From Promethearchaeota archaeon (lineage in GTDB: Archaea > Asgardarchaeota > Hermodarchaeia > Hermodarchaeales > Hermodarchaeaceae): DNA of 64,000 bases. The number at the start of each line of letters is the position of its first letter. Within the stretch, counting starts at the first letter, position 1. The translations under genes and the position numbers were made by a program. The stretch covers positions 1 to 64,000 of the forward strand of contig JBHLMG010000013.1 of assembly GCA_048938385.1 (NCBI GenBank), written 5' to 3'. Shown here one piece after another: positions 1-64,000 of the stretch. The notes below the pieces were generated by a model. It searched no databases and was not told where the DNA came from. It was given only the letters and a program-made list of their open reading frames with translations.

Positions 1-157
1 CCCCCCCGGGCGGGGGGGCGGGGAGTTGGTTGGTTTATAGGCGTTGCGGTAAGTGGTGAAAAACTGCATTTGGGCTTGGTATAGTTGGGTGTAAGTTGTG
101 TTGGGGCTGAGTTGGGGTGATGGGTCTGAAAATTAATAGGGTTCGTGGTGGTATTAG

Positions 158-1291
158 GTGGTGGTGGATGGGGTGGTGCTGCTGGCTGGTTTGAAGGTTC
201 TGTTGATTGTGGGGTTCTTGTTTGTGGGGTCACTGCCAATTGGTGGTCTTGGTTTACCGCTTCAGGAGGTGGTGCCGGTCATTGTGGATATGGATGTGGA
301 TCCGTCGGATACGGGGGCGCTGTTGTATTTGTTGAAGCATCCGGGTGTTTCGGTGCGGGCGGTGACGGTGTCGTGTGGGATTACCTACATCGATGAGGGT
401 GTGGCGAATGTGTTGCGGTTGTTGGCTTATCTGGGGATTCGGGATATTCCGGTGGCGGGGGGAAAGGTGACTCCCCTTGCCGGGGATAATGCGTTTCCCA
501 CATCGTGGCGGGATGGGAGTTTTAACTTCTATGGGTTAGATTTGCCGCCAACGGACTTGCAACCTTCGGAGCTGAATGCGTCTGAGTTGATCATTTCGGT
601 TATCACCGGTTCTGCAGAGAATGTCACATTAGTGCCTTTAGGTCCGTTGACGAACATTGCCATTGCGCTGCAAGCAGATCCGTCGATAAGGGAGAGAATT
701 ACGGTCATCCACTGTATGGGTGGCGCGGTGACGGTTCCGGGAAATGTTGGTTATGAATATCCACCCATACCGAACTATGCAGCGGAGTGGAACATTTGGG
801 TTGACCCCCTGGCGGCGGATATCGTGTTCACATCCGGGGTTCCCATCACGCTCATTCCCTTGGATGCTACCAATGAGGTTCCAAAAAATGAGGCGTTTCG
901 GACGAGGTTGGAAAGTGAAATGCGGACGCCAGAGGCCGCGATTGTCTACGAATTTCTTCGACCAGGATTGGGTGCCTATTTCTGGGATCAGTTGGCTGCT
1001 GTTGCGTTAACGGATCCATCCGTAGTGACTTTTGAATGGCATTACATTGAGGTGTTGGTCGATGGGGGAAATGAAACCGGCTGGACCCAATCGCTTGTCC
1101 AAGACCCACCGAATACCAAGGTTGCGGTACATGCTAATGCTCAACTCTTCGAGGACATTTTCCTTGCAGTACTCAATTATCTAGAGCCATACCCAGCTCT
1201 CCTGGGCCTCATTATAATTGCCGTCGCCGTTGGTGTAGGAATTGTACTATGTATCATTGTCATAGTATACTTCCGACGAAGGGAACCCTAG
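158..1291 (+). CDS. Nucleoside hydrolase (IU/IAG-NH family) with hydrophobic N-terminus and C-terminal membrane anchor
   Basis: Asp-rich DMDVDPSD, GPLTN, MGG, AEWNIWVDP, PLDAT and YFWD motifs; C-terminal TM followed by RRREP; start codon uncertain. Confidence 0.85.
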   Translation: MVVDGVVLLAGLKVLLIVGFLFVGSLPIGGLGLPLQEVVPVIVDMDVDPSDTGALLYLLKHPGVSVRAVTVSCGITYIDEGVANVLRLLAYLGIRDIPVAGGKVTPLAGDNAFPTSWRDGSFNFYGLDLPPTDLQPSELNASELIISVITGSAENVTLVPLGPLTNIAIALQADPSIRERITVIHCMGGAVTVPGNVGYEYPPIPNYAAEWNIWVDPLAADIVFTSGVPITLIPLDATNEVPKNEAFRTRLESEMRTPEAAIVYEFLRPGLGAYFWDQLAAVALTDPSVVTFEWHYIEVLVDGGNETGWTQSLVQDPPNTKVAVHANAQLFEDIFLAVLNYLEPYPALLGLIIIAVAVGVGIVLCIIVIVYFRRREP

Positions 1292-1492
1292 CCACTCCCT
1301 CTTCATAGCAAAAATCGGTTGCATCAAGGGGCCTTATCACGAGGTGTAGTTGGGGGTTGGGGCATGGGGGTGTGGCTCCAGTAGTGGTGGGTGTGGGGGG
1401 TAGAAGAACTCCACTACTGGCTGGGTGCGAGGATTTTGGGTGTTTTTTAGGCGTTGTGGTTTTGGGTGGAGAGTGGCTGAATGGGGGTTTGG

Positions 1493-2149
1493 TTAGCTTT
1501 TCAAGGGGTTCGTGGGGGGTAGGTTGGTGGTGTCGGTGATATGACGGAGGAAAGTGGTGCCGGCGATGGTGAGGAGGGTGAGCAGGAGGAGGGTGGGTAG
1601 GTAGATCGTGTGTAGGAGGGCGAGGGGGAGAGCGCCGTACTGGCAGCCGATTTGGATGGTGTGGATGCCTCCGTGGGCGTAGAGGGTGAAGAAGTGGGTG
1701 GCGGTGGTGAGGAGGTGGAGTCGTTGGGGGAGGGGGAGGAGGGTGGTGCAGAGGGCTAGACCGCTGAGGCTGCCGGTTTTGGCTCCGGGAAGGAGGGCAC
1801 CGAGTGTGGTGGAGTCGCGGGGGGTGAGGAAGAGCATGCCGTTGAGGGCGCCAAGGCTGCCTCCCAGGAGGAGGCTGATGGTGGTGGCGAGGAACAGGGC
1901 GGAGGGGAAGTGGATGAACATTTGGTAGAGGATGGCGGCGCCGGGGCCTTCAAGGGTCATGCAGTCGTAGGGGCGGTTATACAGGGTGGGTGGGAGGTAG
2001 GCGAGGTTGGCAAGGAGGGTGGTCAGACAGTTGTAGGTTATGAGGGTGGTGGAGAAAATGAGGAGGAACCGCTGCGACCAGAGTCTTTTGGTCTTAGGTG
2101 TTCGGGGTAGAGGTGTTGCCGGTGTCACGGTGTCTAGTGCGAGCTGCAT
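1493..2149 (-). CDS. Hypothetical membrane protein
   Basis: 218-aa ORF with about 4 hydrophobic segments; Leu/Thr/Pro-rich, matching the strong local base skew. Confidence 0.45.
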   Translation of the reverse strand: MQLALDTVTPATPLPRTPKTKRLWSQRFLLIFSTTLITYNCLTTLLANLAYLPPTLYNRPYDCMTLEGPGAAILYQMFIHFPSALFLATTISLLLGGSLGALNGMLFLTPRDSTTLGALLPGAKTGSLSGLALCTTLLPLPQRLHLLTTATHFFTLYAHGGIHTIQIGCQYGALPLALLHTIYLPTLLLLTLLTIAGTTFLRHITDTTNLPPTNPLKS

Positions 2150-2297
2150 CCCTCAGACCTGTAGGTACACAGGTCCTTGGTGGATTATGAATCTACGGTT
2201 TAGAACAGTGCGTTCTCTGGGACTGGTTAGGCGGGTGTGAAAGCGCGTGACCTCGTCATTTGTTTGGTGGGGGGTTCTGGTTGGTTCCCAAGCGTGT

Positions 2298-2753
2298 TCA
2301 CTCGGCTAGGGGGTTACTGGGTTCTGGTGTTAGTTTGCGGTATCGTTCACACAGCGCTGTAGTGAGGAAGATGAAGATGGAAAGTGCGGCAACATGTTGG
2401 ATGATGGCCAAAGGGAACTGAGGGGAGGGCGTCCATTGTGGTCCGAAGTAGTGGAAGAGGGCACTCATTGTGGCGGCGAATAGGAATTGCCAGATGAATT
2501 GTGCTATTTTTTTGTGCTTCAGGTGGGTTTCGAGGTAGTACCAAACGGGCATGTGGAGGAGCCAGGGTGTGGCCATGCCGATGGTCCACAAGGTGTTCGT
2601 GAGGACCGCAAAGACAGTGACGAGCATCAGACTGATCGCGAAGACAAAGATCAAAAAGGAAAACTGTTGGGTACTGAGGCCACTCCACGACAAATTCTTC
2701 TCCCTCTGATACGACTTGGCGAATTTTAAAGAAATAAACATTGCTGAAATCAT
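2298..2753 (-). CDS. Hypothetical membrane protein
   Basis: 151 aa, about 4 TM segments. Confidence 0.55.
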   Translation of the reverse strand: MISAMFISLKFAKSYQREKNLSWSGLSTQQFSFLIFVFAISLMLVTVFAVLTNTLWTIGMATPWLLHMPVWYYLETHLKHKKIAQFIWQFLFAATMSALFHYFGPQWTPSPQFPLAIIQHVAALSIFIFLTTALCERYRKLTPEPSNPLAE

Positions 2754-2965
2754 AAGTCATCTCGTGTCTCACATAATCGCTGAAATTTCAAACAATTACA
2801 TTCAATGTAGAATCCGTTATCCCAAGATATCCGAAATTACCTTTAGGGTAAAAGCGGTATGAGCCTGTTTTTCTTCCAATGATTGGTGTAGCATCTTCGA
2901 ATTCGTTTGACTTCAATGGGGACATTTATCTTCGTGTGTTACTTGTTCTATTACAGGGAGTGTTC

Positions 2966-3184
2966 ATGGGAAAAAAGAAGATGAAAAAAGCAGAAGTGGG
3001 AAAAAAGCCGACTTGGGCTGAATGGCTGATTGAAGGCAAAAAAGCGCTCGCCATCCAAGATGACCAACCTCAAGATTCGAATTTCATTCCCCACGATCAT
3101 GCAACGCAAGGATTTGCTGGCATTTCAAGCCCTAATCCTGGTGTATTATCCGTAAGACCCAAGAAACAGAAGAAGTCCAAATAA
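2966..3184 (+). CDS. Small basic hypothetical protein
   Basis: ATG at 2966 preceded by GGGAG; Lys-rich termini; part of ORF 2879..3184. Confidence 0.45.
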   Translation: MGKKKMKKAEVGKKPTWAEWLIEGKKALAIQDDQPQDSNFIPHDHATQGFAGISSPNPGVLSVRPKKQKKSK

Positions 3185-3369
3185 ACATTCTAGGTTCTTG
3201 CAGGATTTGGGAATTCTTTACTAAAGTCACGCCTTCCCAAACTGCCAAGCACCCGCTGTTTAGAACAGGTTAATCTCCCTTCTTTGCATGAATGTATGCT
3301 CTGCTTGTTCATGCCTCTTCGAATGTGCTTTGAGGTATTCCTTTTGTCAAAGGTAATCTTATGTTGGTG

Positions 3370-3402
3370 AAAAAGGAGGGGAGCCGGGTGGGGATACCCG
3401 GC
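3370..3402 (-). terminator. Putative terminator of the 3435..5177 gene
   Basis: 7-bp stem GCCGGGT/ACCCGGC (3383-3402) followed by a pyrimidine/T run on the minus strand. Confidence 0.45.
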
Positions 3403-3434
3403 GGTGGGGATTCTCGTCTAAGAGCAGCAGGGTG

Positions 3435-5177
3435 TTATGGAGGTTGGTACCAGTCGGCGTAGATGGGGTCGGTTGTGAGGTAGTAGTCGTCGAAGTCGGG
3501 GTAGGGCGTGGTGATGGGGATGCCTTCGTCGGGGGCGGGCCAGTCGGTGTAGGGTACGATGATGATGTAGGGGACATCGATTCCTGGGGTGAGAGGTCCG
3601 GAGGTGGTGGTGGTTTGCCAGTCGTCGAGGTGCCAGTCGGTGGGGCCGTAGGATTTGTCGTACATCCATGGGTCGTAGTAGGCGAAGACGGGGGCGAGGT
3701 CCCATCGGGGTGGCGTGGGCGATGGGTCGTAAAGTTCGCTTTCCGTGGTGATGGTGATGTCGATGGTGACGGTTTTTCCGACGACATTAGGATCGCTGCT
3801 GTCGAAGAGGATGACGTCGAATGGGCCCGTGCCCGGGGTGTCGGTGCAGGCTGGGGTTTCGGTGCCATAGGCGGTGTGATCCCTTGTTATGGTGTAGGTA
3901 TATTCCGTGGTGCCGGCAAAGGATCGAGCGATGTGGATGTCATGGTTGTCGCCGGCTTTGTGGACGACTGAGGTGAATTCCAGCTGGATTGATTCGAGGT
4001 AGCCGTTGGCGTAGGTTTCTTGGACATACATGTTCATGCCGAAGTCGTTGTAGTCGAAGTCGCCGCCTGTGCGGTCTTCATAGCCGATGTAGGCATTGCC
4101 CTCTTCGGGGAAGGTGATGATGATTGGTTGCACGGTGTAGGGAATGTAGGTGGCCCAGTTCTTGCCCAGGAAGTCGAGGCCGTCGCCCCATGCCGTTTCG
4201 GTTTGATAAATGGGGGTGCATTCGAGGCCAACATCGATGAAGGTGACCTGGGCGACGAGGACTTGTTCACCCGTTACAGGGGCTAGGATAACGGCAATGG
4301 AATCGCCGCATCCGGGTTCAAAGTCTTCACCGTTGGCTTGGGCGTCGGTGAGGATTTCGTCGACTCGGGTCTGGCTCCATGCATCGAGACCTGCGGTCGA
4401 TTGTCCATCCTCAATTAAGGCCCAGATGGCTCGTTGAACATCCCCATATGTGTAGATTCCGCTTGAGAAGGGAGACGGTTGACCAACATAGGCTTGATTG
4501 AGAATCCAGTTGACAAGATCCAGGTTCTCAGGATATTCTATCAAGCTAAGGGGAAGCTCTTCATAGCTGGAAAATACATTTGCGGTATACCAGGTGTTTT
4601 GATTGATGACATGATCCGTGTCTGCACACCACCCTTCATAGGATCCAGTCAAGGGATCCCCTTCGACCGTGGTCACGGGGAAATACGCTGGACCACCTGC
4701 GTAGGGATATTGGACGCTCATGGTGACGGTGTCTGGTAACACATCACTGAACTCGTCCAGGCTGGGGGGCTCATAACCGATTAAGCGTTGCACCACGGCA
4801 TGGGCTGCAATAAAGAGGTCAGAATAAGACGGCCAGGTGAGCGAAATCATGTAGGTGTGTTCGGTGATACAGGGGTCCCATTCGTCGTTGTACATGAAGT
4901 GGCCAGGGATGGGGTTTCCTCTTCTCTGTGGAATCAGGTCAGGAGAAGTGGCGATGTGAAGGTGCGTTTCGGTAATGCACCAGGGATCAACAACTTCGTA
5001 TTTCACATAGAGGTAGTTTAGGTCGTTCCAGATACTGACATCACCCACATCGATTGCGGATTTGGCATTACCACCTCCGGCAATCAAATCCACGACCAAG
5101 GGGTCGTCTTCCGTGTGCGCGGCAGTCAGGGGAACGAGTCCGGCGAATAAAAGCACGATTGCTACTCCTAGAAACAC
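3435..5177 (-). CDS. Secreted acidic multidomain surface protein with a putative thioester (TED/TQXA-like) domain and C-terminal LruC-like domain
   Basis: Signal peptide; WCAD...VQRAIW pair; YEDRTGGDFDYND and PYIIIVP..WPAPDE..I..PYPDF motifs. Confidence 0.7.
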   Translation of the reverse strand: MFLGVAIVLLFAGLVPLTAAHTEDDPLVVDLIAGGGNAKSAIDVGDVSIWNDLNYLYVKYEVVDPWCITETHLHIATSPDLIPQRRGNPIPGHFMYNDEWDPCITEHTYMISLTWPSYSDLFIAAHAVVQRLIGYEPPSLDEFSDVLPDTVTMSVQYPYAGGPAYFPVTTVEGDPLTGSYEGWCADTDHVINQNTWYTANVFSSYEELPLSLIEYPENLDLVNWILNQAYVGQPSPFSSGIYTYGDVQRAIWALIEDGQSTAGLDAWSQTRVDEILTDAQANGEDFEPGCGDSIAVILAPVTGEQVLVAQVTFIDVGLECTPIYQTETAWGDGLDFLGKNWATYIPYTVQPIIITFPEEGNAYIGYEDRTGGDFDYNDFGMNMYVQETYANGYLESIQLEFTSVVHKAGDNHDIHIARSFAGTTEYTYTITRDHTAYGTETPACTDTPGTGPFDVILFDSSDPNVVGKTVTIDITITTESELYDPSPTPPRWDLAPVFAYYDPWMYDKSYGPTDWHLDDWQTTTTSGPLTPGIDVPYIIIVPYTDWPAPDEGIPITTPYPDFDDYYLTTDPIYADWYQPP

Positions 5178-5532
5178 AGTTTTCCGTTTCAGAATTTACT
5201 CCTCCCTCAAATTGAGGTGGTACTATTTGCTATCCGTCGCATAAATAGTTTTCAAAAAAGGGGGGCTAGGTTCGTCTGTAGCGTCTGGAAAGTTATTGAT
5301 TCAGGGGTGTGGAGGGGAGTCGGAAGCGTGCAGGGTGCAGTGGAGGTTTCTGTGGACGGCTTTGATATTCTGTTGTTCAAATTAGCGATGATGCGGTGTT
5401 GGTGAGGGAGCGTGTGAGAATGTTGGGTTGGGAATCTAAAGCCTGAGACTCTGCGGATTTTCTTGAGTGCCTGTGAAGTATATATTGGGGTTAGGGGCAT
5501 AGAGAAGAGGCGAACGAGTCTTAGGTGGTTCG

Positions 5533-6828
5533 GTGATGGGCGGCTTCGTGTTTGATGGGTTATCGTTTCGGGAAGTGTTGTACACGGTATTGCTCCCTTT
5601 CTTGGTGACCCTGTTTTTTCTGCAGGGGTTTCGGACCTTCGTGGTGGATGTGTACATTGCGCTGTTCAACATTCTATGGGAAGGGACGGGGGAGTACCTA
5701 CCGTTGTTAGCGTTTCTCGTGTTCGCCATGCCCTTGGTGGCGGTGCTGTTTTTGCGCCGTGGTGTTCCGCCGCGCGTGTTAGGAAGCGGGAGTGCTATGG
5801 GCGTGGCGGTGTGTACTGTGCCATTGAGTCTACTGCTCCCCTATGAGGTTGAGCTCTTGTTGGCGTCGTTGGTGATTGCGATGTACTCGATGTTTTTGCC
5901 CCTGTACCTGTTCCAGCGAAGGCAAGCACCAGCTACGCTCGGTTACTCCGGTGATGCCGCGTTCCTCGCGGTGAGCATGGTGTTTGCCTTCAGTTATGAT
6001 CTGCTCTTTCGCACCATGGGGACAACCTATGATCTTGCGCGAACGCCCCTGGCGTTGCCAGTGCAACTCGTGTTCGCCATCACGATCATCGGTCTGGTCG
6101 TGTGGCACCGCGTCCAACCTCCATCCACCGCGGAGAGTGCACATAACGCTACGGAAACAGGGAGTGGCGGAAACTCACGAGGCTCACGGGTCACGGGCGT
6201 GTTCACGATGGCCGGCCTTGGATTCTTGCTCTTTCTCCAACATGGACTTCTGTTAAATCCTCATAACCTGCTCCGCTGGGTCTATCCCATCTACTTTCTC
6301 TTCGATGTAACGGTCGTCTTACTACTCACCTTTCTCATCCTAGTTTTTGCCGCACTAATCTTAGTGTATAATAGGTCGCGTGCGTCGCTACAACGAGTGC
6401 CTTGGTATTGGCTTGCTATCACTAACCTAGTGCTGACGGTGTTCCTGGCGTTCATCTTCCTTACGGAGGGGTGGCTGGATGCCATTGGAGAGATCATCAT
6501 CATCAGGATGACATTGGGATGGCTGGATGTCATTGGGGTGATTGGGTACCAGCTGGTTCTGATCTTTAACCTCTTTTTCTTACTTCAGTTGAGTCTGCAT
6601 CCCTCCGTCCGCTGGTCCGCTACAACCTTGTTAGTGGCGATGTTTCTAGCTCTGCTCGTTTTTTTGCTGTGGGATGTGATGTTTGCCTTCACCTTCGTCC
6701 ATGCCTATCTCGGCGATATTGGGACCATCTTCGCAGGGCACGCCATCACTATAGTTGTCAGCGCGGCTATAATTCTCGGAATATGTTCCATCTTCGCAGT
6801 CTATAAGCTGAGGAGGTTATCGCAATGA
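5533..6828 (+). CDS. Polytopic membrane protein, resembling the membrane part of CWH43-like proteins
   Basis: About 11-12 hydrophobic helices; ATGA overlap with the downstream EEP gene. Confidence 0.75.
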   Translation: MMGGFVFDGLSFREVLYTVLLPFLVTLFFLQGFRTFVVDVYIALFNILWEGTGEYLPLLAFLVFAMPLVAVLFLRRGVPPRVLGSGSAMGVAVCTVPLSLLLPYEVELLLASLVIAMYSMFLPLYLFQRRQAPATLGYSGDAAFLAVSMVFAFSYDLLFRTMGTTYDLARTPLALPVQLVFAITIIGLVVWHRVQPPSTAESAHNATETGSGGNSRGSRVTGVFTMAGLGFLLFLQHGLLLNPHNLLRWVYPIYFLFDVTVVLLLTFLILVFAALILVYNRSRASLQRVPWYWLAITNLVLTVFLAFIFLTEGWLDAIGEIIIIRMTLGWLDVIGVIGYQLVLIFNLFFLLQLSLHPSVRWSATTLLVAMFLALLVFLLWDVMFAFTFVHAYLGDIGTIFAGHAITIVVSAAIILGICSIFAVYKLRRLSQ

Positions 6829-7829
6829 ATTCTTTCTTCACCCGTCAGTCAAAAACGATCTTTGCCCTTACGCTTCTCTTCCTTCCTATCGTGGTCTCTG
6901 GGTCATGGAGTCTCCTGACCTTCCGCGTAGATCCCCAGCCGTCTGGTGGCTTAACGGTGATGACCTATAACATCCACGAGGCCATCAATGTCAACAACCA
7001 GCTCGATCTTAACGCCATCTTCACAACAATTCAACAGGCCAACCCAGATATCCTCGTGTTACAAGAAGTAGACACGGGCGTGATCATGTCGGGTGGGACC
7101 GACCAGGCCATATGGCTTGCTCGGCATCTGAACATGTACCTCGCCCCGGTCACCTCGACGAACCATATCTGGCAGAGTGATGTCATCCTTAGTAAATACC
7201 CAATTCTCGCTTACGATTCTATCGTCCTTCAGAGTCCTAGCGAAGATGACACGCTCCTTCGCGCCGACATCGAAATCCCAGGGATGGAAATCAGCGTCTA
7301 TGCCGTGCATTTCTCTGCCTTTAGTTCCGCAGATCGACGCGTTCAAGCCGATGTTGCCCTGCCATGGATCACTTCCACACCGGGGCTGAAAATCTGGGCT
7401 GGCGATTTTAACATCGATGCCTACGGCTCCGATTCCACAGATCAAGGCATTTACGCCGATATCTCCACCCACTTCAACGACTCCTTCCTCGTCGCCCTCA
7501 GCGTTATCGGCAACCTCACCTGGCCTTCCACAGGGCCTCGTGAACGCATTGACTATGTCTTCGTCACGCCCACCATTTCGGTGCTGTCTCATATGGTTCC
7601 TTCCTCATTCGCCTCTGATCATCTGCCCGTTTTTGTACAACTCCTACCCCCCTCATCGCCCTTCGCAAAAGAGCTTCAAGTTCCTCCTCTAATTACCGAT
7701 ACGGTGCTCAATCCCCCTCCGCTTCCATCAAGGAGCCTGCCTAAGGACTCACTGAGCCTGATCAGGCGAAATCTTGTACTTGTCAATGATTTCTTCAGCG
7801 TAGGAAGGAAAGTAATTATACAATGTTAG
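6825..7829 (+). CDS. Endonuclease/exonuclease/phosphatase (EEP) protein with N-terminal TM, CWH43 C-terminal-like
   Basis: TYNIH, LQEVD, LSKYPI, GDFN, RIDY and SDH motifs. Confidence 0.85.
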   Translation: MNSFFTRQSKTIFALTLLFLPIVVSGSWSLLTFRVDPQPSGGLTVMTYNIHEAINVNNQLDLNAIFTTIQQANPDILVLQEVDTGVIMSGGTDQAIWLARHLNMYLAPVTSTNHIWQSDVILSKYPILAYDSIVLQSPSEDDTLLRADIEIPGMEISVYAVHFSAFSSADRRVQADVALPWITSTPGLKIWAGDFNIDAYGSDSTDQGIYADISTHFNDSFLVALSVIGNLTWPSTGPRERIDYVFVTPTISVLSHMVPSSFASDHLPVFVQLLPPSSPFAKELQVPPLITDTVLNPPPLPSRSLPKDSLSLIRRNLVLVNDFFSVGRKVIIQC

Positions 7830-7871
7830 TGGTGTGTTTGCTGTGTTGAGTGCCGATGAGGAGGGATTGAT

Positions 7872-8645
7872 ATGAAGTTCTACTACCTCCGATATGCGCA
7901 AAGGTTGCCGGCTTTGTGTGAAATGATTGAGCAGGAGTTGGGTCCGAAGCTGGAGAAGCTGGCGACGAGTAAGGAGTTTGACTTGGAGGTGTTTTTAGCG
8001 TTTGATGGGCAGTATCGACAGCTGTCAGCGGTGGTGGCCTTGTTGGCGAAGATCCATGGCAAGTTTGAACGGTCGATACGGCGGGTGAAACGGTTAGAGC
8101 ATGGGTCGCTCTTTTTCGGGCTGCCTTCCAAGGAGGAGTTGGTGCAAACCTTACAGGAGCTTAAGGAGGATTTTCGCCGCTATCAGGAACCTGTAGTTTC
8201 GGTGGTGTCGAATTTTAGTCCGGAAGAGGTGAAGCGCCTGGATGAGGCTTTCTTTGCGCTGCGGGCACAGTACTATTGGTCCACCATTGTGAATAGTGTG
8301 GTGGCCTTTGAGAATCGCTTGTTGGTCCTGCTGCGAAGGCGCAATCTCAAGTATTTGGAAACGCTGGACAAAAACTTGGGGTTCATGTTTGGTGAGCTTT
8401 CCAAAGTGTATCTCCAGAATCAGGACAAGTTTACCCACCTGATCTCCTCACAGTACGAAGACCTGCTGAAGCTGGTGGAGAGTTACCGCCTGCTCTTCGC
8501 GCATCCGGACCAGTTCCCCGTGGATGAAGGGCGTGCTGAAACCCTGTTCACGCAGATCCTGCAGTTTCTGTGCGATCCAGATTGTCAACCCCCGAAGAAA
8601 CCAGGACCAGAGAAGAAGAAACCCGAAGACACCTTCTTAGTGTAG
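7872..8645 (+). CDS. Hypothetical helical protein with a HEPN/DUF4145-like C-terminal domain
   Basis: EA..ALR..YY....V.AFE..L pattern and Rx4H motif (RLLFAH). Confidence 0.6.
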   Translation: MKFYYLRYAQRLPALCEMIEQELGPKLEKLATSKEFDLEVFLAFDGQYRQLSAVVALLAKIHGKFERSIRRVKRLEHGSLFFGLPSKEELVQTLQELKEDFRRYQEPVVSVVSNFSPEEVKRLDEAFFALRAQYYWSTIVNSVVAFENRLLVLLRRRNLKYLETLDKNLGFMFGELSKVYLQNQDKFTHLISSQYEDLLKLVESYRLLFAHPDQFPVDEGRAETLFTQILQFLCDPDCQPPKKPGPEKKKPEDTFLV

Positions 8646-8784
8646 TTGGGATTAAGGTCACCTGGCGTTACTGGGTGTCCGTTGAACGCAAGCTCTAGTT
8701 TTCTTTCAGCCTCTCCAAAGGTACCAATTTAGGTTTCGGGTGTGAACGCTTGGAGGGAAAAGCCTTCGCATTAGGCATTTGGTG

Positions 8785-10359
8785 TCAGGTTTGGGTTCGG
8801 ATGTGTATGCTGTATTGGTTGAGTGGAGTTGCGGTGGCTTGGTTGTAGTCGAGGAGCAAAATCTCGGTTTCAGGGTAGAGTTCAGAACAATCGAGTCCAT
8901 GCAGGGCTTTCTGTTTGTCATCGATCAAGCGGTTGAAATCGAATTGTATCAGTTTCTTTGCGGCCTCATCACTATAGGGGACATCCCACGATTCCTGAGG
9001 GAGATTGTAGAGGATGGAGTCGAGGAGAGTTGTTTTTTCCAGGTTAGTCGTGAAGAAGCCGTCTTGGGATGATACCGGGATGGGGCGTCCCCATTCTTGG
9101 AGTTCATCGGCGAGTACCAACAAGAAGAGTAGAGGATAATCGTCGAAGGGGATTTCTTTCACATGTCTTGCATAATTATGCATGGCGATAGCCCGCGCGG
9201 CTTCAATGAGTGGGCGATCTTCAGGCTGTTCCTTTTCGACGCGTTCCGGTGAACCGATGGAATGGAGCAGTGTTAAACCTGCCACAACACCATGATCCAT
9301 TTTTGGTTTCTGCGGTTGATACAGGCGCTTGGTAGGATCTCCCGCTGGGTACACTGCAACTTTGGGGTGGGGATCAGTGGTTCCGAATCCGCTTTTTATT
9401 AACGCTTGCCAGTCCTTGGGCAGCCCTTTCAACAATATGGGTAGATACGCCTGATTTCCTAACGCGCTGCTTCCAATATGCAGTCGTAGTGGTGAGACCT
9501 CGATGCCCATATTCGGGTAGCATCGCAAGATCTCATTAACCAGTGACCAGTTCACGGATGTGGCTAATTTCTCGAGCGGAGTGCCTATGTCGTGAAGTAG
9601 CCCTGAAAACCACCATGCGGTTCTTGCCTCCGCCTTGGTAACACCGAGATGGTCTTGTATGAAGCTCTCGAGACCGCCTGAAGAACCTTCCCTGGTCAGT
9701 AGAAAGTCACCTAGAACGGCTACTCGTAACGAATGAGCGGTGTGGTCGCGGTAGAATTTTCGAACATTCATGTAATACATGAGGACTTCAAATTCGGGTA
9801 GCATTTTGATGAGGTAGAGAACGCTTTCATTGGTAATGCCTCGTTCTTTCGCAACGACATAGAGGGCGTTGGTTAACGATTTGAGATCTTGGCTGAAAAG
9901 GCGGGAGGCGATTCTTTGACCAACGGTTTCCTCGATATTTGCTAGTTTTGCATCGATTTGGGTCAGTCGCTCATCGAGTTTACGCGTTTTTCTTTGCAGT
10001 TTTGCTTCCGCAGCTGAAAGTGCCTTTTGGCGGGTTTCTGTTGCCTCGGTAAGGCTTTTGGTGAGGTCCTTATCCGCTTTTTTCAGGGATGCATCAATTT
10101 CGGCTTGAATCCGTTTGGAGAGGTCTTCGCTGAGAACGCTGGACACCTTTGATACTAATGGTCTAACAAAGTCTGGGACCCCCAGCTCTTTTAAACCGGC
10201 TTCCGAAGTGATTTTCGAGGCAAGGTCAAGTCCCTCTTTGACTTTAGAGGACAATTCCATTCCTCCAGTCAAAGAGGTAAGAAAATTAGAGAAACTCGCG
10301 CTGAACTTTCCTGCCCGTTCTAGTACCCATGAGTCATTGATGAGAAGCGGCTTCGACAT
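8785..10359 (-). CDS. HD-domain metal-dependent phosphohydrolase with N-terminal coiled coil
   Basis: YRDHTAHS, LLHDIG, DHG, AMHN and ADELQEW motifs. Confidence 0.8.
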   Translation of the reverse strand: MSKPLLINDSWVLERAGKFSASFSNFLTSLTGGMELSSKVKEGLDLASKITSEAGLKELGVPDFVRPLVSKVSSVLSEDLSKRIQAEIDASLKKADKDLTKSLTEATETRQKALSAAEAKLQRKTRKLDERLTQIDAKLANIEETVGQRIASRLFSQDLKSLTNALYVVAKERGITNESVLYLIKMLPEFEVLMYYMNVRKFYRDHTAHSLRVAVLGDFLLTREGSSGGLESFIQDHLGVTKAEARTAWWFSGLLHDIGTPLEKLATSVNWSLVNEILRCYPNMGIEVSPLRLHIGSSALGNQAYLPILLKGLPKDWQALIKSGFGTTDPHPKVAVYPAGDPTKRLYQPQKPKMDHGVVAGLTLLHSIGSPERVEKEQPEDRPLIEAARAIAMHNYARHVKEIPFDDYPLLFLLVLADELQEWGRPIPVSSQDGFFTTNLEKTTLLDSILYNLPQESWDVPYSDEAAKKLIQFDFNRLIDDKQKALHGLDCSELYPETEILLLDYNQATATPLNQYSIHIRTQT

Positions 10360-10514
10360 AAGCTGACACCAGGACCTTTTCGAATATTGGCTCTCAATCC
10401 TTCATTAACTCGCCGATTTTACAGAACCATTCGCCATCTTGGTGGAGTACTGGAGCTTAATTTCACTGTCGATTCTAATCGCAACAGATTTTTCCTTGAA
10501 AATAAGAGTTCATT

Positions 10515-11294
10515 ATGATGGAATCATATCCACGCATGGTAACACCATCCAGTGCACCCTATGATCCCCTTGAGCTTGCGGAAGCGACGAAGCAGATTGT
10601 GTGCCGAAGCGAAGGGTGTGCACGAAAATATACGGCTGTGTATGTAGCGGGGGTGTATGGTGGAATTGCCACGGCGTATGCGGTGGGGTGCCCGTTGCGG
10701 TGCATTTTCTGTTGGGTGGATGATTCTCGAGAGTATCCGGAGCGGCGCGGGCGGTTTTATGCGCCAGATGCCTTAGTGGACGCCCTGTGGGATGCGGGTC
10801 GGAAGAAGGGGATACGGAAGGCGCGGATTTCAGGAGCTGAACCGACGCTTTGCAAAAAGCATTTGTTGGCGGTACTCCCCCTTGTTGAGGAATCGCCGTT
10901 TGAGTCCTTCATGCTAGAAACGAATGGGATGCTCTTTGGTATGGATTCTGATTACACGCGACGGGTTGCTCAGTTTGAGAAGGTGCATGTACGCCTGAGC
11001 CTGAAGGCTGCGACACCAACAGGGTTTCAACAGCGGACTGGCGCGCGTGGTGAAGCTGTTGAGGTTCCCTTCCAGGCGATCCATCATCTCATAGAGGCTG
11101 AGGCGAGTTTTCATGTAGCAGCGATGACGGATCCACGGTTAATGCCACCAGCAGAGCGGGAAATCCTCATTACACGGCTATTAGAAATTGATGAGGCGTT
11201 GGTCAGAAATCTGGAAGAAGAACGCTGTGATCCCTATAAAGCCACGATCCGTCGACTCAACGCCGCTGGTATCAAGGCAGCTCGGTTCTTCTAA
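10515..11294 (+). CDS. Radical SAM protein
   Basis: CPLRCIFC (CX3CX2C), SGAEP, ETNG. Confidence 0.9.
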   Translation: MMESYPRMVTPSSAPYDPLELAEATKQIVCRSEGCARKYTAVYVAGVYGGIATAYAVGCPLRCIFCWVDDSREYPERRGRFYAPDALVDALWDAGRKKGIRKARISGAEPTLCKKHLLAVLPLVEESPFESFMLETNGMLFGMDSDYTRRVAQFEKVHVRLSLKAATPTGFQQRTGARGEAVEVPFQAIHHLIEAEASFHVAAMTDPRLMPPAEREILITRLLEIDEALVRNLEEERCDPYKATIRRLNAAGIKAARFF

Positions 11295-11434
11295 GGTCAG
11301 CCCAACATCTTAGTAATCGGGAAGCAGTCGTAGGGGGATTAGGTGTGTTGATTTACCGGATTAAACAGTAGAGGAGAAGGCATGAGAGTTCGCAGCTTTA
11401 GGGTTTTTATTGGATGGTTAGCTAGGGAGCAGGC

Positions 11435-11830
11435 ATGAGTTTTCTTCTTGACCCGTTTTTGCTCGTTGTGTGTGGGGCTCTCATCGTGTGGTTGCGTAAC
11501 CGCTTGTTGTATAGGGTGACGCGGCAGGCTACTAAGGTGCTTGGGGTTGTTACCGTTATCCTGTTTTGGGGAATAGCAGGATCTTTGTATCTGAACTTGG
11601 GTTGGTTTGATTGGATGTGGCTGTGGACAGGTCGAGCAGTTAGCGGGCGCGACTTCATGATTAACAGTGGACTGTTCCAGTTTGAGTATGTGAACACGGT
11701 GGGGGTGATTGATTCGATCGCTTTCATTTTATTCGCGTTCTATCCTCTCTGGTTGTATTGGGGAGTATTTCTTGGGTACTTGTTGTTTGGGCGTCATGAA
11801 AAACAAACAGGTCTAGTTGGGCTTCTGTAA
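11435..11830 (+). CDS. Small membrane protein
   Basis: 3 TM segments; 20 nt upstream of the SDR gene. Confidence 0.7.
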   Translation: MSFLLDPFLLVVCGALIVWLRNRLLYRVTRQATKVLGVVTVILFWGIAGSLYLNLGWFDWMWLWTGRAVSGRDFMINSGLFQFEYVNTVGVIDSIAFILFAFYPLWLYWGVFLGYLLFGRHEKQTGLVGLL

Positions 11831-11850
11831 ACGCGCTAGGAGTAGAGAGC

Positions 11851-12855
11851 ATGAAGAAACGAATGTGTTTGGTCACGGGGGCATGCGGGTTTGTGGGAAG
11901 TCATTTCCTTGATCACCTGCTCCAACACCCTGAGTACGAGGTTCGGGGAACGGATTTACCGGAGGCAGATCGGACCTTCTTGAATAGCAAAGCAGAATTT
12001 GTGCAAGGTGACCTTACCGTTCCAAGAACGCTTGGTCCCCTCGTCCAAGGAGTTGATGTGATTTTTCATGTGGCTTCGCTATTTCGCTATTCTGCTTCAA
12101 GCGAAGACCTGTCAGCAGTGAATGTTCAAGGTACCCAAAATCTGTGCCAAGCTGCTATGAACGCAGGGGTTTCGAAATTCGTCCTAATTAGCAGCGCAGG
12201 AGTGTATGGGATTCCCCATTCGCTCCCCGTTCGGGAAGAGGACGCGCCAACTCCTTCGAATCCCTATGAACAGTCGAAGCTAGAACAAGAGCAAGCCGCA
12301 ATTCAGGGATGTAAAGGTGCCAAAATGGGCCTAATCATACTTCGGCCTGCACCCATCTATGGTCCTCGAAACCGTTATGGGATCGGCACTATTCTGCGGA
12401 TGGTGGCGTTAGGACAACTCCCAATCATCTCTGAAAATATCAATACCTTGGTTCCCTTGGTTCATGTTGCCGATGTTGTCAGCGCTGCATTACATCTGGT
12501 AACGCTTCCAACGGCTATTGGTCAAATCTATAATGTGGTAGATGATTCCACCTATCGAAAATACGATCTCTTTTCACATGTTGCTCCATTATTAGATACA
12601 AAAATTCGTTATACGCGACTCCCTCTCCTACCCAAATGGCTTTTAAAAGCCGTTGCCTCGTGGTCGGAATGGAAGGCCCGCCACTTCACTCACAAAGAGC
12701 CTAAAATCGAACGCGCAACTATTGCGTTGATGTATCACCATTATTGGTTTAGTAACGCTAAACTCAAGGCTACTGGCTACACGCTCAGGTACCCAGACGC
12801 TCGCGTTGGTTTGAAAGATACGGTTGATTGGTATAAACGACATAATTGGTTCTGA
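11851..12855 (+). CDS. NAD-dependent epimerase/dehydratase (extended SDR, 3-beta-HSD-like)
   Basis: TGACGFVG, YEQSK, RPAPIYGP. Confidence 0.9.
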   Translation: MKKRMCLVTGACGFVGSHFLDHLLQHPEYEVRGTDLPEADRTFLNSKAEFVQGDLTVPRTLGPLVQGVDVIFHVASLFRYSASSEDLSAVNVQGTQNLCQAAMNAGVSKFVLISSAGVYGIPHSLPVREEDAPTPSNPYEQSKLEQEQAAIQGCKGAKMGLIILRPAPIYGPRNRYGIGTILRMVALGQLPIISENINTLVPLVHVADVVSAALHLVTLPTAIGQIYNVVDDSTYRKYDLFSHVAPLLDTKIRYTRLPLLPKWLLKAVASWSEWKARHFTHKEPKIERATIALMYHHYWFSNAKLKATGYTLRYPDARVGLKDTVDWYKRHNWF

Positions 12856-12977
12856 GCTTCCTAGTTTCTCCTCGCAAAAATTAACGATGGGCATCAGGCA
12901 AGGGTGGCAGTGTGCAAATTTAGGTTTCATCCGGTTTCCTTTTGCCCTTGATTTGTATTGATTTAGGTGTTCTACGC

Positions 12978-13763
12978 CTATTCATCGTTTTTCGATTTTG
13001 TAAAGAGAATGAGGCTATTGAAGGCAACAACTGTAATAGGGATGCCGATAATGAGGGCAAGGGCAACTAACTCAATGAATGTGGGTGTAGTAGTGGTGGT
13101 TGGAGTGGTGGGGGGCTCGCTGGGGGGTTCGATATCCACGGTATCGCTGACAACGACATTTTCCAGGGCGTGATGATCGTAGCATTCGAAGTAAAGGTAC
13201 TGTGAGGTGTCGAAGTTCGTATCTTGGGCTTGAAGCTGGAGGGTTTCATTGATGTAAACATGGATGTTGCCAGATGAATCTCGAGTGACATCCAGATGCC
13301 ACCATCCAGCAATGCCATTGGAGGGATGATAGGAGTCAAGGATGTAATCATACCCTTGCATCTCGGTGTCTCGGCACAGCTCGATGGCGTTAGAAATTAA
13401 TGTGAAATGCAGGTAGTAGCCATTATACGGATTATTGGCTCCTTCGGAGAACAGATCGTTAGTTATGAACCAGACATAGGGGCAAAGGTCGGCACCTGAG
13501 TGGTATACATCGAAATGCCAGGTTCCTTCGGCAACGATGCTTGAATGATAGGCATAGTTCCAACCACTAGAATCTCCGCGCAAGGTATTGTCCGCAGCTG
13601 AAAAAGCCCCATAGGCTATTGTCCATCCCGCAAAATTTCCGTCGTTGAAATCATCAGCCCACACCACAGCAGCAACACTGGGTGGGGCCCAGGAAGCAGA
13701 GCCACAGAGAAGCAATAATGTTCCCACGACAAATCCTAACCACAGAACTCTCCTGCCATCCAC
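12978..13763 (-). CDS. Membrane-anchored surface protein with a beta-sandwich (LamG/DUF1080-like) domain
   Basis: Signal peptide, WADDFNDGN start, Pro/Thr linker, C-terminal TM. Confidence 0.7.
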   Translation of the reverse strand: MDGRRVLWLGFVVGTLLLLCGSASWAPPSVAAVVWADDFNDGNFAGWTIAYGAFSAADNTLRGDSSGWNYAYHSSIVAEGTWHFDVYHSGADLCPYVWFITNDLFSEGANNPYNGYYLHFTLISNAIELCRDTEMQGYDYILDSYHPSNGIAGWWHLDVTRDSSGNIHVYINETLQLQAQDTNFDTSQYLYFECYDHHALENVVVSDTVDIEPPSEPPTTPTTTTTPTFIELVALALIIGIPITVVAFNSLILFTKSKNDE

Positions 13764-14039
13764 TTGAGACCCTCCAAATACTAGCCAATCAGGGATTTGT
13801 TTTAAAAGACTCCAATCTTTATCCTTTTTGGAATCGGAAAGGCGTGATCATTGAAGTGATCAGAAATATTGTGGTCCACAGGTTATGTGTGGTTCATGAA
13901 GGTAAAGGAGCGATTCGATGGAGCTTCAGGTAGGGTGTTAGCTGGATTGTCTTTGCCTTACTACTTTGATTCTCCTAAAGGTGGTTGATGAAATATAATT
14001 TAAGATTGTGCCTTCGAAAATTACTCACTGAGTACGGAG

Positions 14040-15491
14040 ATGCTGTATATGGATAAGGAAAAGGCTTGGAAGTGGATTATTCAGAATGAAAAGCGGTTCA
14101 TCGAAATCAGTGATAAAATTTGGGAATTGGCTGAACTAGGATTAGAAGAATTCAAATCCTCGGCGCTCTTAGCCGATGTTCTCGAAGAATACGGATTTGA
14201 TGTACAACGGGGCATCGCTGGAATGCCTACGGCGTTTCTCGCTACCTTTGGGGAGGGAACACCTGTTCTAGGGGTTATGGGTGAGTACGATGCTCTTCCA
14301 GGGTTATCCCAAGAAGCGGTGCCGTATAAGAAACCTCTCAAGGAGGGGGCTCCAGGGCATGGGTGTGGTCATAATATTCACGGGGTATCAGGAATGGCTG
14401 GAGTTCTTGCTGTGAAAGAGTGGATGAAACACACCAATACCAAGGGCACACTCAAGTTCTTCGGAGCGCCTGCGGAGGAAACTTACGATGCCAAGGTCTT
14501 CATTGTTCGGGAGGGGCATTTTGACGATGTACAAGCTGTGTTAAGCCACCATCCATACGAAATGAATGTGGGGAACCTTTACAGTACTTTGGCAATGAAC
14601 ATGGTGAAGTTCCATTTCTATGGCGTTGCATCTCACGCGGCTTATGCACCTGAACAGGGGCGCAGTGCCCTTGATGCCGTTGAGCTAATGAATGTCGCTG
14701 TAAACTTCATGCGAGAACACATCATCCCAGAAGCTCGGATTCACTATGTTGTGGAAGAAGGTGGTGAACAACCGAATGTGGTGCCCTCGTATGCCCGAAG
14801 TTGGTATTACATCCGAGCACCTGAACGTGACCAGGTCAACCATCTCAATGATTGGATTCTTAAAATCGCGGAGGGCGCTGACCTGATGGCTCGCACGACT
14901 CATGCCGTGGAATTCTTGACGGGCTGCCACAATATGATTCCCAATCAGGGCTTAAGCCTCTTAGTTGGAGAGAATATGCGCAAGATTGGTGCTCCCAAGT
15001 ATACCGCAAAGGAGCAGGCCTTCGCTAGGGAAATTTCGAAGACAATTACTAAGGAAGAGAAAATGAGTGCGTTACGCGTTACAAAACGGCCTGGTTGGCA
15101 AGACCTTATGGATGTTATTTTAGATCAATCGATCCCAGACGCTTGGGATGAAGGACATGTTTTAGCCGGGTCAACAGATGTTTCGGATGTAAGTTGGAAA
15201 ACTCCTACCTTAGAATTCACCACAGCTACCTGGGTATTGGGCACAGCACCCCATTCCTGGCAAGCTGTCGCTCAATGTGGCATGGGAATAGGTCATAAAT
15301 CGTTGATTTTTGCTGCACAGACCATCGCCGGCTGTCTTATCGATCTCTTCACGAAACCTGAACGCCTAAAGACGATCCAAGACGAGTTTCTCCAACGCAC
15401 CAAAGATCGTATCTACCAGTCTCCTATTCCTGAGGATGTCAAATCCCCCTTAGAAATCGTGGAAAAATCGCCCAGCTTTATTCGACGCTGA
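14040..15491 (+). CDS. M20 amidohydrolase, aminobenzoyl-glutamate utilization protein B-like
   Basis: EYDALPGL, GHGCGHN, PAEE, GSTD, HSWQ. Confidence 0.9.
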   Translation: MLYMDKEKAWKWIIQNEKRFIEISDKIWELAELGLEEFKSSALLADVLEEYGFDVQRGIAGMPTAFLATFGEGTPVLGVMGEYDALPGLSQEAVPYKKPLKEGAPGHGCGHNIHGVSGMAGVLAVKEWMKHTNTKGTLKFFGAPAEETYDAKVFIVREGHFDDVQAVLSHHPYEMNVGNLYSTLAMNMVKFHFYGVASHAAYAPEQGRSALDAVELMNVAVNFMREHIIPEARIHYVVEEGGEQPNVVPSYARSWYYIRAPERDQVNHLNDWILKIAEGADLMARTTHAVEFLTGCHNMIPNQGLSLLVGENMRKIGAPKYTAKEQAFAREISKTITKEEKMSALRVTKRPGWQDLMDVILDQSIPDAWDEGHVLAGSTDVSDVSWKTPTLEFTTATWVLGTAPHSWQAVAQCGMGIGHKSLIFAAQTIAGCLIDLFTKPERLKTIQDEFLQRTKDRIYQSPIPEDVKSPLEIVEKSPSFIRR

Positions 15492-15585
15492 TAAAAATTT
15501 GACAGTGTCTGCAAAATGTGGATGCAGGATATGCATAATTTTAAACGGACGGATTTAGTGTCGATTCATACAGGAGAATTCACCT

Positions 15586-16092
15586 ATGGCAAATGAAGGA
15601 ACTCCATCTACGCTTGTAATTGTCGCTGTAATTCTACAATTCATTCTTACCACACTCTTCGCCGCAGGAACGGCGTTTCTCTATTCGTTACTCCCCCTAA
15701 TTGGTATGATTCCACCAGCAGCTCTTCCACCTGGAATGAGCCTAGCAGATGTCACCCACCTCATGACTATCTTAACAATCGCCTTAGGGGTTGTAACGGT
15801 TCTTTCGTTAGTGTTTGCGATTATCTGGATATTTTGGCGTAAAGAACCGAGTAAGCACCGGGTTGCCCTGATTGTCACTGGAGTTGTGGCTGCTGCTCTC
15901 GCTGGATTTTTACCAGGACTATTTGCGATCATTGCTGGGGCAACTGCAGAAAAGAAACCTGAAGTTAGTCCAATTCCAACGGCTAAATCCCCAACGCCAA
16001 CAAAAGGCGTCTTGTACTGCTCATCCTGCGGAGCTGCGGTGTCAGATCCAAGTGCGCAATTCTGCGGAATCTGTGGAGCCAAAATTAATTAG
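15586..16092 (+). CDS. Membrane protein with C-terminal zinc ribbon
   Basis: 3 TM segments; CSSC...CGIC. Confidence 0.8.
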   Translation: MANEGTPSTLVIVAVILQFILTTLFAAGTAFLYSLLPLIGMIPPAALPPGMSLADVTHLMTILTIALGVVTVLSLVFAIIWIFWRKEPSKHRVALIVTGVVAAALAGFLPGLFAIIAGATAEKKPEVSPIPTAKSPTPTKGVLYCSSCGAAVSDPSAQFCGICGAKIN

Positions 16093-16374
16093 ATTTCGAT
16101 TTACGCTACGAAAGTGTGTATCGTTTTTCCTTTCCCCGGTCCTCATTCGCTAACGGAAAGGGGCAACCAAGTTGGCAAATCGCCTACGCGAAAAATTGAA
16201 TGAGGGCTTTACCTTTTCTTTCTAGTTATACCGCCCTACCATAACTACCGAATAAGATGTGAATTTGTTGTTCTGAGGAATACACTACAAAATAGGGTCG
16301 ATGTGAATATTCGAGGGGGAAGTTAAAAAAGACCCAATACCAATAGAAAAGGGGACTTAGGAGGTTAATAACAC

Positions 16375-16761
16375 ATGATTCAATCGGATGCAATTCGCCA
16401 GGCAATCCGAAATTCACTCACTCCTGGAACCGCGCTGAAGACATCAGGAGGCGCGGATTTCACTGTCGAAGCGATTTCACCTCACCGAATAGTGCTTCGT
16501 GTTGGAGAAAAACAAATTCGTGTCAGCATCAATCTGGACAGCGTTAACGCCCTCGTTAAAGAGTTTAGATTTCTTCCTCCCGGTCGGTGGATGCGTATTG
16601 GTGCAACAGCCGGTAATCCTAAACCTGGGACCCTAGCAGCAGTCGTTCACCCTCACACACAAGGTGGCAGTTCCGCCAGTCAATTTGCAGCAATCCTTCA
16701 GCACATCAAAGTGGCTGAGGTAGACCCGAAGCGCCCTGCAAAGCTCCGATTAACCGTCTAA
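16375..16761 (+). CDS. Hypothetical protein
   Basis: 128-aa ORF with an upstream GGAGG. Confidence 0.7.
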   Translation: MIQSDAIRQAIRNSLTPGTALKTSGGADFTVEAISPHRIVLRVGEKQIRVSINLDSVNALVKEFRFLPPGRWMRIGATAGNPKPGTLAAVVHPHTQGGSSASQFAAILQHIKVAEVDPKRPAKLRLTV

Positions 16762-16821
16762 CAGTTACCCTGATTTTACAGTTACCTGCTATAAGGAAAG
16801 GTTCTTATCTTTCCTTCCTGG

Positions 16822-17346
16822 ATGGAGCCTAACGACTGCCTGCTGGACTGGATTACATTGACGACAAAATGGAAGGACACCGTGTATGAGTGGCTCGCTG
16901 AAGAGGGGCTGTTTCGCAAAGAGGTTGATGATCCGAAAGCTGCCTATCATTTTGGAATAAACTATCCAATCAATTCACCCTACCATATCGAAATCGTCAA
17001 ACCTCGAGATATGAAGGACGGAATTCTCGTCGTCGCAGTCCTCCGCATTGCTCCTTCGCATCAAACGGCGCTCGCTAAATTAGAGAACGAAAAACGGAAC
17101 CCCCTCATCCATGATTTACGTCTTCGTCTCTTGGAACGGCGACCAGGCTTTTCTGTGAAAGAGGATGGGGGAGTATGGGAAGCTGTTCAATTCCAGGTTC
17201 GTCTGCTCTACGACAACCTCTCCAAAACCTCTCTTTTAGAAGCCATTGACGATGTTTTCCGGAGTATGCTCATCGTAATCTGGACTTTCGGTCATAATTT
17301 CGGAGCTCCCACCGATCAACAGCAGCAACCAGGCTTCTACACATAA
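16822..17346 (+). CDS. DUF2299-like archaeal protein
   Basis: WLAEEGLF start and overall pattern resemble DUF2299; real start may be a downstream TTG. Confidence 0.65.
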   Translation: MEPNDCLLDWITLTTKWKDTVYEWLAEEGLFRKEVDDPKAAYHFGINYPINSPYHIEIVKPRDMKDGILVVAVLRIAPSHQTALAKLENEKRNPLIHDLRLRLLERRPGFSVKEDGGVWEAVQFQVRLLYDNLSKTSLLEAIDDVFRSMLIVIWTFGHNFGAPTDQQQQPGFYT

Positions 17347-17402
17347 CCTCTAAATAACAGGCAATTTCGCTTAACCTGAAAAGTTTAAGAACTAAAACTC
17401 TG

Positions 17403-17747
17403 ATGGTAGAGCAAAGGTGGCATCTTATGGTAAAAACTTGCCAAGCATGTGATTATAAAAACGAAGACGATGCCGATTTTTGCGCTCGCTGCGGAGCTCA
17501 TCTCCAAGAAATAAAAACCAAACCTATTGGTGATAAAGACTGCTATGGTGACGAAGACCAGGAATGCTTTGGTCTACCCCATGGCGGAGCGATCTGTGGA
17601 ATAATAATCGGAACCATCATTATTGTGTGGGGTTTGAGTACCATTATGGGATGGGATATCTGGAGTTACTTCTGGCCACTAATCTTCATCCTTTTTGGAA
17701 TTCTGATAGTTGCTGGAGCAATTTATGCTGTAAGGCGCAGACCTTAG
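17403..17747 (+). CDS. Zinc-ribbon protein with 2 C-terminal TM helices
   Basis: CQAC..NEDDADFCARC; ECFG motif then 2 TM segments; paralogue of 20163..20636. Confidence 0.8.
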   Translation: MVEQRWHLMVKTCQACDYKNEDDADFCARCGAHLQEIKTKPIGDKDCYGDEDQECFGLPHGGAICGIIIGTIIIVWGLSTIMGWDIWSYFWPLIFILFGILIVAGAIYAVRRRP

Positions 17748-17755
17748 GGTGCAAT

Positions 17756-18538
17756 TTAGGCTTCTCTCAGAAGACAATCGGTGTTAGCACAGGATGCACA
17801 AATGATTGTGTGCGATCTTCGAGACATAACTATTCTAGTGAAAATCCAGTAGAGGGTAAGTAACAGTAGGTAGAGTGCCAGAACTAGGTTGTTTGTAATT
17901 TGAACCAGACTTGCTAATAGCATTAGGGGTCCAAGAACGAACAAGATATTCATGGCAAACCGAACGACACCATGGTTGACACCTAAGAATTGATAGAGCA
18001 TGTGTTGTAATAGCCCAAAGGCTACAAGTAAAAAACCAACCCAAAAAATCGGAATTGGGTCGAGAAACTGCCAACTGAAAAAGAAAAACAGGATGGTTCC
18101 AAAGAGAGCGATGAGTGCGCCGGTAACCAGCCCAGTACAACCTGCACAAAAGGTTCGAGAGCCCCAAACCATAATATGTCCTGAATAATGCTGGCAAGTT
18201 GGATGGTGTCCTCGTTTGTGAAGTTCAAGCTCTGCTTGAGCGTGCTGTTCTGAATCCGGTACTTTGGTCTTTTCTCTACGCGTTCGAAATGGACGAGAGC
18301 AATGCGTTGGCGACACACCTGCAATAATTCCAAGAACGCAAATGAGCCCAAAGCCTGCTCCAATGAGTTGTGTTTGCCAGGGGACTATGATTGTCGGTGG
18401 GGGATTGATGAGTAATAACGGGAGCAATGCGAGTCCTGCTATTGAGATGAACAACGATGGTACTGCCAAGTCTAACTTGCGGGTTCGTGGCGTCAAAATC
18501 GGAACAACCCCTTTACTAATCCCAAGAATCCTTTCCAC
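17756..18538 (-). CDS. Membrane protein with His/Cys motifs (DUF2085-like)
   Basis: HHPTC...H, FCAGCTG, terminal CASC...C; about 6 TM segments. Confidence 0.65.
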   Translation of the reverse strand: MERILGISKGVVPILTPRTRKLDLAVPSLFISIAGLALLPLLLINPPPTIIVPWQTQLIGAGFGLICVLGIIAGVSPTHCSRPFRTRREKTKVPDSEQHAQAELELHKRGHHPTCQHYSGHIMVWGSRTFCAGCTGLVTGALIALFGTILFFFFSWQFLDPIPIFWVGFLLVAFGLLQHMLYQFLGVNHGVVRFAMNILFVLGPLMLLASLVQITNNLVLALYLLLLTLYWIFTRIVMSRRSHTIICASCANTDCLLREA

Positions 18539-19911
18539 ATCATATGCCGATAATATCGTTTCTTCACCTTATTGCCCACAAGGGTTCCCCGAATCCGACG
18601 AGACCAGTTATAAAACGATCTATAAGTGCAGTATAGCTCTTTTTGAACCTCTTGGCGTGTTAACTGTTCGGTAGGCATAATGGCATGAATCATATCAAAG
18701 TTTGTCCATTGCGAATCTTCGATCCACCCATTTTTTACCGCTTCTGTGTATAATGGCGTTCCAGGATAAGGGGTCATCGTCATGAACACTGCAATGTCTG
18801 GATCAATCTCGTTGATCCATTCCCGGAACGCATCAAGGGTCTCCTGGGATTCATGGCGATCCCCGATAATTGCCGTTGTTTGGGCTAGAATATCGTGTTC
18901 CTTCAGGAGCTTGATAGCTTCTTTTCCCGTCGTTATGTCAAAACCTTTACCATATTGATTAAGGAGCTGTGGATTATGGGTTTCTAGACCGGTCATAATC
19001 CATTGAAGACCAGTCTCGCGTAATTTCGGTAATAACGCTCTACCTGAGACGATCTCATCAGCTCGGGACTGGAAAAACCACATGAGATCTTCGGTAATTC
19101 CTCTGATTAGAAGTTCATCACAGAGGGTCTCCATCCATCCATCTAGCTTGACATAATCATCGGTGAGCCAGAGAAATCTACTCCCAAATTCTCGGTACAG
19201 GTATTCAAATTCATCAGCAACCCGTTTTGGCGATTTCCGTCGGCATCGTCCCCAATAGCGCCATTGACTACAAAAAGCACATACATGATCGCATCCACGA
19301 CTTCCTTCGACCAGTGCATAGGGAAGCTTCTTTGCGGCAGGAAAACGGTATTTTGTCATGTGCTCTGTGACAAAATGATATCCTGGAAAGGGCAAAGTAT
19401 CCAACTCTTGTATTTGTGGGCGTTTTTCAGTACACACAACATTACCATGTTGGCGAAAAGCCAATCCCTGTATGTGGGCTAAGGGGGTGTTTTCATCCAG
19501 TGCCTTCACCAACTCAGTGAAGGTTACTTCCCCTTCTCCTATTACAATAAAATCTACTTGAGGATGCGCCTTTAAGACATCTTTAGCAAACACAGAGAAA
19601 TGCTGTCCACCTAACACAGTTTGGATATCGTCGGATACCTCCTTCGCTAAAGTTGCGACTCTAAGCGCTAAATTAGCGTTACAAGTTGACAGTGTACTGG
19701 GAGCGACAACATCAGGTTGCCACTGTTTGATGCGGTCTTCGACTCCCGCCCATACCATCTCTTCGGCTTGACAATCCATGACTCGAATTTCTACATCTGC
19801 CACATGTTTCTCTAGATACGCTGCAAGACACAGAAGGGCTAATGGTGGGGGAAGATAGTTTCCCATTACAAACCACGGTTGTTTGGGTGGTTCAATAAAG
19901 AGGACCTTCAC
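18493..19911 (-). CDS. Cobalamin-binding radical SAM enzyme
   Basis: B12-binding N-domain (PPLALLCLAA, GGQH, GEGE); SRGCDHVCAFC; likely GTG start at 19911 (ORF track starts at 20043). Confidence 0.9.
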   Translation of the reverse strand: MKVLFIEPPKQPWFVMGNYLPPPLALLCLAAYLEKHVADVEIRVMDCQAEEMVWAGVEDRIKQWQPDVVAPSTLSTCNANLALRVATLAKEVSDDIQTVLGGQHFSVFAKDVLKAHPQVDFIVIGEGEVTFTELVKALDENTPLAHIQGLAFRQHGNVVCTEKRPQIQELDTLPFPGYHFVTEHMTKYRFPAAKKLPYALVEGSRGCDHVCAFCSQWRYWGRCRRKSPKRVADEFEYLYREFGSRFLWLTDDYVKLDGWMETLCDELLIRGITEDLMWFFQSRADEIVSGRALLPKLRETGLQWIMTGLETHNPQLLNQYGKGFDITTGKEAIKLLKEHDILAQTTAIIGDRHESQETLDAFREWINEIDPDIAVFMTMTPYPGTPLYTEAVKNGWIEDSQWTNFDMIHAIMPTEQLTRQEVQKELYCTYRSFYNWSRRIRGTLVGNKVKKRYYRHMMWKGFLGLVKGLFRF

Positions 19912-20162
19912 AATGACACAACTCAACCGCTCGTAAAAGCGTCTACCCCGACGCAGGAATTTAATCCTTTGGTGTCTACAGCAAAACTCATTGTAAAAGA
20001 AATAGAGTGAGAACCAGATTAATGGCAATTTAGGCGCTTCCAAAAAGGACTAAATTGGAGGGGAGAGGGAATGGTTTCTAGGGGAGTGGAAGTGCCTAAA
20101 TACTCGCCAATCCGGTTCTCCAGTTAACTTACGCTTGCAAATCCGCTTATTAAAACTTCTCT

Positions 20163-20636
20163 TTGTCAACTTTTTATTTTGAATTGAATTCCGCTTTCCC
20201 CAAACGCTTAAGAGGAGATAGCTACCTATCGCTGAGTGAGGTGTTCCTCTTGGTCTATTGCCAGAAATGCAGTGCAGAAAATATGGATGACGCAGATTTC
20301 TGTAAGAAATGCGGAGCTCCTCTCACGCCTGTCAAGAAGGATTTTGAGGCAAGAGCTGAAGCCTTCGGAGAACGGATTGGCCGTCGCGCTGAACGCTGGG
20401 GACAAAGGGTCGGTGCACGGGCTGAAGAAGAATGTTTTGGCGTGACAGGAGGAGGAGCCATCTTTGGTATCATCTTCGGTATAGTCATCATTGGAATTGG
20501 ATCATCGTTTATCATTGGATTACCAGTATGGTCGTTTATTGGGCCCATTATTGCAGTGGTTTTCGGGGTTCTCATTATAGTTTGTGCATTGAATTCAGTT
20601 CGTCGGAAACGCTCTATGGGGAGCCCGGAACCTTGA
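20163..20636 (+). CDS. Zinc-ribbon protein with 2 C-terminal TM helices
   Basis: CQKC..NMDDADFCKKC; EECFG then 2 TM segments; real start probably near 20250. Confidence 0.8.
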   Translation: MSTFYFELNSAFPKRLRGDSYLSLSEVFLLVYCQKCSAENMDDADFCKKCGAPLTPVKKDFEARAEAFGERIGRRAERWGQRVGARAEEECFGVTGGGAIFGIIFGIVIIGIGSSFIIGLPVWSFIGPIIAVVFGVLIIVCALNSVRRKRSMGSPEP

Positions 20637-20655
20637 GGTAAGAATCACGGAGGTT

Positions 20656-21135
20656 ATGGTAATGTCAAGAAAATTGCATGAAGGACCAGATATCTTGGGT
20701 GCTGTCACCTTTGGGTTAATCATCATCTTATTGGCTATCCTATCGGTAGTGATCCCTACTCTGTTAGGATCTTTCTCAGCATTTATCCTCGACTTCGCAA
20801 TGGTCCAGGTCTATCCAGGGTTCTATTGGTGGGCTCCACAAAACCCGGCAAATCATGTTGTGCTTTACAACGCGATCTTTCTCTTCTTCGCTGGAATAAT
20901 CATCATTAATTCCATTGTCCTTATTCTACGGATAGTGTTCAGAGACTCTCCTCGCCGTCAAATCGAATCCCTTGGTGGTATCATCATGAGTGCGGGAACC
21001 ACTTGGGCTGCATATAATCTAACTATGCACTACAACTTCACTCACTTTATGGGCTTTCTCATCGTCTTCGCAGGAGTAAGTCTCATCATCTCGAGCCTTG
21101 GTTACTGGTTAGTCCTCAACATGGAAGGCTCCTAA
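20656..21135 (+). CDS. Membrane protein
   Basis: 4 TM segments; GGAGG before ATG. Confidence 0.75.
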   Translation: MVMSRKLHEGPDILGAVTFGLIIILLAILSVVIPTLLGSFSAFILDFAMVQVYPGFYWWAPQNPANHVVLYNAIFLFFAGIIIINSIVLILRIVFRDSPRRQIESLGGIIMSAGTTWAAYNLTMHYNFTHFMGFLIVFAGVSLIISSLGYWLVLNMEGS

Positions 21136-21220
21136 CCTACTACCTTCCCACTAGCTTCGTTCATTCATCCTAACGCAAACAGGGTCTTTCTCCTCTCTCA
21201 ACGCAAAGATAAATAGCCTC

Positions 21221-23128
21221 TCACTCTCGCTTCATCGGACGCATGTTCGCTGATCCAGGGGGTTTTGCTGGTTGTTCTGGAGCCTTAGCGAGTTCTTCTT
21301 GTGCAACCTTTAATACATCTTGAGAAATTTCTTCTGCTGTTTGATGCGCATAATATGTATCATACAGGGCTTTGTAGTGTCCTCCAAGAGCAAGCAGCTC
21401 TTGGTGCGTTCCTGCTTCAATCAGCTTACCATGCTCGAATACGAGTACGCGCGAGGCGTTGGCTATCGTTGTCAATCGATGGGCAATCACTACTGTTGTT
21501 CGATTAGCAAACAACCTCTCTTGTGCGGCTTGGACCAATGATTCTGAATAGGCGTCCAATCGACTGGTCGCCTCATCTAAAATCAAAATTTTCGGATCTG
21601 CAAGCATTGTTCGAGCGATAGAAATCATTTGAACTTGGCCTACACTCAAATTGCTTCCCCCTTCGATGAGCATGGTTTGGTAACCCTGAGGGAGCACTTC
21701 AATGAAGTCATGGGCTCCGATTAGTCGACTGAGCTCGTAGACTTCCTCATCAGTTGCCTCAGGTCGTCCGTATCGGATATTCTCCAGCACAGTGTCATCA
21801 AAAAGGTAGGGCTCTTGGGCTATCAAGGCGACAGTTTTGTGTAATGAGTCTAAGCTGATCTCTTTGAGGTTCTGGTCACCTATTCGAATATTTCCTTCTT
21901 GCGGATCGTAAAACCGGTTGATGAGGGCTGCAATCGTGGTCTTGCCGGCTCCAGTGTGTCCGACTATTGCAATTAACTCTCCAGGCTTTACATGAAAATC
22001 AACCGCTTTGAGAACCTCAGCGCCTTCCACATATGCAAAACTGACATTCTCAAAGGTGATCCCGTCACTGGTGGGATCTAACGCCACGGCAGAAGGAATT
22101 TCTCGGATAGCCGGTTCAGCTTCTAACACATCCATCAGTCGATCCATGGATGCCATAGCTGCTTGAAACTGGGTTGACATCATGCTGAGTGAGAGTAAGG
22201 GCATGAGAAACCGTTGAATGAGAATCGTCCCAAGAAACACCTCTCCAATCGAGAGAATGGGCGTAGTTCCTATGGCAAGGCTTCCTCCCACAAAGAGAAC
22301 GGCTGCTGTTGCTGCAACACCTGTGGTTCGAACTAAAGGTTGCATTAAGGTCATGAGCATCATGAAACGAAATCCGTACCGGTAGGATTCTTGATTCAAG
22401 TTGCTTAGAGTCTTCGCTGTTTCCGCTTCACGATTAAAGGCTTTGGCAACATGAATGCCACTTAGGTTCTCGGCGATTTGACCGGAGACAAAACCCGTTG
22501 CGCGTTGCGAGGCTAACATCGTTCGCTGTCCAACTGTACCAAAGAGAACCACAATGAGCACAACGACAGGAACGGTTACCAAGGCGGTAAGGGCTACGAA
22601 GGGTGAAGTCAGCCACATTAACACAAAGGTGGCGATGAGTAACAAGAGCTGGCTGCCAAAGTCGATGATGATTTGAACACCTGTGGCTAGGTTATCTGTA
22701 TCAGTGGTTACACGGGAGGTAATTTCACCACTTTGTATGGAACGATGGTAAGCTAAATCGGCGCCCACCAACTTTCCATATACATCCTGTTGGAGGGATT
22801 GAATGAATCCTCCTTGTGCACCTGATAGCAGCCAAGTATAAGTTGAACCAAGCACCCAACTGCTCACGCGCAATAAGATGTACAATAATCCAAGGAAGAG
22901 GATGCCTTCCAAGGTGCTCTGTTGGAAGATGAGGTCAATAGCGGTGGCTAGAATTAAGGGATCGATGGTACGAAAAACCATGGCAATTAGGGTGAGGACC
23001 GCAGCAAAGGCAATAACGGTTTTAAACCGTCCAAGATAGTGGAACATCTTCCCAATCAGAACCCGTAATGGACGACTCCGTTTCTCCCGTTCGCGCGCAA
23101 AGGCAGTGGGTCCTCTATGAATCGCCAT
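21221..23128 (-). CDS. Heterodimeric ABC exporter subunit (TMD-NBD)
   Basis: GHTGAGKT, LSVGQ, ILDEATS, AHR. Confidence 0.95.
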   Translation of the reverse strand: MAIHRGPTAFAREREKRSRPLRVLIGKMFHYLGRFKTVIAFAAVLTLIAMVFRTIDPLILATAIDLIFQQSTLEGILFLGLLYILLRVSSWVLGSTYTWLLSGAQGGFIQSLQQDVYGKLVGADLAYHRSIQSGEITSRVTTDTDNLATGVQIIIDFGSQLLLLIATFVLMWLTSPFVALTALVTVPVVVLIVVLFGTVGQRTMLASQRATGFVSGQIAENLSGIHVAKAFNREAETAKTLSNLNQESYRYGFRFMMLMTLMQPLVRTTGVAATAAVLFVGGSLAIGTTPILSIGEVFLGTILIQRFLMPLLSLSMMSTQFQAAMASMDRLMDVLEAEPAIREIPSAVALDPTSDGITFENVSFAYVEGAEVLKAVDFHVKPGELIAIVGHTGAGKTTIAALINRFYDPQEGNIRIGDQNLKEISLDSLHKTVALIAQEPYLFDDTVLENIRYGRPEATDEEVYELSRLIGAHDFIEVLPQGYQTMLIEGGSNLSVGQVQMISIARTMLADPKILILDEATSRLDAYSESLVQAAQERLFANRTTVVIAHRLTTIANASRVLVFEHGKLIEAGTHQELLALGGHYKALYDTYYAHQTAEEISQDVLKVAQEELAKAPEQPAKPPGSANMRPMKRE

Positions 23129-24924
23129 TAGTTTGCCCCCTCCTGATTTGATTTTAAGTGAACATATGCCACTGCCCCGGGAAGTCGTTCGAAGATGCGT
23201 TGGTAATGTACCGAGGTGCGGAGTAACTCATCATGGGTACCAATTGCGACAAGTTTTCCCTTGTCTAAAATGATGATCAAATCGGATTCCAACAATGTTC
23301 GTAGACGCTGAGTGACAGTAATGCTTGTACGCCCTTTCATTACCTCGTCCAAAGCTTTTCTTAACGCATATTCTGTTTGTGCATCAATCGCGCTGACCGA
23401 ATCATCTAGCAGAAGAATTTTGGGGTCCTGGATTAGTGTACGGGCAATGGCTAATCGCTGGCGTTGCCCTCCGCTTAGGGTCATTCCGCGTTCACCGATG
23501 ATGGTTTCATAACCTTCTGGTAACTGCTGAATGAACTCGTGGGCCTGCGCTTTTTTCGCTGCATCGACGATTTCTTCTTCACAGGCATCAATGCAACCAA
23601 AGCCTATGTTATCCTTGATGCTCATTCGAAATAGGAAGATCTCCTGCTCTACCAATCCGACTGCGGCACGAACATTCTTGGTTAGAACCTGGCGTAAATC
23701 GGCACCACCGATCACGACGCGACCTTGTGTGGGATCGTACAAGCGTAGTAACAGCTTCAAAATTGTGCTTTTTCCTCCACCCGGACCACCTATCAAAGCG
23801 ACACGAGATCCCCCTGGAATGGTGAAACTTACATCCTTCAAAGCGTATGTATTGTTTTGACCATTCCCGTCGATATATTGGAAACTTACATTCTCAAAGA
23901 CGATGTCATCGGTCCATCCGACTTCAGTAACGGAGGGGTCTGGTTCTTGCAACACATCTTTCCAATTCAACACATTGATTATGCGCTGAGCATTCACATG
24001 CCCTCCGCGAATCACGAGAAGAAACCGTGGTAACATGAAGCTAAACGAATCTATGGTCGCCAAAAGACCAAGGATTTGAATGAGCGTACCTACGGTGTAG
24101 CCGGGTACTAATTGTAAGACTTGGAACGCGCCAAAGAGGAAAGCAGCTGCGGTAATGGCGGTTAGAATTAATTCCGGAATGTAGAACGCGGCAAGTCGCC
24201 CTTCACGAACTAGTAGGTTTGCATACTCCTCTGAGATTCCATTGAATTTCTCTTGTTCTTGCTCTTCGGTACCAAATGCACGGACCACTTCTATTCCGCG
24301 AAATACTTCTTGGCTAATAGCGGTTACCTTCTCGTTTTGCACAGAACGTGCGCGTCTGACGGGTTCTACTTTCATGGCGTATCGGTAAGCGAAGAATAGG
24401 TAGATCGGTGTGCCGATTGCCATGATGATGCCTAAACGGAGGTCAATGAGCGTGAGTAATACGGCTGCGATAATGAGCGTGCCAATCGCTTGAATGATGG
24501 CCCGCAGAGCAGGATTCAGAGAGAATCGAACCCAGCGTAGGTCTTGCATAGCAACGGCTAACAATTGTTTACTGTCTACTTGATCGTGAAAGGTCATACT
24601 ATTCTCTTGGACCACCTCGAAGAATTCCTGTCGGGCATCTCGTTCCCACCGTAGCGTGATAATCGCAAACGCGTATCCGACCAAGACGATTGTGCCAAAG
24701 AGGGTGACTGCGATTCCGAGGATCGTAAAAACATGGAAAATGAATAAGCTGGTGAATCCGTTTAGCGCTAGCTCGTCAACAGCGTTACCTAAGATAATTG
24801 AGGGCATGGTCAACAGGTAGGATCCGAAGAGTGCAAGACCGGAGGAAATAATGGCTACGCCTGGATAGCGGCGTAATGCCGCCAACTGATAGCTACTTGC
24901 ACTCTTGTATTTCACATCAGACAC
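23128..24924 (-). CDS. Heterodimeric ABC exporter subunit (TMD-NBD, degenerate catalytic residues)
   Basis: GGPGGGKS, LSGGQ, LLDD instead of DE, TQR instead of xHR. Confidence 0.95.
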   Translation of the reverse strand: MSDVKYKSASSYQLAALRRYPGVAIISSGLALFGSYLLTMPSIILGNAVDELALNGFTSLFIFHVFTILGIAVTLFGTIVLVGYAFAIITLRWERDARQEFFEVVQENSMTFHDQVDSKQLLAVAMQDLRWVRFSLNPALRAIIQAIGTLIIAAVLLTLIDLRLGIIMAIGTPIYLFFAYRYAMKVEPVRRARSVQNEKVTAISQEVFRGIEVVRAFGTEEQEQEKFNGISEEYANLLVREGRLAAFYIPELILTAITAAAFLFGAFQVLQLVPGYTVGTLIQILGLLATIDSFSFMLPRFLLVIRGGHVNAQRIINVLNWKDVLQEPDPSVTEVGWTDDIVFENVSFQYIDGNGQNNTYALKDVSFTIPGGSRVALIGGPGGGKSTILKLLLRLYDPTQGRVVIGGADLRQVLTKNVRAAVGLVEQEIFLFRMSIKDNIGFGCIDACEEEIVDAAKKAQAHEFIQQLPEGYETIIGERGMTLSGGQRQRLAIARTLIQDPKILLLDDSVSAIDAQTEYALRKALDEVMKGRTSITVTQRLRTLLESDLIIILDKGKLVAIGTHDELLRTSVHYQRIFERLPGAVAYVHLKSNQEGAN

Positions 24925-25313
24925 GAGAATCGTTCCCTTTTTTCTGTGTATTCCTTTCGCTAACTCATCTCTTTGGTTGGTTCCTTGTTAATTGCTGCTT
25001 TTATGAGGACATCGACTTATATCCTGACATACTTCTAGAAGTTTTCATTACGCTTGCCAAACTCCCTTTTTAGAGCCATCGCTTTTTCTGAAAAGACCAG
25101 ACCAAATGGAGAGAAACCAGGAATGCCCTCCGTTCTAGCTACCTTATGACCCAATTACCCCTAGGGTTTACTGATTATTAGTCTTAGAGTTCGCTCCAAC
25201 AAGGTGGTTATCCTAACTGTTTTCAATTAGCTTTGAAGACACTCATTACCTCCTCTAGACTTCAGTTCAAAGCAAAGGCTGAAATAATTTGAGTTAGCAG
25301 AAATTGTACGCTG

Positions 25314-26378
25314 TTGGATACGGAGTTGATAGTGGTGTTGAAGTTGATGGAACGGCTCCTTGCAGCAACAGGAGTATCAGGATTTGAAGCCCCCATCCGT
25401 GAGATTATCCAAGAAATTGTACATCCACACCTTGCCTTAGAAACGGATTCACTGGGAAATCTTTATGGAAGCATTGGCGACGGGTCTCCCCACATTCTCA
25501 TCATTGCTCATATGGATGAACTGGGGCTAGTCGTTACCCACATCGAGGAGAATGGCTGTCTCCGTTTTCGCAAAGTGGGCGGAATTGATGACCGCCTTCT
25601 CCCAAGTCGTTCAGTCTTTGTCCACACAAAGTCAGGACCTATACGAGGTGCAATTGGAATGGTACCACCACACCTGATGGTTGATCGTGGGCAAATGAAA
25701 AATGTGGTACCGTGGAACGAAATGCAGGTTGATCTCTGTACTCGGAGTCGGGCAGAAACAGAAGCCCTAGGTGTACGATTACTCGATCCCATTACTCTTG
25801 AAAAAGACTCGTTCGTCCTGCAAGGAAAGTATCTCTGTGGACGAGGAATTGATGACCGCTTCGGCTGTGCGGTCCTCGTAAAACTAGTAGAAAGCCTCAC
25901 CTCCCAACAACTGAATCGGAAGATAACATTTGTCTGGAGCGCCCAAGAAGAAATCGGATTGCATGGGGCCACCGTGATAGGCAACCGGTTTACTCCTGAT
26001 ATCGTGGTCGCTGTTGACTCCTATGCTACCGGAGATGCTCCTGATGTCCCCTTTCATCTCGCTCCGGTGCGGCTTGGTGATGGTCCTGTGCTCAGACTCT
26101 GGGACCATCGGGCAATCGCTTCACCGTATATGCGTGATCAATTCGAAACGATTGCAAAGCAGCAAGGGCTCCCCCTGCAATGTGGCGCTACGGGCGGCGG
26201 CACCGATGGCGCAGCGATCCAACGCGCTGGCACAGGAGCCTTAATGATGGCGGTTTCTGTGGCCGTGCGCTATTTGCACTCAACAGTGGAAATCTGTCAC
26301 CTCGACGATTTGCAGAATCTCGTCACCCTCCTAAACATCGTTCTTCCACAGCTTCAACTACCACAAAAGGTTGGATGA
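25314..26378 (+). CDS. M42 family (TET-like) aminopeptidase
   Basis: AHMDE, DDR, QEEIG, RYLHS. Confidence 0.92.
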   Translation: MDTELIVVLKLMERLLAATGVSGFEAPIREIIQEIVHPHLALETDSLGNLYGSIGDGSPHILIIAHMDELGLVVTHIEENGCLRFRKVGGIDDRLLPSRSVFVHTKSGPIRGAIGMVPPHLMVDRGQMKNVVPWNEMQVDLCTRSRAETEALGVRLLDPITLEKDSFVLQGKYLCGRGIDDRFGCAVLVKLVESLTSQQLNRKITFVWSAQEEIGLHGATVIGNRFTPDIVVAVDSYATGDAPDVPFHLAPVRLGDGPVLRLWDHRAIASPYMRDQFETIAKQQGLPLQCGATGGGTDGAAIQRAGTGALMMAVSVAVRYLHSTVEICHLDDLQNLVTLLNIVLPQLQLPQKVG

Positions 26379-27276
26379 AATGTTACAATCAACGGATCCA
26401 CTTACTGGCTTGATTCAATGGTTGATAATCTTCCTACAAGTGTGGGCTCCTCTGTTAATTGTCTTGGTTCTAGTCTGGGTAGTACTAGCGCTTTTTGCGG
26501 GAGTGCTCATTCGGTTTCTTCGCAAGCGTGCAAACCGTACAGGGTTTCCTTCTGACGCTCTCAATGGGCTGATTTTGGCTATTCGATTAATTTTCATCTG
26601 GATTGGCATTGCACTTTTTGCGGTCTTCATCCCAGACCCGCTCTGGGCGTGGGTTGTGGTGGTAGTTGGTGATGCATCAGTGATCATTGGCTTAGCCGTT
26701 GGCATTGCCGTCAGTCAATCAATGCGTAACTTCATCTCTGGGTTATATGTACTGTTCACCGATCCCTTCGATGTCGGAGATTATGTGCGAATCGGCAACA
26801 ACGAAGGCATTATTCTTGAAGTGAGTATGAATTACACAAAACTTCGACAAATCGATGGCACCACTACGCTCATTCCAAACAGTAATGTCATGTCATCTTC
26901 TGTCACCAACTTTCGGTTTAGACGAAAACCAAAAAGACGCAAACAATCCGAAGAAGACGCTCACGAACATGCCTCTCTTCCTCGCCGTATTTGGTCGGTC
27001 ATCAGTCAAGCTATGGATACTTCAAAGCTCATCCAATACACTCTTCAATTGAAGTTTCCTGTTAAAAAGCCGCAAAAAACCTATGAAAAAATATTAGATC
27101 GCGTTTGTAAACAATGGGAACCAAAATTCGGATTTATGCCAGTCTATGCCATCACCGATATTACCCATTTGGCTTTTACTTACTCAATCACTATCTTTGT
27201 AGACGACCCCCAACTCTTGTTGGAGAACCGTTCAGAGTTCATCAGAGATATCGGAAATGAAGTGTACAAAGGCTAA
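26371..27276 (+). CDS. Mechanosensitive channel, MscS family
   Basis: 3 TM segments; NFISG...PFDVGDYV...IPNS. Confidence 0.9.
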   Translation: MDEMLQSTDPLTGLIQWLIIFLQVWAPLLIVLVLVWVVLALFAGVLIRFLRKRANRTGFPSDALNGLILAIRLIFIWIGIALFAVFIPDPLWAWVVVVVGDASVIIGLAVGIAVSQSMRNFISGLYVLFTDPFDVGDYVRIGNNEGIILEVSMNYTKLRQIDGTTTLIPNSNVMSSSVTNFRFRRKPKRRKQSEEDAHEHASLPRRIWSVISQAMDTSKLIQYTLQLKFPVKKPQKTYEKILDRVCKQWEPKFGFMPVYAITDITHLAFTYSITIFVDDPQLLLENRSEFIRDIGNEVYKG

Positions 27277-27395
27277 TCTCACAAGTGAAGCATTATCGGT
27301 TTCTCACTCTCTTTGAAAGATGAAAGGTCGGTGAACAATAATTATTAGTTTAAAATCAAATGTATTAGGGATCATATCTGGGGTGGGTTTCAATT

Positions 27396-28139
27396 ATGCC
27401 AAATCAAGAGAGCTTTGTAACATTCGGTCTTCCTGGAATTGATACCCTCTTAGGCGGTGGTTTAAGGCGTGGTACCACCTGCCTGCTTGAAGAATTGCAC
27501 GGCGAATCGAGCGGGATGAGCGGATTAGCTGGAATCCACTTTCTGTTAACTGGTGTTCAGCAAGGTGAAGGGGCGATTCTTCTGTTATCCGAACATACCG
27601 TTACTGAATTCCAACAACTCCCCGGCACTCAACAACTCCTCTCCATCGCTAAGCCCAACCAATTCGTCTTTATGGACGCCCTGTCATCAATGACCTATGG
27701 TGAACCAGCTTCTCAACCCACCGATGATGATGAAGGTATTATCCGCTGCTCCAATGTTCGCTATGATGCCAAGTTCTACGAAGAATGGCGGAATACCGTT
27801 TCCATGTTCGAAAATCCTCTTATGTACATTGACTCCCTAAGCGTGTTATTACACGCCATGGAATCAGACAAAGCCGCGTGGCGATTCTGGTTGAGCTTGC
27901 TTCCGCTCATCCGCCATCGACACCTCACAATTGTTGGCTCGTTCTATCCCCATATGCATTCTCCTGCCTTTGTTGAAAGCATCGAGCGGATCTGTGACAC
28001 CATTATCCAGTTCACCAGTGAACCTACGGCGAACGGAGTTGCACAACGGATCATCCAGGTCGTGAAAAACCGTGGGTTTAATTTCGACGAGCGAAAACAT
28101 CCCTACGATATAAGGGACTTCGACTTTGGTGAGTCCTAG
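27396..28139 (+). CDS. RecA/KaiC (RAD55)-fold protein lacking Walker A
   Basis: GLPGIDTLLGGGL, YIDSLS and KNRG present; no GKT/S. Confidence 0.8.
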   Translation: MPNQESFVTFGLPGIDTLLGGGLRRGTTCLLEELHGESSGMSGLAGIHFLLTGVQQGEGAILLLSEHTVTEFQQLPGTQQLLSIAKPNQFVFMDALSSMTYGEPASQPTDDDEGIIRCSNVRYDAKFYEEWRNTVSMFENPLMYIDSLSVLLHAMESDKAAWRFWLSLLPLIRHRHLTIVGSFYPHMHSPAFVESIERICDTIIQFTSEPTANGVAQRIIQVVKNRGFNFDERKHPYDIRDFDFGES

Positions 28140-28274
28140 CAAATACTCCAACATTTCTTCAGAAAGCGTCTTTTCATGTTTTCTAGTCAGAGTCAAAAAG
28201 CCTTTAGGGAAAATCAGGCGATAGGCATGGTCACTTGATGCTCCACATTCGTTCATCTCTATGGAGGCAACCTT

Positions 28275-29558
28275 ATGGACATCAAACCCTTTACACGAAA
28301 AGAGAAAATCATTGTCTTCTTTGCCTGCGCCCTCGGATGGGCTCATGATGCAATCGGACTCACCCTCATCACCTTCTTGGTGGGACCTATCGCAACCGAA
28401 TTTAACATCATTCACTTTCCCGTCCCAATAGTTCCAGAGTTTCACATCGGTATCATCCTCTCAGCACAATATATCGCAACGGTTCCTGGAGCTTTCCTTT
28501 TCGGGGCTCTAGCCGATAAGTACGGTCGAAAAAATCTCCTGCTAGCTTCGATTGCTTGGGATGCAATTCTCACAGCAGCCTCAGCCTTCGCACCGAACTT
28601 CTATGTCTTTGCAACACTTCGCATCCTCTCAGGTATGGGCGTTTCATGGGGTATTGCATTTGCCCTCCTTGGCGAAGTCTACTCGCCAAAACGCCGGGCC
28701 TTCTTTGGAGGATTAGTCCACGCCATGTTCATCATCGGGTATCTGGGTTCTGCGATCTCAGTATTGGTACTTGAACCAGTACTCTCAGTGATGTTTCCAG
28801 TTGTCTGGTGGCGGTATCTCTTCCTAATCGCTTTAATTCCCATTCCCTTTGTTATCTGGTTGTACTTCGCATTGCCTGAATCTCGACTATGGGAAAAATA
28901 CCACGAATTGGAATCCCCCGATAAATTACCAATTGGCACACAACTACGGGAAATTATCCGAAAGGGATACCTGAAATTTCTAGTGATTGCAACCCTCATC
29001 TTCTGGGCTGCGGAATTCGCATATCACGCCTTCGTTGATTGGGGACCGTGGTTCTTGGGTGCTGGCGGAATCGGATTACCGGGGATGCAACCAACGCTCA
29101 TCGTGATGGGCATTGCCCTTCTCCTGCTCATAGTATTCCCTTTGGTGGGATTATTAGGTGACTTCATTGGTCGACGAAGAGCCTTCATGGTTCCGGCCAT
29201 CCTTGGAATACTCGGGACACTAGTCTTCGCGGTCGCGGTTCTCCTCTTCTTACCTCCTCCAGTGCTGATCACTATCCTTGGTCTAGTTATTCTTGCTTTA
29301 GGGTTCAGTTCACACGGACTCTTTGGCGTTTGGTCGAGTGAAATCTTTCCAACACGGGCACGAGCTGCAGCGAATTCCATTATCTTCAGCGTTGCTCGGG
29401 GTGTCTCGCTAGGAGCTGTTACCGTAGGCACTCTGGTGCTTATCCTTGGGATTCCGCTTGGCCAGGCGATGCTTATCGGTTCTCTTGGCTTTGTATTGAT
29501 GCTCTTACTACCTTGGCTTTTGCCTGAAACCAAGGGCAAAGTGTTAAAGCCAGACTAG
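28275..29558 (+). CDS. MFS transporter
   Basis: GALADKYGRK and GDFIGRRR motifs, PETKG; 12 TM segments. Confidence 0.93.
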   Translation: MDIKPFTRKEKIIVFFACALGWAHDAIGLTLITFLVGPIATEFNIIHFPVPIVPEFHIGIILSAQYIATVPGAFLFGALADKYGRKNLLLASIAWDAILTAASAFAPNFYVFATLRILSGMGVSWGIAFALLGEVYSPKRRAFFGGLVHAMFIIGYLGSAISVLVLEPVLSVMFPVVWWRYLFLIALIPIPFVIWLYFALPESRLWEKYHELESPDKLPIGTQLREIIRKGYLKFLVIATLIFWAAEFAYHAFVDWGPWFLGAGGIGLPGMQPTLIVMGIALLLLIVFPLVGLLGDFIGRRRAFMVPAILGILGTLVFAVAVLLFLPPPVLITILGLVILALGFSSHGLFGVWSSEIFPTRARAAANSIIFSVARGVSLGAVTVGTLVLILGIPLGQAMLIGSLGFVLMLLLPWLLPETKGKVLKPD

Positions 29559-29578
29559 CCAGCTATAAACACGCATAG

Positions 29579-31279
29579 GTGAGGTCTTCAATGCCTCAAG
29601 TTACAGGTGGAAATGCAGTAGCGGAAGTGCTTAAAACGGAAGGAATCACCCATGTCTTCTCCTTACCTGGTGGTGAAATCCTTCCTATCTACGATGCTTT
29701 AGTCGCTGAAGGCATTAAAATAATCACAACCCGTCATGAACAAGCCGCAGGTAATGCCGCTGACGGTTGGGCCCGGGTCACACGAACACCAGGCGTGTGT
29801 CTCGTTCCTATGGGGCCCGGTATCGTCAATGCAATACCTGCTTTTGCCCAGGCATACCAGATGGGTAGCCCGGTCGTTGCCATCACTTCGAGTATTTCAC
29901 ACAAACTTACGGATATGGATGCGTTCGAAGACCTTGACCTAAATGCCTTAGTTTCTCCAGTGACCAAATGGACGCGCCAGTGCGTTTTTCCTCACAGAAT
30001 TGGAGAATATCTGCAAAAGGCATTCAGTGCTGCGTTATCCGGACGCATGGCTCCCGTCCTTTTAGACATTCCAAAGGATATCATCGCAACACCCGTTGAC
30101 GCGGATGCAATTACCGCATTAGTTCCTTCACAATACCGTCCACTGGGTCGAATCTACGGCGATCCGGTACAAGTGAAACGAGCGGTAGAATTGCTAGCCC
30201 AAGCAGAGCGCCCCGTGGTGATCGCAGGAAGCGGTGTATACTGGTCTCGGGCTTGTCAAGCCCTCATCGAGCTTGCAGAATTTCTTTCAATTCCTGTCGC
30301 TGCTGAATACTTGGCAGTCGGATGTTTCCCACAGCAACACCCTCTTTCGATTGGCAATGCCATTGGTAACGCTTTCACCCGACAAGCCGATGTAATAATG
30401 GTGGTAGGAGCCCGCCTTGATGAATTCTTAGGGTTTGGTCGGGATCCAGGTTTCTATGCAGAGGATGCCAAATTCATCCATGTAGATATCATGTCTGATC
30501 CTATAGGAAAGAATCGAGCTGTGGATGTAGGTCTCATCGGCGATGCTCAAGCCGTGGTCTCCCAAATGCTGGAAACGGCGAAAACTCTCACCAAAAAACG
30601 CGTAACAGGCAATTTTGCTAAGCAATCTCGTGCAGCTTGGGAGCAACTCATGGGATTTTTGGAAAAGGACACGGAGTCTGATGAGGTGCCCATTAAACCT
30701 CAACGGTTAATGAAGGAAATCCGCGAATTTGCCACCCCAGATAGTCTATTTGTGTTAGACGGTGGAGATACAACGGCGTGGGCGTATTTATACCTTCGAG
30801 CTAACTATCCGGGTCAGATTATCGGATCACAGGGACCCCTAGGGCATCTTGGTGCTGGATTACCCATTTCTCTTGCAGCAAAACTAGCTCGCCCAGAAAA
30901 ACCCGTGTATCTCATCTCTGGTGACGGCAGTTTCTTCTTCAATCTCAGTGAACTGGATACCGCCGTCCGACATGAAATACCAGTCGTCGTTGTCGTAAAC
31001 AACGACTGTGCCTGGGGGCTGGTCTACCATACGCGACTCTTGAAAACACGCTCTGAAGAACGGGCGTCTTGTGGTACCTTGCTCAGTGAACACGCCCGGT
31101 TAGATAAAATCGCTCAAGGGCTAGGAGCCCAAGGCGAATTAGTTACCAGTCCCGCGGAAATCCAACCAGCCTTGAAACGAGCCCTCGATTCGGGGGCGCC
31201 TTATGTCCTCGATGTTCGTGTATCTCGCAAATACATTACGATGCTTTCACAAATATTCACAACCAAACGCGATTATTAG
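29579..31279 (+). CDS. Thiamine-diphosphate enzyme (acetolactate synthase-like / 2-hydroxyacyl-CoA lyase-like)
   Basis: RHEQAA, GPG, GDGS...NN ThDP motif. Confidence 0.9.
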   Translation: MRSSMPQVTGGNAVAEVLKTEGITHVFSLPGGEILPIYDALVAEGIKIITTRHEQAAGNAADGWARVTRTPGVCLVPMGPGIVNAIPAFAQAYQMGSPVVAITSSISHKLTDMDAFEDLDLNALVSPVTKWTRQCVFPHRIGEYLQKAFSAALSGRMAPVLLDIPKDIIATPVDADAITALVPSQYRPLGRIYGDPVQVKRAVELLAQAERPVVIAGSGVYWSRACQALIELAEFLSIPVAAEYLAVGCFPQQHPLSIGNAIGNAFTRQADVIMVVGARLDEFLGFGRDPGFYAEDAKFIHVDIMSDPIGKNRAVDVGLIGDAQAVVSQMLETAKTLTKKRVTGNFAKQSRAAWEQLMGFLEKDTESDEVPIKPQRLMKEIREFATPDSLFVLDGGDTTAWAYLYLRANYPGQIIGSQGPLGHLGAGLPISLAAKLARPEKPVYLISGDGSFFFNLSELDTAVRHEIPVVVVVNNDCAWGLVYHTRLLKTRSEERASCGTLLSEHARLDKIAQGLGAQGELVTSPAEIQPALKRALDSGAPYVLDVRVSRKYITMLSQIFTTKRDY

Positions 31280-31281
31280 AG

Positions 31282-32235
31282 TCATCGGTTTGGAGCTAAT
31301 CCTATCTTCTGCATTAACTCAAGAAGCTCTTTAGCGCGTTTCTCACGAAGTGCTTCAGGAGTCTGGTTGGGGTATTCGTAAATACCCCGTCCAGTCTTCA
31401 CACCAAGATTTCCCCTCATGACAGTATCCTCAAGCCACTTCGGTAAAGTAAACCGGTCATCATTGAGCGACCAGGCGAGATATTTTGCCGCAAGGACAAT
31501 CACATCTAGACCAATATAATCGAGATTACCGAAGGGACCGTATTGGAGGAAAATCAGTCCCAAGTGCTCTTTCCATGCTCTGTCAATTTCTACATGTGTT
31601 GCTGCTCCTTCCTCAATGAGTTTCGCCGCTTCAGCGAGCACTGCCCCCGCCAACCGATTTACGATGAAACCTGGAGTATCATTGCAAATGATCGTGCGTT
31701 TTCCACACTTTTTCTCCAAGAACTCGGTCATTTGGCGAATCACCGATTCAGAGGTTTTTGGTCCACGAATGACTTCAACTAATGGTAGAACGAAGGGTGG
31801 GTTCATCCAGTGGGTTCCTACAAGCCGCTCTGGCGAGTGGACCGCCTCTGCGATATCGGCCACACGAATGACGGAGGTTGTCGTAGCAAAAATTGCCTTT
31901 GCGGGGCAGGAGGTTTCTGCTTTGGCAAAGACCTCGCGTTTAAGGTCTAACCGTTCCGGGACGGCTTCCAGAATTAAATCCACATTTGCTACTGCTCGTT
32001 CCAAATCAGGTTCCGGAGTAATTTGCGTCAGGGTGGTGGCGATGGTCTCCTGCCGAATCAGCTGATATTGTGCTAGGAACTGAAGATTCGCAGCAATCCG
32101 CTCTGTAGTTTTATTCAAAGTTTCTTCGTCGATATCATACAATTGGACGCGGCATCCTGCTTGGGCGAAGACCTGAGCGACACCATGTCCCATAGCCCCT
32201 GCCCCAAGAACTGCAATTTCAGTAATTTCAGGCAT
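31282..32235 (-). CDS. 3-hydroxyacyl-CoA dehydrogenase family protein
   Basis: GAGAMG, EAVPE, HWMNP, PGFIVNR, GVKTGRG. Confidence 0.93.
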   Translation of the reverse strand: MPEITEIAVLGAGAMGHGVAQVFAQAGCRVQLYDIDEETLNKTTERIAANLQFLAQYQLIRQETIATTLTQITPEPDLERAVANVDLILEAVPERLDLKREVFAKAETSCPAKAIFATTTSVIRVADIAEAVHSPERLVGTHWMNPPFVLPLVEVIRGPKTSESVIRQMTEFLEKKCGKRTIICNDTPGFIVNRLAGAVLAEAAKLIEEGAATHVEIDRAWKEHLGLIFLQYGPFGNLDYIGLDVIVLAAKYLAWSLNDDRFTLPKWLEDTVMRGNLGVKTGRGIYEYPNQTPEALREKRAKELLELMQKIGLAPNR

Positions 32236-32249
32236 ACAAAAATTCTCCT

Positions 32250-33254
32250 TTAGAAACTCGAGAAAATCTCCTTTCGGGCTTGGACATACCCGATGAAATG
32301 TTTTACAATTTCAGAAACCGAATCATACTGCAGCTGCCAACCGAGTTGCTCGATCTCTCGAAATAGCGTTTCCTGTTTTTGCTGAACTAAAAGCGTGGTG
32401 AGAAACGACCAAGTCTGAGCGACCCGCACAGCATCGGGGTCCAAAATAAACTCCACCCTAGCTTTGGGAATATGAGTTTTTATCTCCGCGATGAGATCCT
32501 GAATCGGTATGGGAACACCCCCCGCAATGAAAACGCGCTGAGTGAGTTTCGGAGCCCTCCATAACGCTATCAGGAAATTAACTGCATCTGCTACATAGAT
32601 AATTGGTAGAATAGAGGTTTCGGGGATATCGATAATTCCGGATTTGCCCAAAGCTAGGTTTTCAATAAAGCTTGAATAAGTGACCGTTGCACCAGCTCCA
32701 CGCCGTCCGGGCCCAATCGCTACTGCAAATCGGACTCCTCGAAAATCCAAACCATGGCGCAAGTGATAATAAGTTCCTAGCATCTCTCCGAAGGCCTTAC
32801 TGACTCCATAGAAACTACCAGGATCACGATAACTCGTCTCATGAAAAGGAAACGGGGTGCCAGCACCAAAAACTGCGAGGCTGCTTAAGAACACTAAACG
32901 TTGGACTTGCATAATACGAGAAGCTTCCACTACATTATAGGTGCCAGCGATATTACATGCGTACGCTGCACCAGGATTGCGTTCTGATTCTACAGAAAGT
33001 CGTGCGGCTGTATGAAAGACATGTTTGATGTGGTAATCCTTCAATGCACGCACAACATCACTCCAACTTGTCACATCGCCTTCAACAAGAGTTACTTTGT
33101 TCACGATTTCATCGATCCTCGCTAGGTTCGGCTTCGATTCAAACAACACAACCTGATACCCGTCATCGATCAAGTGCTTGGCAAGGTGTGACCCAATAAA
33201 ACCGGTACCACCAGTAATTAACACGGGGTCGTCTTTGGGAATATTTTGTGACAT
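32250..33254 (-). CDS. NAD-dependent epimerase/dehydratase (threonine-dehydrogenase-like SDR)
   Basis: TGGTGFIG, YGVSK, GLDFRGVRF. Confidence 0.88.
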   Translation of the reverse strand: MSQNIPKDDPVLITGGTGFIGSHLAKHLIDDGYQVVLFESKPNLARIDEIVNKVTLVEGDVTSWSDVVRALKDYHIKHVFHTAARLSVESERNPGAAYACNIAGTYNVVEASRIMQVQRLVFLSSLAVFGAGTPFPFHETSYRDPGSFYGVSKAFGEMLGTYYHLRHGLDFRGVRFAVAIGPGRRGAGATVTYSSFIENLALGKSGIIDIPETSILPIIYVADAVNFLIALWRAPKLTQRVFIAGGVPIPIQDLIAEIKTHIPKARVEFILDPDAVRVAQTWSFLTTLLVQQKQETLFREIEQLGWQLQYDSVSEIVKHFIGYVQARKEIFSSF

Positions 33255-33401
33255 ACAGTGACAACCTCGCCCTCTCTCATCCAGTCAACGATAAATACAT
33301 TGCTCAAGGTGATTAGCTCTATTGAAGCGGGTTTTTAAAAAACTGCTAAAATTTATTTACCGCCGAAAGAAGCAGACTCTGCGAGGAGGTCCTAAGGGTT
33401 A

Positions 33402-34142
33402 GTGTCCAATGAAAACCAGCACATAAAATGTGAATTGGAAGCGATCAACACATTACTTGGCGGGGGATTGAGACGAGGAACTACATGCCTCCTCGAAGAG
33501 TTCAAAGGGGAAAAACGAGGTGTTACAGGGCTTTTGGGCACCTCGTTTCTTCACATCGGACTTCAAGAAGGTGAAGGTGCAATATTCCTTCTTTCAGAAC
33601 ACACTGTGCAAGAATATTTGCTGCTCCCTCCAGTGAAGCGACTCATGGACGAATCGAAATCTCACCAGTGGTTGTTCATGGACGGACTTTCCTCCCTCTC
33701 TTACCGTGAACCCTCTAAACCACCTGAAGAAAATGTGATTCGGTGTTCCAATATCCGATATTCTGCTAAATTTTATGAAGAGTTCCGTCGAGTTGTCAAA
33801 CGATTTAAGCTTGCTCGAGTATTTGTTGATTCGCTCAGTGTTCTCTTACATGCTATGGAATCGGATCGTGCTGCCTGGCAATTCTGGCTAGCGCTTCTTC
33901 CTTTAATACACCGTCGGAAATTAACGGTGATTGGCGCGTTTTATCCTGAAATGCACACTTCACAATTCACTGAAAGCATTGAACGACTAAGTAACAGTAT
34001 CATACGCTTTTCTGCATCCACTCCTCAAATAGGTGAAAACCCAGTTCGCCAAATCCAAATCGCAAAAAATCGTGGTCGTATCTTCAGTGAAAAGATACAT
34101 GTCTACGAACGAAAGGGATTTGAATACTACATCAAGGACTAA
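33402..34142 (+). CDS. RecA/KaiC (RAD55)-fold protein lacking Walker A; paralogue of 27396..28139
   Basis: LLGGGLRRGTTCLLEE, FVDSLS and KNRG present; no GKT/S. Confidence 0.8.
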   Translation: MSNENQHIKCELEAINTLLGGGLRRGTTCLLEEFKGEKRGVTGLLGTSFLHIGLQEGEGAIFLLSEHTVQEYLLLPPVKRLMDESKSHQWLFMDGLSSLSYREPSKPPEENVIRCSNIRYSAKFYEEFRRVVKRFKLARVFVDSLSVLLHAMESDRAAWQFWLALLPLIHRRKLTVIGAFYPEMHTSQFTESIERLSNSIIRFSASTPQIGENPVRQIQIAKNRGRIFSEKIHVYERKGFEYYIKD

Positions 34143-34188
34143 CACGGTTCCTCCTCTCCTTCATCTAGCAACTCACAGAGGACACAGT

Positions 34189-35004
34189 ATGTCTCCAATC
34201 CCCACAGCCTTTGACTTACATGTCCACACAGAATACAGTCCTGATGCCCTTACTTCCCTCGAAGACTACGCCCAAGTTGCCGATCAGTTAGCAATCCATG
34301 TAGGGTTTTGTGATCACTTCGAGCTCGCGTTTCTTGAACGCCAGGATTATCTTAATCAAGACAAACTGGTCAACCTCTTTGAGGATTATGACAAAGTGCA
34401 CTCCAATTACCCTCACACTTCTCTAAGCTTAGAAATTGATTACTACTCGAACTTAGCCTCGGAAGTTGCCGAATTTTGCGACTCTTACCGGGATACCCTC
34501 GACTACCTCATTGGTGTGGTTCATACCGTTGACCGACTTGCTGTCACCGACCAAAAAGAAATGGATATGCTAGTTTCACGACACAATCTCGCCTTCATTC
34601 TCGAAGAATACTTCAGGGAGGTAGAAGCTGCGATTTCTTCACAGCTTTTTGATGGAATCGCCCATATCGACGGAGTCATGCGTTACCTTCCACTGTATTC
34701 AGACAGTTCCGAATTCGAACTCTACTGGCAACAACAGACACAGTTACTTGGACGGTTATGCCAAAAATACGATGTGAAAGTGGAAGTGAATCTTAGGGGG
34801 TTACATCACCCATGGAATCGCACACACCCTTCTGAACATTTTATCGAAGAGTTTTCTAAAATGGGTGTAAAGTTCTATGTTGGCTCTGATAGTCATAGTC
34901 TACAGGCTTTTCGAGCATCAGCACCACTTCTACGGCGTATGCAAGCCTTTCTCCAAGACCGAGAGTGTTTTCAACTCCCACAATTTCGCCGAAGATCAAG
35001 CTAG
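34189..35004 (+). CDS. PHP-family phosphatase (histidinol-phosphatase HisK-like)
   Basis: DLHVH, CDH, AHID, GSDSH; ATG 34189 avoids overlap with the upstream gene. Confidence 0.85.
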   Translation: MSPIPTAFDLHVHTEYSPDALTSLEDYAQVADQLAIHVGFCDHFELAFLERQDYLNQDKLVNLFEDYDKVHSNYPHTSLSLEIDYYSNLASEVAEFCDSYRDTLDYLIGVVHTVDRLAVTDQKEMDMLVSRHNLAFILEEYFREVEAAISSQLFDGIAHIDGVMRYLPLYSDSSEFELYWQQQTQLLGRLCQKYDVKVEVNLRGLHHPWNRTHPSEHFIEEFSKMGVKFYVGSDSHSLQAFRASAPLLRRMQAFLQDRECFQLPQFRRRSS

Positions 35005-35621
35005 ACTCGGGTAAAAAATTCCAACACGAGAATCGCGATCGCCGTACCTACACCCGCTCCAAGCGTTTGCAGTCCATAAAACCACTGATTCTGCTCGGAA
35101 ACTCGACCAAGGAATACTCCTAATAGAAAGAGAAGGGCGAAGCCCGTAATCGATGAAATCAATATCGCATGAATCCACAGTAGGGGAAACCCCACGGCCA
35201 TAATAATGAAGGGTACCAACAGAAGAAGACCTGCAAGAAAAGGCGCAAACCCATCCACGAAGGCTGATACAAAAATTGCAAAGCGATTTGCTCGTTTAAC
35301 TACAGTATCTTCTAGATCACGAAGCATAGCTCTCTCCAATTCACCGAATTCCTTTTCACGTTCAGCCTTTTCAGCTAGATAGGTTCCTGCTAACCCAGAA
35401 AACATCATAGCAAAACAGGCACCAATCCCTGCAATGAAAATGGCTCTGGGATCGAAGTGCTGTGCAAAATGCGAGGCGAGAATGATCCCTAATATTGTAA
35501 GCGTTCCATCAAACGCATTCATAGCGAAATAACGCCGAGCAATGGGCCCCAAGCGTGAAATGCGCGCAAGCTGCCCCATTTCGTCAATACTTGTCATCTT
35601 AAAAACGACTTCCAACATCAC
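35001..35621 (-). CDS. VIT1/CCC1-family metal transporter
   Basis: NAFDG, MFSG...YLAEKAE...ELERAML. Confidence 0.85.
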   Translation of the reverse strand: MMLEVVFKMTSIDEMGQLARISRLGPIARRYFAMNAFDGTLTILGIILASHFAQHFDPRAIFIAGIGACFAMMFSGLAGTYLAEKAEREKEFGELERAMLRDLEDTVVKRANRFAIFVSAFVDGFAPFLAGLLLLVPFIIMAVGFPLLWIHAILISSITGFALLFLLGVFLGRVSEQNQWFYGLQTLGAGVGTAIAILVLEFFTRV

Positions 35622-35756
35622 ATCAATGATGCATCACTCGGAAAAGCCTTACGAACCTATTCAAAAATACTGTGCATCGATAAGACACAACCACTTCGAT
35701 AGACTTTTCTTGGTGGTCTGAAAAGGAAGACTCAATAAATACTTGGGGCAGGTACC

Positions 35757-37085
35757 ATGGAATCAAAAAGTGATAAGATCTTGTTTGGTAAAGGCGAACT
35801 TGAAGGGCACCGGTTTCATCTGAGGAAAGATAAGAAAGGAGGCACCATCGTGGTTGATGCCTCACGCCTGCTCTTCCTTAACGAAACTGGCTATGACTAC
35901 GCCATCGCAGCTGTTCAAGGCGTATCTAATGCAGAAATCATCAAAGTGATTCAGAAGAAATACCGCGGGGCTCAACCTGAAACTATACGCAGGCATTATA
36001 ACGAACTGAAAGACAAAATCCTCTCCTTCATCGCTCAACCGGATGTCTCCCCAATCGAAACCTTCGATTTCGGTGAAGTGGAACCCTTCTCACACGAGCC
36101 TTCAGCACCTTATCGTATCGACCTTGCCCTGACATATCGCTGTAATAACGCATGTTCACATTGCTATGTACCTGCTGAACGCAGGAATTGGGATGCTACT
36201 CACGAAATGGATACCGACAAATGGAAGCAAATACTCGATTCCCTCCTCCAACAAGCTATCCCTCATGTTACCTTCACTGGTGGCGAACCGACGCTTCGGG
36301 AGGATCTTGTCGAACTCATTCAATACAGCGAAGAGATTGGTATCATTGCAGGTCTCGTCACAAATGGACGCCGGCTAACTCAACAATTAGTGGACGATCT
36401 CGTGAATGCTGGCATAGACTATGTTCAAATTACATTGGAATCGCATTTACCCGAAATTCATGATGCTATGGTGGGAGTGAAAGGCGCCTGGCAAGAAACT
36501 ATTGCCGGGCTAAAACGCTTTATCGATACCGATATCTACACTATCACCAACACCACGCTGACACAGCTAAACCGTCCCACAATCACCGATACGGTCGCGT
36601 TCCTAGCGAAACTTGGTCAGAAACCTTTTGCAATGAACGGGCTCATCTACTCAGGAAGCGGTCGCGAAGTCGCTGACAAACAGGCAATTCCCGAAGAAGA
36701 GCTGGATGAAATCATCACCGACATCCTCGCAGAAGCCGCTGAACATGACATGCGACTTATCTGGTATTCACCAACCATGTACTGCCACTTCGATCCTACC
36801 CAGTATGGGCTCGGCCCACGCCGTTGTAGCGCCGCATACTCTAGCCTTGCGATAGAGCCAAACGGCGATGTCTTGCCCTGCCAAAGCTACTTTGAACCTC
36901 TGGGTAACATCCTCAAAGACACCTGGAAAACCATCTGGAATCACCCCACCGCTCAAGCGCTCCGTGGGCATACCAAACTTGCAGATGAATGCCTATCGTG
37001 CGAACTTCTCACAACCTGCGGAGGAGGTTGTCCACTGTTCACCCAATACAAAGAAGTCTGCTGCCACCACAATATCAGCGGATAA
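35757..37085 (+). CDS. Radical SAM/SPASM protein with N-terminal PqqD-like (RRE) domain
   Basis: LNETG RRE-like segment, CNNACSHC, GGEP, SPASM cysteines C..GDVLPC..CLSC..CGGGC. Confidence 0.9.
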   Translation: MESKSDKILFGKGELEGHRFHLRKDKKGGTIVVDASRLLFLNETGYDYAIAAVQGVSNAEIIKVIQKKYRGAQPETIRRHYNELKDKILSFIAQPDVSPIETFDFGEVEPFSHEPSAPYRIDLALTYRCNNACSHCYVPAERRNWDATHEMDTDKWKQILDSLLQQAIPHVTFTGGEPTLREDLVELIQYSEEIGIIAGLVTNGRRLTQQLVDDLVNAGIDYVQITLESHLPEIHDAMVGVKGAWQETIAGLKRFIDTDIYTITNTTLTQLNRPTITDTVAFLAKLGQKPFAMNGLIYSGSGREVADKQAIPEEELDEIITDILAEAAEHDMRLIWYSPTMYCHFDPTQYGLGPRRCSAAYSSLAIEPNGDVLPCQSYFEPLGNILKDTWKTIWNHPTAQALRGHTKLADECLSCELLTTCGGGCPLFTQYKEVCCHHNISG

Positions 37086-37142
37086 CCCCTCTGAACAACC
37101 GAATGAGGTTTCCTGCACCAAAAGCCGTGAGAGGCGAATGCA

Positions 37143-37847
37143 GTGCAACCCTACACCCCTCAGTTTCTCTTTACCCAAGCTCACCGCACAGCTCCCACTC
37201 GTCAATACCTTTACAGTCTAGCAGACTGGAGTAAAGCGCCAGTTAGTGTTGACTTGGGCTGCGGCACGGGTGTTATTACACCTGAATTGACATCCACGGA
37301 TCCTCATGCCCACGCAATAGGCATCGACTTCGATTCTGAGCTAACTAGTCAAGCACAAGCCAACAACCGAACCAATCCTACGCTTCACCTCATCCTCAGC
37401 GACGCTACTGCACTTCCGTTACGTGCAGCCGTTGTTTCCTTCGTATTAAGCCATTTCACCTTAATGTGGATAAAGGATTACAAGAGTGCGTTAGCTGAAA
37501 TTTCCCGAGTTCTCCGGACTCGAGCCATGTTCGCAGCTATCGAACCAGATTATGCGGGAAGAATCGAGTGGTCTCCCGATACAAAACAAAATCACTGCTA
37601 CCCCATAATAAAATGGCTCCGAATGAAACACGCAAATCCCTTCATAGGTAGTCAACTTTCACAATTACTTCACAGCGAAGGATTCACAGACATTACATTT
37701 GGAGTGCTAGCTTGGGAATATCACGCCGCTGCTGCTAAAGCCGAAATTCAGGATGAAGCTGCACTTCTTAGAGCAGAGGGTATCCAATGGAAACCTCCTC
37801 TGGTTTCTTATACGCCAATTTTTTGGACTAAAGCACTAAAATCATAA
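37143..37847 (+). CDS. Class I SAM-dependent methyltransferase
   Basis: DLGCGTG, GID, DATALP, EPDY. Confidence 0.88.
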   Translation: MQPYTPQFLFTQAHRTAPTRQYLYSLADWSKAPVSVDLGCGTGVITPELTSTDPHAHAIGIDFDSELTSQAQANNRTNPTLHLILSDATALPLRAAVVSFVLSHFTLMWIKDYKSALAEISRVLRTRAMFAAIEPDYAGRIEWSPDTKQNHCYPIIKWLRMKHANPFIGSQLSQLLHSEGFTDITFGVLAWEYHAAAAKAEIQDEAALLRAEGIQWKPPLVSYTPIFWTKALKS

Positions 37848-37876
37848 CTCGTTTTATTCATGGCTACTAGTAGGTG

Positions 37877-37919
37877 AAAAAAAGAAAGGGTGAGGGGAGT
37901 AAATACGGAGAACTCCCCT
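37877..37919 (-). terminator. Putative terminator of the 37927..38361 gene
   Basis: 8-bp stem AGGGGAGT/ACTCCCCT followed by a T-rich run on the minus strand. Confidence 0.55.
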
Positions 37920-37926
37920 TTGTTGA

Positions 37927-38361
37927 TTAAGGTCCGGGTAGAAACAGTAGAGGGATAAGCACGATTGCTGCGACAACGATTAGGATCGCCGAGATGATGC
38001 CCATGATGATCATGAAGATAAAGGCAATAATTCCGACGATTATCGCTCCACCCCAGCTGACATCGAAGAAGCGTTTGAAGAGAGGTAGGTAGACGATCAA
38101 AGTAATGAAGCTTGAGATTACAAAGCTGAGGATGTCTGCGTAAGGAACAGATGGGAAGTACATCGTAAAGACAAAGCTGAAGATTGCCTGAAGTACACTG
38201 TTGATAATGGCACCAAGAAGGGCAACTAACAGGGCCTCACCGAAGGTCGTGTTAACCCCTGAGACCAGTCGTCCGGCAATGAAGAAGGCGATCGCTAATC
38301 CTAACCATAGGATAATTATCGCGATAATCACTGTGACTGCAAGGTAGAGTAAAATACCCAT
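37927..38361 (-). CDS. Membrane protein
   Basis: 4 TM segments. Confidence 0.75.
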   Translation of the reverse strand: MGILLYLAVTVIIAIIILWLGLAIAFFIAGRLVSGVNTTFGEALLVALLGAIINSVLQAIFSFVFTMYFPSVPYADILSFVISSFITLIVYLPLFKRFFDVSWGGAIIVGIIAFIFMIIMGIISAILIVVAAIVLIPLLFLPGP

Positions 38362-38577
38362 TTTTGTTACACCTTAAGTTAGGAGTAATTGCGCCTCCTA
38401 TTCATGAATACTGTTCTAAATAGATTGCTCCTGTCGATAGATTCTCGCTCAACGATAATCCCTGTGAACCCGAAAGGGTACCAAAGGGCGTCTCGTTGAG
38501 TTCACTTATCGAATTGCCTGAGTTAGGTTTAAAGGGGGTATCTTGGTCAGTGACCCTAAGAGCGGAGCGAAGGTTCT

Positions 38578-39915
38578 ATGCCGCATTTTCTTGATCTATT
38601 CCTCGACGAACTACACCAGAAACATGAAGCGCTACGCCGGCGCTTATCCGGTGAGGAATCCTCCGAACTGGATAGTATGCTAAAAACTGCGTTTCAGAAA
38701 GAATGGCATGAGTTACCCTTACCCAAGAAGCATGACTTCCGTGTTATAGCTGTTGATAGTGGACGAGCAACACGGGAATATGCTCCAGGTACCTTCATGT
38801 ATATCTGCCGCGCCAGTGCCTATACTTCCTGGGGATCTCCTCATCGCAAGGTGACTTCTAACGCCCATATTATCGCATCTACTCGAGAGCAGTTAAAAGA
38901 TCTCGTCAGCTTACGATCCGAACATATTGAGCATCAAGTGGCTCTAGAAGCAATACGCGAGACAAGTGATGTAGATTTAGTCTTAATTGATGGATCACTG
39001 TATGGACGAATCACACATGTCCCAATCTCCTTCAATTATCCTGGGGAACGAGCTCTCTATCTCCAGTATATGCAGACATTCATCCAACTCATCGAGGAGT
39101 GCCGGAAACGGAAAATTCTGCTTCTTGGCATCAGCAAAGACTCGGTTGCTCGACATCTCACTCGATTACTCCTTGAGAGTGTAAAAACCAAAGTCCTCAA
39201 GGACTTTGAACAAGTTCTCTCATCGGAGGATTTTGATCAGTTACTCCAATATATGGACACTGAACAGAAACAGACTATCGCAGGAATCCGGTTCCAACGC
39301 GAAGTCGGGTTGTCTGGAGGACAACGCGAACTCCTTGGAGATTTACTCTACGAGCTTCGACGTCCACGCCCTGATTTTCATTTAATTAATGCCTGGGCTA
39401 AAACGACTGGCTTTTCCACACCTATTGAGCCTTACCCTGATGTTCCGCTCTTTAAGTATGAGTCGAAGAATCCAGCAGATTATGTTCGGCGACGATTTGT
39501 GAATGCATACAACGATTATGAACACGAGGAGGATTTCGAAAAGTGGGCTATCCCAGTGATGCAGGACACATTTCAACTCCCAACCTTTGTCACTATTTGT
39601 ACCAAGTTAGCCCATAACGACACACCCCTCCGTGTTGATGTGCCTGCTTTTAGTGTCGGTTTACCAACTCGCCTCTCGCAAGTATCCTCTTCTCGAATGC
39701 TTGACCCAACTCCTCAGAGAGTAATCGATATTCTGGAAATCCTTCGTAGTGAATACGGAGGACGCGAATTATACAATGTCTATCTAGTTCGGGCCGATCA
39801 AGAGGCGCGGTTACCCATAAAAGATGTCACTACACTTTATGAACCCTTAGTGGAAAAAGAACTGAAAATCCCCCTTGTACCTCGACGTCGCGACCGGAGG
39901 ATTAGCTATGTCTGA
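38578..39915 (+). CDS. nurA: DNA double-strand break repair nuclease NurA
   Basis: AVDSG, LIDGSL, GISKDS; first gene of the operon. Confidence 0.88.
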   Translation: MPHFLDLFLDELHQKHEALRRRLSGEESSELDSMLKTAFQKEWHELPLPKKHDFRVIAVDSGRATREYAPGTFMYICRASAYTSWGSPHRKVTSNAHIIASTREQLKDLVSLRSEHIEHQVALEAIRETSDVDLVLIDGSLYGRITHVPISFNYPGERALYLQYMQTFIQLIEECRKRKILLLGISKDSVARHLTRLLLESVKTKVLKDFEQVLSSEDFDQLLQYMDTEQKQTIAGIRFQREVGLSGGQRELLGDLLYELRRPRPDFHLINAWAKTTGFSTPIEPYPDVPLFKYESKNPADYVRRRFVNAYNDYEHEEDFEKWAIPVMQDTFQLPTFVTICTKLAHNDTPLRVDVPAFSVGLPTRLSQVSSSRMLDPTPQRVIDILEILRSEYGGRELYNVYLVRADQEARLPIKDVTTLYEPLVEKELKIPLVPRRRDRRISYV

Positions 39916-41539
39916 AACCCCGAATGAAGAACCCGTAGGATTTATTGTCGAAGAAGCAATGGCCACTGAATTCATCTTTGCCAGCGACCGTAAACGGTAT
40001 CCCCCGAAGTTCGAGTATATTACAGTCAAATCAGAAGAACTCGTTGATGGTGTACTAAAACCGGTTGAGGTTTTAGCCCAGGTTGAACGCATCACCTCTC
40101 AAAGTCTCGCACTTCGCCGGGATTTAGACATCGAAGCCATATACAGAATTAAAGAAGCCGGAATTGACGATGTGAAAACCTGGGGGGTTGCCCGCGTCCT
40201 TGGATTTCTCGTCCCTACCCAGAAAGGGCACCCTCCCCGCATTCTCTTACCCCGGCGCGCAGTCACCCCTGGAAACCCCATATACATAGCTCCTGATAGT
40301 CTCTTAGCGAAATTTTACGAATATCCCCCTGAGGCTAGCTTGTATATTGGAAATCTCATTTCTCGTCCCCAAATTCCTGTAAATATTCGCATTAACGGCT
40401 TCCGTCGCCATGTAGCGATTTTAGCCCAAACAGGTGCAGGGAAAAGTTACCTCACCGGCGTCTTGATTGAAGAACTCATGCAACGCGGAGCAACCGTCAT
40501 CATCGTTGACCCTCATGCTGACTATGTATTCCTCAGTCAAACAGAAAACGGGGAGAAACATGAATTCTCAGATCGAGTAACAATCTTCCAAAATCCTGAA
40601 AGCACAGGACGATACAGCAAGAAAGACATTGGTCGAGTCGAAGACTACACGGTACGATTAGCTGATCTCGATTTCGATGAGCTTTGCAGCGTATGCGCAA
40701 TTGGTGAAAAATATACTAACATCCGCGCAGGGCTAGAAACCGCACTTCGGCGCCTCAAAGAACGGAATGTCGTGTATCTCCCTGAAGACATCGAAAACGA
40801 ACTCAATGTTGTGGCTAACACCGAGGACCCTGAGAAACATGTGAAGCTGGGAGCCCTCAACGCAATCAAATACATTCGGCGCTTACAGCGTCTGCGCGTC
40901 TTTTCGCGCAGCGGTGTTCCCATAGACCATATCATTCAGCCCTATCATGCCTCTGTAATCGACCTCTCTGGTCTCGGAAATCGTAGCACCGACTACATTG
41001 TTAGTCGACTACTGAATGATGTGTTCGAAGCTGTGACCACGGGTGCTTTCCCCTTTCCAGTATTTGTTGTCGTAGAAGAAGCCCATACCTTTGTGCCTCC
41101 CGATCCTCCAACTTATTCTCGTCGAATTATTCGTCGCATATCACAGGAAGGACGCAAGTTCGGGGTGTTCCTCCTCCTCATCAGTCAACGACCTGGTCGG
41201 ATTCACCCCGACAGTCTCAGCCAATGTAACAGCCAAATTGTCCTCAAGATTACCAATCCGCGAGACCAAAACGCTATAGCCCAATCCTCAGAACGATTAA
41301 GTGAAGACCTCATCCGCGACCTACCTGGTCTAAACATCGGTGAGGCCGTCGTTGTGGGTGATATTACTCGCACGCCGGTGATGGTTCAAGTTCGCTCCCG
41401 CTTGACGCGCGAAGGAGGTGCTGATATCGATGTAGTCTCTAGCCTGAAAAAGGCTAGAAAAGCTGCAGGCATCGAGAAACAACTAGCAGAAGACCGAAAA
41501 CGCGTGACGAAACTCAAAGGGGCCTTCTCTGAGGTGTAA
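39908..41539 (+). CDS. herA: HerA helicase/translocase
   Basis: HAS-barrel N-terminus, AQTGAGKS, DPHADY, EEAH, EGRKFG, SQRP; GGAGG before ATG 39908. Confidence 0.95.
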   Translation: MSETPNEEPVGFIVEEAMATEFIFASDRKRYPPKFEYITVKSEELVDGVLKPVEVLAQVERITSQSLALRRDLDIEAIYRIKEAGIDDVKTWGVARVLGFLVPTQKGHPPRILLPRRAVTPGNPIYIAPDSLLAKFYEYPPEASLYIGNLISRPQIPVNIRINGFRRHVAILAQTGAGKSYLTGVLIEELMQRGATVIIVDPHADYVFLSQTENGEKHEFSDRVTIFQNPESTGRYSKKDIGRVEDYTVRLADLDFDELCSVCAIGEKYTNIRAGLETALRRLKERNVVYLPEDIENELNVVANTEDPEKHVKLGALNAIKYIRRLQRLRVFSRSGVPIDHIIQPYHASVIDLSGLGNRSTDYIVSRLLNDVFEAVTTGAFPFPVFVVVEEAHTFVPPDPPTYSRRIIRRISQEGRKFGVFLLLISQRPGRIHPDSLSQCNSQIVLKITNPRDQNAIAQSSERLSEDLIRDLPGLNIGEAVVVGDITRTPVMVQVRSRLTREGGADIDVVSSLKKARKAAGIEKQLAEDRKRVTKLKGAFSEV

Positions 41540-41544
41540 ACATA

Positions 41545-42708
41545 GTGCCCATAACCATTCTTCATACATCTGACACCCACTTAGACCTTCCAGCTATCAA
41601 ATTTGGTTCTCGGCGCTATGAACGGAAAACCGATTTCCTCAAATCCTTTGATAGTGTTATTAAATATGCTCTGGAAAACAAACCCGATCTGTTCCTTCAT
41701 TCGGGTGACCTCTTTGATGGACTCAACCCACGAAATCCAGTGCGTGCCCATGTGATGGACGGATTCCGGAAACTCCATGAAAAACAGATTCCAATCTACA
41801 TCATTAGCGGAAACCACGATGTCCCTCGGGCGCGACGCCATGGAGTAGCCCCACTACTCGAATACCAAAAGGCCGGGTTTATCCACTTTTTTCAAGATTG
41901 GGAAACGATTCAAACAGAAACCATCAATCACAAAGGGTTAGAGATTGAAATTTCAGGAATCTCGTTCAATCCTTCCATTCCCCCCTCTGAAGACCCCCTT
42001 CGTAATCTATCGATTCCCGGAAAAGGGGATGTAAACATTCTATTAACCCATTACAATGTGGAAGGCCTTCGTGGGACTTTTCCCTTTGAACCCGATATCA
42101 TGCTCAAATCTGTCCCGAAGAATCTCACCTACCTGGCTTCAGGACATAACCACGAATTTCAGCAAGAAAAGGTTGGAAACACAACCATCTGCACTCCCGG
42201 GAGTACAGAACATGTATCTTTTGCCGAGGAAGGTCATAAAAAAGGGTGTGTATGGCTCGAAATGGATACAGACGGAGTTCAACACCTCAAACAAATTCCC
42301 CTAAACACACGACCCATGCAAACCATTAAAGTCATGATACCAGTCGATGCAGACATAAATCGAATGCTAATCAAGGAAATTGACCGGTTACGAAACCCCC
42401 AACTCGTTCTACGGTTTCGCCTTAAAGGCGTCATGACCATCAAATCAGCGGAAAAGTATCGCCGCGCCGAAGTTGTCCGCCATGGCTTCGCAAAATGCTT
42501 CTCCACTGAAGTCATTGACGAACTAGAATACCAAAGCCCTGATAAAGATCTTCAATTAGCAGAAGTGGAGCTAAAACCACCCATCACGGAATACAAAGAG
42601 TATGTCACTGATCTCTTCGAGAAGGAGAAAGACGAAGAGAAGAAAGTCCTCTTGAAAAAAGCCTTAGATCGAGGTATTGGACTTTTAGAAGAAACCGGGG
42701 GTTGGTAG
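41545..42708 (+). CDS. mre11: Mre11/SbcD nuclease
   Basis: SDTH, GDLFD, GNHD, THY, GHNH. Confidence 0.93.
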   Translation: MPITILHTSDTHLDLPAIKFGSRRYERKTDFLKSFDSVIKYALENKPDLFLHSGDLFDGLNPRNPVRAHVMDGFRKLHEKQIPIYIISGNHDVPRARRHGVAPLLEYQKAGFIHFFQDWETIQTETINHKGLEIEISGISFNPSIPPSEDPLRNLSIPGKGDVNILLTHYNVEGLRGTFPFEPDIMLKSVPKNLTYLASGHNHEFQQEKVGNTTICTPGSTEHVSFAEEGHKKGCVWLEMDTDGVQHLKQIPLNTRPMQTIKVMIPVDADINRMLIKEIDRLRNPQLVLRFRLKGVMTIKSAEKYRRAEVVRHGFAKCFSTEVIDELEYQSPDKDLQLAEVELKPPITEYKEYVTDLFEKEKDEEKKVLLKKALDRGIGLLEETGGW

Positions 42709-42711
42709 AAA

Positions 42712-45078
42712 ATGGTAATCTTGCGTCAACTCAAAGCCCAAGATTTCAAACACTTAGATGTCGATTTCACCTTCCCTCAAGGAATCCTGGCTATTAGCGG
42801 ACCCAACGAGTCAGGAAAATCCTCCATATTCGAAGCAGTCCTCTTTGCCTTTTTCGGAAGAACCCACAAAGCCCCCATGGGTAACAAAGATCGCCTCATC
42901 AACTACGACGCCGATAAGCTATTCGTCCGCCTACACTTCGAAATCGATGGAACCACTTACCGAATCATTCGACACCTACACAAAAATCGTCCCAGCCAAG
43001 CTGACCTGCATAAGATATCGCCTAAGGGTGAGCTCATCCCTCTTGCAACGGGCGTGACGAATGTCAACTCAGAGATTGAAAGCCTTCTAAACGGGATTGG
43101 ACTCAACGACCTCCTAGCTAGCAATGTTGTGCTCCAGAAAGATTTAGACCGACTAAGCCAAATGGCAAAAATGGAGCGAAGAGATATTATTAACGCGATG
43201 ATGGGTCGGGACTGCTTTACCCGATCCGTCGACAAATTAGCTAACGATCTTCGCCCCCTAAAACCAGCGCAGATATCAGAACACAATCTTTTGAAAGAGC
43301 TCAAAGTACGCCACGACGAATACCTCAAGAATCAACGAGAATGTGAAGAAAAACAAGAGTCCATGAAAAAAATCGAGGTAGAGCTAAAAAATAAAAGTCA
43401 AGTCTTTGCGCAAACAGAGAAAAAATTTAGGGCTGTCAAAGCTTACAAAACCGCAAAGGAAGAGCGTGAGCGAATTCAACGGGAAATCGAGCACAACGAT
43501 GAAACTACGACACAGCTTGAAGCCCAAATCGCTAGTTTAGGTAAACTCCAACCCCAACAAAAGAAGCTCCAAAAACAAGCAAAACAGCGCGAATACTTGG
43601 AAAAGGATGATCGCGTATTTCAACAGGTCCTTGCTGGTGCTGAACAACTTCAAGCCAAAATCGATGAACAGAACATGGCTTCGAAGACTATCTCAAGCCT
43701 CGAAGAACAAATTGGAGAACTCGCCCCCTTACAGGAAGTCGTCAGGGAATATGAGATCATAAAGGAACAGCGTCACAAAGCCGAAGCCACTCAACGCCGC
43801 GTTTTTTCTCCTCTTCTGTACATTCCCTCAATTAGCTTACTATCAGCAGGGATTGTCGCTATCTTCTTAAATCTAATAGCCGGTCTAGCGCTCATTCTCA
43901 TCTCTATACCGTTTTTGGGCTATTTGCTGTACAGCTACTTCTCCTATAGCCGTATCCAACCTCGACTCCAAGCTTTAAAGTTGCGAGAACAAGAACTAAG
44001 TGATCAAGTTGCTCAGTATCGGGCGAAGGAAACCTTTCAAAGTCAATTAACTGCGCAGCTCGAACAGAAACAGCAGCTAACTAATCAAATCTCGATTTTA
44101 TCTCAGGAAGTACACAGTAAACTCCAATCCCTCTCTCCTGCCCTATTAGAAGGCGTTACTATTCGCTCTTACACTGAAGTCCCCAATCTCCAAAATGCCG
44201 TAAAAACTGTTGAAAAAACCCTTCTCGGACTAAAAGCAAACCGAGATTCCGTGCTTGACCAACTCCAATCCATTAACGACCAATTGAGCCGCTTTGCCTC
44301 CTTGAAAAAGGACTTAACGCAAAGCGAGAAACGCCATATCACCCTTCAAGAACAACTAGCTCAAATCTCACTTCCCATTCTTCCTGACGACATACAGACC
44401 TACTCTGAAAAACTATACGAGGAGCTAGATCAACAGCATACGACGCTAGGTCAAGAAAAAGTAAGATTACAAACACAACGGGAAAGTACTAAAAAACGCC
44501 TCGATGAACTAGTTACCGAACTCAAGGCTAACGAAGGCGTTATCGAAGAATATGCACAAAAAGAACAAGCTGTTAAGAAACTGGATGAGAACCTCAAATC
44601 TGGACAGCTAACAATCCAGCTGATTCGTGAAGTCGCAGAACGCGGCCGAGAACAAGTTCGGCCCCGCGTAGTCAATGTGATGGAACGCATTCTTGCAGCG
44701 ATCACGGATGGGAAGTATCGATTTCCAAAACTCAGCGAAGATTTCAGCTTAAAGGTGTATTCTGCGGAAGCAGGAGAGTATGTTGACGCCAACCTCTACA
44801 GTGGAGGCACGGAAGACCAATTCCTATTGGCACTCCGGCTAGGATTTGCCATTGCCTTGCTACCTCAAGGACGCGGGGCGACCCCTCAATTTCTCTTTCT
44901 CGATGAACCCTTCGGTGGTTCTGATATCCAACGCCGCGATAACATTATTCGCCTCCTTAAAGATGAACTATCCCAACGATTTCAGCAAATCATAGTCGTG
45001 AGCCATCAGACAGCCGTACTATCAGCATCCGAATACCAGTTTCGAATGGCAAACGGGCGCCTTTTTCATTCTGATTAA
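42712..45078 (+). CDS. rad50: Rad50/SbcC-like SMC ATPase with a central transmembrane hairpin and no zinc hook
   Basis: GPNESGKS, YSGG, FLDEPF, VSH; coiled coils; hydrophobic residues ~364-412; no CxxC. Confidence 0.88.
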   Translation: MVILRQLKAQDFKHLDVDFTFPQGILAISGPNESGKSSIFEAVLFAFFGRTHKAPMGNKDRLINYDADKLFVRLHFEIDGTTYRIIRHLHKNRPSQADLHKISPKGELIPLATGVTNVNSEIESLLNGIGLNDLLASNVVLQKDLDRLSQMAKMERRDIINAMMGRDCFTRSVDKLANDLRPLKPAQISEHNLLKELKVRHDEYLKNQRECEEKQESMKKIEVELKNKSQVFAQTEKKFRAVKAYKTAKEERERIQREIEHNDETTTQLEAQIASLGKLQPQQKKLQKQAKQREYLEKDDRVFQQVLAGAEQLQAKIDEQNMASKTISSLEEQIGELAPLQEVVREYEIIKEQRHKAEATQRRVFSPLLYIPSISLLSAGIVAIFLNLIAGLALILISIPFLGYLLYSYFSYSRIQPRLQALKLREQELSDQVAQYRAKETFQSQLTAQLEQKQQLTNQISILSQEVHSKLQSLSPALLEGVTIRSYTEVPNLQNAVKTVEKTLLGLKANRDSVLDQLQSINDQLSRFASLKKDLTQSEKRHITLQEQLAQISLPILPDDIQTYSEKLYEELDQQHTTLGQEKVRLQTQRESTKKRLDELVTELKANEGVIEEYAQKEQAVKKLDENLKSGQLTIQLIREVAERGREQVRPRVVNVMERILAAITDGKYRFPKLSEDFSLKVYSAEAGEYVDANLYSGGTEDQFLLALRLGFAIALLPQGRGATPQFLFLDEPFGGSDIQRRDNIIRLLKDELSQRFQQIIVVSHQTAVLSASEYQFRMANGRLFHSD

Positions 45079-45117
45079 CGGCTAATAACTAAAACTAACC
45101 CAAAAGTAGATAATCAC

Positions 45118-46515
45118 TTGTTTCTATGCTATTTCTGGGCAGTGACACTGGAGAATCCCATTATGAATGTACCCGCGCTCCAGATCAATCGATGGAAAAA
45201 GGCGTTCCCCTTAGCTGGATTTAAACCCGCGTTAAATCCCCCTACTGATGCCGAACGCCGGTTAGCTCAACAGTTTTGCCCAGCTATTTTTGTGGATCTT
45301 GCCCTCATAAAGGAAGAACAAGCTGACATCGCTCATCACCTTGGAATCGACCAGAAAAAAAGTGGTTTTGTTGCGTCATTAAGGGAACGGGTTCGCGGTC
45401 GAGATTTTGCGGGAATGGCGGATGCACTCTTCTTATTCTGTCTCGGTGAGTTTCCGAGTAATCTCACTGGGGCTAAACTCGCAATCCTTGGTGTTGCCCT
45501 TCCTGAGAGCGAACTTCCTTGGGACAAAGAGATGCACCGTGTACTTGATGAGTTCAGGACTCGTCTTCGCGCCGACTACGAAAAGGAACTGTTTGAATTT
45601 ATCAGGCAACTCTATTACACGATATTTCCCTCAGAGGAAACTCCTACCTGCGTAATTAAGTACCGTGTCAGCCAAGACCCTGCTGACTCCAATGTATTTG
45701 GCATTCAATACTTCGCCTATTGGCCAATCCAGCTATTTCCAAGGCATTTGTTCGATTATGAACCCATTACAGTTGTTGTCCGAAAAGAAGGAAAAATATT
45801 CGAGCCCCTACTCGTTGCTTTTAACGCAGAATATGGAGCGCGACCTTTATTGAAAGGTAAGCGCCCGGGACACAGTATTCGGACTTTTTTCAACTGGGAT
45901 AGTCGAGATTTACAGATCGGTCCGTCCGACTTTAATCCGATGGCCGATTACATGACTAAGGCCTTTGGGGGAAGTTATTACTACGAAGAGATACCTGATG
46001 ATCGCCGGTTAAGCCACATCAACAACCTTCAGTGTGCAGACAGCCCCATCGCGCTAAATGTACAAACCAAGTGGCACTCCTATGACCTCTGTAATGCTGA
46101 TGTGCTTCGAAGTCAAAGACCCCTTCCCTGCAAGCTTCACCCACTCAAAACTCAGGATTTGCTACATATAGAATGGAATGTGCTGGATCCCTTCCAAGCG
46201 CCATTTCTTTATCCTAATATCGGAAAGAAAAACGCCCTGATGCATTTTCCTTTGAACGCTGCTACACTATGGCAAGGTGAAACCTATCGCCGGTGGAGCG
46301 ACTACGCGTTAGTCGAGTTTCATATCAAGCATGGTCGCCCATCACAAACGGTTTCCAATTTGTATGCTTATCAGGTTGGCTTGTTCATTGACTTGTTTGC
46401 AGAAATCACCGGTGAAGGGTTAGGCTTAAGCATGTGGCCTCTCATCGAAGCACGCGAGCGTGAAATCAAGGATACCCTCTCATTCATCAAACGGTTGCGC
46501 CGATCCAAAGACTAG
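45118..46515 (+). CDS. Hypothetical protein, possibly Vps62/NPP1-like
   Basis: FCPAIF and IQYFAYWP...HLFDYEPITV; real start probably downstream. Confidence 0.6.
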   Translation: MFLCYFWAVTLENPIMNVPALQINRWKKAFPLAGFKPALNPPTDAERRLAQQFCPAIFVDLALIKEEQADIAHHLGIDQKKSGFVASLRERVRGRDFAGMADALFLFCLGEFPSNLTGAKLAILGVALPESELPWDKEMHRVLDEFRTRLRADYEKELFEFIRQLYYTIFPSEETPTCVIKYRVSQDPADSNVFGIQYFAYWPIQLFPRHLFDYEPITVVVRKEGKIFEPLLVAFNAEYGARPLLKGKRPGHSIRTFFNWDSRDLQIGPSDFNPMADYMTKAFGGSYYYEEIPDDRRLSHINNLQCADSPIALNVQTKWHSYDLCNADVLRSQRPLPCKLHPLKTQDLLHIEWNVLDPFQAPFLYPNIGKKNALMHFPLNAATLWQGETYRRWSDYALVEFHIKHGRPSQTVSNLYAYQVGLFIDLFAEITGEGLGLSMWPLIEAREREIKDTLSFIKRLRRSKD

Positions 46516-46572
46516 TAATCCCTCTTCCGTCACGCTTAAAACCAGAAATTAGAGTGAACAGAAGAAAGTGAA

Positions 46573-47031
46573 GTGACCATGCCTTCTGTATACTCGACCG
46601 ATACCACTCCCGGGGTGACGACTAGTCAGTTTACTCAGCGCTTCTGGTTAGCCTTACTTATCGCCCTTGTAATAGTATGCGTGCTTTGGGGTTTTTTCCA
46701 ACCTTATCCTTTCAACATTCTCCTCTGGGTAATCGCGCTTGCTTTTCTGATCATCTTCCTTTTCATGATCTACCGTGGTTCTCGTGGCCCTCCACAAATC
46801 AAACTCGCTGAAGTTCGACGATTAATTTCCTGCGAGAGCTGCGGTGTGGAAACTGAAGGTCCCTTCGAAACAGGTGATCATGTCTTCCGTAAAGTCGGAT
46901 CGTGTCCACGCTGTGGAGGCTTACTTTATGTGAAAGCCATTTACTCTATCGAAGGAAAAGAGCCCCTGAAACGTCAGCAGCCACCAGAACAAACCACAAC
47001 TGAGGCTAGAGAAGCGCCATCTCAAAGTTAA
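46573..47031 (+). CDS. Membrane protein with C-terminal zinc finger
   Basis: 2 TM segments; CESC...GDHVF...CPRC. Confidence 0.8.
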   Translation: MTMPSVYSTDTTPGVTTSQFTQRFWLALLIALVIVCVLWGFFQPYPFNILLWVIALAFLIIFLFMIYRGSRGPPQIKLAEVRRLISCESCGVETEGPFETGDHVFRKVGSCPRCGGLLYVKAIYSIEGKEPLKRQQPPEQTTTEAREAPSQS

Positions 47032-47038
47032 AGAATTC

Positions 47039-47947
47039 TTAGCAACCCATTAGCTCCTGAATGTTACCAGCAAAGATACATCTCAAATCGTCGGGTGCCA
47101 CCTTTAAGCGTTGAAAGATTTCTAGTTGTTTTTCAAGAATATCAATTCGAAATCCACGGGGAAACATCGAGCTGTCTGAACCAAAAACGATACGATTTGC
47201 TCCCCCTGCTTCAAGGGTCCGTTTCAAGACGCCTTCTAAATCTGGGGGATACGGAATGTAGCGCATCCAGATGTTGGACCCTGAGGTATCGACATAGATG
47301 TTATCAGTTTGATAAAATAGCAGGAGAGTTTCTCGAAACATTCCTGCGCCAAGATGTGCAATGCCAAACTTCAAATTCGGGAAATCTCGTGCTGCAGGTT
47401 GTAAATCGAGGGGATTTCCATATCGAAGGTCGACACCTGCTCCAATGGAAATACCGAAATGATGGAGAACGGGAACTTGGAGCTCATCGGCTACTTGGTA
47501 AATACGGTAGGCTTCTTTTCCGTACGCGTAGAAGTTGTGTAAGACAGGATAGAGTTTGAACGCATGAAAACCCAATTTCTTGATGGCATACTGTGCCTGG
47601 TCTTCAGCCTCAGGGAGAAGCGGGTTTATGTTTGCGTATCCGTAGAATCGGTCGGGGAAGCGTCTCAGCCCGTCAGCAAAGTCTTCCCACGCTTCCGGTC
47701 CTACCATCATTCCAATTCGGGCGATCCCGTATCGATCTAATTCCTTTACCCACCGTTGAACAAAATCTTCTTCAGGGCCTGGCGTATCGACTGAAGTCAT
47801 ATCCGTGTGCGTTTGGATTCGGCGTTGAATTGCTTTAGAACTCACTTGCCAGGATTGAAAGGTTGCGTAGTTTAGGTAATGTGAGTGACTATCAATGACT
47901 TCCAATCCTATTTTTTGGTGGAGAAAACCCGTTTTTGGTTTAGACAC
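47039..47947 (-). CDS. Amidohydrolase_2 family TIM-barrel hydrolase
   Basis: DSHSH, KLYP, AHLG, FGSD. Confidence 0.9.
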   Translation of the reverse strand: MSKPKTGFLHQKIGLEVIDSHSHYLNYATFQSWQVSSKAIQRRIQTHTDMTSVDTPGPEEDFVQRWVKELDRYGIARIGMMVGPEAWEDFADGLRRFPDRFYGYANINPLLPEAEDQAQYAIKKLGFHAFKLYPVLHNFYAYGKEAYRIYQVADELQVPVLHHFGISIGAGVDLRYGNPLDLQPAARDFPNLKFGIAHLGAGMFRETLLLFYQTDNIYVDTSGSNIWMRYIPYPPDLEGVLKRTLEAGGANRIVFGSDSSMFPRGFRIDILEKQLEIFQRLKVAPDDLRCIFAGNIQELMGC

Positions 47948-48091
47948 AAGAACACCTCAAATGCGAGGACTGCAGCTGAGCTTAATGAATTTGTTGCAGT
48001 TCCGAAATCAAAGAGTTCATAGGACGCAGGTTTAAAGGTGTGTGGTAATAGCGAATCAGTGACACTTGGTAAACAGGAGATGTAACCTATC

Positions 48092-48787
48092 TTGTCTTTT
48101 TCAAGTCGTAACCCTAGCACCGATAAGAGTCGTTATGAACGCGTAAGTATCGAGGCTGCAGACCTCGCACTTGAAGGTCGCCTTGCTTTGGTCAGCGATG
48201 CAAATCAACCTGGTTTAGTGCTTTGCCATCCACATCCACTAATGGGGGGTAGCATGGATGACAGTCGACTTGTTACCTTGAGTAGGGCTGCTGTCGCCGC
48301 AGGTATCAATACGCTCCGCTTTAATTTCCGAGGAGTTGGACAAAGTCAAGGAAAATTCGGGCATGGGGTGGGTGAAATACAAGATACGATTACTGCGGTG
48401 AATTATCTTCGTAACCATCCATATGTACAAGGATCTCGGATCGCCCTTTTAGGCTACAGCTTCGGAGGTAGCATCGCTCTCGCCGCTGCGATGGATGCCA
48501 CACCCGTTGCTCTTGTAACGATTAGTGCGCTATTTAGACTTCCAGACCTTGATCCATCTATTGTAACTGAGGCGCTTCGCTTTATCCCCTGTCCAACATA
48601 TGTATTACACGGGCGCGAAGATCGAACAGTTAACCCGGTTGAAGCTGAAGCTATCTTCGCTAAACTTCAGGTCAAAGAAAAGTATCTCAGGGTAATTAGA
48701 GGTGCTAACCATTTCTGGAGTCGCCGTTTGGGCACCATCGTTCCAATGATAATTGCATTTCTTCGAGATAAACTCGATATGAAATGA
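48092..48787 (+). CDS. Alpha/beta hydrolase
   Basis: CHPHPLMGG, RFNFRGVGQS, GYSFG nucleophile, D and H (GANHF). Confidence 0.9.
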   Translation: MSFSSRNPSTDKSRYERVSIEAADLALEGRLALVSDANQPGLVLCHPHPLMGGSMDDSRLVTLSRAAVAAGINTLRFNFRGVGQSQGKFGHGVGEIQDTITAVNYLRNHPYVQGSRIALLGYSFGGSIALAAAMDATPVALVTISALFRLPDLDPSIVTEALRFIPCPTYVLHGREDRTVNPVEAEAIFAKLQVKEKYLRVIRGANHFWSRRLGTIVPMIIAFLRDKLDMK

Positions 48788-48917
48788 GCTAGAATTTTTA
48801 GGTAACATTTGAGATTGCGCAAAATCATAGATTCTCCTTCATGAAGTCGGATTTCCATAGTTTTTTAAGAACGCATCTAGAAGAGAACTCCGAGCGGCAC
48901 CGACAAAGGGACTGACC

Positions 48918-49166
48918 ATGACACAATCGGCAGGGCGGTTCTTCATCTCATCGGTGAAAGAAATTGGTCAATGGGATTGGACCAAAACTGACCAATGCTC
49001 TGTCTGTGGTCTCAGAATCCGTGACGGGCAACAGATGGTCTTCTGTACCAGTTGCGGAAACCCCGCCCACTATACCCACCTTGCGGAATGGGTAAAGACG
49101 AGAGGAACCTGCCCCATATGTCGGAACCGCATAAACCTCAGAAGGTTGAAACCGGTTAGAAAATAG
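48918..49166 (+). CDS. Small RING-finger protein, putative E3 ligase
   Basis: CxxC-x12-CxxC-x4-HxxH-x3-W-x6-CPxC. Confidence 0.85.
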   Translation: MTQSAGRFFISSVKEIGQWDWTKTDQCSVCGLRIRDGQQMVFCTSCGNPAHYTHLAEWVKTRGTCPICRNRINLRRLKPVRK

Positions 49167-49179
49167 TCGGGTGAAAAAA

Positions 49180-49416
49180 ATGCGAATAGAAGTTGTACCA
49201 GCGATTGGTGGTAGTGATCCTATTGCACTTGAGGTGGAGCCAAACACTACTATTGGCGAAATCCGGAATCGCGTTGCTCAGATGCGTCGTATTCCACCTA
49301 ATATCGTCATTCTAGCCTACCGTGGTGCTCAATTGACTGATGAACAATCTGTCAAAAGTGTCGGTATCACACCCCATGATAAATTGTACCTCATCACACG
49401 GACTGAGGGCGGTTAG
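49180..49416 (+). CDS. Ubiquitin-like protein ending in free GG
   Basis: Aligns with ubiquitin (LEVEP, TI, IPP, G.QL, R..GG); GGTGA SD 5 nt before ATG 49180; alternative GTG start at 49171. Confidence 0.93.
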   Translation: MRIEVVPAIGGSDPIALEVEPNTTIGEIRNRVAQMRRIPPNIVILAYRGAQLTDEQSVKSVGITPHDKLYLITRTEGG

Positions 49417-49535
49417 AGTCTCCTTAACCCTTCGGTTTCGATCTCTGTCGCCCTTTGTCTTCTTCTTTTCTATGTAATAGAAGATTATTCACTGCGTTTG
49501 CCATAAATTAACTAGTTGGCAGTGGTAACCAACCG

Positions 49536-49549
49536 AAAAGGTATTTATC
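49536..49549 (+). promoter_or_regulatory. Putative BRE/TATA promoter for the E2-E1 genes
   Basis: GAAAAGGTATTTAT in the Ub-E2 gap, after a T-rich terminator-like stretch. Confidence 0.4.
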
Positions 49550-49607
49550 TCTAATGCAGTTGGTTAGGTTACTGGGGACCGGCAGTGTAGACAGAGGCGC
49601 TGTCCGC

Positions 49608-50069
49608 ATGTTATCAGAAGAGGACTACTGGGCAAGACTCGCTCTTGAAGCCAAAAACATAGAAACCGAGGAACCTTCCTTCCAACCTATACAAGGTGAC
49701 CTTAGGCGATGGCAAGGCTTCGTTTTAGGTACGGGGATTTATGACGGGGGGGTGTTCGTTCTCCAAATTAATGTGCCCAGAGCTTTTCCCTATGAACCCC
49801 CTCAAGTCCGATTTATCACTAAAATATGGCATCCAAACATCTATCGTGGCCGTGTCTGCGTCGGCGTCTTGGGGAAAGACTGGCTTCCCAGCATGTCTCT
49901 TTCTGGTGTAATAGAAACGCTCCGGAATTTACTTAACTTTCCAAACCCTGACGATCCACTAAACCAACAAGCTTCGCGAGAGGCGAAACGAAACCCTGAA
50001 CAATTTGAACGCACTGCACGAGAGTGGGTTAGACGCTACGCAGGATGGGACCAAATACAACATAGGTGA
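49608..50069 (+). CDS. Ubiquitin-conjugating enzyme E2
   Basis: YDGGVF, FPYEPP.V.F.TKIWHPNI, active Cys in GRVC, PNPDDPLN; ORF track starts at 49554. Confidence 0.96.
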   Translation: MLSEEDYWARLALEAKNIETEEPSFQPIQGDLRRWQGFVLGTGIYDGGVFVLQINVPRAFPYEPPQVRFITKIWHPNIYRGRVCVGVLGKDWLPSMSLSGVIETLRNLLNFPNPDDPLNQQASREAKRNPEQFERTAREWVRRYAGWDQIQHR

Positions 50070-51109
50070 AACACAGCGTGAGCGAGCAACTCAGTGATGA
50101 AAGAAAAAAGATTCCCGTATATCATGGAACCGAGCGCTATGCACGTCAACTTCTCATCGCTGAGTGGGATCAAGAAAAACTCGCAAAATCCACAGTCGTT
50201 GTTGCAGGCATTGGCGCTTTAGGCACTATTGTAGCTCTCGACTTAGTCTTAACTGGTATTGGAAAAATCATAATCATTGACTTTGACACCATAGAACTAT
50301 CAAATTTGAGTCGACAATTACTCTTCAGTGATGAAGACATCGGAAAATCAAAAGCGGTCATTGCAGGTCAACGCCTTCGGGAAATGAATCCAGATGTGCA
50401 AGTTCTTGCCTTAGACAGTTCCATCCAAGAAGTTCGCACATCATTTTATGAAGAGGCCGATCTCATCGTCGATGGTTTAGACACTTTTGAAGCGCGTCGA
50501 TGGCTGAATTCTTTATGTGTACAGAAAAACAAAGTTCTCATTCATGGAGGAATGTATGGTTGGTGGGGTAATGTTCAACGCGTTGTACCATTCAAGACGG
50601 CGTGTCTTGAATGCCAACCTCTAGTTCCGGCTGAACGGCTGCAAAAGGCTTGTACTCCACCTGGGCAACGACGGAAGACGGAAGAGCCTCCACCCAAGTT
50701 TCCGGCGCTCCTCGGTGTTGCCACCGTTGTTGCTGGTATCCAATTTCAGGAAGCTCTCAAACACCTCCTAAGTGTAGGAAACCCCTTGGACAATTACTTG
50801 TTTTATGACGGTCTTCATCAACAGTTTACCACTCTGAAATTAGCCCGTAACCCAAACTGCTTCCTCTGTAGTGATCGATTTCGACTCAAAGGTGAAAAAT
50901 ACGCTTTAGATCCGAAGGAAACAGTGGCTGAACTACGGAACCGATTGATCATGAGCTTTGGGTTGCAGGCGCCAAAAATAATTCTTCATGGCCAAATACT
51001 GGCCGACGATAAAATCCTCGGGGATCTACGACTCAAGGACGAAGAAATGCTCTTCATTATTGATACTGCATTAGCACAACCTTTGAAACTCATAGCGGTC
51101 TTCAAATGA
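50066..51109 (+). CDS. Ubiquitin-activating enzyme E1 (ThiF domain, catalytic Cys, C-terminal Ub-fold domain)
   Basis: RYARQ, GIGALG, SNLSRQ, CLEC, KACT, CFLC and a C-terminal beta-grasp-like region. Confidence 0.92.
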   Translation: MKHSVSEQLSDERKKIPVYHGTERYARQLLIAEWDQEKLAKSTVVVAGIGALGTIVALDLVLTGIGKIIIIDFDTIELSNLSRQLLFSDEDIGKSKAVIAGQRLREMNPDVQVLALDSSIQEVRTSFYEEADLIVDGLDTFEARRWLNSLCVQKNKVLIHGGMYGWWGNVQRVVPFKTACLECQPLVPAERLQKACTPPGQRRKTEEPPPKFPALLGVATVVAGIQFQEALKHLLSVGNPLDNYLFYDGLHQQFTTLKLARNPNCFLCSDRFRLKGEKYALDPKETVAELRNRLIMSFGLQAPKIILHGQILADDKILGDLRLKDEEMLFIIDTALAQPLKLIAVFK

Positions 51110-51860
51110 CAGGAAGGACTGTAACTCGAACTAATACGGCCACTATTATCATGAAGAGGGTTACTCCCATTGTGATGGTTAACGCAATGTTGGTAGTTAA
51201 CCGGTAGCGTTCACGAATACCCATCGCTAGTAGGAGTGCGCCCCACAACAAACCGATGCTTAGAAGTCCATATACGATCAACCACAACGGGCTAAGATAC
51301 AGGCTCGCTAAATTACCTAAGGTTGCGTAGGGAAGCCCGAGCATTAGTACGACGAACGATAACAAATTAGCAAAGAAGAGCGGTAAATGCGCATATTGAC
51401 CCATAAGAAATGTTTCCGCAAGCATTCCTTTTCGTCCTGTGAGTCCAATTAGAAGCTGAATTAGCCCAAAATAGAAGAGATTCAGGAGCATGTAAAGCGC
51501 GGCTAGAATAACGAAAACACCGAAGAAGCCGAATAATAGGCTTACAGTAGCTCCCACAATATGGGACGCTAATGCCACATACCATAATGAAATCAAAGTT
51601 AAATTTCCTATGAAGATGAGCGCTGGACCTTTTCGGTCGAGTTCGTGGGCAATATCCCAAAAAGCCACAGCAGGAAACCGAATGATCCCCCAAAGGCGTT
51701 GAATCAGGGTCAATCGTTTATCCCATTGTTGTTCAGGTCGACGCATAAAGGGTAATATCCTCTCAAATTGTTCTGTGCGAAAGCGATATCCACATTGCGG
51801 GCAGGTTGCGTCTTGAGATTCAACTCGGATAAGACACTCTGGACACCGAAGTTTCGACAT
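51102..51860 (-). CDS. Yip1-domain membrane protein with N-terminal zinc ribbon
   Basis: CPEC..CPQC; P...F......D..GP pattern; 5 TM segments. Confidence 0.75.
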   Translation of the reverse strand: MSKLRCPECLIRVESQDATCPQCGYRFRTEQFERILPFMRRPEQQWDKRLTLIQRLWGIIRFPAVAFWDIAHELDRKGPALIFIGNLTLISLWYVALASHIVGATVSLLFGFFGVFVILAALYMLLNLFYFGLIQLLIGLTGRKGMLAETFLMGQYAHLPLFFANLLSFVVLMLGLPYATLGNLASLYLSPLWLIVYGLLSIGLLWGALLLAMGIRERYRLTTNIALTITMGVTLFMIIVAVLVRVTVLPVI

Positions 51861-52102
51861 CCCACATCAAACCTAATATCGAAGACTCGGTGACGAAGTA
51901 TATTTGCTTTCGGTTTATAGGTTCTGACGAAAGGTTTAAGTTAGGAGGTCTCAATTTCCTTTTCGAAGTGATCCCTATGGGGTATAACTTTCTCCAATTC
52001 AATTAACTATTCTGATATCACGCTACCCCATGTTAGGAGGGGATCGCAACGATTCACGACTATTTTCACGACTGCTCCGGGATTAAGTGGAGGCTCTGCT
52101 AG

Positions 52103-54997
52103 GTGATTGATTACAAAGAAATCGAACCAAAATGGCAAATGCGATGGCGTGAAGCTCAGGCATTCAACGCTGATCCTATTCCTCAACGTCCGAAATATTA
52201 CCTCACAGTACCCTATCCATATGCGAACGCACCCATGCATGTTGGACATGGACGTACCTATGCAATTGGTGATGTCATCGCCCGTTACAAGCGGATGCAA
52301 GGGTACAATGTTCTTTGGCCCATGGCCGCTCATGTCACTGGAACGCCAGTATATGGCGTGGCGAAACGCATCCAAGAAAAAGATCCGGCGATTTTAAAGG
52401 AATACCGAAGCAACATCGCTATCTGGCGACCCAAAAAAGATGTTGAAACTGTGCTCGCTACCTTCACAGATCCCATGGCAATCGCTCAATTCTTCTCAGG
52501 TGTATTTGAAGGCGACTTTCGGAAGCTCGGATTTTCAATAGATTGGCGCCGGAAATTCACGACCAATGATCCTGAATACCAAACCTTTGTGACCTGGCAA
52601 TTTAATCAGCTAAATCAGCTTGGTTATATCACTAAGGGAAGCTACCCTATTTTGTACTGTGTAAACTGTGGGAATGCTGTCGGTGAAGATGATCTCTTAG
52701 AAGGCGAGCATGCAAAAATTACTGAATTCGTGGCTATCAAGTTCCCTTTCGAAGATGGCTATCTCGTTGCAGCTACCTTGCGACCCGAAACCGTCTTCGG
52801 AGTAACTAATGTCTGGGTAAATCCCAACGCTATCTATTATAAAATCCAAGTTGATGAAGAATTCTGGTATGTAGCCCAGCCTGCAGTTCGGAAGCTGGTT
52901 AATCAGGGGCATAAATCCCAACGCATTGAAGAGATTTCTGGTAAGACCTTCATTGGAAAAACCTGTAAATCACCAATTGAGGACCGAGATCTCCTCATTC
53001 TTCCGGCTGAATTTGTTGACCCTGAAAACGCCACTGGCGTAGTGTATAGCGTACCATCCCACGCTCCTTTTGATTGGGCTGCCCTACACGATCTCCAACA
53101 AGCTAAAGCCGCACCTCAGGGATTCAAACTCGACTTCGAAGCGATAAGAGCAATCCAACCAATCTCTATCATCAATATTGAAGGCTTTGGAGACCATCCC
53201 GCTATCGAACTAGCGAACAGGATGAACATCAAAACCCAACAAGACACAGCTAAACTAGATGAAGCCACTGAGACCCTTTACCGTGCTGAATACTACCAGG
53301 GCACTATGAAAAACAATACTGGGATTTTCGCTGGTCGCCGAGTCAATGAAATAAAAGACGAGGTTATTGCTTTTCTTCAAAAACAACACAGAGCTTTCAT
53401 ATTCTACCAACCAGATCAAAAACCGGTGACCTGTCGATGCGGTAACGAAGTTGTTGTCGCGGTTATACCAGACCAGTGGTTCATCAATTATGGAAATTCC
53501 CAGTGGAAGGATTTAGCTAACAAAGCTTTAGGGCAAATGTTCATTTACCCAGAAATGTATCGACGCTCATTCGAAGCTACCTTCGATTGGCTCAAAGAGC
53601 GTCCAGCCGCACGACGGCGTGGTTTAGGAACACGCCTCCCCTTCGACAAGAAATGGGTGATAGAATCCCTCTCAGACTCCACGATCTATATGGCTTTCTA
53701 CCTACTCATACACCATCTCCGAGCAAACAACATCGACTCCACACGCTTAGATGGTGCCTTCTATGATTATGTGCTCTTAGGCAAAGGAGGCATCGCAGCC
53801 ATTTCCGAACAGACGAAAATCCCGGGTGAAGTTCTAACAACACTACGCGAAGAAGTCGAATACTGGTATCCCAACGACCAACGCCACACCGCAGTCGGCC
53901 ATATTCCCAACCACCTGTCCTTCTTCATTTTTCATCATGCCGCCATCTTCCCTGAGCGTCATTGGCCAAAAGCCATAACCCTCAATGAATTCGTCATCCG
54001 TGATGGCGTGAAAATGAGCAAAAGTAAGGGCAATTTCATTCCAATGGCAGACATTCCCCGTCGTTACGGAGCAGATCTCTACCGCTTGTATATCAGTCAA
54101 ATTGGTGACTTACAATCGCTTGTCGATTGGCAGGAAAAAGATGTCACCACTATTCGCCGACGACTTAACCGATTAATTCGACTCTGGGAAGAGGCTTCAA
54201 AATTAACTGAACAACCCATGGATGCAGCCTCCTTCAGTATGACCAGCCGATGGATCCTCTCCAAAATGAATTCAACCATCCGCGAAGGCACTAACGCACT
54301 AGAACACCTCCGTTTACGAACATACATCTTACTAACTTTTTATCAACTCCTAGGTCATGTGGAAAGCTATCTGCGACGATTACCCAAGAACCATCCCGAA
54401 CGCGAACCCGTTCTCTACTACTTAGTTACACGCTGGGTCAAGCTCTTAGCGCCAGTCATACCTCATCTCTGCGAAGAAATTTGGGAGCGCCTAGGTAACA
54501 TTTCCTTTGTGTCTCTTGAAGCCTGGCCCGTTCCAGATGATGGGCTGATTGATGAAAAAATCGAACAGTCCATGGATGTCGTCCAACAAACCATCGTTGA
54601 TATCAAAGAAATACATGGGTTATTGAAAGGAAAGAAGATCCATACTGCTCACATTTACACAAGCCCTAGCTGGAAGTATAAAGCCTTCCAGATAATGAGC
54701 GAAGCTAAAGCAGCGCCAACCGTTAAAGAACTCATGCCTCTCCTGATGAAAGACGCTCAACTCAAGAAGCGAGGGAAGGAGGTTTCAGAGCTCGTCCAAG
54801 CCATCGTAAAGGCGGGTGGGTTTTGGACTTTTGTTGATAAAGAGACAGAAATGAAAGCGCTTATTGAAAATCAAGCACTCATCCAAGCGGAGACTGGGCT
54901 CACCATCAATGTTCAAGATGGTGACAAACCGACTATTGATCCCAACAATCGTGCGACTAAGGCGCTGCCTGGGCGCCCTGCCCTTTTCTTGGAGTAA
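52103..54997 (+). CDS. leuS: Leucine--tRNA ligase (archaeal type)
   Basis: PYPY..HVGH, TLRPET, ESLSDSTIY, KMSKSKGN. Confidence 0.97.
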   Translation: MIDYKEIEPKWQMRWREAQAFNADPIPQRPKYYLTVPYPYANAPMHVGHGRTYAIGDVIARYKRMQGYNVLWPMAAHVTGTPVYGVAKRIQEKDPAILKEYRSNIAIWRPKKDVETVLATFTDPMAIAQFFSGVFEGDFRKLGFSIDWRRKFTTNDPEYQTFVTWQFNQLNQLGYITKGSYPILYCVNCGNAVGEDDLLEGEHAKITEFVAIKFPFEDGYLVAATLRPETVFGVTNVWVNPNAIYYKIQVDEEFWYVAQPAVRKLVNQGHKSQRIEEISGKTFIGKTCKSPIEDRDLLILPAEFVDPENATGVVYSVPSHAPFDWAALHDLQQAKAAPQGFKLDFEAIRAIQPISIINIEGFGDHPAIELANRMNIKTQQDTAKLDEATETLYRAEYYQGTMKNNTGIFAGRRVNEIKDEVIAFLQKQHRAFIFYQPDQKPVTCRCGNEVVVAVIPDQWFINYGNSQWKDLANKALGQMFIYPEMYRRSFEATFDWLKERPAARRRGLGTRLPFDKKWVIESLSDSTIYMAFYLLIHHLRANNIDSTRLDGAFYDYVLLGKGGIAAISEQTKIPGEVLTTLREEVEYWYPNDQRHTAVGHIPNHLSFFIFHHAAIFPERHWPKAITLNEFVIRDGVKMSKSKGNFIPMADIPRRYGADLYRLYISQIGDLQSLVDWQEKDVTTIRRRLNRLIRLWEEASKLTEQPMDAASFSMTSRWILSKMNSTIREGTNALEHLRLRTYILLTFYQLLGHVESYLRRLPKNHPEREPVLYYLVTRWVKLLAPVIPHLCEEIWERLGNISFVSLEAWPVPDDGLIDEKIEQSMDVVQQTIVDIKEIHGLLKGKKIHTAHIYTSPSWKYKAFQIMSEAKAAPTVKELMPLLMKDAQLKKRGKEVSELVQAIVKAGGFWTFVDKETEMKALIENQALIQAETGLTINVQDGDKPTIDPNNRATKALPGRPALFLE

Positions 54998-55001
54998 CAC
55001 C

Positions 55002-55193
55002 TTAAGCAATTCGTCGCCCATATTGAGGCGCTTGCTGTTCTGTTCCCTCCAGCGGCCACTCATGCTCGCATCGAGGGCACTTGGCGTAACCACAATTTCC
55101 CATGCTTGCAGAAGGGCAATTTCCACAAGCCATTACTCGACCATAACTCGTGTCAAAACGAAATCCACACTTGGGGCACTGGACGAGGGTCAT
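55002..55193 (-). CDS. Small Cys-rich metal-binding protein
   Basis: CPKC, CGNC, C and CPRC within 63 aa; co-oriented downstream of the metal-binding protein gene. Confidence 0.75.
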   Translation of the reverse strand: MTLVQCPKCGFRFDTSYGRVMACGNCPSASMGNCGYAKCPRCEHEWPLEGTEQQAPQYGRRIA

Positions 55194-55249
55194 TTAAGAC
55201 TGCGCTCCAATGTCACCTTTTGACAACATTGTAAAAGGCTTTCGGAAGG

Positions 55250-56302
55250 TTAATCCCGAGTCCGTGTGCATCGAATCAGAAGCAACAGCTCAATAGTCGC
55301 TATCACACCTATTACAGTCGCAATAATGATGACTGGCATACTGATTGCAAAGAAATTCAGACCTGGAGGGAGCCCACCTGTCAGACCAGTCGCCACCACG
55401 CCAATGTTGTAACTCATGATGCCAATGTAGTTCAAAAGGTCCGAAAAAACAATTCGAACCCAGACAATCGGAACCCCAGAGTCACTGGATAGTTGTTGAG
55501 CGAATTCACCTGCTGCTTGTAGTTGGGCGATATCTGACGCTAAAATGAGGTTGATCGATCCATTACGTAAAGCCTGTTCTACTGCTATCAATTCAGGCCC
55601 AGAAATGAAGATGTTATCCCCTACCATCAGCAATCCTTTAACCTCGAGTCCGAGAGCTTCTGCAACATAAGCCTCAGCAGGAAAAGTAATGATAACCTGT
55701 TTTCCTGCAAAGCCTAGCGCAAGACTTTGTGCAGCGATGAATGCTTCCAATTCTTCGACCTGAATGACAAATTCATCGAACCGTTCTTGCCAGTACGACG
55801 CATGGGTAGAATTTAAGGCCGAACACAAAATGCGCGTGGCATTCGCGATGGCTATGGCGTTTTTTGGCAATAGCCAGTAACCATGCAAGTTTTCACTGTG
55901 AATTTGCTTTTGAAAACGATTTTGCGTGTAACCACGAAGAGGTAGTAGCTCTGCTCCCAGGGCCTCATAGTCTTTAAGAGAGATGTAAGGTTTGCTCGTC
56001 TGATTAGCTAACTCCTCCTCCCAATCGAAATGCCCAGTTAGTACGAGCATATCTGCGGCGTTTGCCTCGTCAATAATGGCTTGAGTGAGAGAAAAGGCAT
56101 GCGGTTCGATTCCTTCAGGAAGAAGGACAGAAATAGAAATCTGGGTGCCGCCTACTTCTCGGACAATTCCGGCTAAAGGTTGGATGGAAACTGCTACACT
56201 CAAACTTGGAGCTCCTTGTGTGGAAGCTGTGGGAAGTAAGCCCACTGTACTCAAAGCCAATAAGGCAATTGCTGTAAAGGTAAAAAACGATGTTTTTCGC
56301 AA
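55250..56302 (-). CDS. Metal (Zn/Mn-type) ABC transporter substrate-binding protein with C-terminal TM anchor
   Basis: Signal peptide, EPHAF, HGYWL; ZnuA/TroA-like. Confidence 0.88.
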   Translation of the reverse strand: MRKTSFFTFTAIALLALSTVGLLPTASTQGAPSLSVAVSIQPLAGIVREVGGTQISISVLLPEGIEPHAFSLTQAIIDEANAADMLVLTGHFDWEEELANQTSKPYISLKDYEALGAELLPLRGYTQNRFQKQIHSENLHGYWLLPKNAIAIANATRILCSALNSTHASYWQERFDEFVIQVEELEAFIAAQSLALGFAGKQVIITFPAEAYVAEALGLEVKGLLMVGDNIFISGPELIAVEQALRNGSINLILASDIAQLQAAGEFAQQLSSDSGVPIVWVRIVFSDLLNYIGIMSYNIGVVATGLTGGLPPGLNFFAISMPVIIIATVIGVIATIELLLLIRCTRTRD

Positions 56303-56331
56303 CCCAGATCGCTCCTTTCGTCTTAGACAAG

Positions 56332-56397
56332 TTAATAACTTCTAATGATTTCTTGATAATCCCCCACACTTAATAAGTCTGTCGTCGTTTTTATTAA
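56332..56397. promoter_or_regulatory. Two NikR-type operator-like inverted repeats overlapping divergent promoters
   Basis: TTAATAA-N14-TTATTAA (56370-56397, perfect) and TTAATAA-N14-TTGATAA (56332-56359). Confidence 0.6.
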
Positions 56398-56421
56398 CAT
56401 CGTTGCCCGTGTGGTGTCCTC

Positions 56422-56826
56422 ATGCCAATTGTGAGTATCTCATTAAACAAAGACGATCTAGAAACGCTTGATGTTCTACAATCTAAGGCCGGATTTAGCA
56501 ACCGTTCAAACCTCTTTCGCCGTGCGCTGCATTTACTCGCTAACGAGATAATAGATATCCATCAGTTCGAAGGAGACATCTCAGCAGTCATCACAATTGT
56601 CTACAGTAAACAAGGCAAAGGCATAGAGAGTAATTTTCTCCTTCACCGCCAAGCCCGTCTCATTGATGCCCTTCTACATTCCCACACTATCAATGGCGAG
56701 TGCATAGAAGTGATGGTCTTGAACGGTCCTGCTAAAGACATTCAAAATCTTGTCAAAAAACTGGAAGAAAACCGCAAAATCCACACCGTAAAAATCGCGC
56801 TAATTGGAGGAACCCCTCGTGAGTGA
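56422..56826 (+). CDS. NikR-family ribbon-helix-helix metalloregulator
   Basis: IVSISL...NRS RHH domain; H...HSH..C metal ligands. Confidence 0.9.
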   Translation: MPIVSISLNKDDLETLDVLQSKAGFSNRSNLFRRALHLLANEIIDIHQFEGDISAVITIVYSKQGKGIESNFLLHRQARLIDALLHSHTINGECIEVMVLNGPAKDIQNLVKKLEENRKIHTVKIALIGGTPRE

Positions 56827-57628
56827 ATCCTCAAATTTCATCGAAGCTGACCACTTAACAGTGATTTACCCCACAGGGGATGTCGCACTCCAGGATGTCA
56901 CCTTCACCATTCCTGAAACGACCTTCATGGCCATTATTGGACCCAATGGTTCTGGCAAAAGCACGCTACTAAAAACCATGTTGGGTTTACTAAAACCCAC
57001 TCAAGGATCCATTAAGGTGTGGGGACACGACGCAAAGCGCGAGTACAGGGTGATTCGTCACATGGTGCGTTATGTCCCCCAACGGGACAACATTGAGCAT
57101 ACCATTCCTATGAAAGTTAAGGACATCGTCTTGATGGGAAGATTGCTTAAGAAACCACCCCCCCGATTTGCCTCTGTTAAAGATGTGGCTTTGGCAAAGG
57201 AAGCCTTACACCGTGTGGCTTTAGATGATCTCTGGAACCATCCGTTTCCAGACCTTTCAGGGGGACAACGCCAACGCGTATTAGTAGCTCGAGCTCTCGC
57301 TAGTGAAGGGCGAATAATGATGCTCGATGAGCCATTATTAGGGGCAGATCACGATAGCCAGATTCAGATTGTTGAAGCTTTACACGAGTATTATAATCAA
57401 AACCAAGTGAGCATCATCATGGTTACCCACGACTTGAATCCCATTCACATGATGGTCAAGGATGTTGTGATGTTAAACCGGAGACTGGTCGGAATAGGTC
57501 ATCCCTGCGCAATAATGGATCCCGAACTGGTCAAACAAGTTTATGGGCCTTCAGCTTATGTTGTTGAATTGGGTGGTCACCGATTCTGTATCACACATGA
57601 CTCTGGAGTGGACCGCCATGATCATTGA
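56804..57628 (+). CDS. Metal ABC transporter ATP-binding subunit (ZnuC-like)
   Basis: GPNGSGKS, YVPQ, LSGGQ, LDEP, VTHD; likely GTG start at 56819. Confidence 0.93.
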   Translation: MEEPLVSESSNFIEADHLTVIYPTGDVALQDVTFTIPETTFMAIIGPNGSGKSTLLKTMLGLLKPTQGSIKVWGHDAKREYRVIRHMVRYVPQRDNIEHTIPMKVKDIVLMGRLLKKPPPRFASVKDVALAKEALHRVALDDLWNHPFPDLSGGQRQRVLVARALASEGRIMMLDEPLLGADHDSQIQIVEALHEYYNQNQVSIIMVTHDLNPIHMMVKDVVMLNRRLVGIGHPCAIMDPELVKQVYGPSAYVVELGGHRFCITHDSGVDRHDH

Positions 57629-58469
57629 GTTTTTTACTCTCCTGTTTACCTCAACGGTCTTACAACGAGCATTACTAGCTGCTCTGTTGGTAGCAATCAT
57701 CGCAGCCACCAGTGGAACCTTCATGGTGTTTAGAGGATTATCCTTTCTCACCTCTGGAGTAGCCCATGCAGCACTTGGCGGAGCATCATTGGGGCTCTTC
57801 CTTCAATCCACGGGGCTTGTTCCCTGGTTTGACCCAATCTTGGGCGCAGTACTTTTCGCAATCTTCATGGCCCTTGTAACTGGAATTGCCGGAGAACGGG
57901 GCATTGCCCAGAAAATGGAAGTGGCCGTTGGTGTATCCTTCGCCCTTTCGATGAGCCTTGCAGTTTTTTTGATGTACTATCTCCCTCCTACCATGATCCC
58001 GCAAATCTGGGGATACCTCATTGGAGACATCCTTCTCCTCGACAACCTCGATCTCATCCTTCTCGCTGGAACCGCCTTCTCTCTGGTACTGCTAATCGTC
58101 TTGTTCAAAAAGGAATTCATCTATGTCAGCGTTGATATGGAAGGATCCACAGCCCACGGAATGAATGCTCGGGGCTATCACTACCTCATGCTCGTTTTTG
58201 CAGCCATTGCCATTGCTTTAACAACCAAGGCGGTGGGTGCTATTCTCGTTTATGCTATTCTCGTTGCCCCTGCTGCGGCATCTAGTGAAATTTTAAAAAC
58301 CGTGAATTATGTGATACTAGGAGTTTTTGTCATCGCCTTTGCTTCGATGCTTCTTGGGTTAATTGGCTCCTTTACCTTTCTTGCCTCCCCGAGCGCCATC
58401 GCGGGCCTCGTCGCTGCTCTTTCCTACATCGTGATAATTCAAGGCAAGCGTCTTCTAAACCGACCTTAA
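57618..58469 (+). CDS. Metal ABC transporter permease (ZnuB-like)
   Basis: AHAALGG, YLIGDIL, VGAILV. Confidence 0.93.
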   Translation: MIIEFFTLLFTSTVLQRALLAALLVAIIAATSGTFMVFRGLSFLTSGVAHAALGGASLGLFLQSTGLVPWFDPILGAVLFAIFMALVTGIAGERGIAQKMEVAVGVSFALSMSLAVFLMYYLPPTMIPQIWGYLIGDILLLDNLDLILLAGTAFSLVLLIVLFKKEFIYVSVDMEGSTAHGMNARGYHYLMLVFAAIAIALTTKAVGAILVYAILVAPAAASSEILKTVNYVILGVFVIAFASMLLGLIGSFTFLASPSAIAGLVAALSYIVIIQGKRLLNRP

Positions 58470-58566
58470 AACGCAGGACAAACACAGGATATACGCTTCA
58501 GGTAAAAAATCGGTTTTACCACCTTTAATAAACGACGCTGGTGGACTCTTATGCGGAGAGTAGTCC

Positions 58567-59334
58567 ATGTCATCGAATTCTGAGTATGCAAAGGGACTTA
58601 TTCGAATTAAAGGTCATGCGTTCGCCGCAAAGGAGGTTCTTCAAGCTTTAGAACAGCAAGCTATGACCTCTGTTCGGGTTGTTGGTAATGAACTATGGGT
58701 GGGCAAACATCGCGTTCGTCCTATTGCGAAGATTACTCCTGAACAGGCAATGAGATTGACTTGTTATGGAAGTTTAGCCTTTTGTTGTGATCTCTCTCGT
58801 AACTGCCAACTCCGTGATGAAGCCATCCACCTCCTTGGCATAACTAAAGAAGAATACAACGCTATTCAGCAAGATTGTCATCGTCAATTCCTTCGATATG
58901 CTGAGCGCCATTGGCCTCAAGACCTGCTCACTAGCTCGGCCTCTGACCCTTCTCAGGTTTCCCCTTTTTCTCGAGATTATTCTCGGGCTGAGTCACATGA
59001 ATCTTGGCGAGAGCCATCCGCTTCTTTGAGTGCGAGCCGTAGTTCATCTCCCACCTCTCCTTCAAGCTCCAGTAGTACCGTGGATTTAGGTGGACTTTTT
59101 GGGGCACCAGATGAGTATAAGGCCCGCTCTCTCATAGATCCTGATCCTTTTACTGAGCGTTCCAGGAAAATTAGTGATGAGGTATCCAGTTTTTCATCAA
59201 GTAGATGGGACTCACCTGATTTCGACACCGATGCATCGACCGTTGCAGTGACTCAAGGATTTTGCATTTACTGTGGCCAGGATTTACAGGACGGATCCGA
59301 ATTCTGTTCTCGATGTGGAAGAAGTCAAAGATAG
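58567..59334 (+). CDS. Hypothetical protein with a Cys cluster (methanogenesis marker 9-like repeat), Ser-rich linker and C-terminal zinc ribbon
   Basis: TCYGSLAFCC...C.LRD....LGI..EEY; CIYC..CSRC. Confidence 0.7.
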   Translation: MSSNSEYAKGLIRIKGHAFAAKEVLQALEQQAMTSVRVVGNELWVGKHRVRPIAKITPEQAMRLTCYGSLAFCCDLSRNCQLRDEAIHLLGITKEEYNAIQQDCHRQFLRYAERHWPQDLLTSSASDPSQVSPFSRDYSRAESHESWREPSASLSASRSSSPTSPSSSSSTVDLGGLFGAPDEYKARSLIDPDPFTERSRKISDEVSSFSSSRWDSPDFDTDASTVAVTQGFCIYCGQDLQDGSEFCSRCGRSQR

Positions 59335-59377
59335 GTAGATGAAGGAATCAATACCATCTTTTGGTGCTAGAATAGAA

Positions 59378-60010
59378 CTAGCCTTTCTTTGCCAGCTTTC
59401 GTAGAGTATCAATTTGCTTGGTTAATTTTTCAAGGCTTTGTTTCCAGCGCTTAATCTTTTCAACATCTGCTTCTGTTTTTTTCCCGCTTGATGCACTAAA
59501 GTCTGCTATTCGTCGCTCCAATTCTAGCGCTCGGCTACTTAGCCCAGCTATACGCCCATGAACCTCGGGGGTAGGTGACACAATTTCAAGAAGGGTTTTG
59601 ACGGTTACTCGAATTTCTTCAATGACAGTGGCTAGTTGTGTAATAGTTTGACGAACTGATTCTAAGCTTTCACTGACGAGTGTGCTCGACTCTTCAGTTG
59701 GTCCTTTGTACCGAATAAGAAAAAGTCGAATCTTGGAGAGGATGTCAAAGAATAATTGGACAAGTTCCTCTTCATCTCGAAACCAAGCAGACAAGGGATT
59801 CCACTTAGAGACCATCTCATAGAGTGTTTCCATTTGTTGGCTCAGCTCTTGAGCTTCTGGTGTATCTTGAGCAAGAATCACCGCTTTCAATTGAGGGAGG
59901 AGTGAGATTATTTCAGCCTTAGCCTTCACTTCTTGAGGAGTCGCGATGTCGGAGCCCATAAGCTGTCGGTAAAGCTCCTCTAGACGCTGAATACTCTCAG
60001 TCTCACTCAC
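59378..60010 (-). CDS. Hypothetical all-helical / coiled-coil protein
   Basis: 210 aa with heptad pattern; third gene of the polB unit. Confidence 0.7.
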   Translation of the reverse strand: MSETESIQRLEELYRQLMGSDIATPQEVKAKAEIISLLPQLKAVILAQDTPEAQELSQQMETLYEMVSKWNPLSAWFRDEEELVQLFFDILSKIRLFLIRYKGPTEESSTLVSESLESVRQTITQLATVIEEIRVTVKTLLEIVSPTPEVHGRIAGLSSRALELERRIADFSASSGKKTEADVEKIKRWKQSLEKLTKQIDTLRKLAKKG

Positions 60011-60054
60011 TTTGAATCAAACTCCTAACTTTCACATTTAACATAGTTTCATAT

Positions 60055-61074
60055 TTAGCGACCTAATCCGAGTCGAATCTCCCGAAGAGATTGGTAATTA
60101 GCCGGATAGCCTAGCATAGAATACAGTGCACTGATTCCCGCGGTCTCTGCCAAGGTTTTTGCTCGGTTGTATTCTGATTCATCTTCAAGAACCCAGTGAA
60201 TCATCGAAAAGTCGACGCCTAGTTTCTGTAAACCATCAATGAAGTTTAAGTTATCGATATACTCAGAAAATTCCTTGGTCCCTGGATCTGGAAGAATTGG
60301 TGTCCAGGGATTGACCTCGATCCCGAGGTTTTTATCCATCTTCGCTATGGTATCCAAATCAAGGCCAAGGTTGGTCCGAGTGCCTGCGACATACCCGCTC
60401 TCAGGGTCAATGGGAAAGGTTGGGATGACCTTCAGGTTAGGCTTGACTTGCTTTGCTGCAGTCACCAGCTGTTGGACAAACCCTGTCATTTTACTGACTC
60501 GCCATTCAACCCATTGGTTATAAAGCGCGGGATTAGCGGCTGGATCTGCGATTTGGAAGGTGTGGCGAAGGTCAGCATATTCGGTGAATTCCTCACGACA
60601 TTCGGTGCAATAGCAATATTGGGAATGTGGATATCCAAGATTCGAGAGAAACAACGCCTGAATAGGTGATTCAGCGATTTCCTTCACAACAGTAACCATG
60701 TGCTGGATAAATCCTGCCTTATTCGGGCATACTAAAGTATCTAGCGATTCCCCTTCTGTGGTATATGTTCTATATGCCTGATCGGCTGCAAAAAACGCAT
60801 CAGCAAAAACATTCACAAACGCACCCGCACGAATTCCTACGGCTTCTGTGGTATCAATAGCTTCGCTGAAAAAGGTGGGGTTCTTTTCATCAGCGGGGGC
60901 TACTTTACTAGAATAAAAGACGCGCCCTGTGGTATCTTTGGCAACGGCAATGACATATTCTAGATAACCTCCATAACTAGCAAAGAAGTCATCTAAGCTG
61001 GTTTTCAATCCACGAGGATCGACGATGAGTGTGACCCCACGGGTAAGAAGGTCCCTTATCTCCACGGTTTCCAC
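60055..61074 (-). CDS. Glycoside-hydrolase-like TIM-barrel protein
   Basis: AKDTTG..FY.S, LVCPN, CYCTEC and W..WR patterns typical of GHL families. Confidence 0.6.
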   Translation of the reverse strand: METVEIRDLLTRGVTLIVDPRGLKTSLDDFFASYGGYLEYVIAVAKDTTGRVFYSSKVAPADEKNPTFFSEAIDTTEAVGIRAGAFVNVFADAFFAADQAYRTYTTEGESLDTLVCPNKAGFIQHMVTVVKEIAESPIQALFLSNLGYPHSQYCYCTECREEFTEYADLRHTFQIADPAANPALYNQWVEWRVSKMTGFVQQLVTAAKQVKPNLKVIPTFPIDPESGYVAGTRTNLGLDLDTIAKMDKNLGIEVNPWTPILPDPGTKEFSEYIDNLNFIDGLQKLGVDFSMIHWVLEDESEYNRAKTLAETAGISALYSMLGYPANYQSLREIRLGLGR

Positions 61075-61117
61075 CTACTCAGACAGTGGATAGGATGCTG
61101 AATAAACTTGTCGCCGA

Positions 61118-63802
61118 CTAACCGAAAAAGGTATCCAGCGTGCGCATTCCGATAGTATCAAACCATTCAATGCCCAACGCGTCAAGCACTTGTTCAAAAG
61201 TGCTTTTCACTAGCTCTTTGTACTTCGAAGTATCCACATCCTGCACAGTGGTTTGTTCTACCGGTTTGACACCACTGGTGGTTTTCACAAAGGCAATAAT
61301 ATCTCCAGCTTTGACTTCACGCCCCGCTTCCTGTAGTTGTTTTGCGGCTTTCACATGCTGAGGCGTCGTCTTCGTGTACGCATCAAGATTCTTCGTAAGC
61401 TGTACACGAATCGCTAGATCCTCGACAGCAAATTCTCGTCGTTCCAGCATCGAAAGCTTTTCACGTGCCAACCTCAAAATCTGTTCCTTCGCCAGTTCAA
61501 AGCCATCCGGGTCCCGCACCTGCCGGAGAATCTCGATCATCTGCATAAAGGCGTCTTGAAGAAAAGCGGGCGTATTCCGTTTCTTCCCAGTTAACCCCTT
61601 AATGTCCACATATCCATCCTTTGACACTCCCAAGTAGTTCTTCTTCCGACTGGAGAGTGCTACATACCGATACTCCTTCTCCACATCCAGTTCCACGCGC
61701 AATTCCTTCTCGCTATACTCAATGAGCTGCCGAAGCTGCTCCTCTTTTGGATTATCCAAAAACAAGCTATCCGTATCCCCATACAACACTGACACACCCA
61801 GCTCCTCTGCCTTCTTAATCGTCTCCGTAATCGCAAACCGACCCAACGCGGTAATCGACTCCGCAGCAGGTGCGCAATAGAGCGGAAAGTGTGCGGCCCC
61901 AAGCACACCGTAAGCTGCATTCGAAAACACCTTAAGTGCTTGTTCAACGACGCTGAACCAGCTGCGTTGGGCTTCAGGGAGGGTTGGGTCTGTGGCGCGG
62001 GGTTTGAAGTGTTCGACGCGTAGATCGCGGACCAGACCAATGATGAGGCTGGTGAGGCCTTCTCGTCGGGTGCAGACCCAGTGGGGTGTGTCAGGGACAG
62101 TGTTAGCTTTGCATTCGGGGTGGTCGCAGCGGATGGTTTCGTAGCTGAGGTTGTAGGCTTTCATGATGCTAGGGTAAAGGCTAGCAAAATCCATAACCGT
62201 GACATTGAAGTGGACGCCTGCTTTGGGGTCGACAACGATAGCGCCTAGGTATTTTTTGCCTTTGATGATGGCTTCGGTGACGGCTTCACCTTTGAGGGTA
62301 GCGATTTCGTCTTGGCGGGGAATTAGGAAGTTGCGTTGACGGTGGGCGTAGTAGAGGAGGCTGCGGATCCAGTTGGATACGGCAGTGCGGGTGAGGTCGT
62401 GCATGCCTTGATGGGAAAGGCGCATGAGAAGGAGTATTAGGTTCATAACGAGGTTGGAATCGAATTGAGTGAGACGCATGGTAAGGTCGGCGTCTTGCCA
62501 GTTGTATTCGATTAGGAGGTTGAAGGGGAGTTGGGTGATTTCTTCGGGGAGTTCGAGCTTCCCTTCACCTAAGAGCGCTTGGCTGATTGTTTCCAATCTT
62601 ACTTCCTGGTACTGGTTGCGAAACGCATAGATTTGGATAGAGCGATTATGGAAAAACCTGTAAAGATCGATATGCACCCCATAGTCAAGGTCGGCCTCGG
62701 GGTTTCCACGAAATCCTCCACGAAGCCGAATAGGAATATCGCCAATAGGGATATCAAATTTCTTCGCGCGGTTCACAAGGTAGCGGAGGTCGAAGTTATC
62801 GCCATTGAAGGTGAGGAGGACAGGTGTTCGCCAGAGAATGTAAAAAACGCGTTCGAGGAGTTTCTGTTCATCGTCGAAGTATACTACTTTGACTTCTTTA
62901 GGAATCTTGGGTTTTGATCCTTCAGCGATTTTACGACGAAGTAGAAAGACCCGTCCATTACCTGAATCATCAACGATGGCGACAGAGATAACTGGCTGTG
63001 CAGCTTCTTCAGGGTCGGGAATACGATCGATGAATTCTGATTCTACTTCAATATCAAGAGCAAGTCGTGGAATATAGGTGGCTGGTGTAAGAAAGAGGGG
63101 AAGATATTCGTCAACTAATTTCGCTATCTCTGAACCCTTCGTAAAAAGCGCCCGAATTTTAGCTGCGTCTTTAGGAGAAAAATCATGGGGCATTGGAGCT
63201 AAACGCCCGTTCTGCACACGGTAGAGGAGTCCAGGTGTGAGCGCCCGGTCCATGGTATAGCAATGGGTGTACCGGATATCAGCTTCCCAACTGTGTTCTC
63301 GTCCTAGCTTTTCCCGGATGGAATCGGGTCTCCCACCGATAGCTAAGGGATCCTTAGCTACGATCACTCTGTATAACTGGTCACGGTCGAGAAGGAGATT
63401 GTATTTTTTGGTTTCTTCGAGTCTAAGAAATCCGGAGTGCTCCACTACTGCACTGCGTTGAGATAACTCATCATGTGACAAGTCGGTTAAGCAGTAAGGA
63501 TGATGTTCTGTGATATCTTGCCATTCATAGATTTCTCCCTTTTGGGTGTCGTAGAGTTTAAGTTTAGCCACACCTGCGTCACCTTGGTAATTAATATTAA
63601 GTAGAACGCCAGGTGGGCCAGCTGAGGGGGTTCGTGGGTAATCCCTTGGCCGAACCGGTTCCTCGTCTACGTATTCAAGAATTTGAGTCAGTAGCGAGGG
63701 ACGACTGGATTGGTTAGGCTTTGGTCGGGGTTTACCCTTTTGTGGAGCATCTGAAGAAGAGGGCATCCATGACGAGAGATCAGAGGGCACGTGGCATCGC
63801 AT
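61118..63802 (-). CDS. polB: Family B DNA polymerase (PolB1-type)
   Basis: DIE, FNGDNFD, YNWQD, DFASLYPS, K..SNAAYG, YGDTDS; C-terminal PIP-like TLDTFF; possible start at 63766. Confidence 0.97.
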   Translation of the reverse strand: MRCHVPSDLSSWMPSSSDAPQKGKPRPKPNQSSRPSLLTQILEYVDEEPVRPRDYPRTPSAGPPGVLLNINYQGDAGVAKLKLYDTQKGEIYEWQDITEHHPYCLTDLSHDELSQRSAVVEHSGFLRLEETKKYNLLLDRDQLYRVIVAKDPLAIGGRPDSIREKLGREHSWEADIRYTHCYTMDRALTPGLLYRVQNGRLAPMPHDFSPKDAAKIRALFTKGSEIAKLVDEYLPLFLTPATYIPRLALDIEVESEFIDRIPDPEEAAQPVISVAIVDDSGNGRVFLLRRKIAEGSKPKIPKEVKVVYFDDEQKLLERVFYILWRTPVLLTFNGDNFDLRYLVNRAKKFDIPIGDIPIRLRGGFRGNPEADLDYGVHIDLYRFFHNRSIQIYAFRNQYQEVRLETISQALLGEGKLELPEEITQLPFNLLIEYNWQDADLTMRLTQFDSNLVMNLILLLMRLSHQGMHDLTRTAVSNWIRSLLYYAHRQRNFLIPRQDEIATLKGEAVTEAIIKGKKYLGAIVVDPKAGVHFNVTVMDFASLYPSIMKAYNLSYETIRCDHPECKANTVPDTPHWVCTRREGLTSLIIGLVRDLRVEHFKPRATDPTLPEAQRSWFSVVEQALKVFSNAAYGVLGAAHFPLYCAPAAESITALGRFAITETIKKAEELGVSVLYGDTDSLFLDNPKEEQLRQLIEYSEKELRVELDVEKEYRYVALSSRKKNYLGVSKDGYVDIKGLTGKKRNTPAFLQDAFMQMIEILRQVRDPDGFELAKEQILRLAREKLSMLERREFAVEDLAIRVQLTKNLDAYTKTTPQHVKAAKQLQEAGREVKAGDIIAFVKTTSGVKPVEQTTVQDVDTSKYKELVKSTFEQVLDALGIEWFDTIGMRTLDTFFG

Positions 63803-63880
63803 CCAAATCGAATAAAGACCCTTTAGCTTTTTAGGGTTTAGTTCACTGAAAGAACTAATCCTATTGAAGAGGTATGGTCT

Positions 63881-64000
63881 ATGCGTTTTGAGAAATTCCC
63901 CCTTAAGGACCTTGTCGTGGCACGCTTTGAGAAAGGTGAAGATCTTCTAGACGGCATTCGTCAGGTGGCCATTGAATCGCAGGTAACCGCTGGTTTCCTC
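63881..64000 (+). CDS. PPC/DUF296-domain protein (5' part, runs off the window)
   Basis: MRFEKFPLKDLVVARFEKGEDLLDGIRQVAIESQVTAGFL matches the DUF296 N-terminus. Confidence 0.7.
   Translation, partial: MRFEKFPLKDLVVARFEKGEDLLDGIRQVAIESQVTAGFL

Follow-up and report, generated by a model that had tools for sequence, protein, structure and literature searches.

How can a Mre11-Rad50 machine be built without a zinc hook, and where would such a machine come from? This question is raised by a gene that closes a tightly coupled nurA-herA-mre11-rad50 operon in the window, i.e., the 64,000-nucleotide stretch of a Promethearchaeota (Hermodarchaeia) contig that we have analysed. From the DNA letters, the original prediction had read this gene as a Rad50 in which the zinc hook was replaced by a transmembrane hairpin. 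The zinc hook is regarded as universal in Mre11-Rad50 and as essential to it. Our findings point to a whole branch that lacks the hook, with members in Asgard archaea, Thermoproteota, Chloroflexota, Dictyoglomota, Actinomycetota and Bacillota that amount to hundreds of sequence clusters. If its hairpin lies in the membrane, nature has provided an experiment on the purpose of the hook, i.e., the pairing of arm tips versus tethering, and DNA-end resection can run from the membrane.

The product of the gene at 42712-45078 is a member of the Rad50/SbcC family of SMC-like ABC ATPases. As had been claimed, its ATPase motifs are intact: in the alignment of 38 homologues, G30-x-N32-E33-x-G35-K36-S37 of Walker A, Q142 of the Q-loop, S697-G-G-T-x-D702-Q703 of the signature, D731-E732 of Walker B and H765 of the H-loop are all invariant. 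The closest sequence matches in the PDB are archaeal Rad50 heads (5f3w, 3aux; E=5e-24), with M. jannaschii Rad50 on top, and the top fold match is the Rad50 of C. thermophilum (7zr1). The archaeal Rad50 equivalogs of NCBIfam (NF041034, NF003034, NF002244, NF002572, NF041035) score 116 bits at best, where the cut-off is 1000. There is no SMC-type hinge domain at the apex, and the SMC of the same genome is a separate 1192-aa ORF on contig C23.

The claimed absence of a CxxC motif also holds over the whole 788-aa sequence, in which the only cysteines are 168 and 211, and the zinc-hook Pfam (PF04423) has no significant match in this gene or in the rest of the genome. The longest stretch free of D, E, K and R covers 50 residues (aa 364–413) and agrees to one residue with the uncharged stretch that was first placed at aa 364–412 (nt 43801–43947); the highest 19-residue Kyte-Doolittle (KD) mean of the protein, 2.83, falls within it (aa 381–399). 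Its location at the midpoint of the coiled coil is confirmed as well, since the centre of the hairpin lies at 0.50 of the protein length and forms the apex in the AlphaFold2 model (mean pLDDT 85). In this model, the outgoing arm is composed of helices 183–291 and 296–364 with a short break at 292–295, a break at S365-P366, helix 367–386 and a one-residue turn at N387 follow, and the returning arm spans 388–665, beginning with helix 388–472. The features of the locus are collected in Table 1.

Table 1 Positions of the operon genes and of the Rad50 motifs in the window.
Feature	Position	Strand	Remarks
TATA-like element TTTAAA, candidate	38528..38533	+	~45 nt 5' of the nurA start; direct reading of the sequence
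nurA, 5'-3' nuclease of the resection module	38578..39915	+	445 aa; Pfam NurA PF09376, E=6e-15
herA, hexameric DNA translocase	39908..41539	+	543 aa; Pfam PF01935, E=1e-36
mre11, nuclease partner of Rad50	41545..42708	+	387 aa; Metallophos PF00149; best NCBIfam match Mre11_Sulfo, 110 bits
Hookless Rad50-type ABC ATPase gene	42712..45078	+	788 aa, no internal stop; AlphaFold2 pLDDT 85
Walker A GPNESGKS, aa 30–37	42799..42822	+	Invariant columns; NE[SA]GKS is the clade-specific form
Uncharged hydrophobic apex, aa 364–413	43801..43950	+	Helix 367–386, turn N387, helix 388 to ~410
ABC signature SGGTEDQ, aa 697–703	44800..44820	+	
Walker B FLFLDE, aa 727–732	44890..44907	+	
H-loop His765	45004..45006	+	Invariant column

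The full four-gene operon of the original prediction is likewise borne out, with a NurA domain, a HerA domain and an Mre11-type phosphoesterase encoded upstream of rad50. The genes are closely packed: nurA and herA overlap by 8 nt (ATGTCTGA), and the gaps are 5 nt between herA and mre11 and 3 nt between mre11 and rad50. The start of herA is the ATG at 39908, preceded by GGAGG, and the ORF itself opens at the TTG at 39875. HerA carries the Walker A motif QTGAGKS and the Walker B motif VVVEEAH, and scores 212 bits against the NCBIfam HerA model (cut-off 970). Mre11 retains DTH, GDLFD, GNHD and GHNH in the alignment to M. jannaschii Mre11 (4tug).

The original prediction had suggested putative roles in DNA uptake, defence or the tethering of chromosomes. 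Next to the operon, both in the window and in other taxa, lie genes of the housekeeping kind, which constitute neither defence islands nor uptake machinery; one Nitrososphaerales locus is adjoined by the repair-associated Nre gene. In the PADLOC search, which covers Lamassu LmuB, Mads and HerA-based systems, NurA, Mre11 and the downstream ORF have no match, and the matches of Rad50 (LmuB, 88 bits) and HerA are generic ones at the ATPase level, far below the family cut-offs. A known anti-phage system was rejected, as PADLOC gives no specific matches for all the components. HerA weakly matches the models of anti-phage HerA and of CedD.

The hairpin is a common property of the homologues and not a peculiarity of this gene. 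It is present in ~96 of 108 homologues, and a hydrophobic peak at mid-protein is found in ~135 of the best 146 representatives of the 232 clusters (50% identity, E<=1e-30), none of these 146 having a mid-protein CxxC. The 43 hairpin columns, taken over 38 homologues with identities as low as 21%, show a mean KD of +1.83 and a minimum of 1.34, and charged residues amount to 2.5% in these columns versus 35–39% in the adjoining coils. In the hook-type Rad50 paralogues of Asgard archaea that we examined, the maximal KD is only 0.9–1.6, with CxxC at the midpoint. Given this comparison and the recurrence across homologues and representatives, the hairpin is beyond chance. Its identity to distant members is only 20%, no higher than in the coils. 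The turn consists of 1–3 residues (N, G or P), and the 12-residue flanks carry 3.8 and 2.9 K/R (1.8 expected) against 1.4 and 0.7 D/E. Since the hydrophobicity is kept while the sequence is not, and K/R-rich flanks stand on both sides, the pattern fits a membrane hairpin, and we infer that the Rad50 apex probably inserts into the membrane. By the Hessa scale, the first helix, at ~+0.6 kcal/mol for 19 residues, is marginal and the second, at ~-1.1, is clearly hydrophobic; as the best window in the two-segment split straddles the turn, the alignment-based statistics are relied on instead. In addition, a few nested Chloroflexota members (L035, L042) have no hairpin, which indicates that it is dispensable in some contexts.

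The closest, and only, relative that has been studied has a comparable centre. In B. subtilis, SbcE (YhaN) contains no CxxC, and its central domain is hydrophobic and, on overproduction, completely insoluble; SbcE acts together with the nuclease SbcF (YhaO) in double-strand-break (DSB) repair and transformation, and both gather at the DNA-uptake pole in competent cells (Krishnamurthy et al. 2010, PMC2811018). That study does not present the central domain as a membrane anchor, and its SbcE-GFP is reported as polar or nucleoid-associated foci with no uniform membrane stain (PMC2811018), an observation that counts against the membrane reading. We have found nothing in the literature on a transmembrane Rad50, SbcC or SMC-like protein beyond this paper. 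The window operon and SbcE/SbcF thus share a CxxC-less SMC/SbcC-like ATPase with a hydrophobic centre and an Mre11/SbcD-like phosphoesterase partner. In Bacillota, however, there is no linked NurA-HerA.

The likeness to YhaN/SbcE that was noted for the signature region holds at the family level: NE[SA]GKS and SGGTxDQ occur in Bacillota members as well, and the hairpin recurs in proteins named YhaN by JGI. We have judged this likeness on the Bacillota relatives and the JGI-named proteins, which have a Walker A motif of the form NE[AS]GK[ST] (NEAGKT in the JGI-named ones) and a central hairpin like that of the window protein, while B. subtilis YhaN itself was compared by its published description. 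When a Brevibacillus member was used as the query for homologues, most of the matches came from Brevibacillus, and B. subtilis YhaN was not among them. The Pfam model AAA_27 (PF13514) was rejected as a marker of YhaN membership; the window Rad50 matches it at 23.5 bits (gathering 22), but it does not discriminate, since hook-type Asgard Rad50 proteins match it too (25.8 and 30.5 bits).

Turning to the genome, we have found neither a second, hook-bearing Rad50, for which the original prediction had proposed to look, nor a further Mre11 or SbcD homologue besides the operon mre11. At 89.8% completeness a hook-type operon may have been missed in this one genome, and the argument rests on all 19 genomes of the family jointly: incomplete as they are, taken together they contain only the hairpin type. 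The phylum as a whole shows a patchy pattern, in which one family has the hairpin type fixed and others have it sporadically. Among Asgard archaea, at least one family has the hairpin type only, while the hook type, which was inherited by eukaryotes, is retained in others, and both types occur in some.

Based on the above analyses, our best explanation, which we hold to be likely, is that the window encodes a hookless branch of the Rad50/SbcC family with a membrane hairpin at its apex, which belongs to a separate module and serves as the sole Mre11-Rad50 machine. The apex of the coiled coil is a helix-turn-helix of two hydrophobic helices of ~20 residues each, which would dip into or span the cytoplasmic membrane, with the arms and the ATPase head in the cytoplasm. 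If it is in the cytoplasmic membrane, the hairpin should take over the job of the zinc hook, holding the arm tips and probably pairing them in the plane of the membrane. Mre11(2)-Rad50(2) with HerA-NurA would then be a machine for the recognition and resection of DNA ends, held less than ~25 nm from the membrane. As the only Mre11-Rad50 machine found in the Hermodarchaeota-like lineage, it presumably carries the general load of DSB end processing there. The branch is large and old, and its whole four-gene module is a separate lineage, which Asgard archaea, Thermoproteota and several phyla of bacteria share and have exchanged; in the family of the window it would have ousted the operon of the hook type, which is kept by other Asgard families. 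In this picture, the anatomy and its conservation, the clade structure, the coexistence of the two operon types and the lack of a hook type here are what our data show, whereas we infer that the hairpin enters the membrane and pairs there and that the complex serves in repair.

A bolder form of the proposal, which we offer only tentatively and regard as doubtful in its entirety, describes NurA-HerA-Mre11-Rad50 of the hairpin type as a distinct, laterally mobile, membrane-embedded end-processing machine, the arms of which are joined in the bilayer without zinc, whose substrate is DNA at the envelope (linear DNA that is incoming or foreign, or the membrane-attached chromosome) and which fully supplants the hook complex in Hermodarchaeota. 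If the last point were true, the membrane would be the site at which these close relatives of eukaryotes organise their DSB repair.

Alternatively, the hairpin operon could be a specialised accessory system, in which a membrane-tethered nuclease-helicase complex handles DNA at the envelope, e.g., linear DNA that enters by virus injection, uptake or conjugation-like transfer, or membrane-attached chromosome ends, with general recombination served by other means. This seems rather unlikely to us, although several observations speak for it. Two Asgard genomes (G142 and G029) each contain a complete hook-type operon and a complete hairpin-type operon, and this coexistence argues for non-redundant roles; contamination of the assemblies is an improbable source of the second operon, as GC content and tetranucleotide profiles match between the contigs of both operons. 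Moreover, the Asgard, Thermoproteota and bacterial members of the hairpin type are interleaved in the trees, which implies lateral transfer, and the same direction is suggested by the patchy distribution in the phylum, by SbcE/SbcF at the uptake pole and by the weak anti-phage HerA and CedD matches of HerA. Against it, no other Mre11-Rad50 was found in 19/19 family genomes, the neighbours are of the housekeeping kind, and PADLOC gave NurA and Mre11 no match and Rad50 and HerA only generic ones.

It is less probable still that the apex is a soluble, lipid-free dimerisation core, in which two Rad50 arms meet in a four-helix bundle that substitutes for the hook. The zinc hook is a modular dimerisation element replaceable by an SMC hinge (PMC6969161), which makes another dimeriser at the apex plausible; the hydrophobicity of the first helix is marginal, and in the AlphaFold2 model the two helices pack so as to extend the coiled coil. 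Such a core would require a conserved interior and outer faces that are polar and, as a rule, charged, whereas here ~43–50 residues are nearly free of charge and drift in sequence over hundreds of sequences. Furthermore, the flanks follow the positive-inside pattern, and the matching domain of SbcE is the completely insoluble one (PMC2811018).

As for its origin, the sequences place the hairpin type in a separate clade and not as an Asgard hook Rad50 minus its hook. This result is new here, as are the co-variation of the four operon genes, the presence of both operon types in two Asgard genomes and the restriction of all 19 family genomes to the hairpin type. In the tree of Rad50 heads, all hairpin types are split from the Asgard hook types and the SMC outgroups with support 99/98, and the AU test, for a group chosen after the tree was seen, rejects the joining of Asgard hairpin and hook types (p=0.0001). 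The Bacillota members form a distant, long-branched subclade on the hairpin side, and NE[SA]GKS and SGGTxDQ mark the whole hairpin clade including them, in contrast to N[GS]xGK[ST] and SGG[ED] of the hook types. The partner genes co-vary with rad50, the identities of HerA, Mre11 and NurA tracking the Rad50 type and not the taxon. Window HerA is 47–52% identical to HerA of hairpin-type operons versus <=30% to that of hook-type operons; NurA is 30–31% identical over its full length to NurA of other hairpin-type operons, while BLAST gave no match to NurA of hook-type ones. Overall, each of the four operon genes is more similar to its counterparts in hairpin-type operons, those of Thermoproteota included, than to those in the hook-type operons of Asgard archaea. 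The Mre11 tree (LG+G4) mirrors the Rad50 tree, though the support for its exact bipartition of hairpin and hook types is low (18), as a single long row of the hook type (L020) has no stable place.

The idea of a change in place, by which the CxxC of the orthologous Asgard hook Rad50 was lost in this lineage and a hydrophobic apex arose, draws on the identical gene order nurA-herA-mre11-rad50 in hook-type Asgard operons, but the tree split and AU test, the kinship of all four genes, the clade-specific motifs shared with bacteria and the coexistence of both types in G142 and G029 make it barely credible. The original wording "hook replaced" is thus correct in that the hook is absent and a hairpin whose statistics are those of a membrane segment stands at its site. 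As history it misleads, since the hairpin clade is distinct, has its own NurA, HerA and Mre11, and coexists with the hook-type operon in two Asgard genomes.

The canonical archaeal NurA-HerA-Mre11-Rad50 of Sulfolobales, Pyrococcus and M. jannaschii (NF041034, NF003034, NF040819, NF041031) shares with the window the four families in one operon, the Rad50 head, the Mre11 motifs, the HerA and NurA domains and the long antiparallel arms (predicted here); it differs in having the CxxC zinc hook where the window Rad50 has the hydrophobic hairpin, and all four window proteins fall far below the equivalog cut-offs. The hook-type Asgard operons (L011–L016, L020–L022, L051, L052) share the phylum, the gene order and similar gene sizes, but their Rad50 has CxxC exactly at the midpoint (the one checked has a Pfam zinc-hook match) and is 22–39% identical to the window Rad50, mostly over head regions only. 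B. subtilis also retains a hook-type SbcCD beside SbcE.

The novelty implied at first is reduced by the size of the family, 232 clusters, and by the hydrophobic, insoluble, CxxC-less domain of SbcE described in 2009 (PMC2811018). The hairpin branch is large and barely described; it evolves separately and occurs in many archaea and bacteria. Its members are labelled in databases as YhaN/COG4717-like or "AAA family ATPase", and Krishnan et al. 2020, who classified ABC ATPases, may already have named the hairpin clade.

The rad50 product matches AAA_23, SMC_N and SbcC_Walker_B in Pfam, and in NCBIfam it scores best with the archaeal Rad50 equivalogs, reaching 116 bits where the cut-offs are 700–1087. 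Among solved structures, the Rad50 heads of M. jannaschii, T. maritima and P. furiosus are closest in sequence, and Foldseek places C. thermophilum Rad50, from the MRN complex, first. The original prediction of a full nurA-herA-mre11-rad50 operon is borne out by the Pfam/NCBIfam domains and the gene order, with gaps of 5 nt (herA-mre11) and 3 nt (mre11-rad50). Mre11 retains the phosphoesterase motifs in the alignment to M. jannaschii Mre11, and HerA carries QTGAGKS and VVVEEAH.

Positions of the operon genes and of the other features discussed
Feature	Sequence	Coordinates	Strand	Remark
144-aa protein	window	37927-38361	-	just upstream of operon
nurA	window	38578-39915		first gene of operon
herA	window	start most likely ATG 39908		GGAGG ahead; 8-nt overlap with nurA stop
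mre11	window	41545-42708
rad50	window	42712-45078	+	788 codons without stop
465-aa ORF	window	45118-46515	+	immediately 3' of rad50
152-aa protein	window	46573-47031	+
992-aa ATPase	G000 (window's genome), C22	18770-21748		outside window
Nre gene	L028 (Nitrososphaerales)	8291-9616		Nre_N + Nre_C
hairpin-clade gene	L035 (Chloroflexota)	3668-7549
hairpin-clade gene	L042 (Chloroflexota)	3803-7486
hairpin-type operon	L033 (Dictyoglomaceae bacterium)	3067-9844		complete

CxxC is absent from the whole 788-aa translation of rad50, whose two cysteines lie at 168 and 211, and the predicted apex proves right to within one residue: residues 364-413 are free of D, E, K and R, with a top 19-residue Kyte-Doolittle (KD) mean of 2.83 at residues 381-399. 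In the AlphaFold2 model (alignment of 38 homologues; mean pLDDT 85), the split ABC head is present and the outgoing coiled-coil arm stops at residue 364, followed by a break at S365-P366, a helix at 367-386, a one-residue turn at N387, and a helix at 388-472 that returns into the second arm. We call this architecture the hairpin type, and Rad50 with a CxxC zinc hook at the apex the hook type.

The hairpin-type operon here and in the named relatives is neighboured by housekeeping genes, PADLOC gives generic ATPase matches and nothing more specific, and there is the precedent of B. subtilis SbcE (YhaN), the single studied protein of hookless, hydrophobic-apex architecture. For these reasons, we prefer the reading, quite probable on sequence grounds, that the hairpin Rad50 complex is a membrane-tethered end-resection machine for general repair in the window's lineage. 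End resection would then be run from the membrane, tethered through the Rad50 apex hairpin. A specialised role on envelope DNA is the main rival, which we consider unlikely beside these neighbourhoods. SbcE is without CxxC; its central domain is conserved and hydrophobic and proves insoluble when overproduced. It is partnered by the nuclease SbcF, plays a role in DSB repair and transformation, and in competent cells accumulates at the pole (PMC2811018). The resemblance to YhaN noted originally also holds at the level of motif and architecture: proteins that JGI names YhaN have both the hairpin and the window clade's form of Walker A. In some Thermoproteota and bacteria the mre11-rad50 pair alone is linked, while in others, including the Dictyoglomaceae bacterium, all four genes are. 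In a Nitrososphaerales relative, a repair-associated Nre gene lies immediately 3' of the hairpin-type mre11-rad50 pair.

A membrane hairpin with both ends cytoplasmic keeps its hydrophobicity while its sequence drifts, and has two basic flanks, a tight polar turn and ~43 apolar residues; a soluble bundle is expected to look different. In a search of 5.8 billion proteins, about 96 of 108 homologues show an uncharged midpoint stretch of 35–54 residues, and a mid CxxC occurs in just two, both most distant and clearly different proteins. Searched exhaustively, a set of 1.84 billion cluster representatives gave 232 at E<=1e-30; of the best 146, about 135 peak in hydrophobicity at mid-protein (KD >=1.9), and a central CxxC is absent from all 146. 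Over a 38-sequence alignment, the 43 hairpin columns have a mean KD of +1.83 (minimum 1.34) and 2.5% charged residues, versus 35–39% in the adjoining coils. Query identity to distant members is 20% in the hairpin columns, 13–17% in the coils and 37–44% in the heads. The flanking 12-residue segments hold 3.8 (before the hairpin) and 2.9 (after it) Lys/Arg versus 1.8 expected, acidic residues are scarcer there, and the turn takes 1–3 residues, typically N, G or P. Since hydrophobicity is conserved while sequence drifts, with basic flanks and a tight polar turn, the Rad50 apex resembles a helical membrane hairpin whose two ends are cytoplasmic. That the apex is instead a soluble dimeriser appears improbable, as such a bundle would lack this pattern, though the first helix is only marginally hydrophobic on a Hessa-type scale.

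The window comes from an Asgard archaeon, and a 60%-identical Rad50 orthologue in the corresponding operon is found in Candidatus Hermodarchaeota. In a 201-genome sample of the phylum, every one of the 18 other genomes from the window's family has a full-length orthologue; outside the family such orthologues are sporadic. Other Asgard families have the operon in matching order, with CxxC exactly at the Rad50 midpoint and no hydrophobic segment; the one Asgard hook-type Rad50 checked has a Pfam zinc-hook match. HerA of the window is 47–52% identical to hairpin-type operons of three other Asgard families and at most 30% to hook-type operons. Mre11 shows 33–39% versus 24–30% in comparable alignments (the nominal hook-type maximum of 34% is one short partial match), and NurA shows 30–31% and no match, respectively. 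That is, in sequence identity the window operon proteins track the Rad50 type rather than the taxon.

In the maximum likelihood Rad50-head tree (LG+C20, 40 rows), all hairpin types split from Asgard hook types and SMC outgroups (support 99/98). The window Rad50 falls in an archaeal subclade (98/93) of interleaved Asgard, Thermofilaceae, Nitrososphaeria and Bathyarchaeia, whose sister is Dictyoglomota, Chloroflexota and Rubrobacter; Bacillota and other hairpin members branch further out. A quick Mre11 tree has matching internal groupings. Walker A is NE[SA]GKS in the hairpin clade versus N[GS]xGK[ST] in hook types, and the signature SGGTxDQ versus SGG[ED]. Joining the Asgard hairpin and hook types costs 97.9 log-likelihood units and is rejected (AU p=0.0001, for a group defined after the tree was seen), so the original wording of a hook "replaced", i.e., lost in situ, is very improbable. 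Two Chloroflexota proteins (L035, L042) are nested in the hairpin clade without the hydrophobic apex, an apparent secondary loss or remodelling; the L035 protein (1293 residues) does have a CxxC, off centre at residue 467. The Dictyoglomaceae operon, whose HerA matches that of the window at E=5e-123, is likely an inter-domain transfer of the whole module.

Two other Asgard genomes (G142 and G029, 91–94% complete) each carry both operons, hook-type and hairpin-type, in complete form and on separate large contigs, and the hairpin type is therefore a second kind of system, able to coexist with the hook type. Within each genome the two contig stretches are mutual best matches in GC content and tetranucleotide usage (r=0.90 and 0.67), which counts against a binning artefact. 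In the window's family the hairpin type stands alone. Its own genome (89.8% complete) was queried with AAA_23, the zinc-hook model, one Rad50 and one Mre11 equivalog, and nine proteins (Rad50 and Mre11) of the hook type; the matches are the window's genes, SMC, an SMC-like 992-aa ORF and UvrA, with no second, hook-bearing Rad50. A hook-type Rad50 query has the hairpin-type gene as its top match in 19 of 19 family genomes with a match. The 992-aa SMC-like ATPase, without CxxC or hydrophobic apex and on a very long branch in the Rad50 tree, may be an archaea-specific SMC-related protein, and a 942-aa ORF in another genome (G033, C43) may be its counterpart.

In the searchable literature, we have found neither Rad50 nor SbcC described as transmembrane, and a 2026 review of Asgard NurA says nothing of membranes or of the hook. 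New here are the separate-module phylogeny with its AU test, the finding that all four operon genes co-vary, the two genomes with both operons, and the lack of the hook type across the family.

Around the operon, the opposite-strand 144-aa protein is a predicted multi-helix membrane protein that matches a 4-TM holin family below threshold (17.9 bits, cut-off 28.8), and the small 152-aa protein has only weak, sub-cut-off membrane-helix and zinc-ribbon matches. The 465-aa ORF has no match in Pfam, NCBIfam or PADLOC; ESM Atlas gives unnamed clusters and a weak Vps62 lead (0.85), nothing else. Its close homologues (E about 1e-240) lie 1–2 genes 3' of hairpin-type rad50 in Hermodarchaeota and Thorarchaeota (L024, L023), where an opposite-strand GNAT acetyltransferase stands between the two.

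Follow-up and report, generated by a model that had tools for sequence, protein, structure and literature searches.

The window, a stretch of 64,000 nucleotides from a Promethearchaeota archaeon of the family Hermodarchaeaceae, carries a compact ubiquitylation cassette comprising a small RING-type E3, a ubiquitin (Ub), an E2 and an E1, followed by the gene for a zinc-ribbon and Yip1-domain membrane protein (Table 1). A sequence-only reading had described four co-oriented, intact genes, with an HPN..C motif in the E2, a GxGxxG motif, a KACT cysteine and a ubiquitin-fold tail in the E1, eight zinc ligands and a conserved tryptophan in the RING, and a modifier ending in GG followed by the stop codon. 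This description was borne out throughout: the open reading frames lie on the plus strand, their products match the corresponding Pfam domains, and all of the catalytic and ligand residues are present.

Table 1 Features of the ubiquitylation cassette and its flanks, with positions in the window
Feature	Position	Strand	Description
Inversion breakpoint	48788..48850	.	Alpha/beta-hydrolase flank joined to RING-proximal intergenic DNA
Promoter-like element near RING	48851..48880	+	Contains TTTTTTAAG box, 38–67 nt upstream of the RING ATG; putative promoter
RING E3	48918..49166	+	82 aa, small; conserved N-terminal loop GxWxW; C4-H2-C2 zinc ligands
Ubiquitin	49171..49416	+	81 aa (GTG 49171) or 78 aa (ATG 49180)
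T-rich tract after Ub stop	49454..49471	+	Candidate archaeal terminator or attenuator
BRE/TATA-like box ACCGAAAAGGTATTTA	49532..49547	+	Candidate internal promoter for E2-E1
E2 ubiquitin-conjugating enzyme	49554..50069	+	Longest ORF, 171 aa; UQ_con 119 bits (Pfam)
E1	50066..51109	+	ThiF-type adenylation domain, two CxxC zinc motifs, C-terminal ubiquitin-fold domain (about 277–346)
Zinc-ribbon and Yip1-domain membrane protein	51102..51860	-	Convergent with E1, 8-nt overlap

The RING protein matches zf-RING_2 with 31.7 bits. Its eight zinc ligands (C27, C30, C43, C46, H51, H54, C65 and C68) are invariant in nine sequences from five families, as are W19, W21, W58 and P66, and their order is C4-H2-C2 rather than the classical C3HC4 or C3H2C3. 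Identity ranges from 66 to 83% among the 14 Hermod relatives that retain the gene. The modifier matches the Pfam ubiquitin family (PF00240) with 43 bits, and its top single-domain matches in the PDB are the Caldiarchaeum ubiquitins 6FJ7 and 2MQJ (78 bits), compared with about 32 bits for eukaryotic Ub. It is 95–100% identical in 11 relatives and 72–75% identical in four more divergent ones. The C-terminus reads TEGG with the stop codon directly after GG, an ending found in all same-genus relatives, and lysines are scarce, being limited to K62 and K71 after the N-terminus.

The closest PDB match of the E2 is UbcH5b (E-value 2.4e-30), and its HPN motif (residues 93–95) and Cys102 align with the UbcH5b active site, including the catalytic cysteine. 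Because the BRE/TATA-like box sits 7 nt before ATG 49554, and an alignment of six sequences from two genera shows ATG 49608 to be the conserved start, the true E2 start is probably the latter, giving a protein of 153 aa. The E1 gene starts within the E2 gene, overlapping its stop by 4 nt. Its product matches ThiF with 214 bits and, weakly, the ubiquitin family over residues 279–329 (20.5 bits), while in the PDB it is closest in sequence to eukaryotic Uba1 (E-value 1.6e-34). Nine sequences from several Asgard families share invariant G48/G50/G53, C180/C183, C265/C268 and C196, the last lying in the KACT motif and representing a candidate catalytic cysteine. The E1 tail is predicted to adopt a beta-grasp fold (pLDDT 80–91), and a Foldseek search with the whole model returned UBA3 as the top match, aligned over approximately 405 columns that include the ubiquitin-fold domain (UFD), compared with approximately 250 columns for ThiF. 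The possibility that this tail represents a fused second modifier was considered and rejected, as it lacks a GG end and the alignment of the complete protein with UBA3 extends through the C-terminal UFD. The convergent neighbor of the E1 gene matches Yip1 (33 bits) and Zn_ribbon_3 in Pfam, and it keeps this position in two genera, across 13 Hermod loci.

Three short elements may organize transcription of the cassette. The promoter-like element upstream of RING occurs once in the window and is nearly identical in three relatives; the region of the T-rich tract is T/C-rich in relatives as well; and the BRE/TATA-like box is unique in the window, with a core that is invariant in six sequences from two genera. 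This conservation, together with resemblance to consensus elements, suggests promoter and terminator roles, and the cassette is probably read as two short transcription units, one for RING-Ub and the other for E2-E1. When the window was compared with Rfam at gathering thresholds, no RNA family was detected.

Using the E2 as a query, we retrieved 15 Hermodarchaeota-type loci with 80–89% identity, across which all four cassette proteins are 66–100% identical. The order RING-Ub-E2-E1-Yip1(-)-LeuRS is conserved in the loci that reach far enough. In all 14 relatives that could be assessed, a UEV-type E2-like gene lies divergent from RING, and the cassette adjoins an ESCRT cluster encoding a coiled-coil protein, UEV-Vps23, Vps28, Vps22/36, Vps25 and Vps4; in one such locus (L014), the upstream products were assigned as Vps4 (AAA, MIT and Vps4_C domains), ESCRT-II/Vps25, EAP30, Vps28 and UEV/Vps23_core. 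The same order, RING-Ub-E2-E1 alongside coiled-coil/UEV/Vps28/Vps22/Vps25/Vps4, was found in a closed 1.4-Mb genome from another family. Two loci from two other Asgard families (L045 and L046) contain RING-Ub-E2-E1 with no ESCRT genes within 8 kb. The present genome retains its own ESCRT cluster on two other contigs (C47:18494-20872, continuing into C30:13-2662, with UEV-Vps23 at C47:19137-19892), approximately 37 kb from the cassette, and thus lacks the ESCRT-I/II adjacency (<10 kb) seen in relatives. Such adjacency is typical but not defining, because Ub and UEV-Vps23 are reported to be unclustered in Kari-, Gerd-, Jord- and Heimdallarchaeia (10.1101/2023.07.25.550441).

A single inversion of approximately 37 kb carried the cassette away from the ESCRT genes and next to DNA-repair and hydrolase genes, as indicated by two reciprocal junctions and by full collinearity with a relative, and it is the sole genome-specific feature of the locus. 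Similarity to the relatives' RING-upstream DNA stops upstream of approximately 48813–48850, and the flank beyond carries a gene for a Rad50-type ATPase besides hydrolase genes. The alpha/beta-hydrolase gene adjoins a gene encoding a 445-aa protein in 11 of 11 relatives; here, the former lies at the junction on the window's contig (C1) and the latter at the junction on C47. In six relatives, a single contig carries both Ub and the hydrolase gene, on opposite strands and separated by 32–41 kb. One relative's contig (G014:C8) is collinear with, in order, C30(-), the tail of C47(-), C1 48985-65469(+), a 2-kb gap, C47 10-18333(+) and C1 48784-40634(-), and the segment lengths, 16.5 kb plus 18.3 kb plus roughly 2 kb of gap, add up to match the 36.9 kb measured in G014. 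One breakpoint falls between RING and the coiled-coil gene on the ESCRT side, within divergent intergenic DNA. The inversion placed the cassette at the far end of the segment that was turned around, leaving both promoter-proximal regions intact. Tandem duplication and circular permutation were rejected as origins of the hydrolase|RING junction, since the gene orientations fit inversion alone. No direct or inverted repeat of at least 9 bp is common to both junctions, and neither a recombination substrate nor an IS element was identified there. The inversion is known from one metagenome-assembled genome (89.8% complete, 51 contigs, with C1 spanning 65 kb).

The sequence-only reading had also noted that a JAB protease was lacking, against an expectation that Asgard Ub operons usually include one. 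Profile searches confirmed the former for the window and for contig C1, where neither JAB nor Prok-JAB was matched, and overturned it for the genome as a whole, in which three JABs were found. One of these, at C23:280501-281211, is an Rpn11-type protein with an intact JAMM motif (HxHPx7SxxD), whose best solved match is Caldiarchaeum Rpn11 (CsRpn11; 6FJV, E-value 5e-29). The expectation itself did not hold: the Rpn11-type JAB gene lies away from the cassette in this genus, as it does in the five other Asgard families sampled, at a distance of 828 kb in the closed genome. A search of the genome for OTU (PF02338) and USP/UCH (PF00443) domains gave no match, but the controls were silent as well and the assembly is approximately 90% complete, so that such domains may still be encoded. 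The proposal that the modifier needs no maturation agrees with its GG-stop ending, which also occurs in four of seven other loci, and with the finding that Caldiarchaeum Ub truncated after GG is activated without Rpn11 by an E1 that carries a C-terminal UBL domain (PMC5654768).

The gene content, the conserved catalytic residues, the orthologous relationships, the altered synteny and the set of JABs together indicate, with a probability of roughly 85%, that the locus is orthologous to the standard ubiquitylation cassette of Asgard archaea (Hermodarchaeia type), a known system whose unusual neighbors here result from the inversion. The UEV-Vps23/RING/Ub cluster in Hermodarchaeia and the action of the Helarchaeial cascade on UEV-Vps23 have already been described (10.1101/2023.07.25.550441; PMC9192718), as has the clustering of Ub with ESCRT genes in Asgard archaea (Hatano et al. 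2022, PMC9192718). The distinctness claimed for the cassette is therefore not upheld, as identical synteny is already documented as the standard Asgard arrangement. In a working model, Ub would be made in its mature, GG-ending form, adenylated by the E1 and then held as a thioester on Cys196; the C-terminal ubiquitin-fold domain of the E1 would recruit the E2, to whose Cys102 Ub would be passed. The small RING E3 would then promote transfer to target lysines, the best-documented target being the ESCRT-I protein UEV-Vps23, with its N-terminal loop presumably serving as the substrate-binding element as in the Helarchaeial homologue. Ub removal could be carried out by the unlinked Rpn11-type JAMM protease encoded on C23. 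In vitro, K201 of UEV-Vps23 is mono-ubiquitinated by the Helarchaeial E1/E2/RING set, in which the N-terminal loop of the RING binds the UEV (10.1101/2023.07.25.550441). The activity suggested here, the choice between mono- and poly-ubiquitylation and the putative substrate are extrapolated from proteins of Helarchaeia and Caldiarchaeum with only approximately 30–50% identity.

The neighborhood of DNA-repair genes, Yip1 and leuS had been taken to indicate different targets, and the corresponding reading, a retargeted, JAB-independent Ub system whose NurA/HerA/Mre11/Rad50, Yip1 and leuS neighbors mark a non-ESCRT substrate set, draws on the hydrolase genes and Rad50-type ATPase upstream, the GG-stop Ub, the JAB-free contig and the conserved Yip1 neighbor. 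We consider it very improbable. The upstream flank dates back no further than the genome-specific inversion and occurs in none of the relatives examined, where the cassette instead abuts ESCRT-I/II and Vps4 genes; Yip1 and leuS flank cassettes that have ESCRT on their other side, so they mark no different system; and JAB-free cassettes and GG-stop ubiquitins are usual among the sampled Asgard genomes. No sign of divergence after relocation was seen either, since conservation of the RING, N-terminal loop included, and of UEV-Vps23 (77–83% and 91% identity, respectively, within the genus) matches that of the remaining components. The separation itself could instead be an assembly or binning artefact, with C1 and C47 chimeric at the intergenic region and a true chromosome reading ESCRT|RING. 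The 51-contig source is compatible with this, as is the splitting of the ESCRT cluster by a contig end between C47 and C30, which indicates assembly fragility in the region; moreover, neither junction was recovered in any independent assembly, the exact 46-nt junction sequence giving 0 matches to metagenome contigs and no record being found of contigs encoding the exact RING protein. This explanation would nevertheless require two chimeric joins that are exactly reciprocal and both intergenic, in the absence of a shared junction repeat of at least 9 bp to mislead the assembler, and the segment lengths agree with those of G014, which makes an artefact improbable.

Two further readings concern what the cassette does. 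It might serve mainly general proteostasis, with proteasome tagging and Rpn11-type removal as proposed for Caldiarchaeum and with ESCRT adjacency being historical. The genome does encode a close CsRpn11 homologue, its Ub resembles that of Caldiarchaeum more closely than that of eukaryotes, the L045 and L046 cassettes stand apart from ESCRT genes, and separation from ESCRT is evidently tolerated here. Tight Ub-ESCRT linkage is nonetheless conserved across several Asgard classes (this analysis; PMC9192718), the Helarchaeial cascade directly ubiquitinates UEV-Vps23 (10.1101/2023.07.25.550441), and the few Ub lysines argue against degradative chains, so that a mainly proteostatic role appears unlikely. 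Little credence is likewise given to the view that the key conserved partner is the zinc-ribbon/Yip1 protein rather than ESCRT, acting as a membrane receptor or substrate. A Yip1 partnership may nevertheless matter, because the gene overlaps the E1 3' end in all Hermodarchaeial loci and stayed with the cassette through the inversion, and because a Yip1 gene is present in the Hodarchaeial Ub cluster (10.1101/2023.07.25.550441); this neighbor is possibly linked to the cassette in function. Were that view correct, the inversion would amount to a natural experiment in which ESCRT adjacency proved dispensable.

For the ESCRT-linked Asgard cassette favored here, the locus adds little beyond annotation, being another instance of a Ub system already used to argue that Ub-ESCRT coupling predates eukaryotes. 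Its value is largely corrective: the inference of new targets traces to a recent inversion, the JAB expected in Asgard Ub cassettes is not borne out across six families sampled, and ubiquitins ending in GG occur commonly among Asgard genomes. As the inversion further indicates, the ESCRT cluster and the cassette can lie at least 37 kb apart in a natural genome, with a promoter-proximal region kept by each. With the cassette now apart from its presumed target genes, some regulatory uncoupling is possible.

Compared with eukaryotic cascades (UBA3/Uba1, UbcH5/Ubc4 and RING-H2 E3s), the E1 adenylation domain is closest to Uba1 and the whole fold, including the UFD, to UBA3; the E2 is closest to UbcH5b/Ubc4, sharing the HPN motif and catalytic cysteine; and the RING has the cross-brace arrangement, eight ligands and conserved tryptophan of RING-H2 E3s. 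Unlike eukaryotic E1, the archaeal enzyme is a single short chain (347 aa) without a separate inactive adenylation domain or a large catalytic-cysteine domain, and it keeps MoeB/ThiF-like CxxC zinc motifs; the C4-H2-C2 ligand order likewise sets the RING apart from its eukaryotic counterparts, and the Ub is missing most of the chain-forming lysines of eukaryotic Ub. The Caldiarchaeum subterraneum operon (Ub, E1-like, E2-like, a small RING finger protein and a juxtaposed Rpn11; PMC5654768, PMC6043591) has homologous components, the two systems having in common the Ub (78 bits to 6FJ7/2MQJ), an E1 with a C-terminal UBL, a UBC-fold E2, a small RING and a genomic Rpn11 orthologue. In contrast to that operon, Rpn11 is not adjacent here, the Ub has no nine-residue propeptide and thus no maturation step, and the cassette belongs to the ESCRT-associated Asgard lineage. 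The nearest known system is the Asgard Ub-ESCRT cluster of Hermod-, Odin-, Hel-, Baldr- and Wukongarchaeia (10.1101/2023.07.25.550441; PMC9192718; Makarova et al. 2024, PMC10936438), with which the locus shares the RING, Ub, E2, E1 order, a small RING with a conserved N-terminal loop, an E1 C-terminal ubiquitin-fold domain and a JAB outside the cluster, and whose same-family orthologues, 66–100% identical, adjoin ESCRT. The Ub described here ends at GG, whereas the Helarchaeial Ub that has been tested is extended by four residues (SPKN), and an inversion of approximately 37 kb parts this cassette from the ESCRT genes that it adjoins in its relatives.

The source is a 2.48-Mb metagenome-assembled genome of 51 contigs (89.8% complete), and the window forms the first 64 kb of its contig C1 (65,469 bp). 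Four co-oriented ORFs, encoding a RING E3, ubiquitin (Ub), E2 and E1, fill positions 48918-51109, and all catalytic features listed for them in the sequence-only reading were found. UbcH5b was the best solved match of E2 (E 2.4e-30), with HPN 93-95 and Cys102 aligning to its active site. Across nine aligned sequences drawn from several Asgard families, the E1 GxGxxG motif (G48/G50/G53), the CxxC pairs C180/C183 and C265/C268, and the KACT Cys196 were invariant, as were W58 and the eight RING ligands (order C4-H2-C2; nine sequences). Ubiquitin terminates in TEGG-stop. The AlphaFold model of E1 (mean pLDDT 76) contains a beta-grasp at residues 277-346, with a tail pLDDT of 80-91; Foldseek placed the NEDD8 E1 subunit UBA3 first, over ~405 columns including the ubiquitin-fold domain, and aligned ThiF over ~250 columns. 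A C-terminal UBL domain on E1 has been noted previously (PMC5654768).

Coordinates of the cassette features, flanking genes, JAB/MPN genes and tblastx matches (unprefixed positions refer to the window)
Feature	Location	Strand	Details
RING	48918-49166	+	Pfam zf-RING_2, 31.7 bits
Ubiquitin	49171-49416	+	Pfam ubiquitin, 43 bits
T-rich tract	49454-49471	+	shortly 3' of Ub stop
BRE/TATA-like box	49532-49547	+	ACCGAAAAGGTATTTA; in Ub-E2 spacer
E2	49554-50069	+	Pfam UQ_con, 119 bits
E1	50066-51109	+	Pfam ThiF, 214 bits; weak ubiquitin-family match at residues 279-329
Yip1-domain membrane protein	51102-51860	-	N-terminal zinc ribbon; converges on E1
465-aa protein	45118-46515	+	directly 3' of Rad50-like gene
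Coiled-coil protein	L014, upstream of RING, 1		178 aa
UEV/Vps23-core protein	L014, upstream of RING, 2		HPR, without catalytic Cys
Vps28	L014, upstream of RING, 3
97-aa protein	L014, upstream of RING, 4
EAP30 (Vps22/36)	L014, upstream of RING, 5
ESCRT-II/Vps25	L014, upstream of RING, 6
Vps4	L014, upstream of RING, 7		MIT+AAA+Vps4_C
Match to C30	G014:C8 38.5-41.2 kb	-
Match to C47 20911→18420	G014:C8 41.2-43.65 kb	-
Match to C1 48985→65469	G014:C8 43.84-60.39 kb	+
No match in this genome	G014:C8 60.39-62.55 kb		~2 kb
Match to C47 10→18333	G014:C8 62.55-80.72 kb	+
Match to C1 48784→40634	G014:C8 80.82-90.0 kb	-
Rpn11-type JAB	C23:280501-281211		236 aa; best solved relative Caldiarchaeum Rpn11 (6FJV, E 5e-29); HxHPx7SxxD intact
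Prok-JAB	C15		153 aa; inside exosome/RNase P superoperon
Prok-JAB	C22		203 aa; beside ThiF-family gene

The Ub-E2 spacer measures 137-190 bp and is kept within the family. The first E2 ATG (49554) lies only 7 nt past the BRE/TATA-like box, and in relatives the conserved E2 start corresponds to ATG 49608 (MLSEEDYW). Judging from these sequences, two transcription units are probable, RING-Ub and E2-E1, with an E2 of 153 aa predicted from ATG 49608. The overlap between E2 and E1 is 4 nt, and that between E1 and the convergent Yip1 gene is 8 nt.

Fifteen loci from relatives were retrieved by E2 (identity 80-89%). Wherever a locus is long enough to show it, RING-Ub-E2-E1 is followed by Yip1 on the opposite strand, LeuRS and a ZnuA-like gene. 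The Yip1 gene holds an identical position in 13 Hermod loci from two genera, a homologue lies ~5 kb from Ub in a locus of another family, and Yip1 has been noted in the literature for the Hodarchaeial Ub cluster. Elsewhere in the window, the 465-aa protein had no match in Pfam or NCBIfam and is kept at the same position, with ~75% identity, in G014, the genome of a relative. Positions 1-6000 show raised GC (0.51-0.55) and strongly positive GC skew (0.19-0.37) versus the rest of the window; an Rfam scan of them gave no family.

Upstream of RING, a second, divergent E2-like gene was found at ~1 kb in 14/14 loci, a count that takes in only loci reaching far enough upstream; locus L014 of a relative exemplifies the ESCRT genes there. 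All the genes tabulated for L014 are present in this genome, on C47:18494-20872 (into the contig end) and C30:13-2662 (from the contig start). Here RING is preceded by an alpha/beta-hydrolase gene; in six relatives that gene shares a contig with Ub, sitting 32-41 kb downstream of it and on the other strand. The hydrolase gene adjoins a 445-aa gene in 11/11 relatives, a gene found here on C47 beside the coiled-coil gene. Comparison of G014:C8:36000-90000 with C1, C47 and C30 by tblastx gave an order that corresponds to exactly one ~37-kb inversion, with both reciprocal junctions recovered. Within the window, the breakpoint falls between the hydrolase stop (48787) and ~48850; a conserved element close to RING (48851-48880, carrying a TTTTTTAAG box) is retained, as is the proximal upstream region of the coiled-coil gene. 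No repeats of at least 9 bp are common to both junctions. Separation from ESCRT could instead reflect a double reciprocal misassembly, the true order then being simply the standard one; an independent assembly carrying the junctions was looked for and none was found, so this stays a minor possibility. The inversion is the only feature of the cassette specific to this genome. The sequence-only reading had taken the neighbourhood to indicate a different target set, a view that finds no support, since the upstream flank was produced by the inversion and ESCRT precedes RING in relatives.

By G014 collinearity, the C1 end (65469) and C47 start (1) are neighbours, with ~2.1 kb between them absent from both contigs; the other end of C47 joins the C30 start inside the ESCRT cluster. 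The coiled-coil protein (185 aa; C47:18494-19051, L009:810-1367), located in relatives between UEV-Vps23 and RING, matched no Pfam family above threshold, its sole match being weak (Bacillus_HBL, 20.5 bits). Its counterpart is the uncharacterised asCOG005522 protein, which was likened to a Vip-type helical protein in a 2023 preprint (10.1101/2023.07.25.550441). Two tandem ESCRT-III (Snf7) genes occupy C9:31303-32382, a contig apart from the ESCRT-I/II/Vps4 cluster.

The reported absence of JAB stands for the window, with none on C1, but fails for the genome, which carries three JAB/MPN genes on other contigs, one of them Rpn11-type. Nor was the background statement that Asgard Ub operons usually include a JAB borne out: in each genome sampled from five other Asgard families, an Rpn11-type JAB (215-280 aa) is unlinked to Ub (828 kb away in a closed genome), which makes cassettes without a JAB the norm among the genomes sampled. 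On C22:14551-16021 (L005:1390-2860), the Prok-JAB gene (33 bits) and the start of a 373-aa ThiF-family gene (116 bits) overlap. The two form a JAB-E1 pair of prokaryotic type, distinct from the eukaryote-like cassette, and their neighbours include a Cys-rich 128-aa protein. Genome-wide, four ThiF-family genes, four ThiS/MoaD-type genes and three further, weak RING candidates were counted; OTU and USP searches gave 0 matches, which is uninformative as to absence. The claim that Ub needs no maturation is sound, given GG-stop and agreement with Caldiarchaeum Ub, which is activated without Rpn11 when cut after GG (PMC5654768), but the trait is not distinctive: GG-stop occurs in this genus and 4/7 other loci, the remaining three ending in GGSVKY, GGW and GGY.

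Every biochemical step of the cascade is inferred by homology: mature Ub would be adenylated by E1, form a thioester at Cys196 and pass to Cys102 of an E2 recruited via the E1 ubiquitin-fold domain, and RING would direct it to target lysines. In the homologous Helarchaeial cascade, UEV-Vps23 is mono-ubiquitinated at K201 in the steadiness box, and part of the UEV binding comes from the N-terminal loop of RING (10.1101/2023.07.25.550441). The GxWxW N-loop shows no variation among nine sequences, UEV-Vps23 shares 91% identity with that of a same-genus relative, and Ub has only two lysines past its N-terminus, which suits mono-modification; these features fit a Helarchaeial-type role. Nothing in the sequence suggests retargeting.

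Hermod and Hel genomes have been singled out for tightly clustered Ub and ESCRT genes (10.1101/2023.07.25.550441), and such clustering has been described (PMC9192718, PMC10936438). The synteny proves to be already documented, and the cassette is the standard Asgard system: it matches the described Ub-ESCRT cluster, apart from the inversion that separates it from the ESCRT genes.
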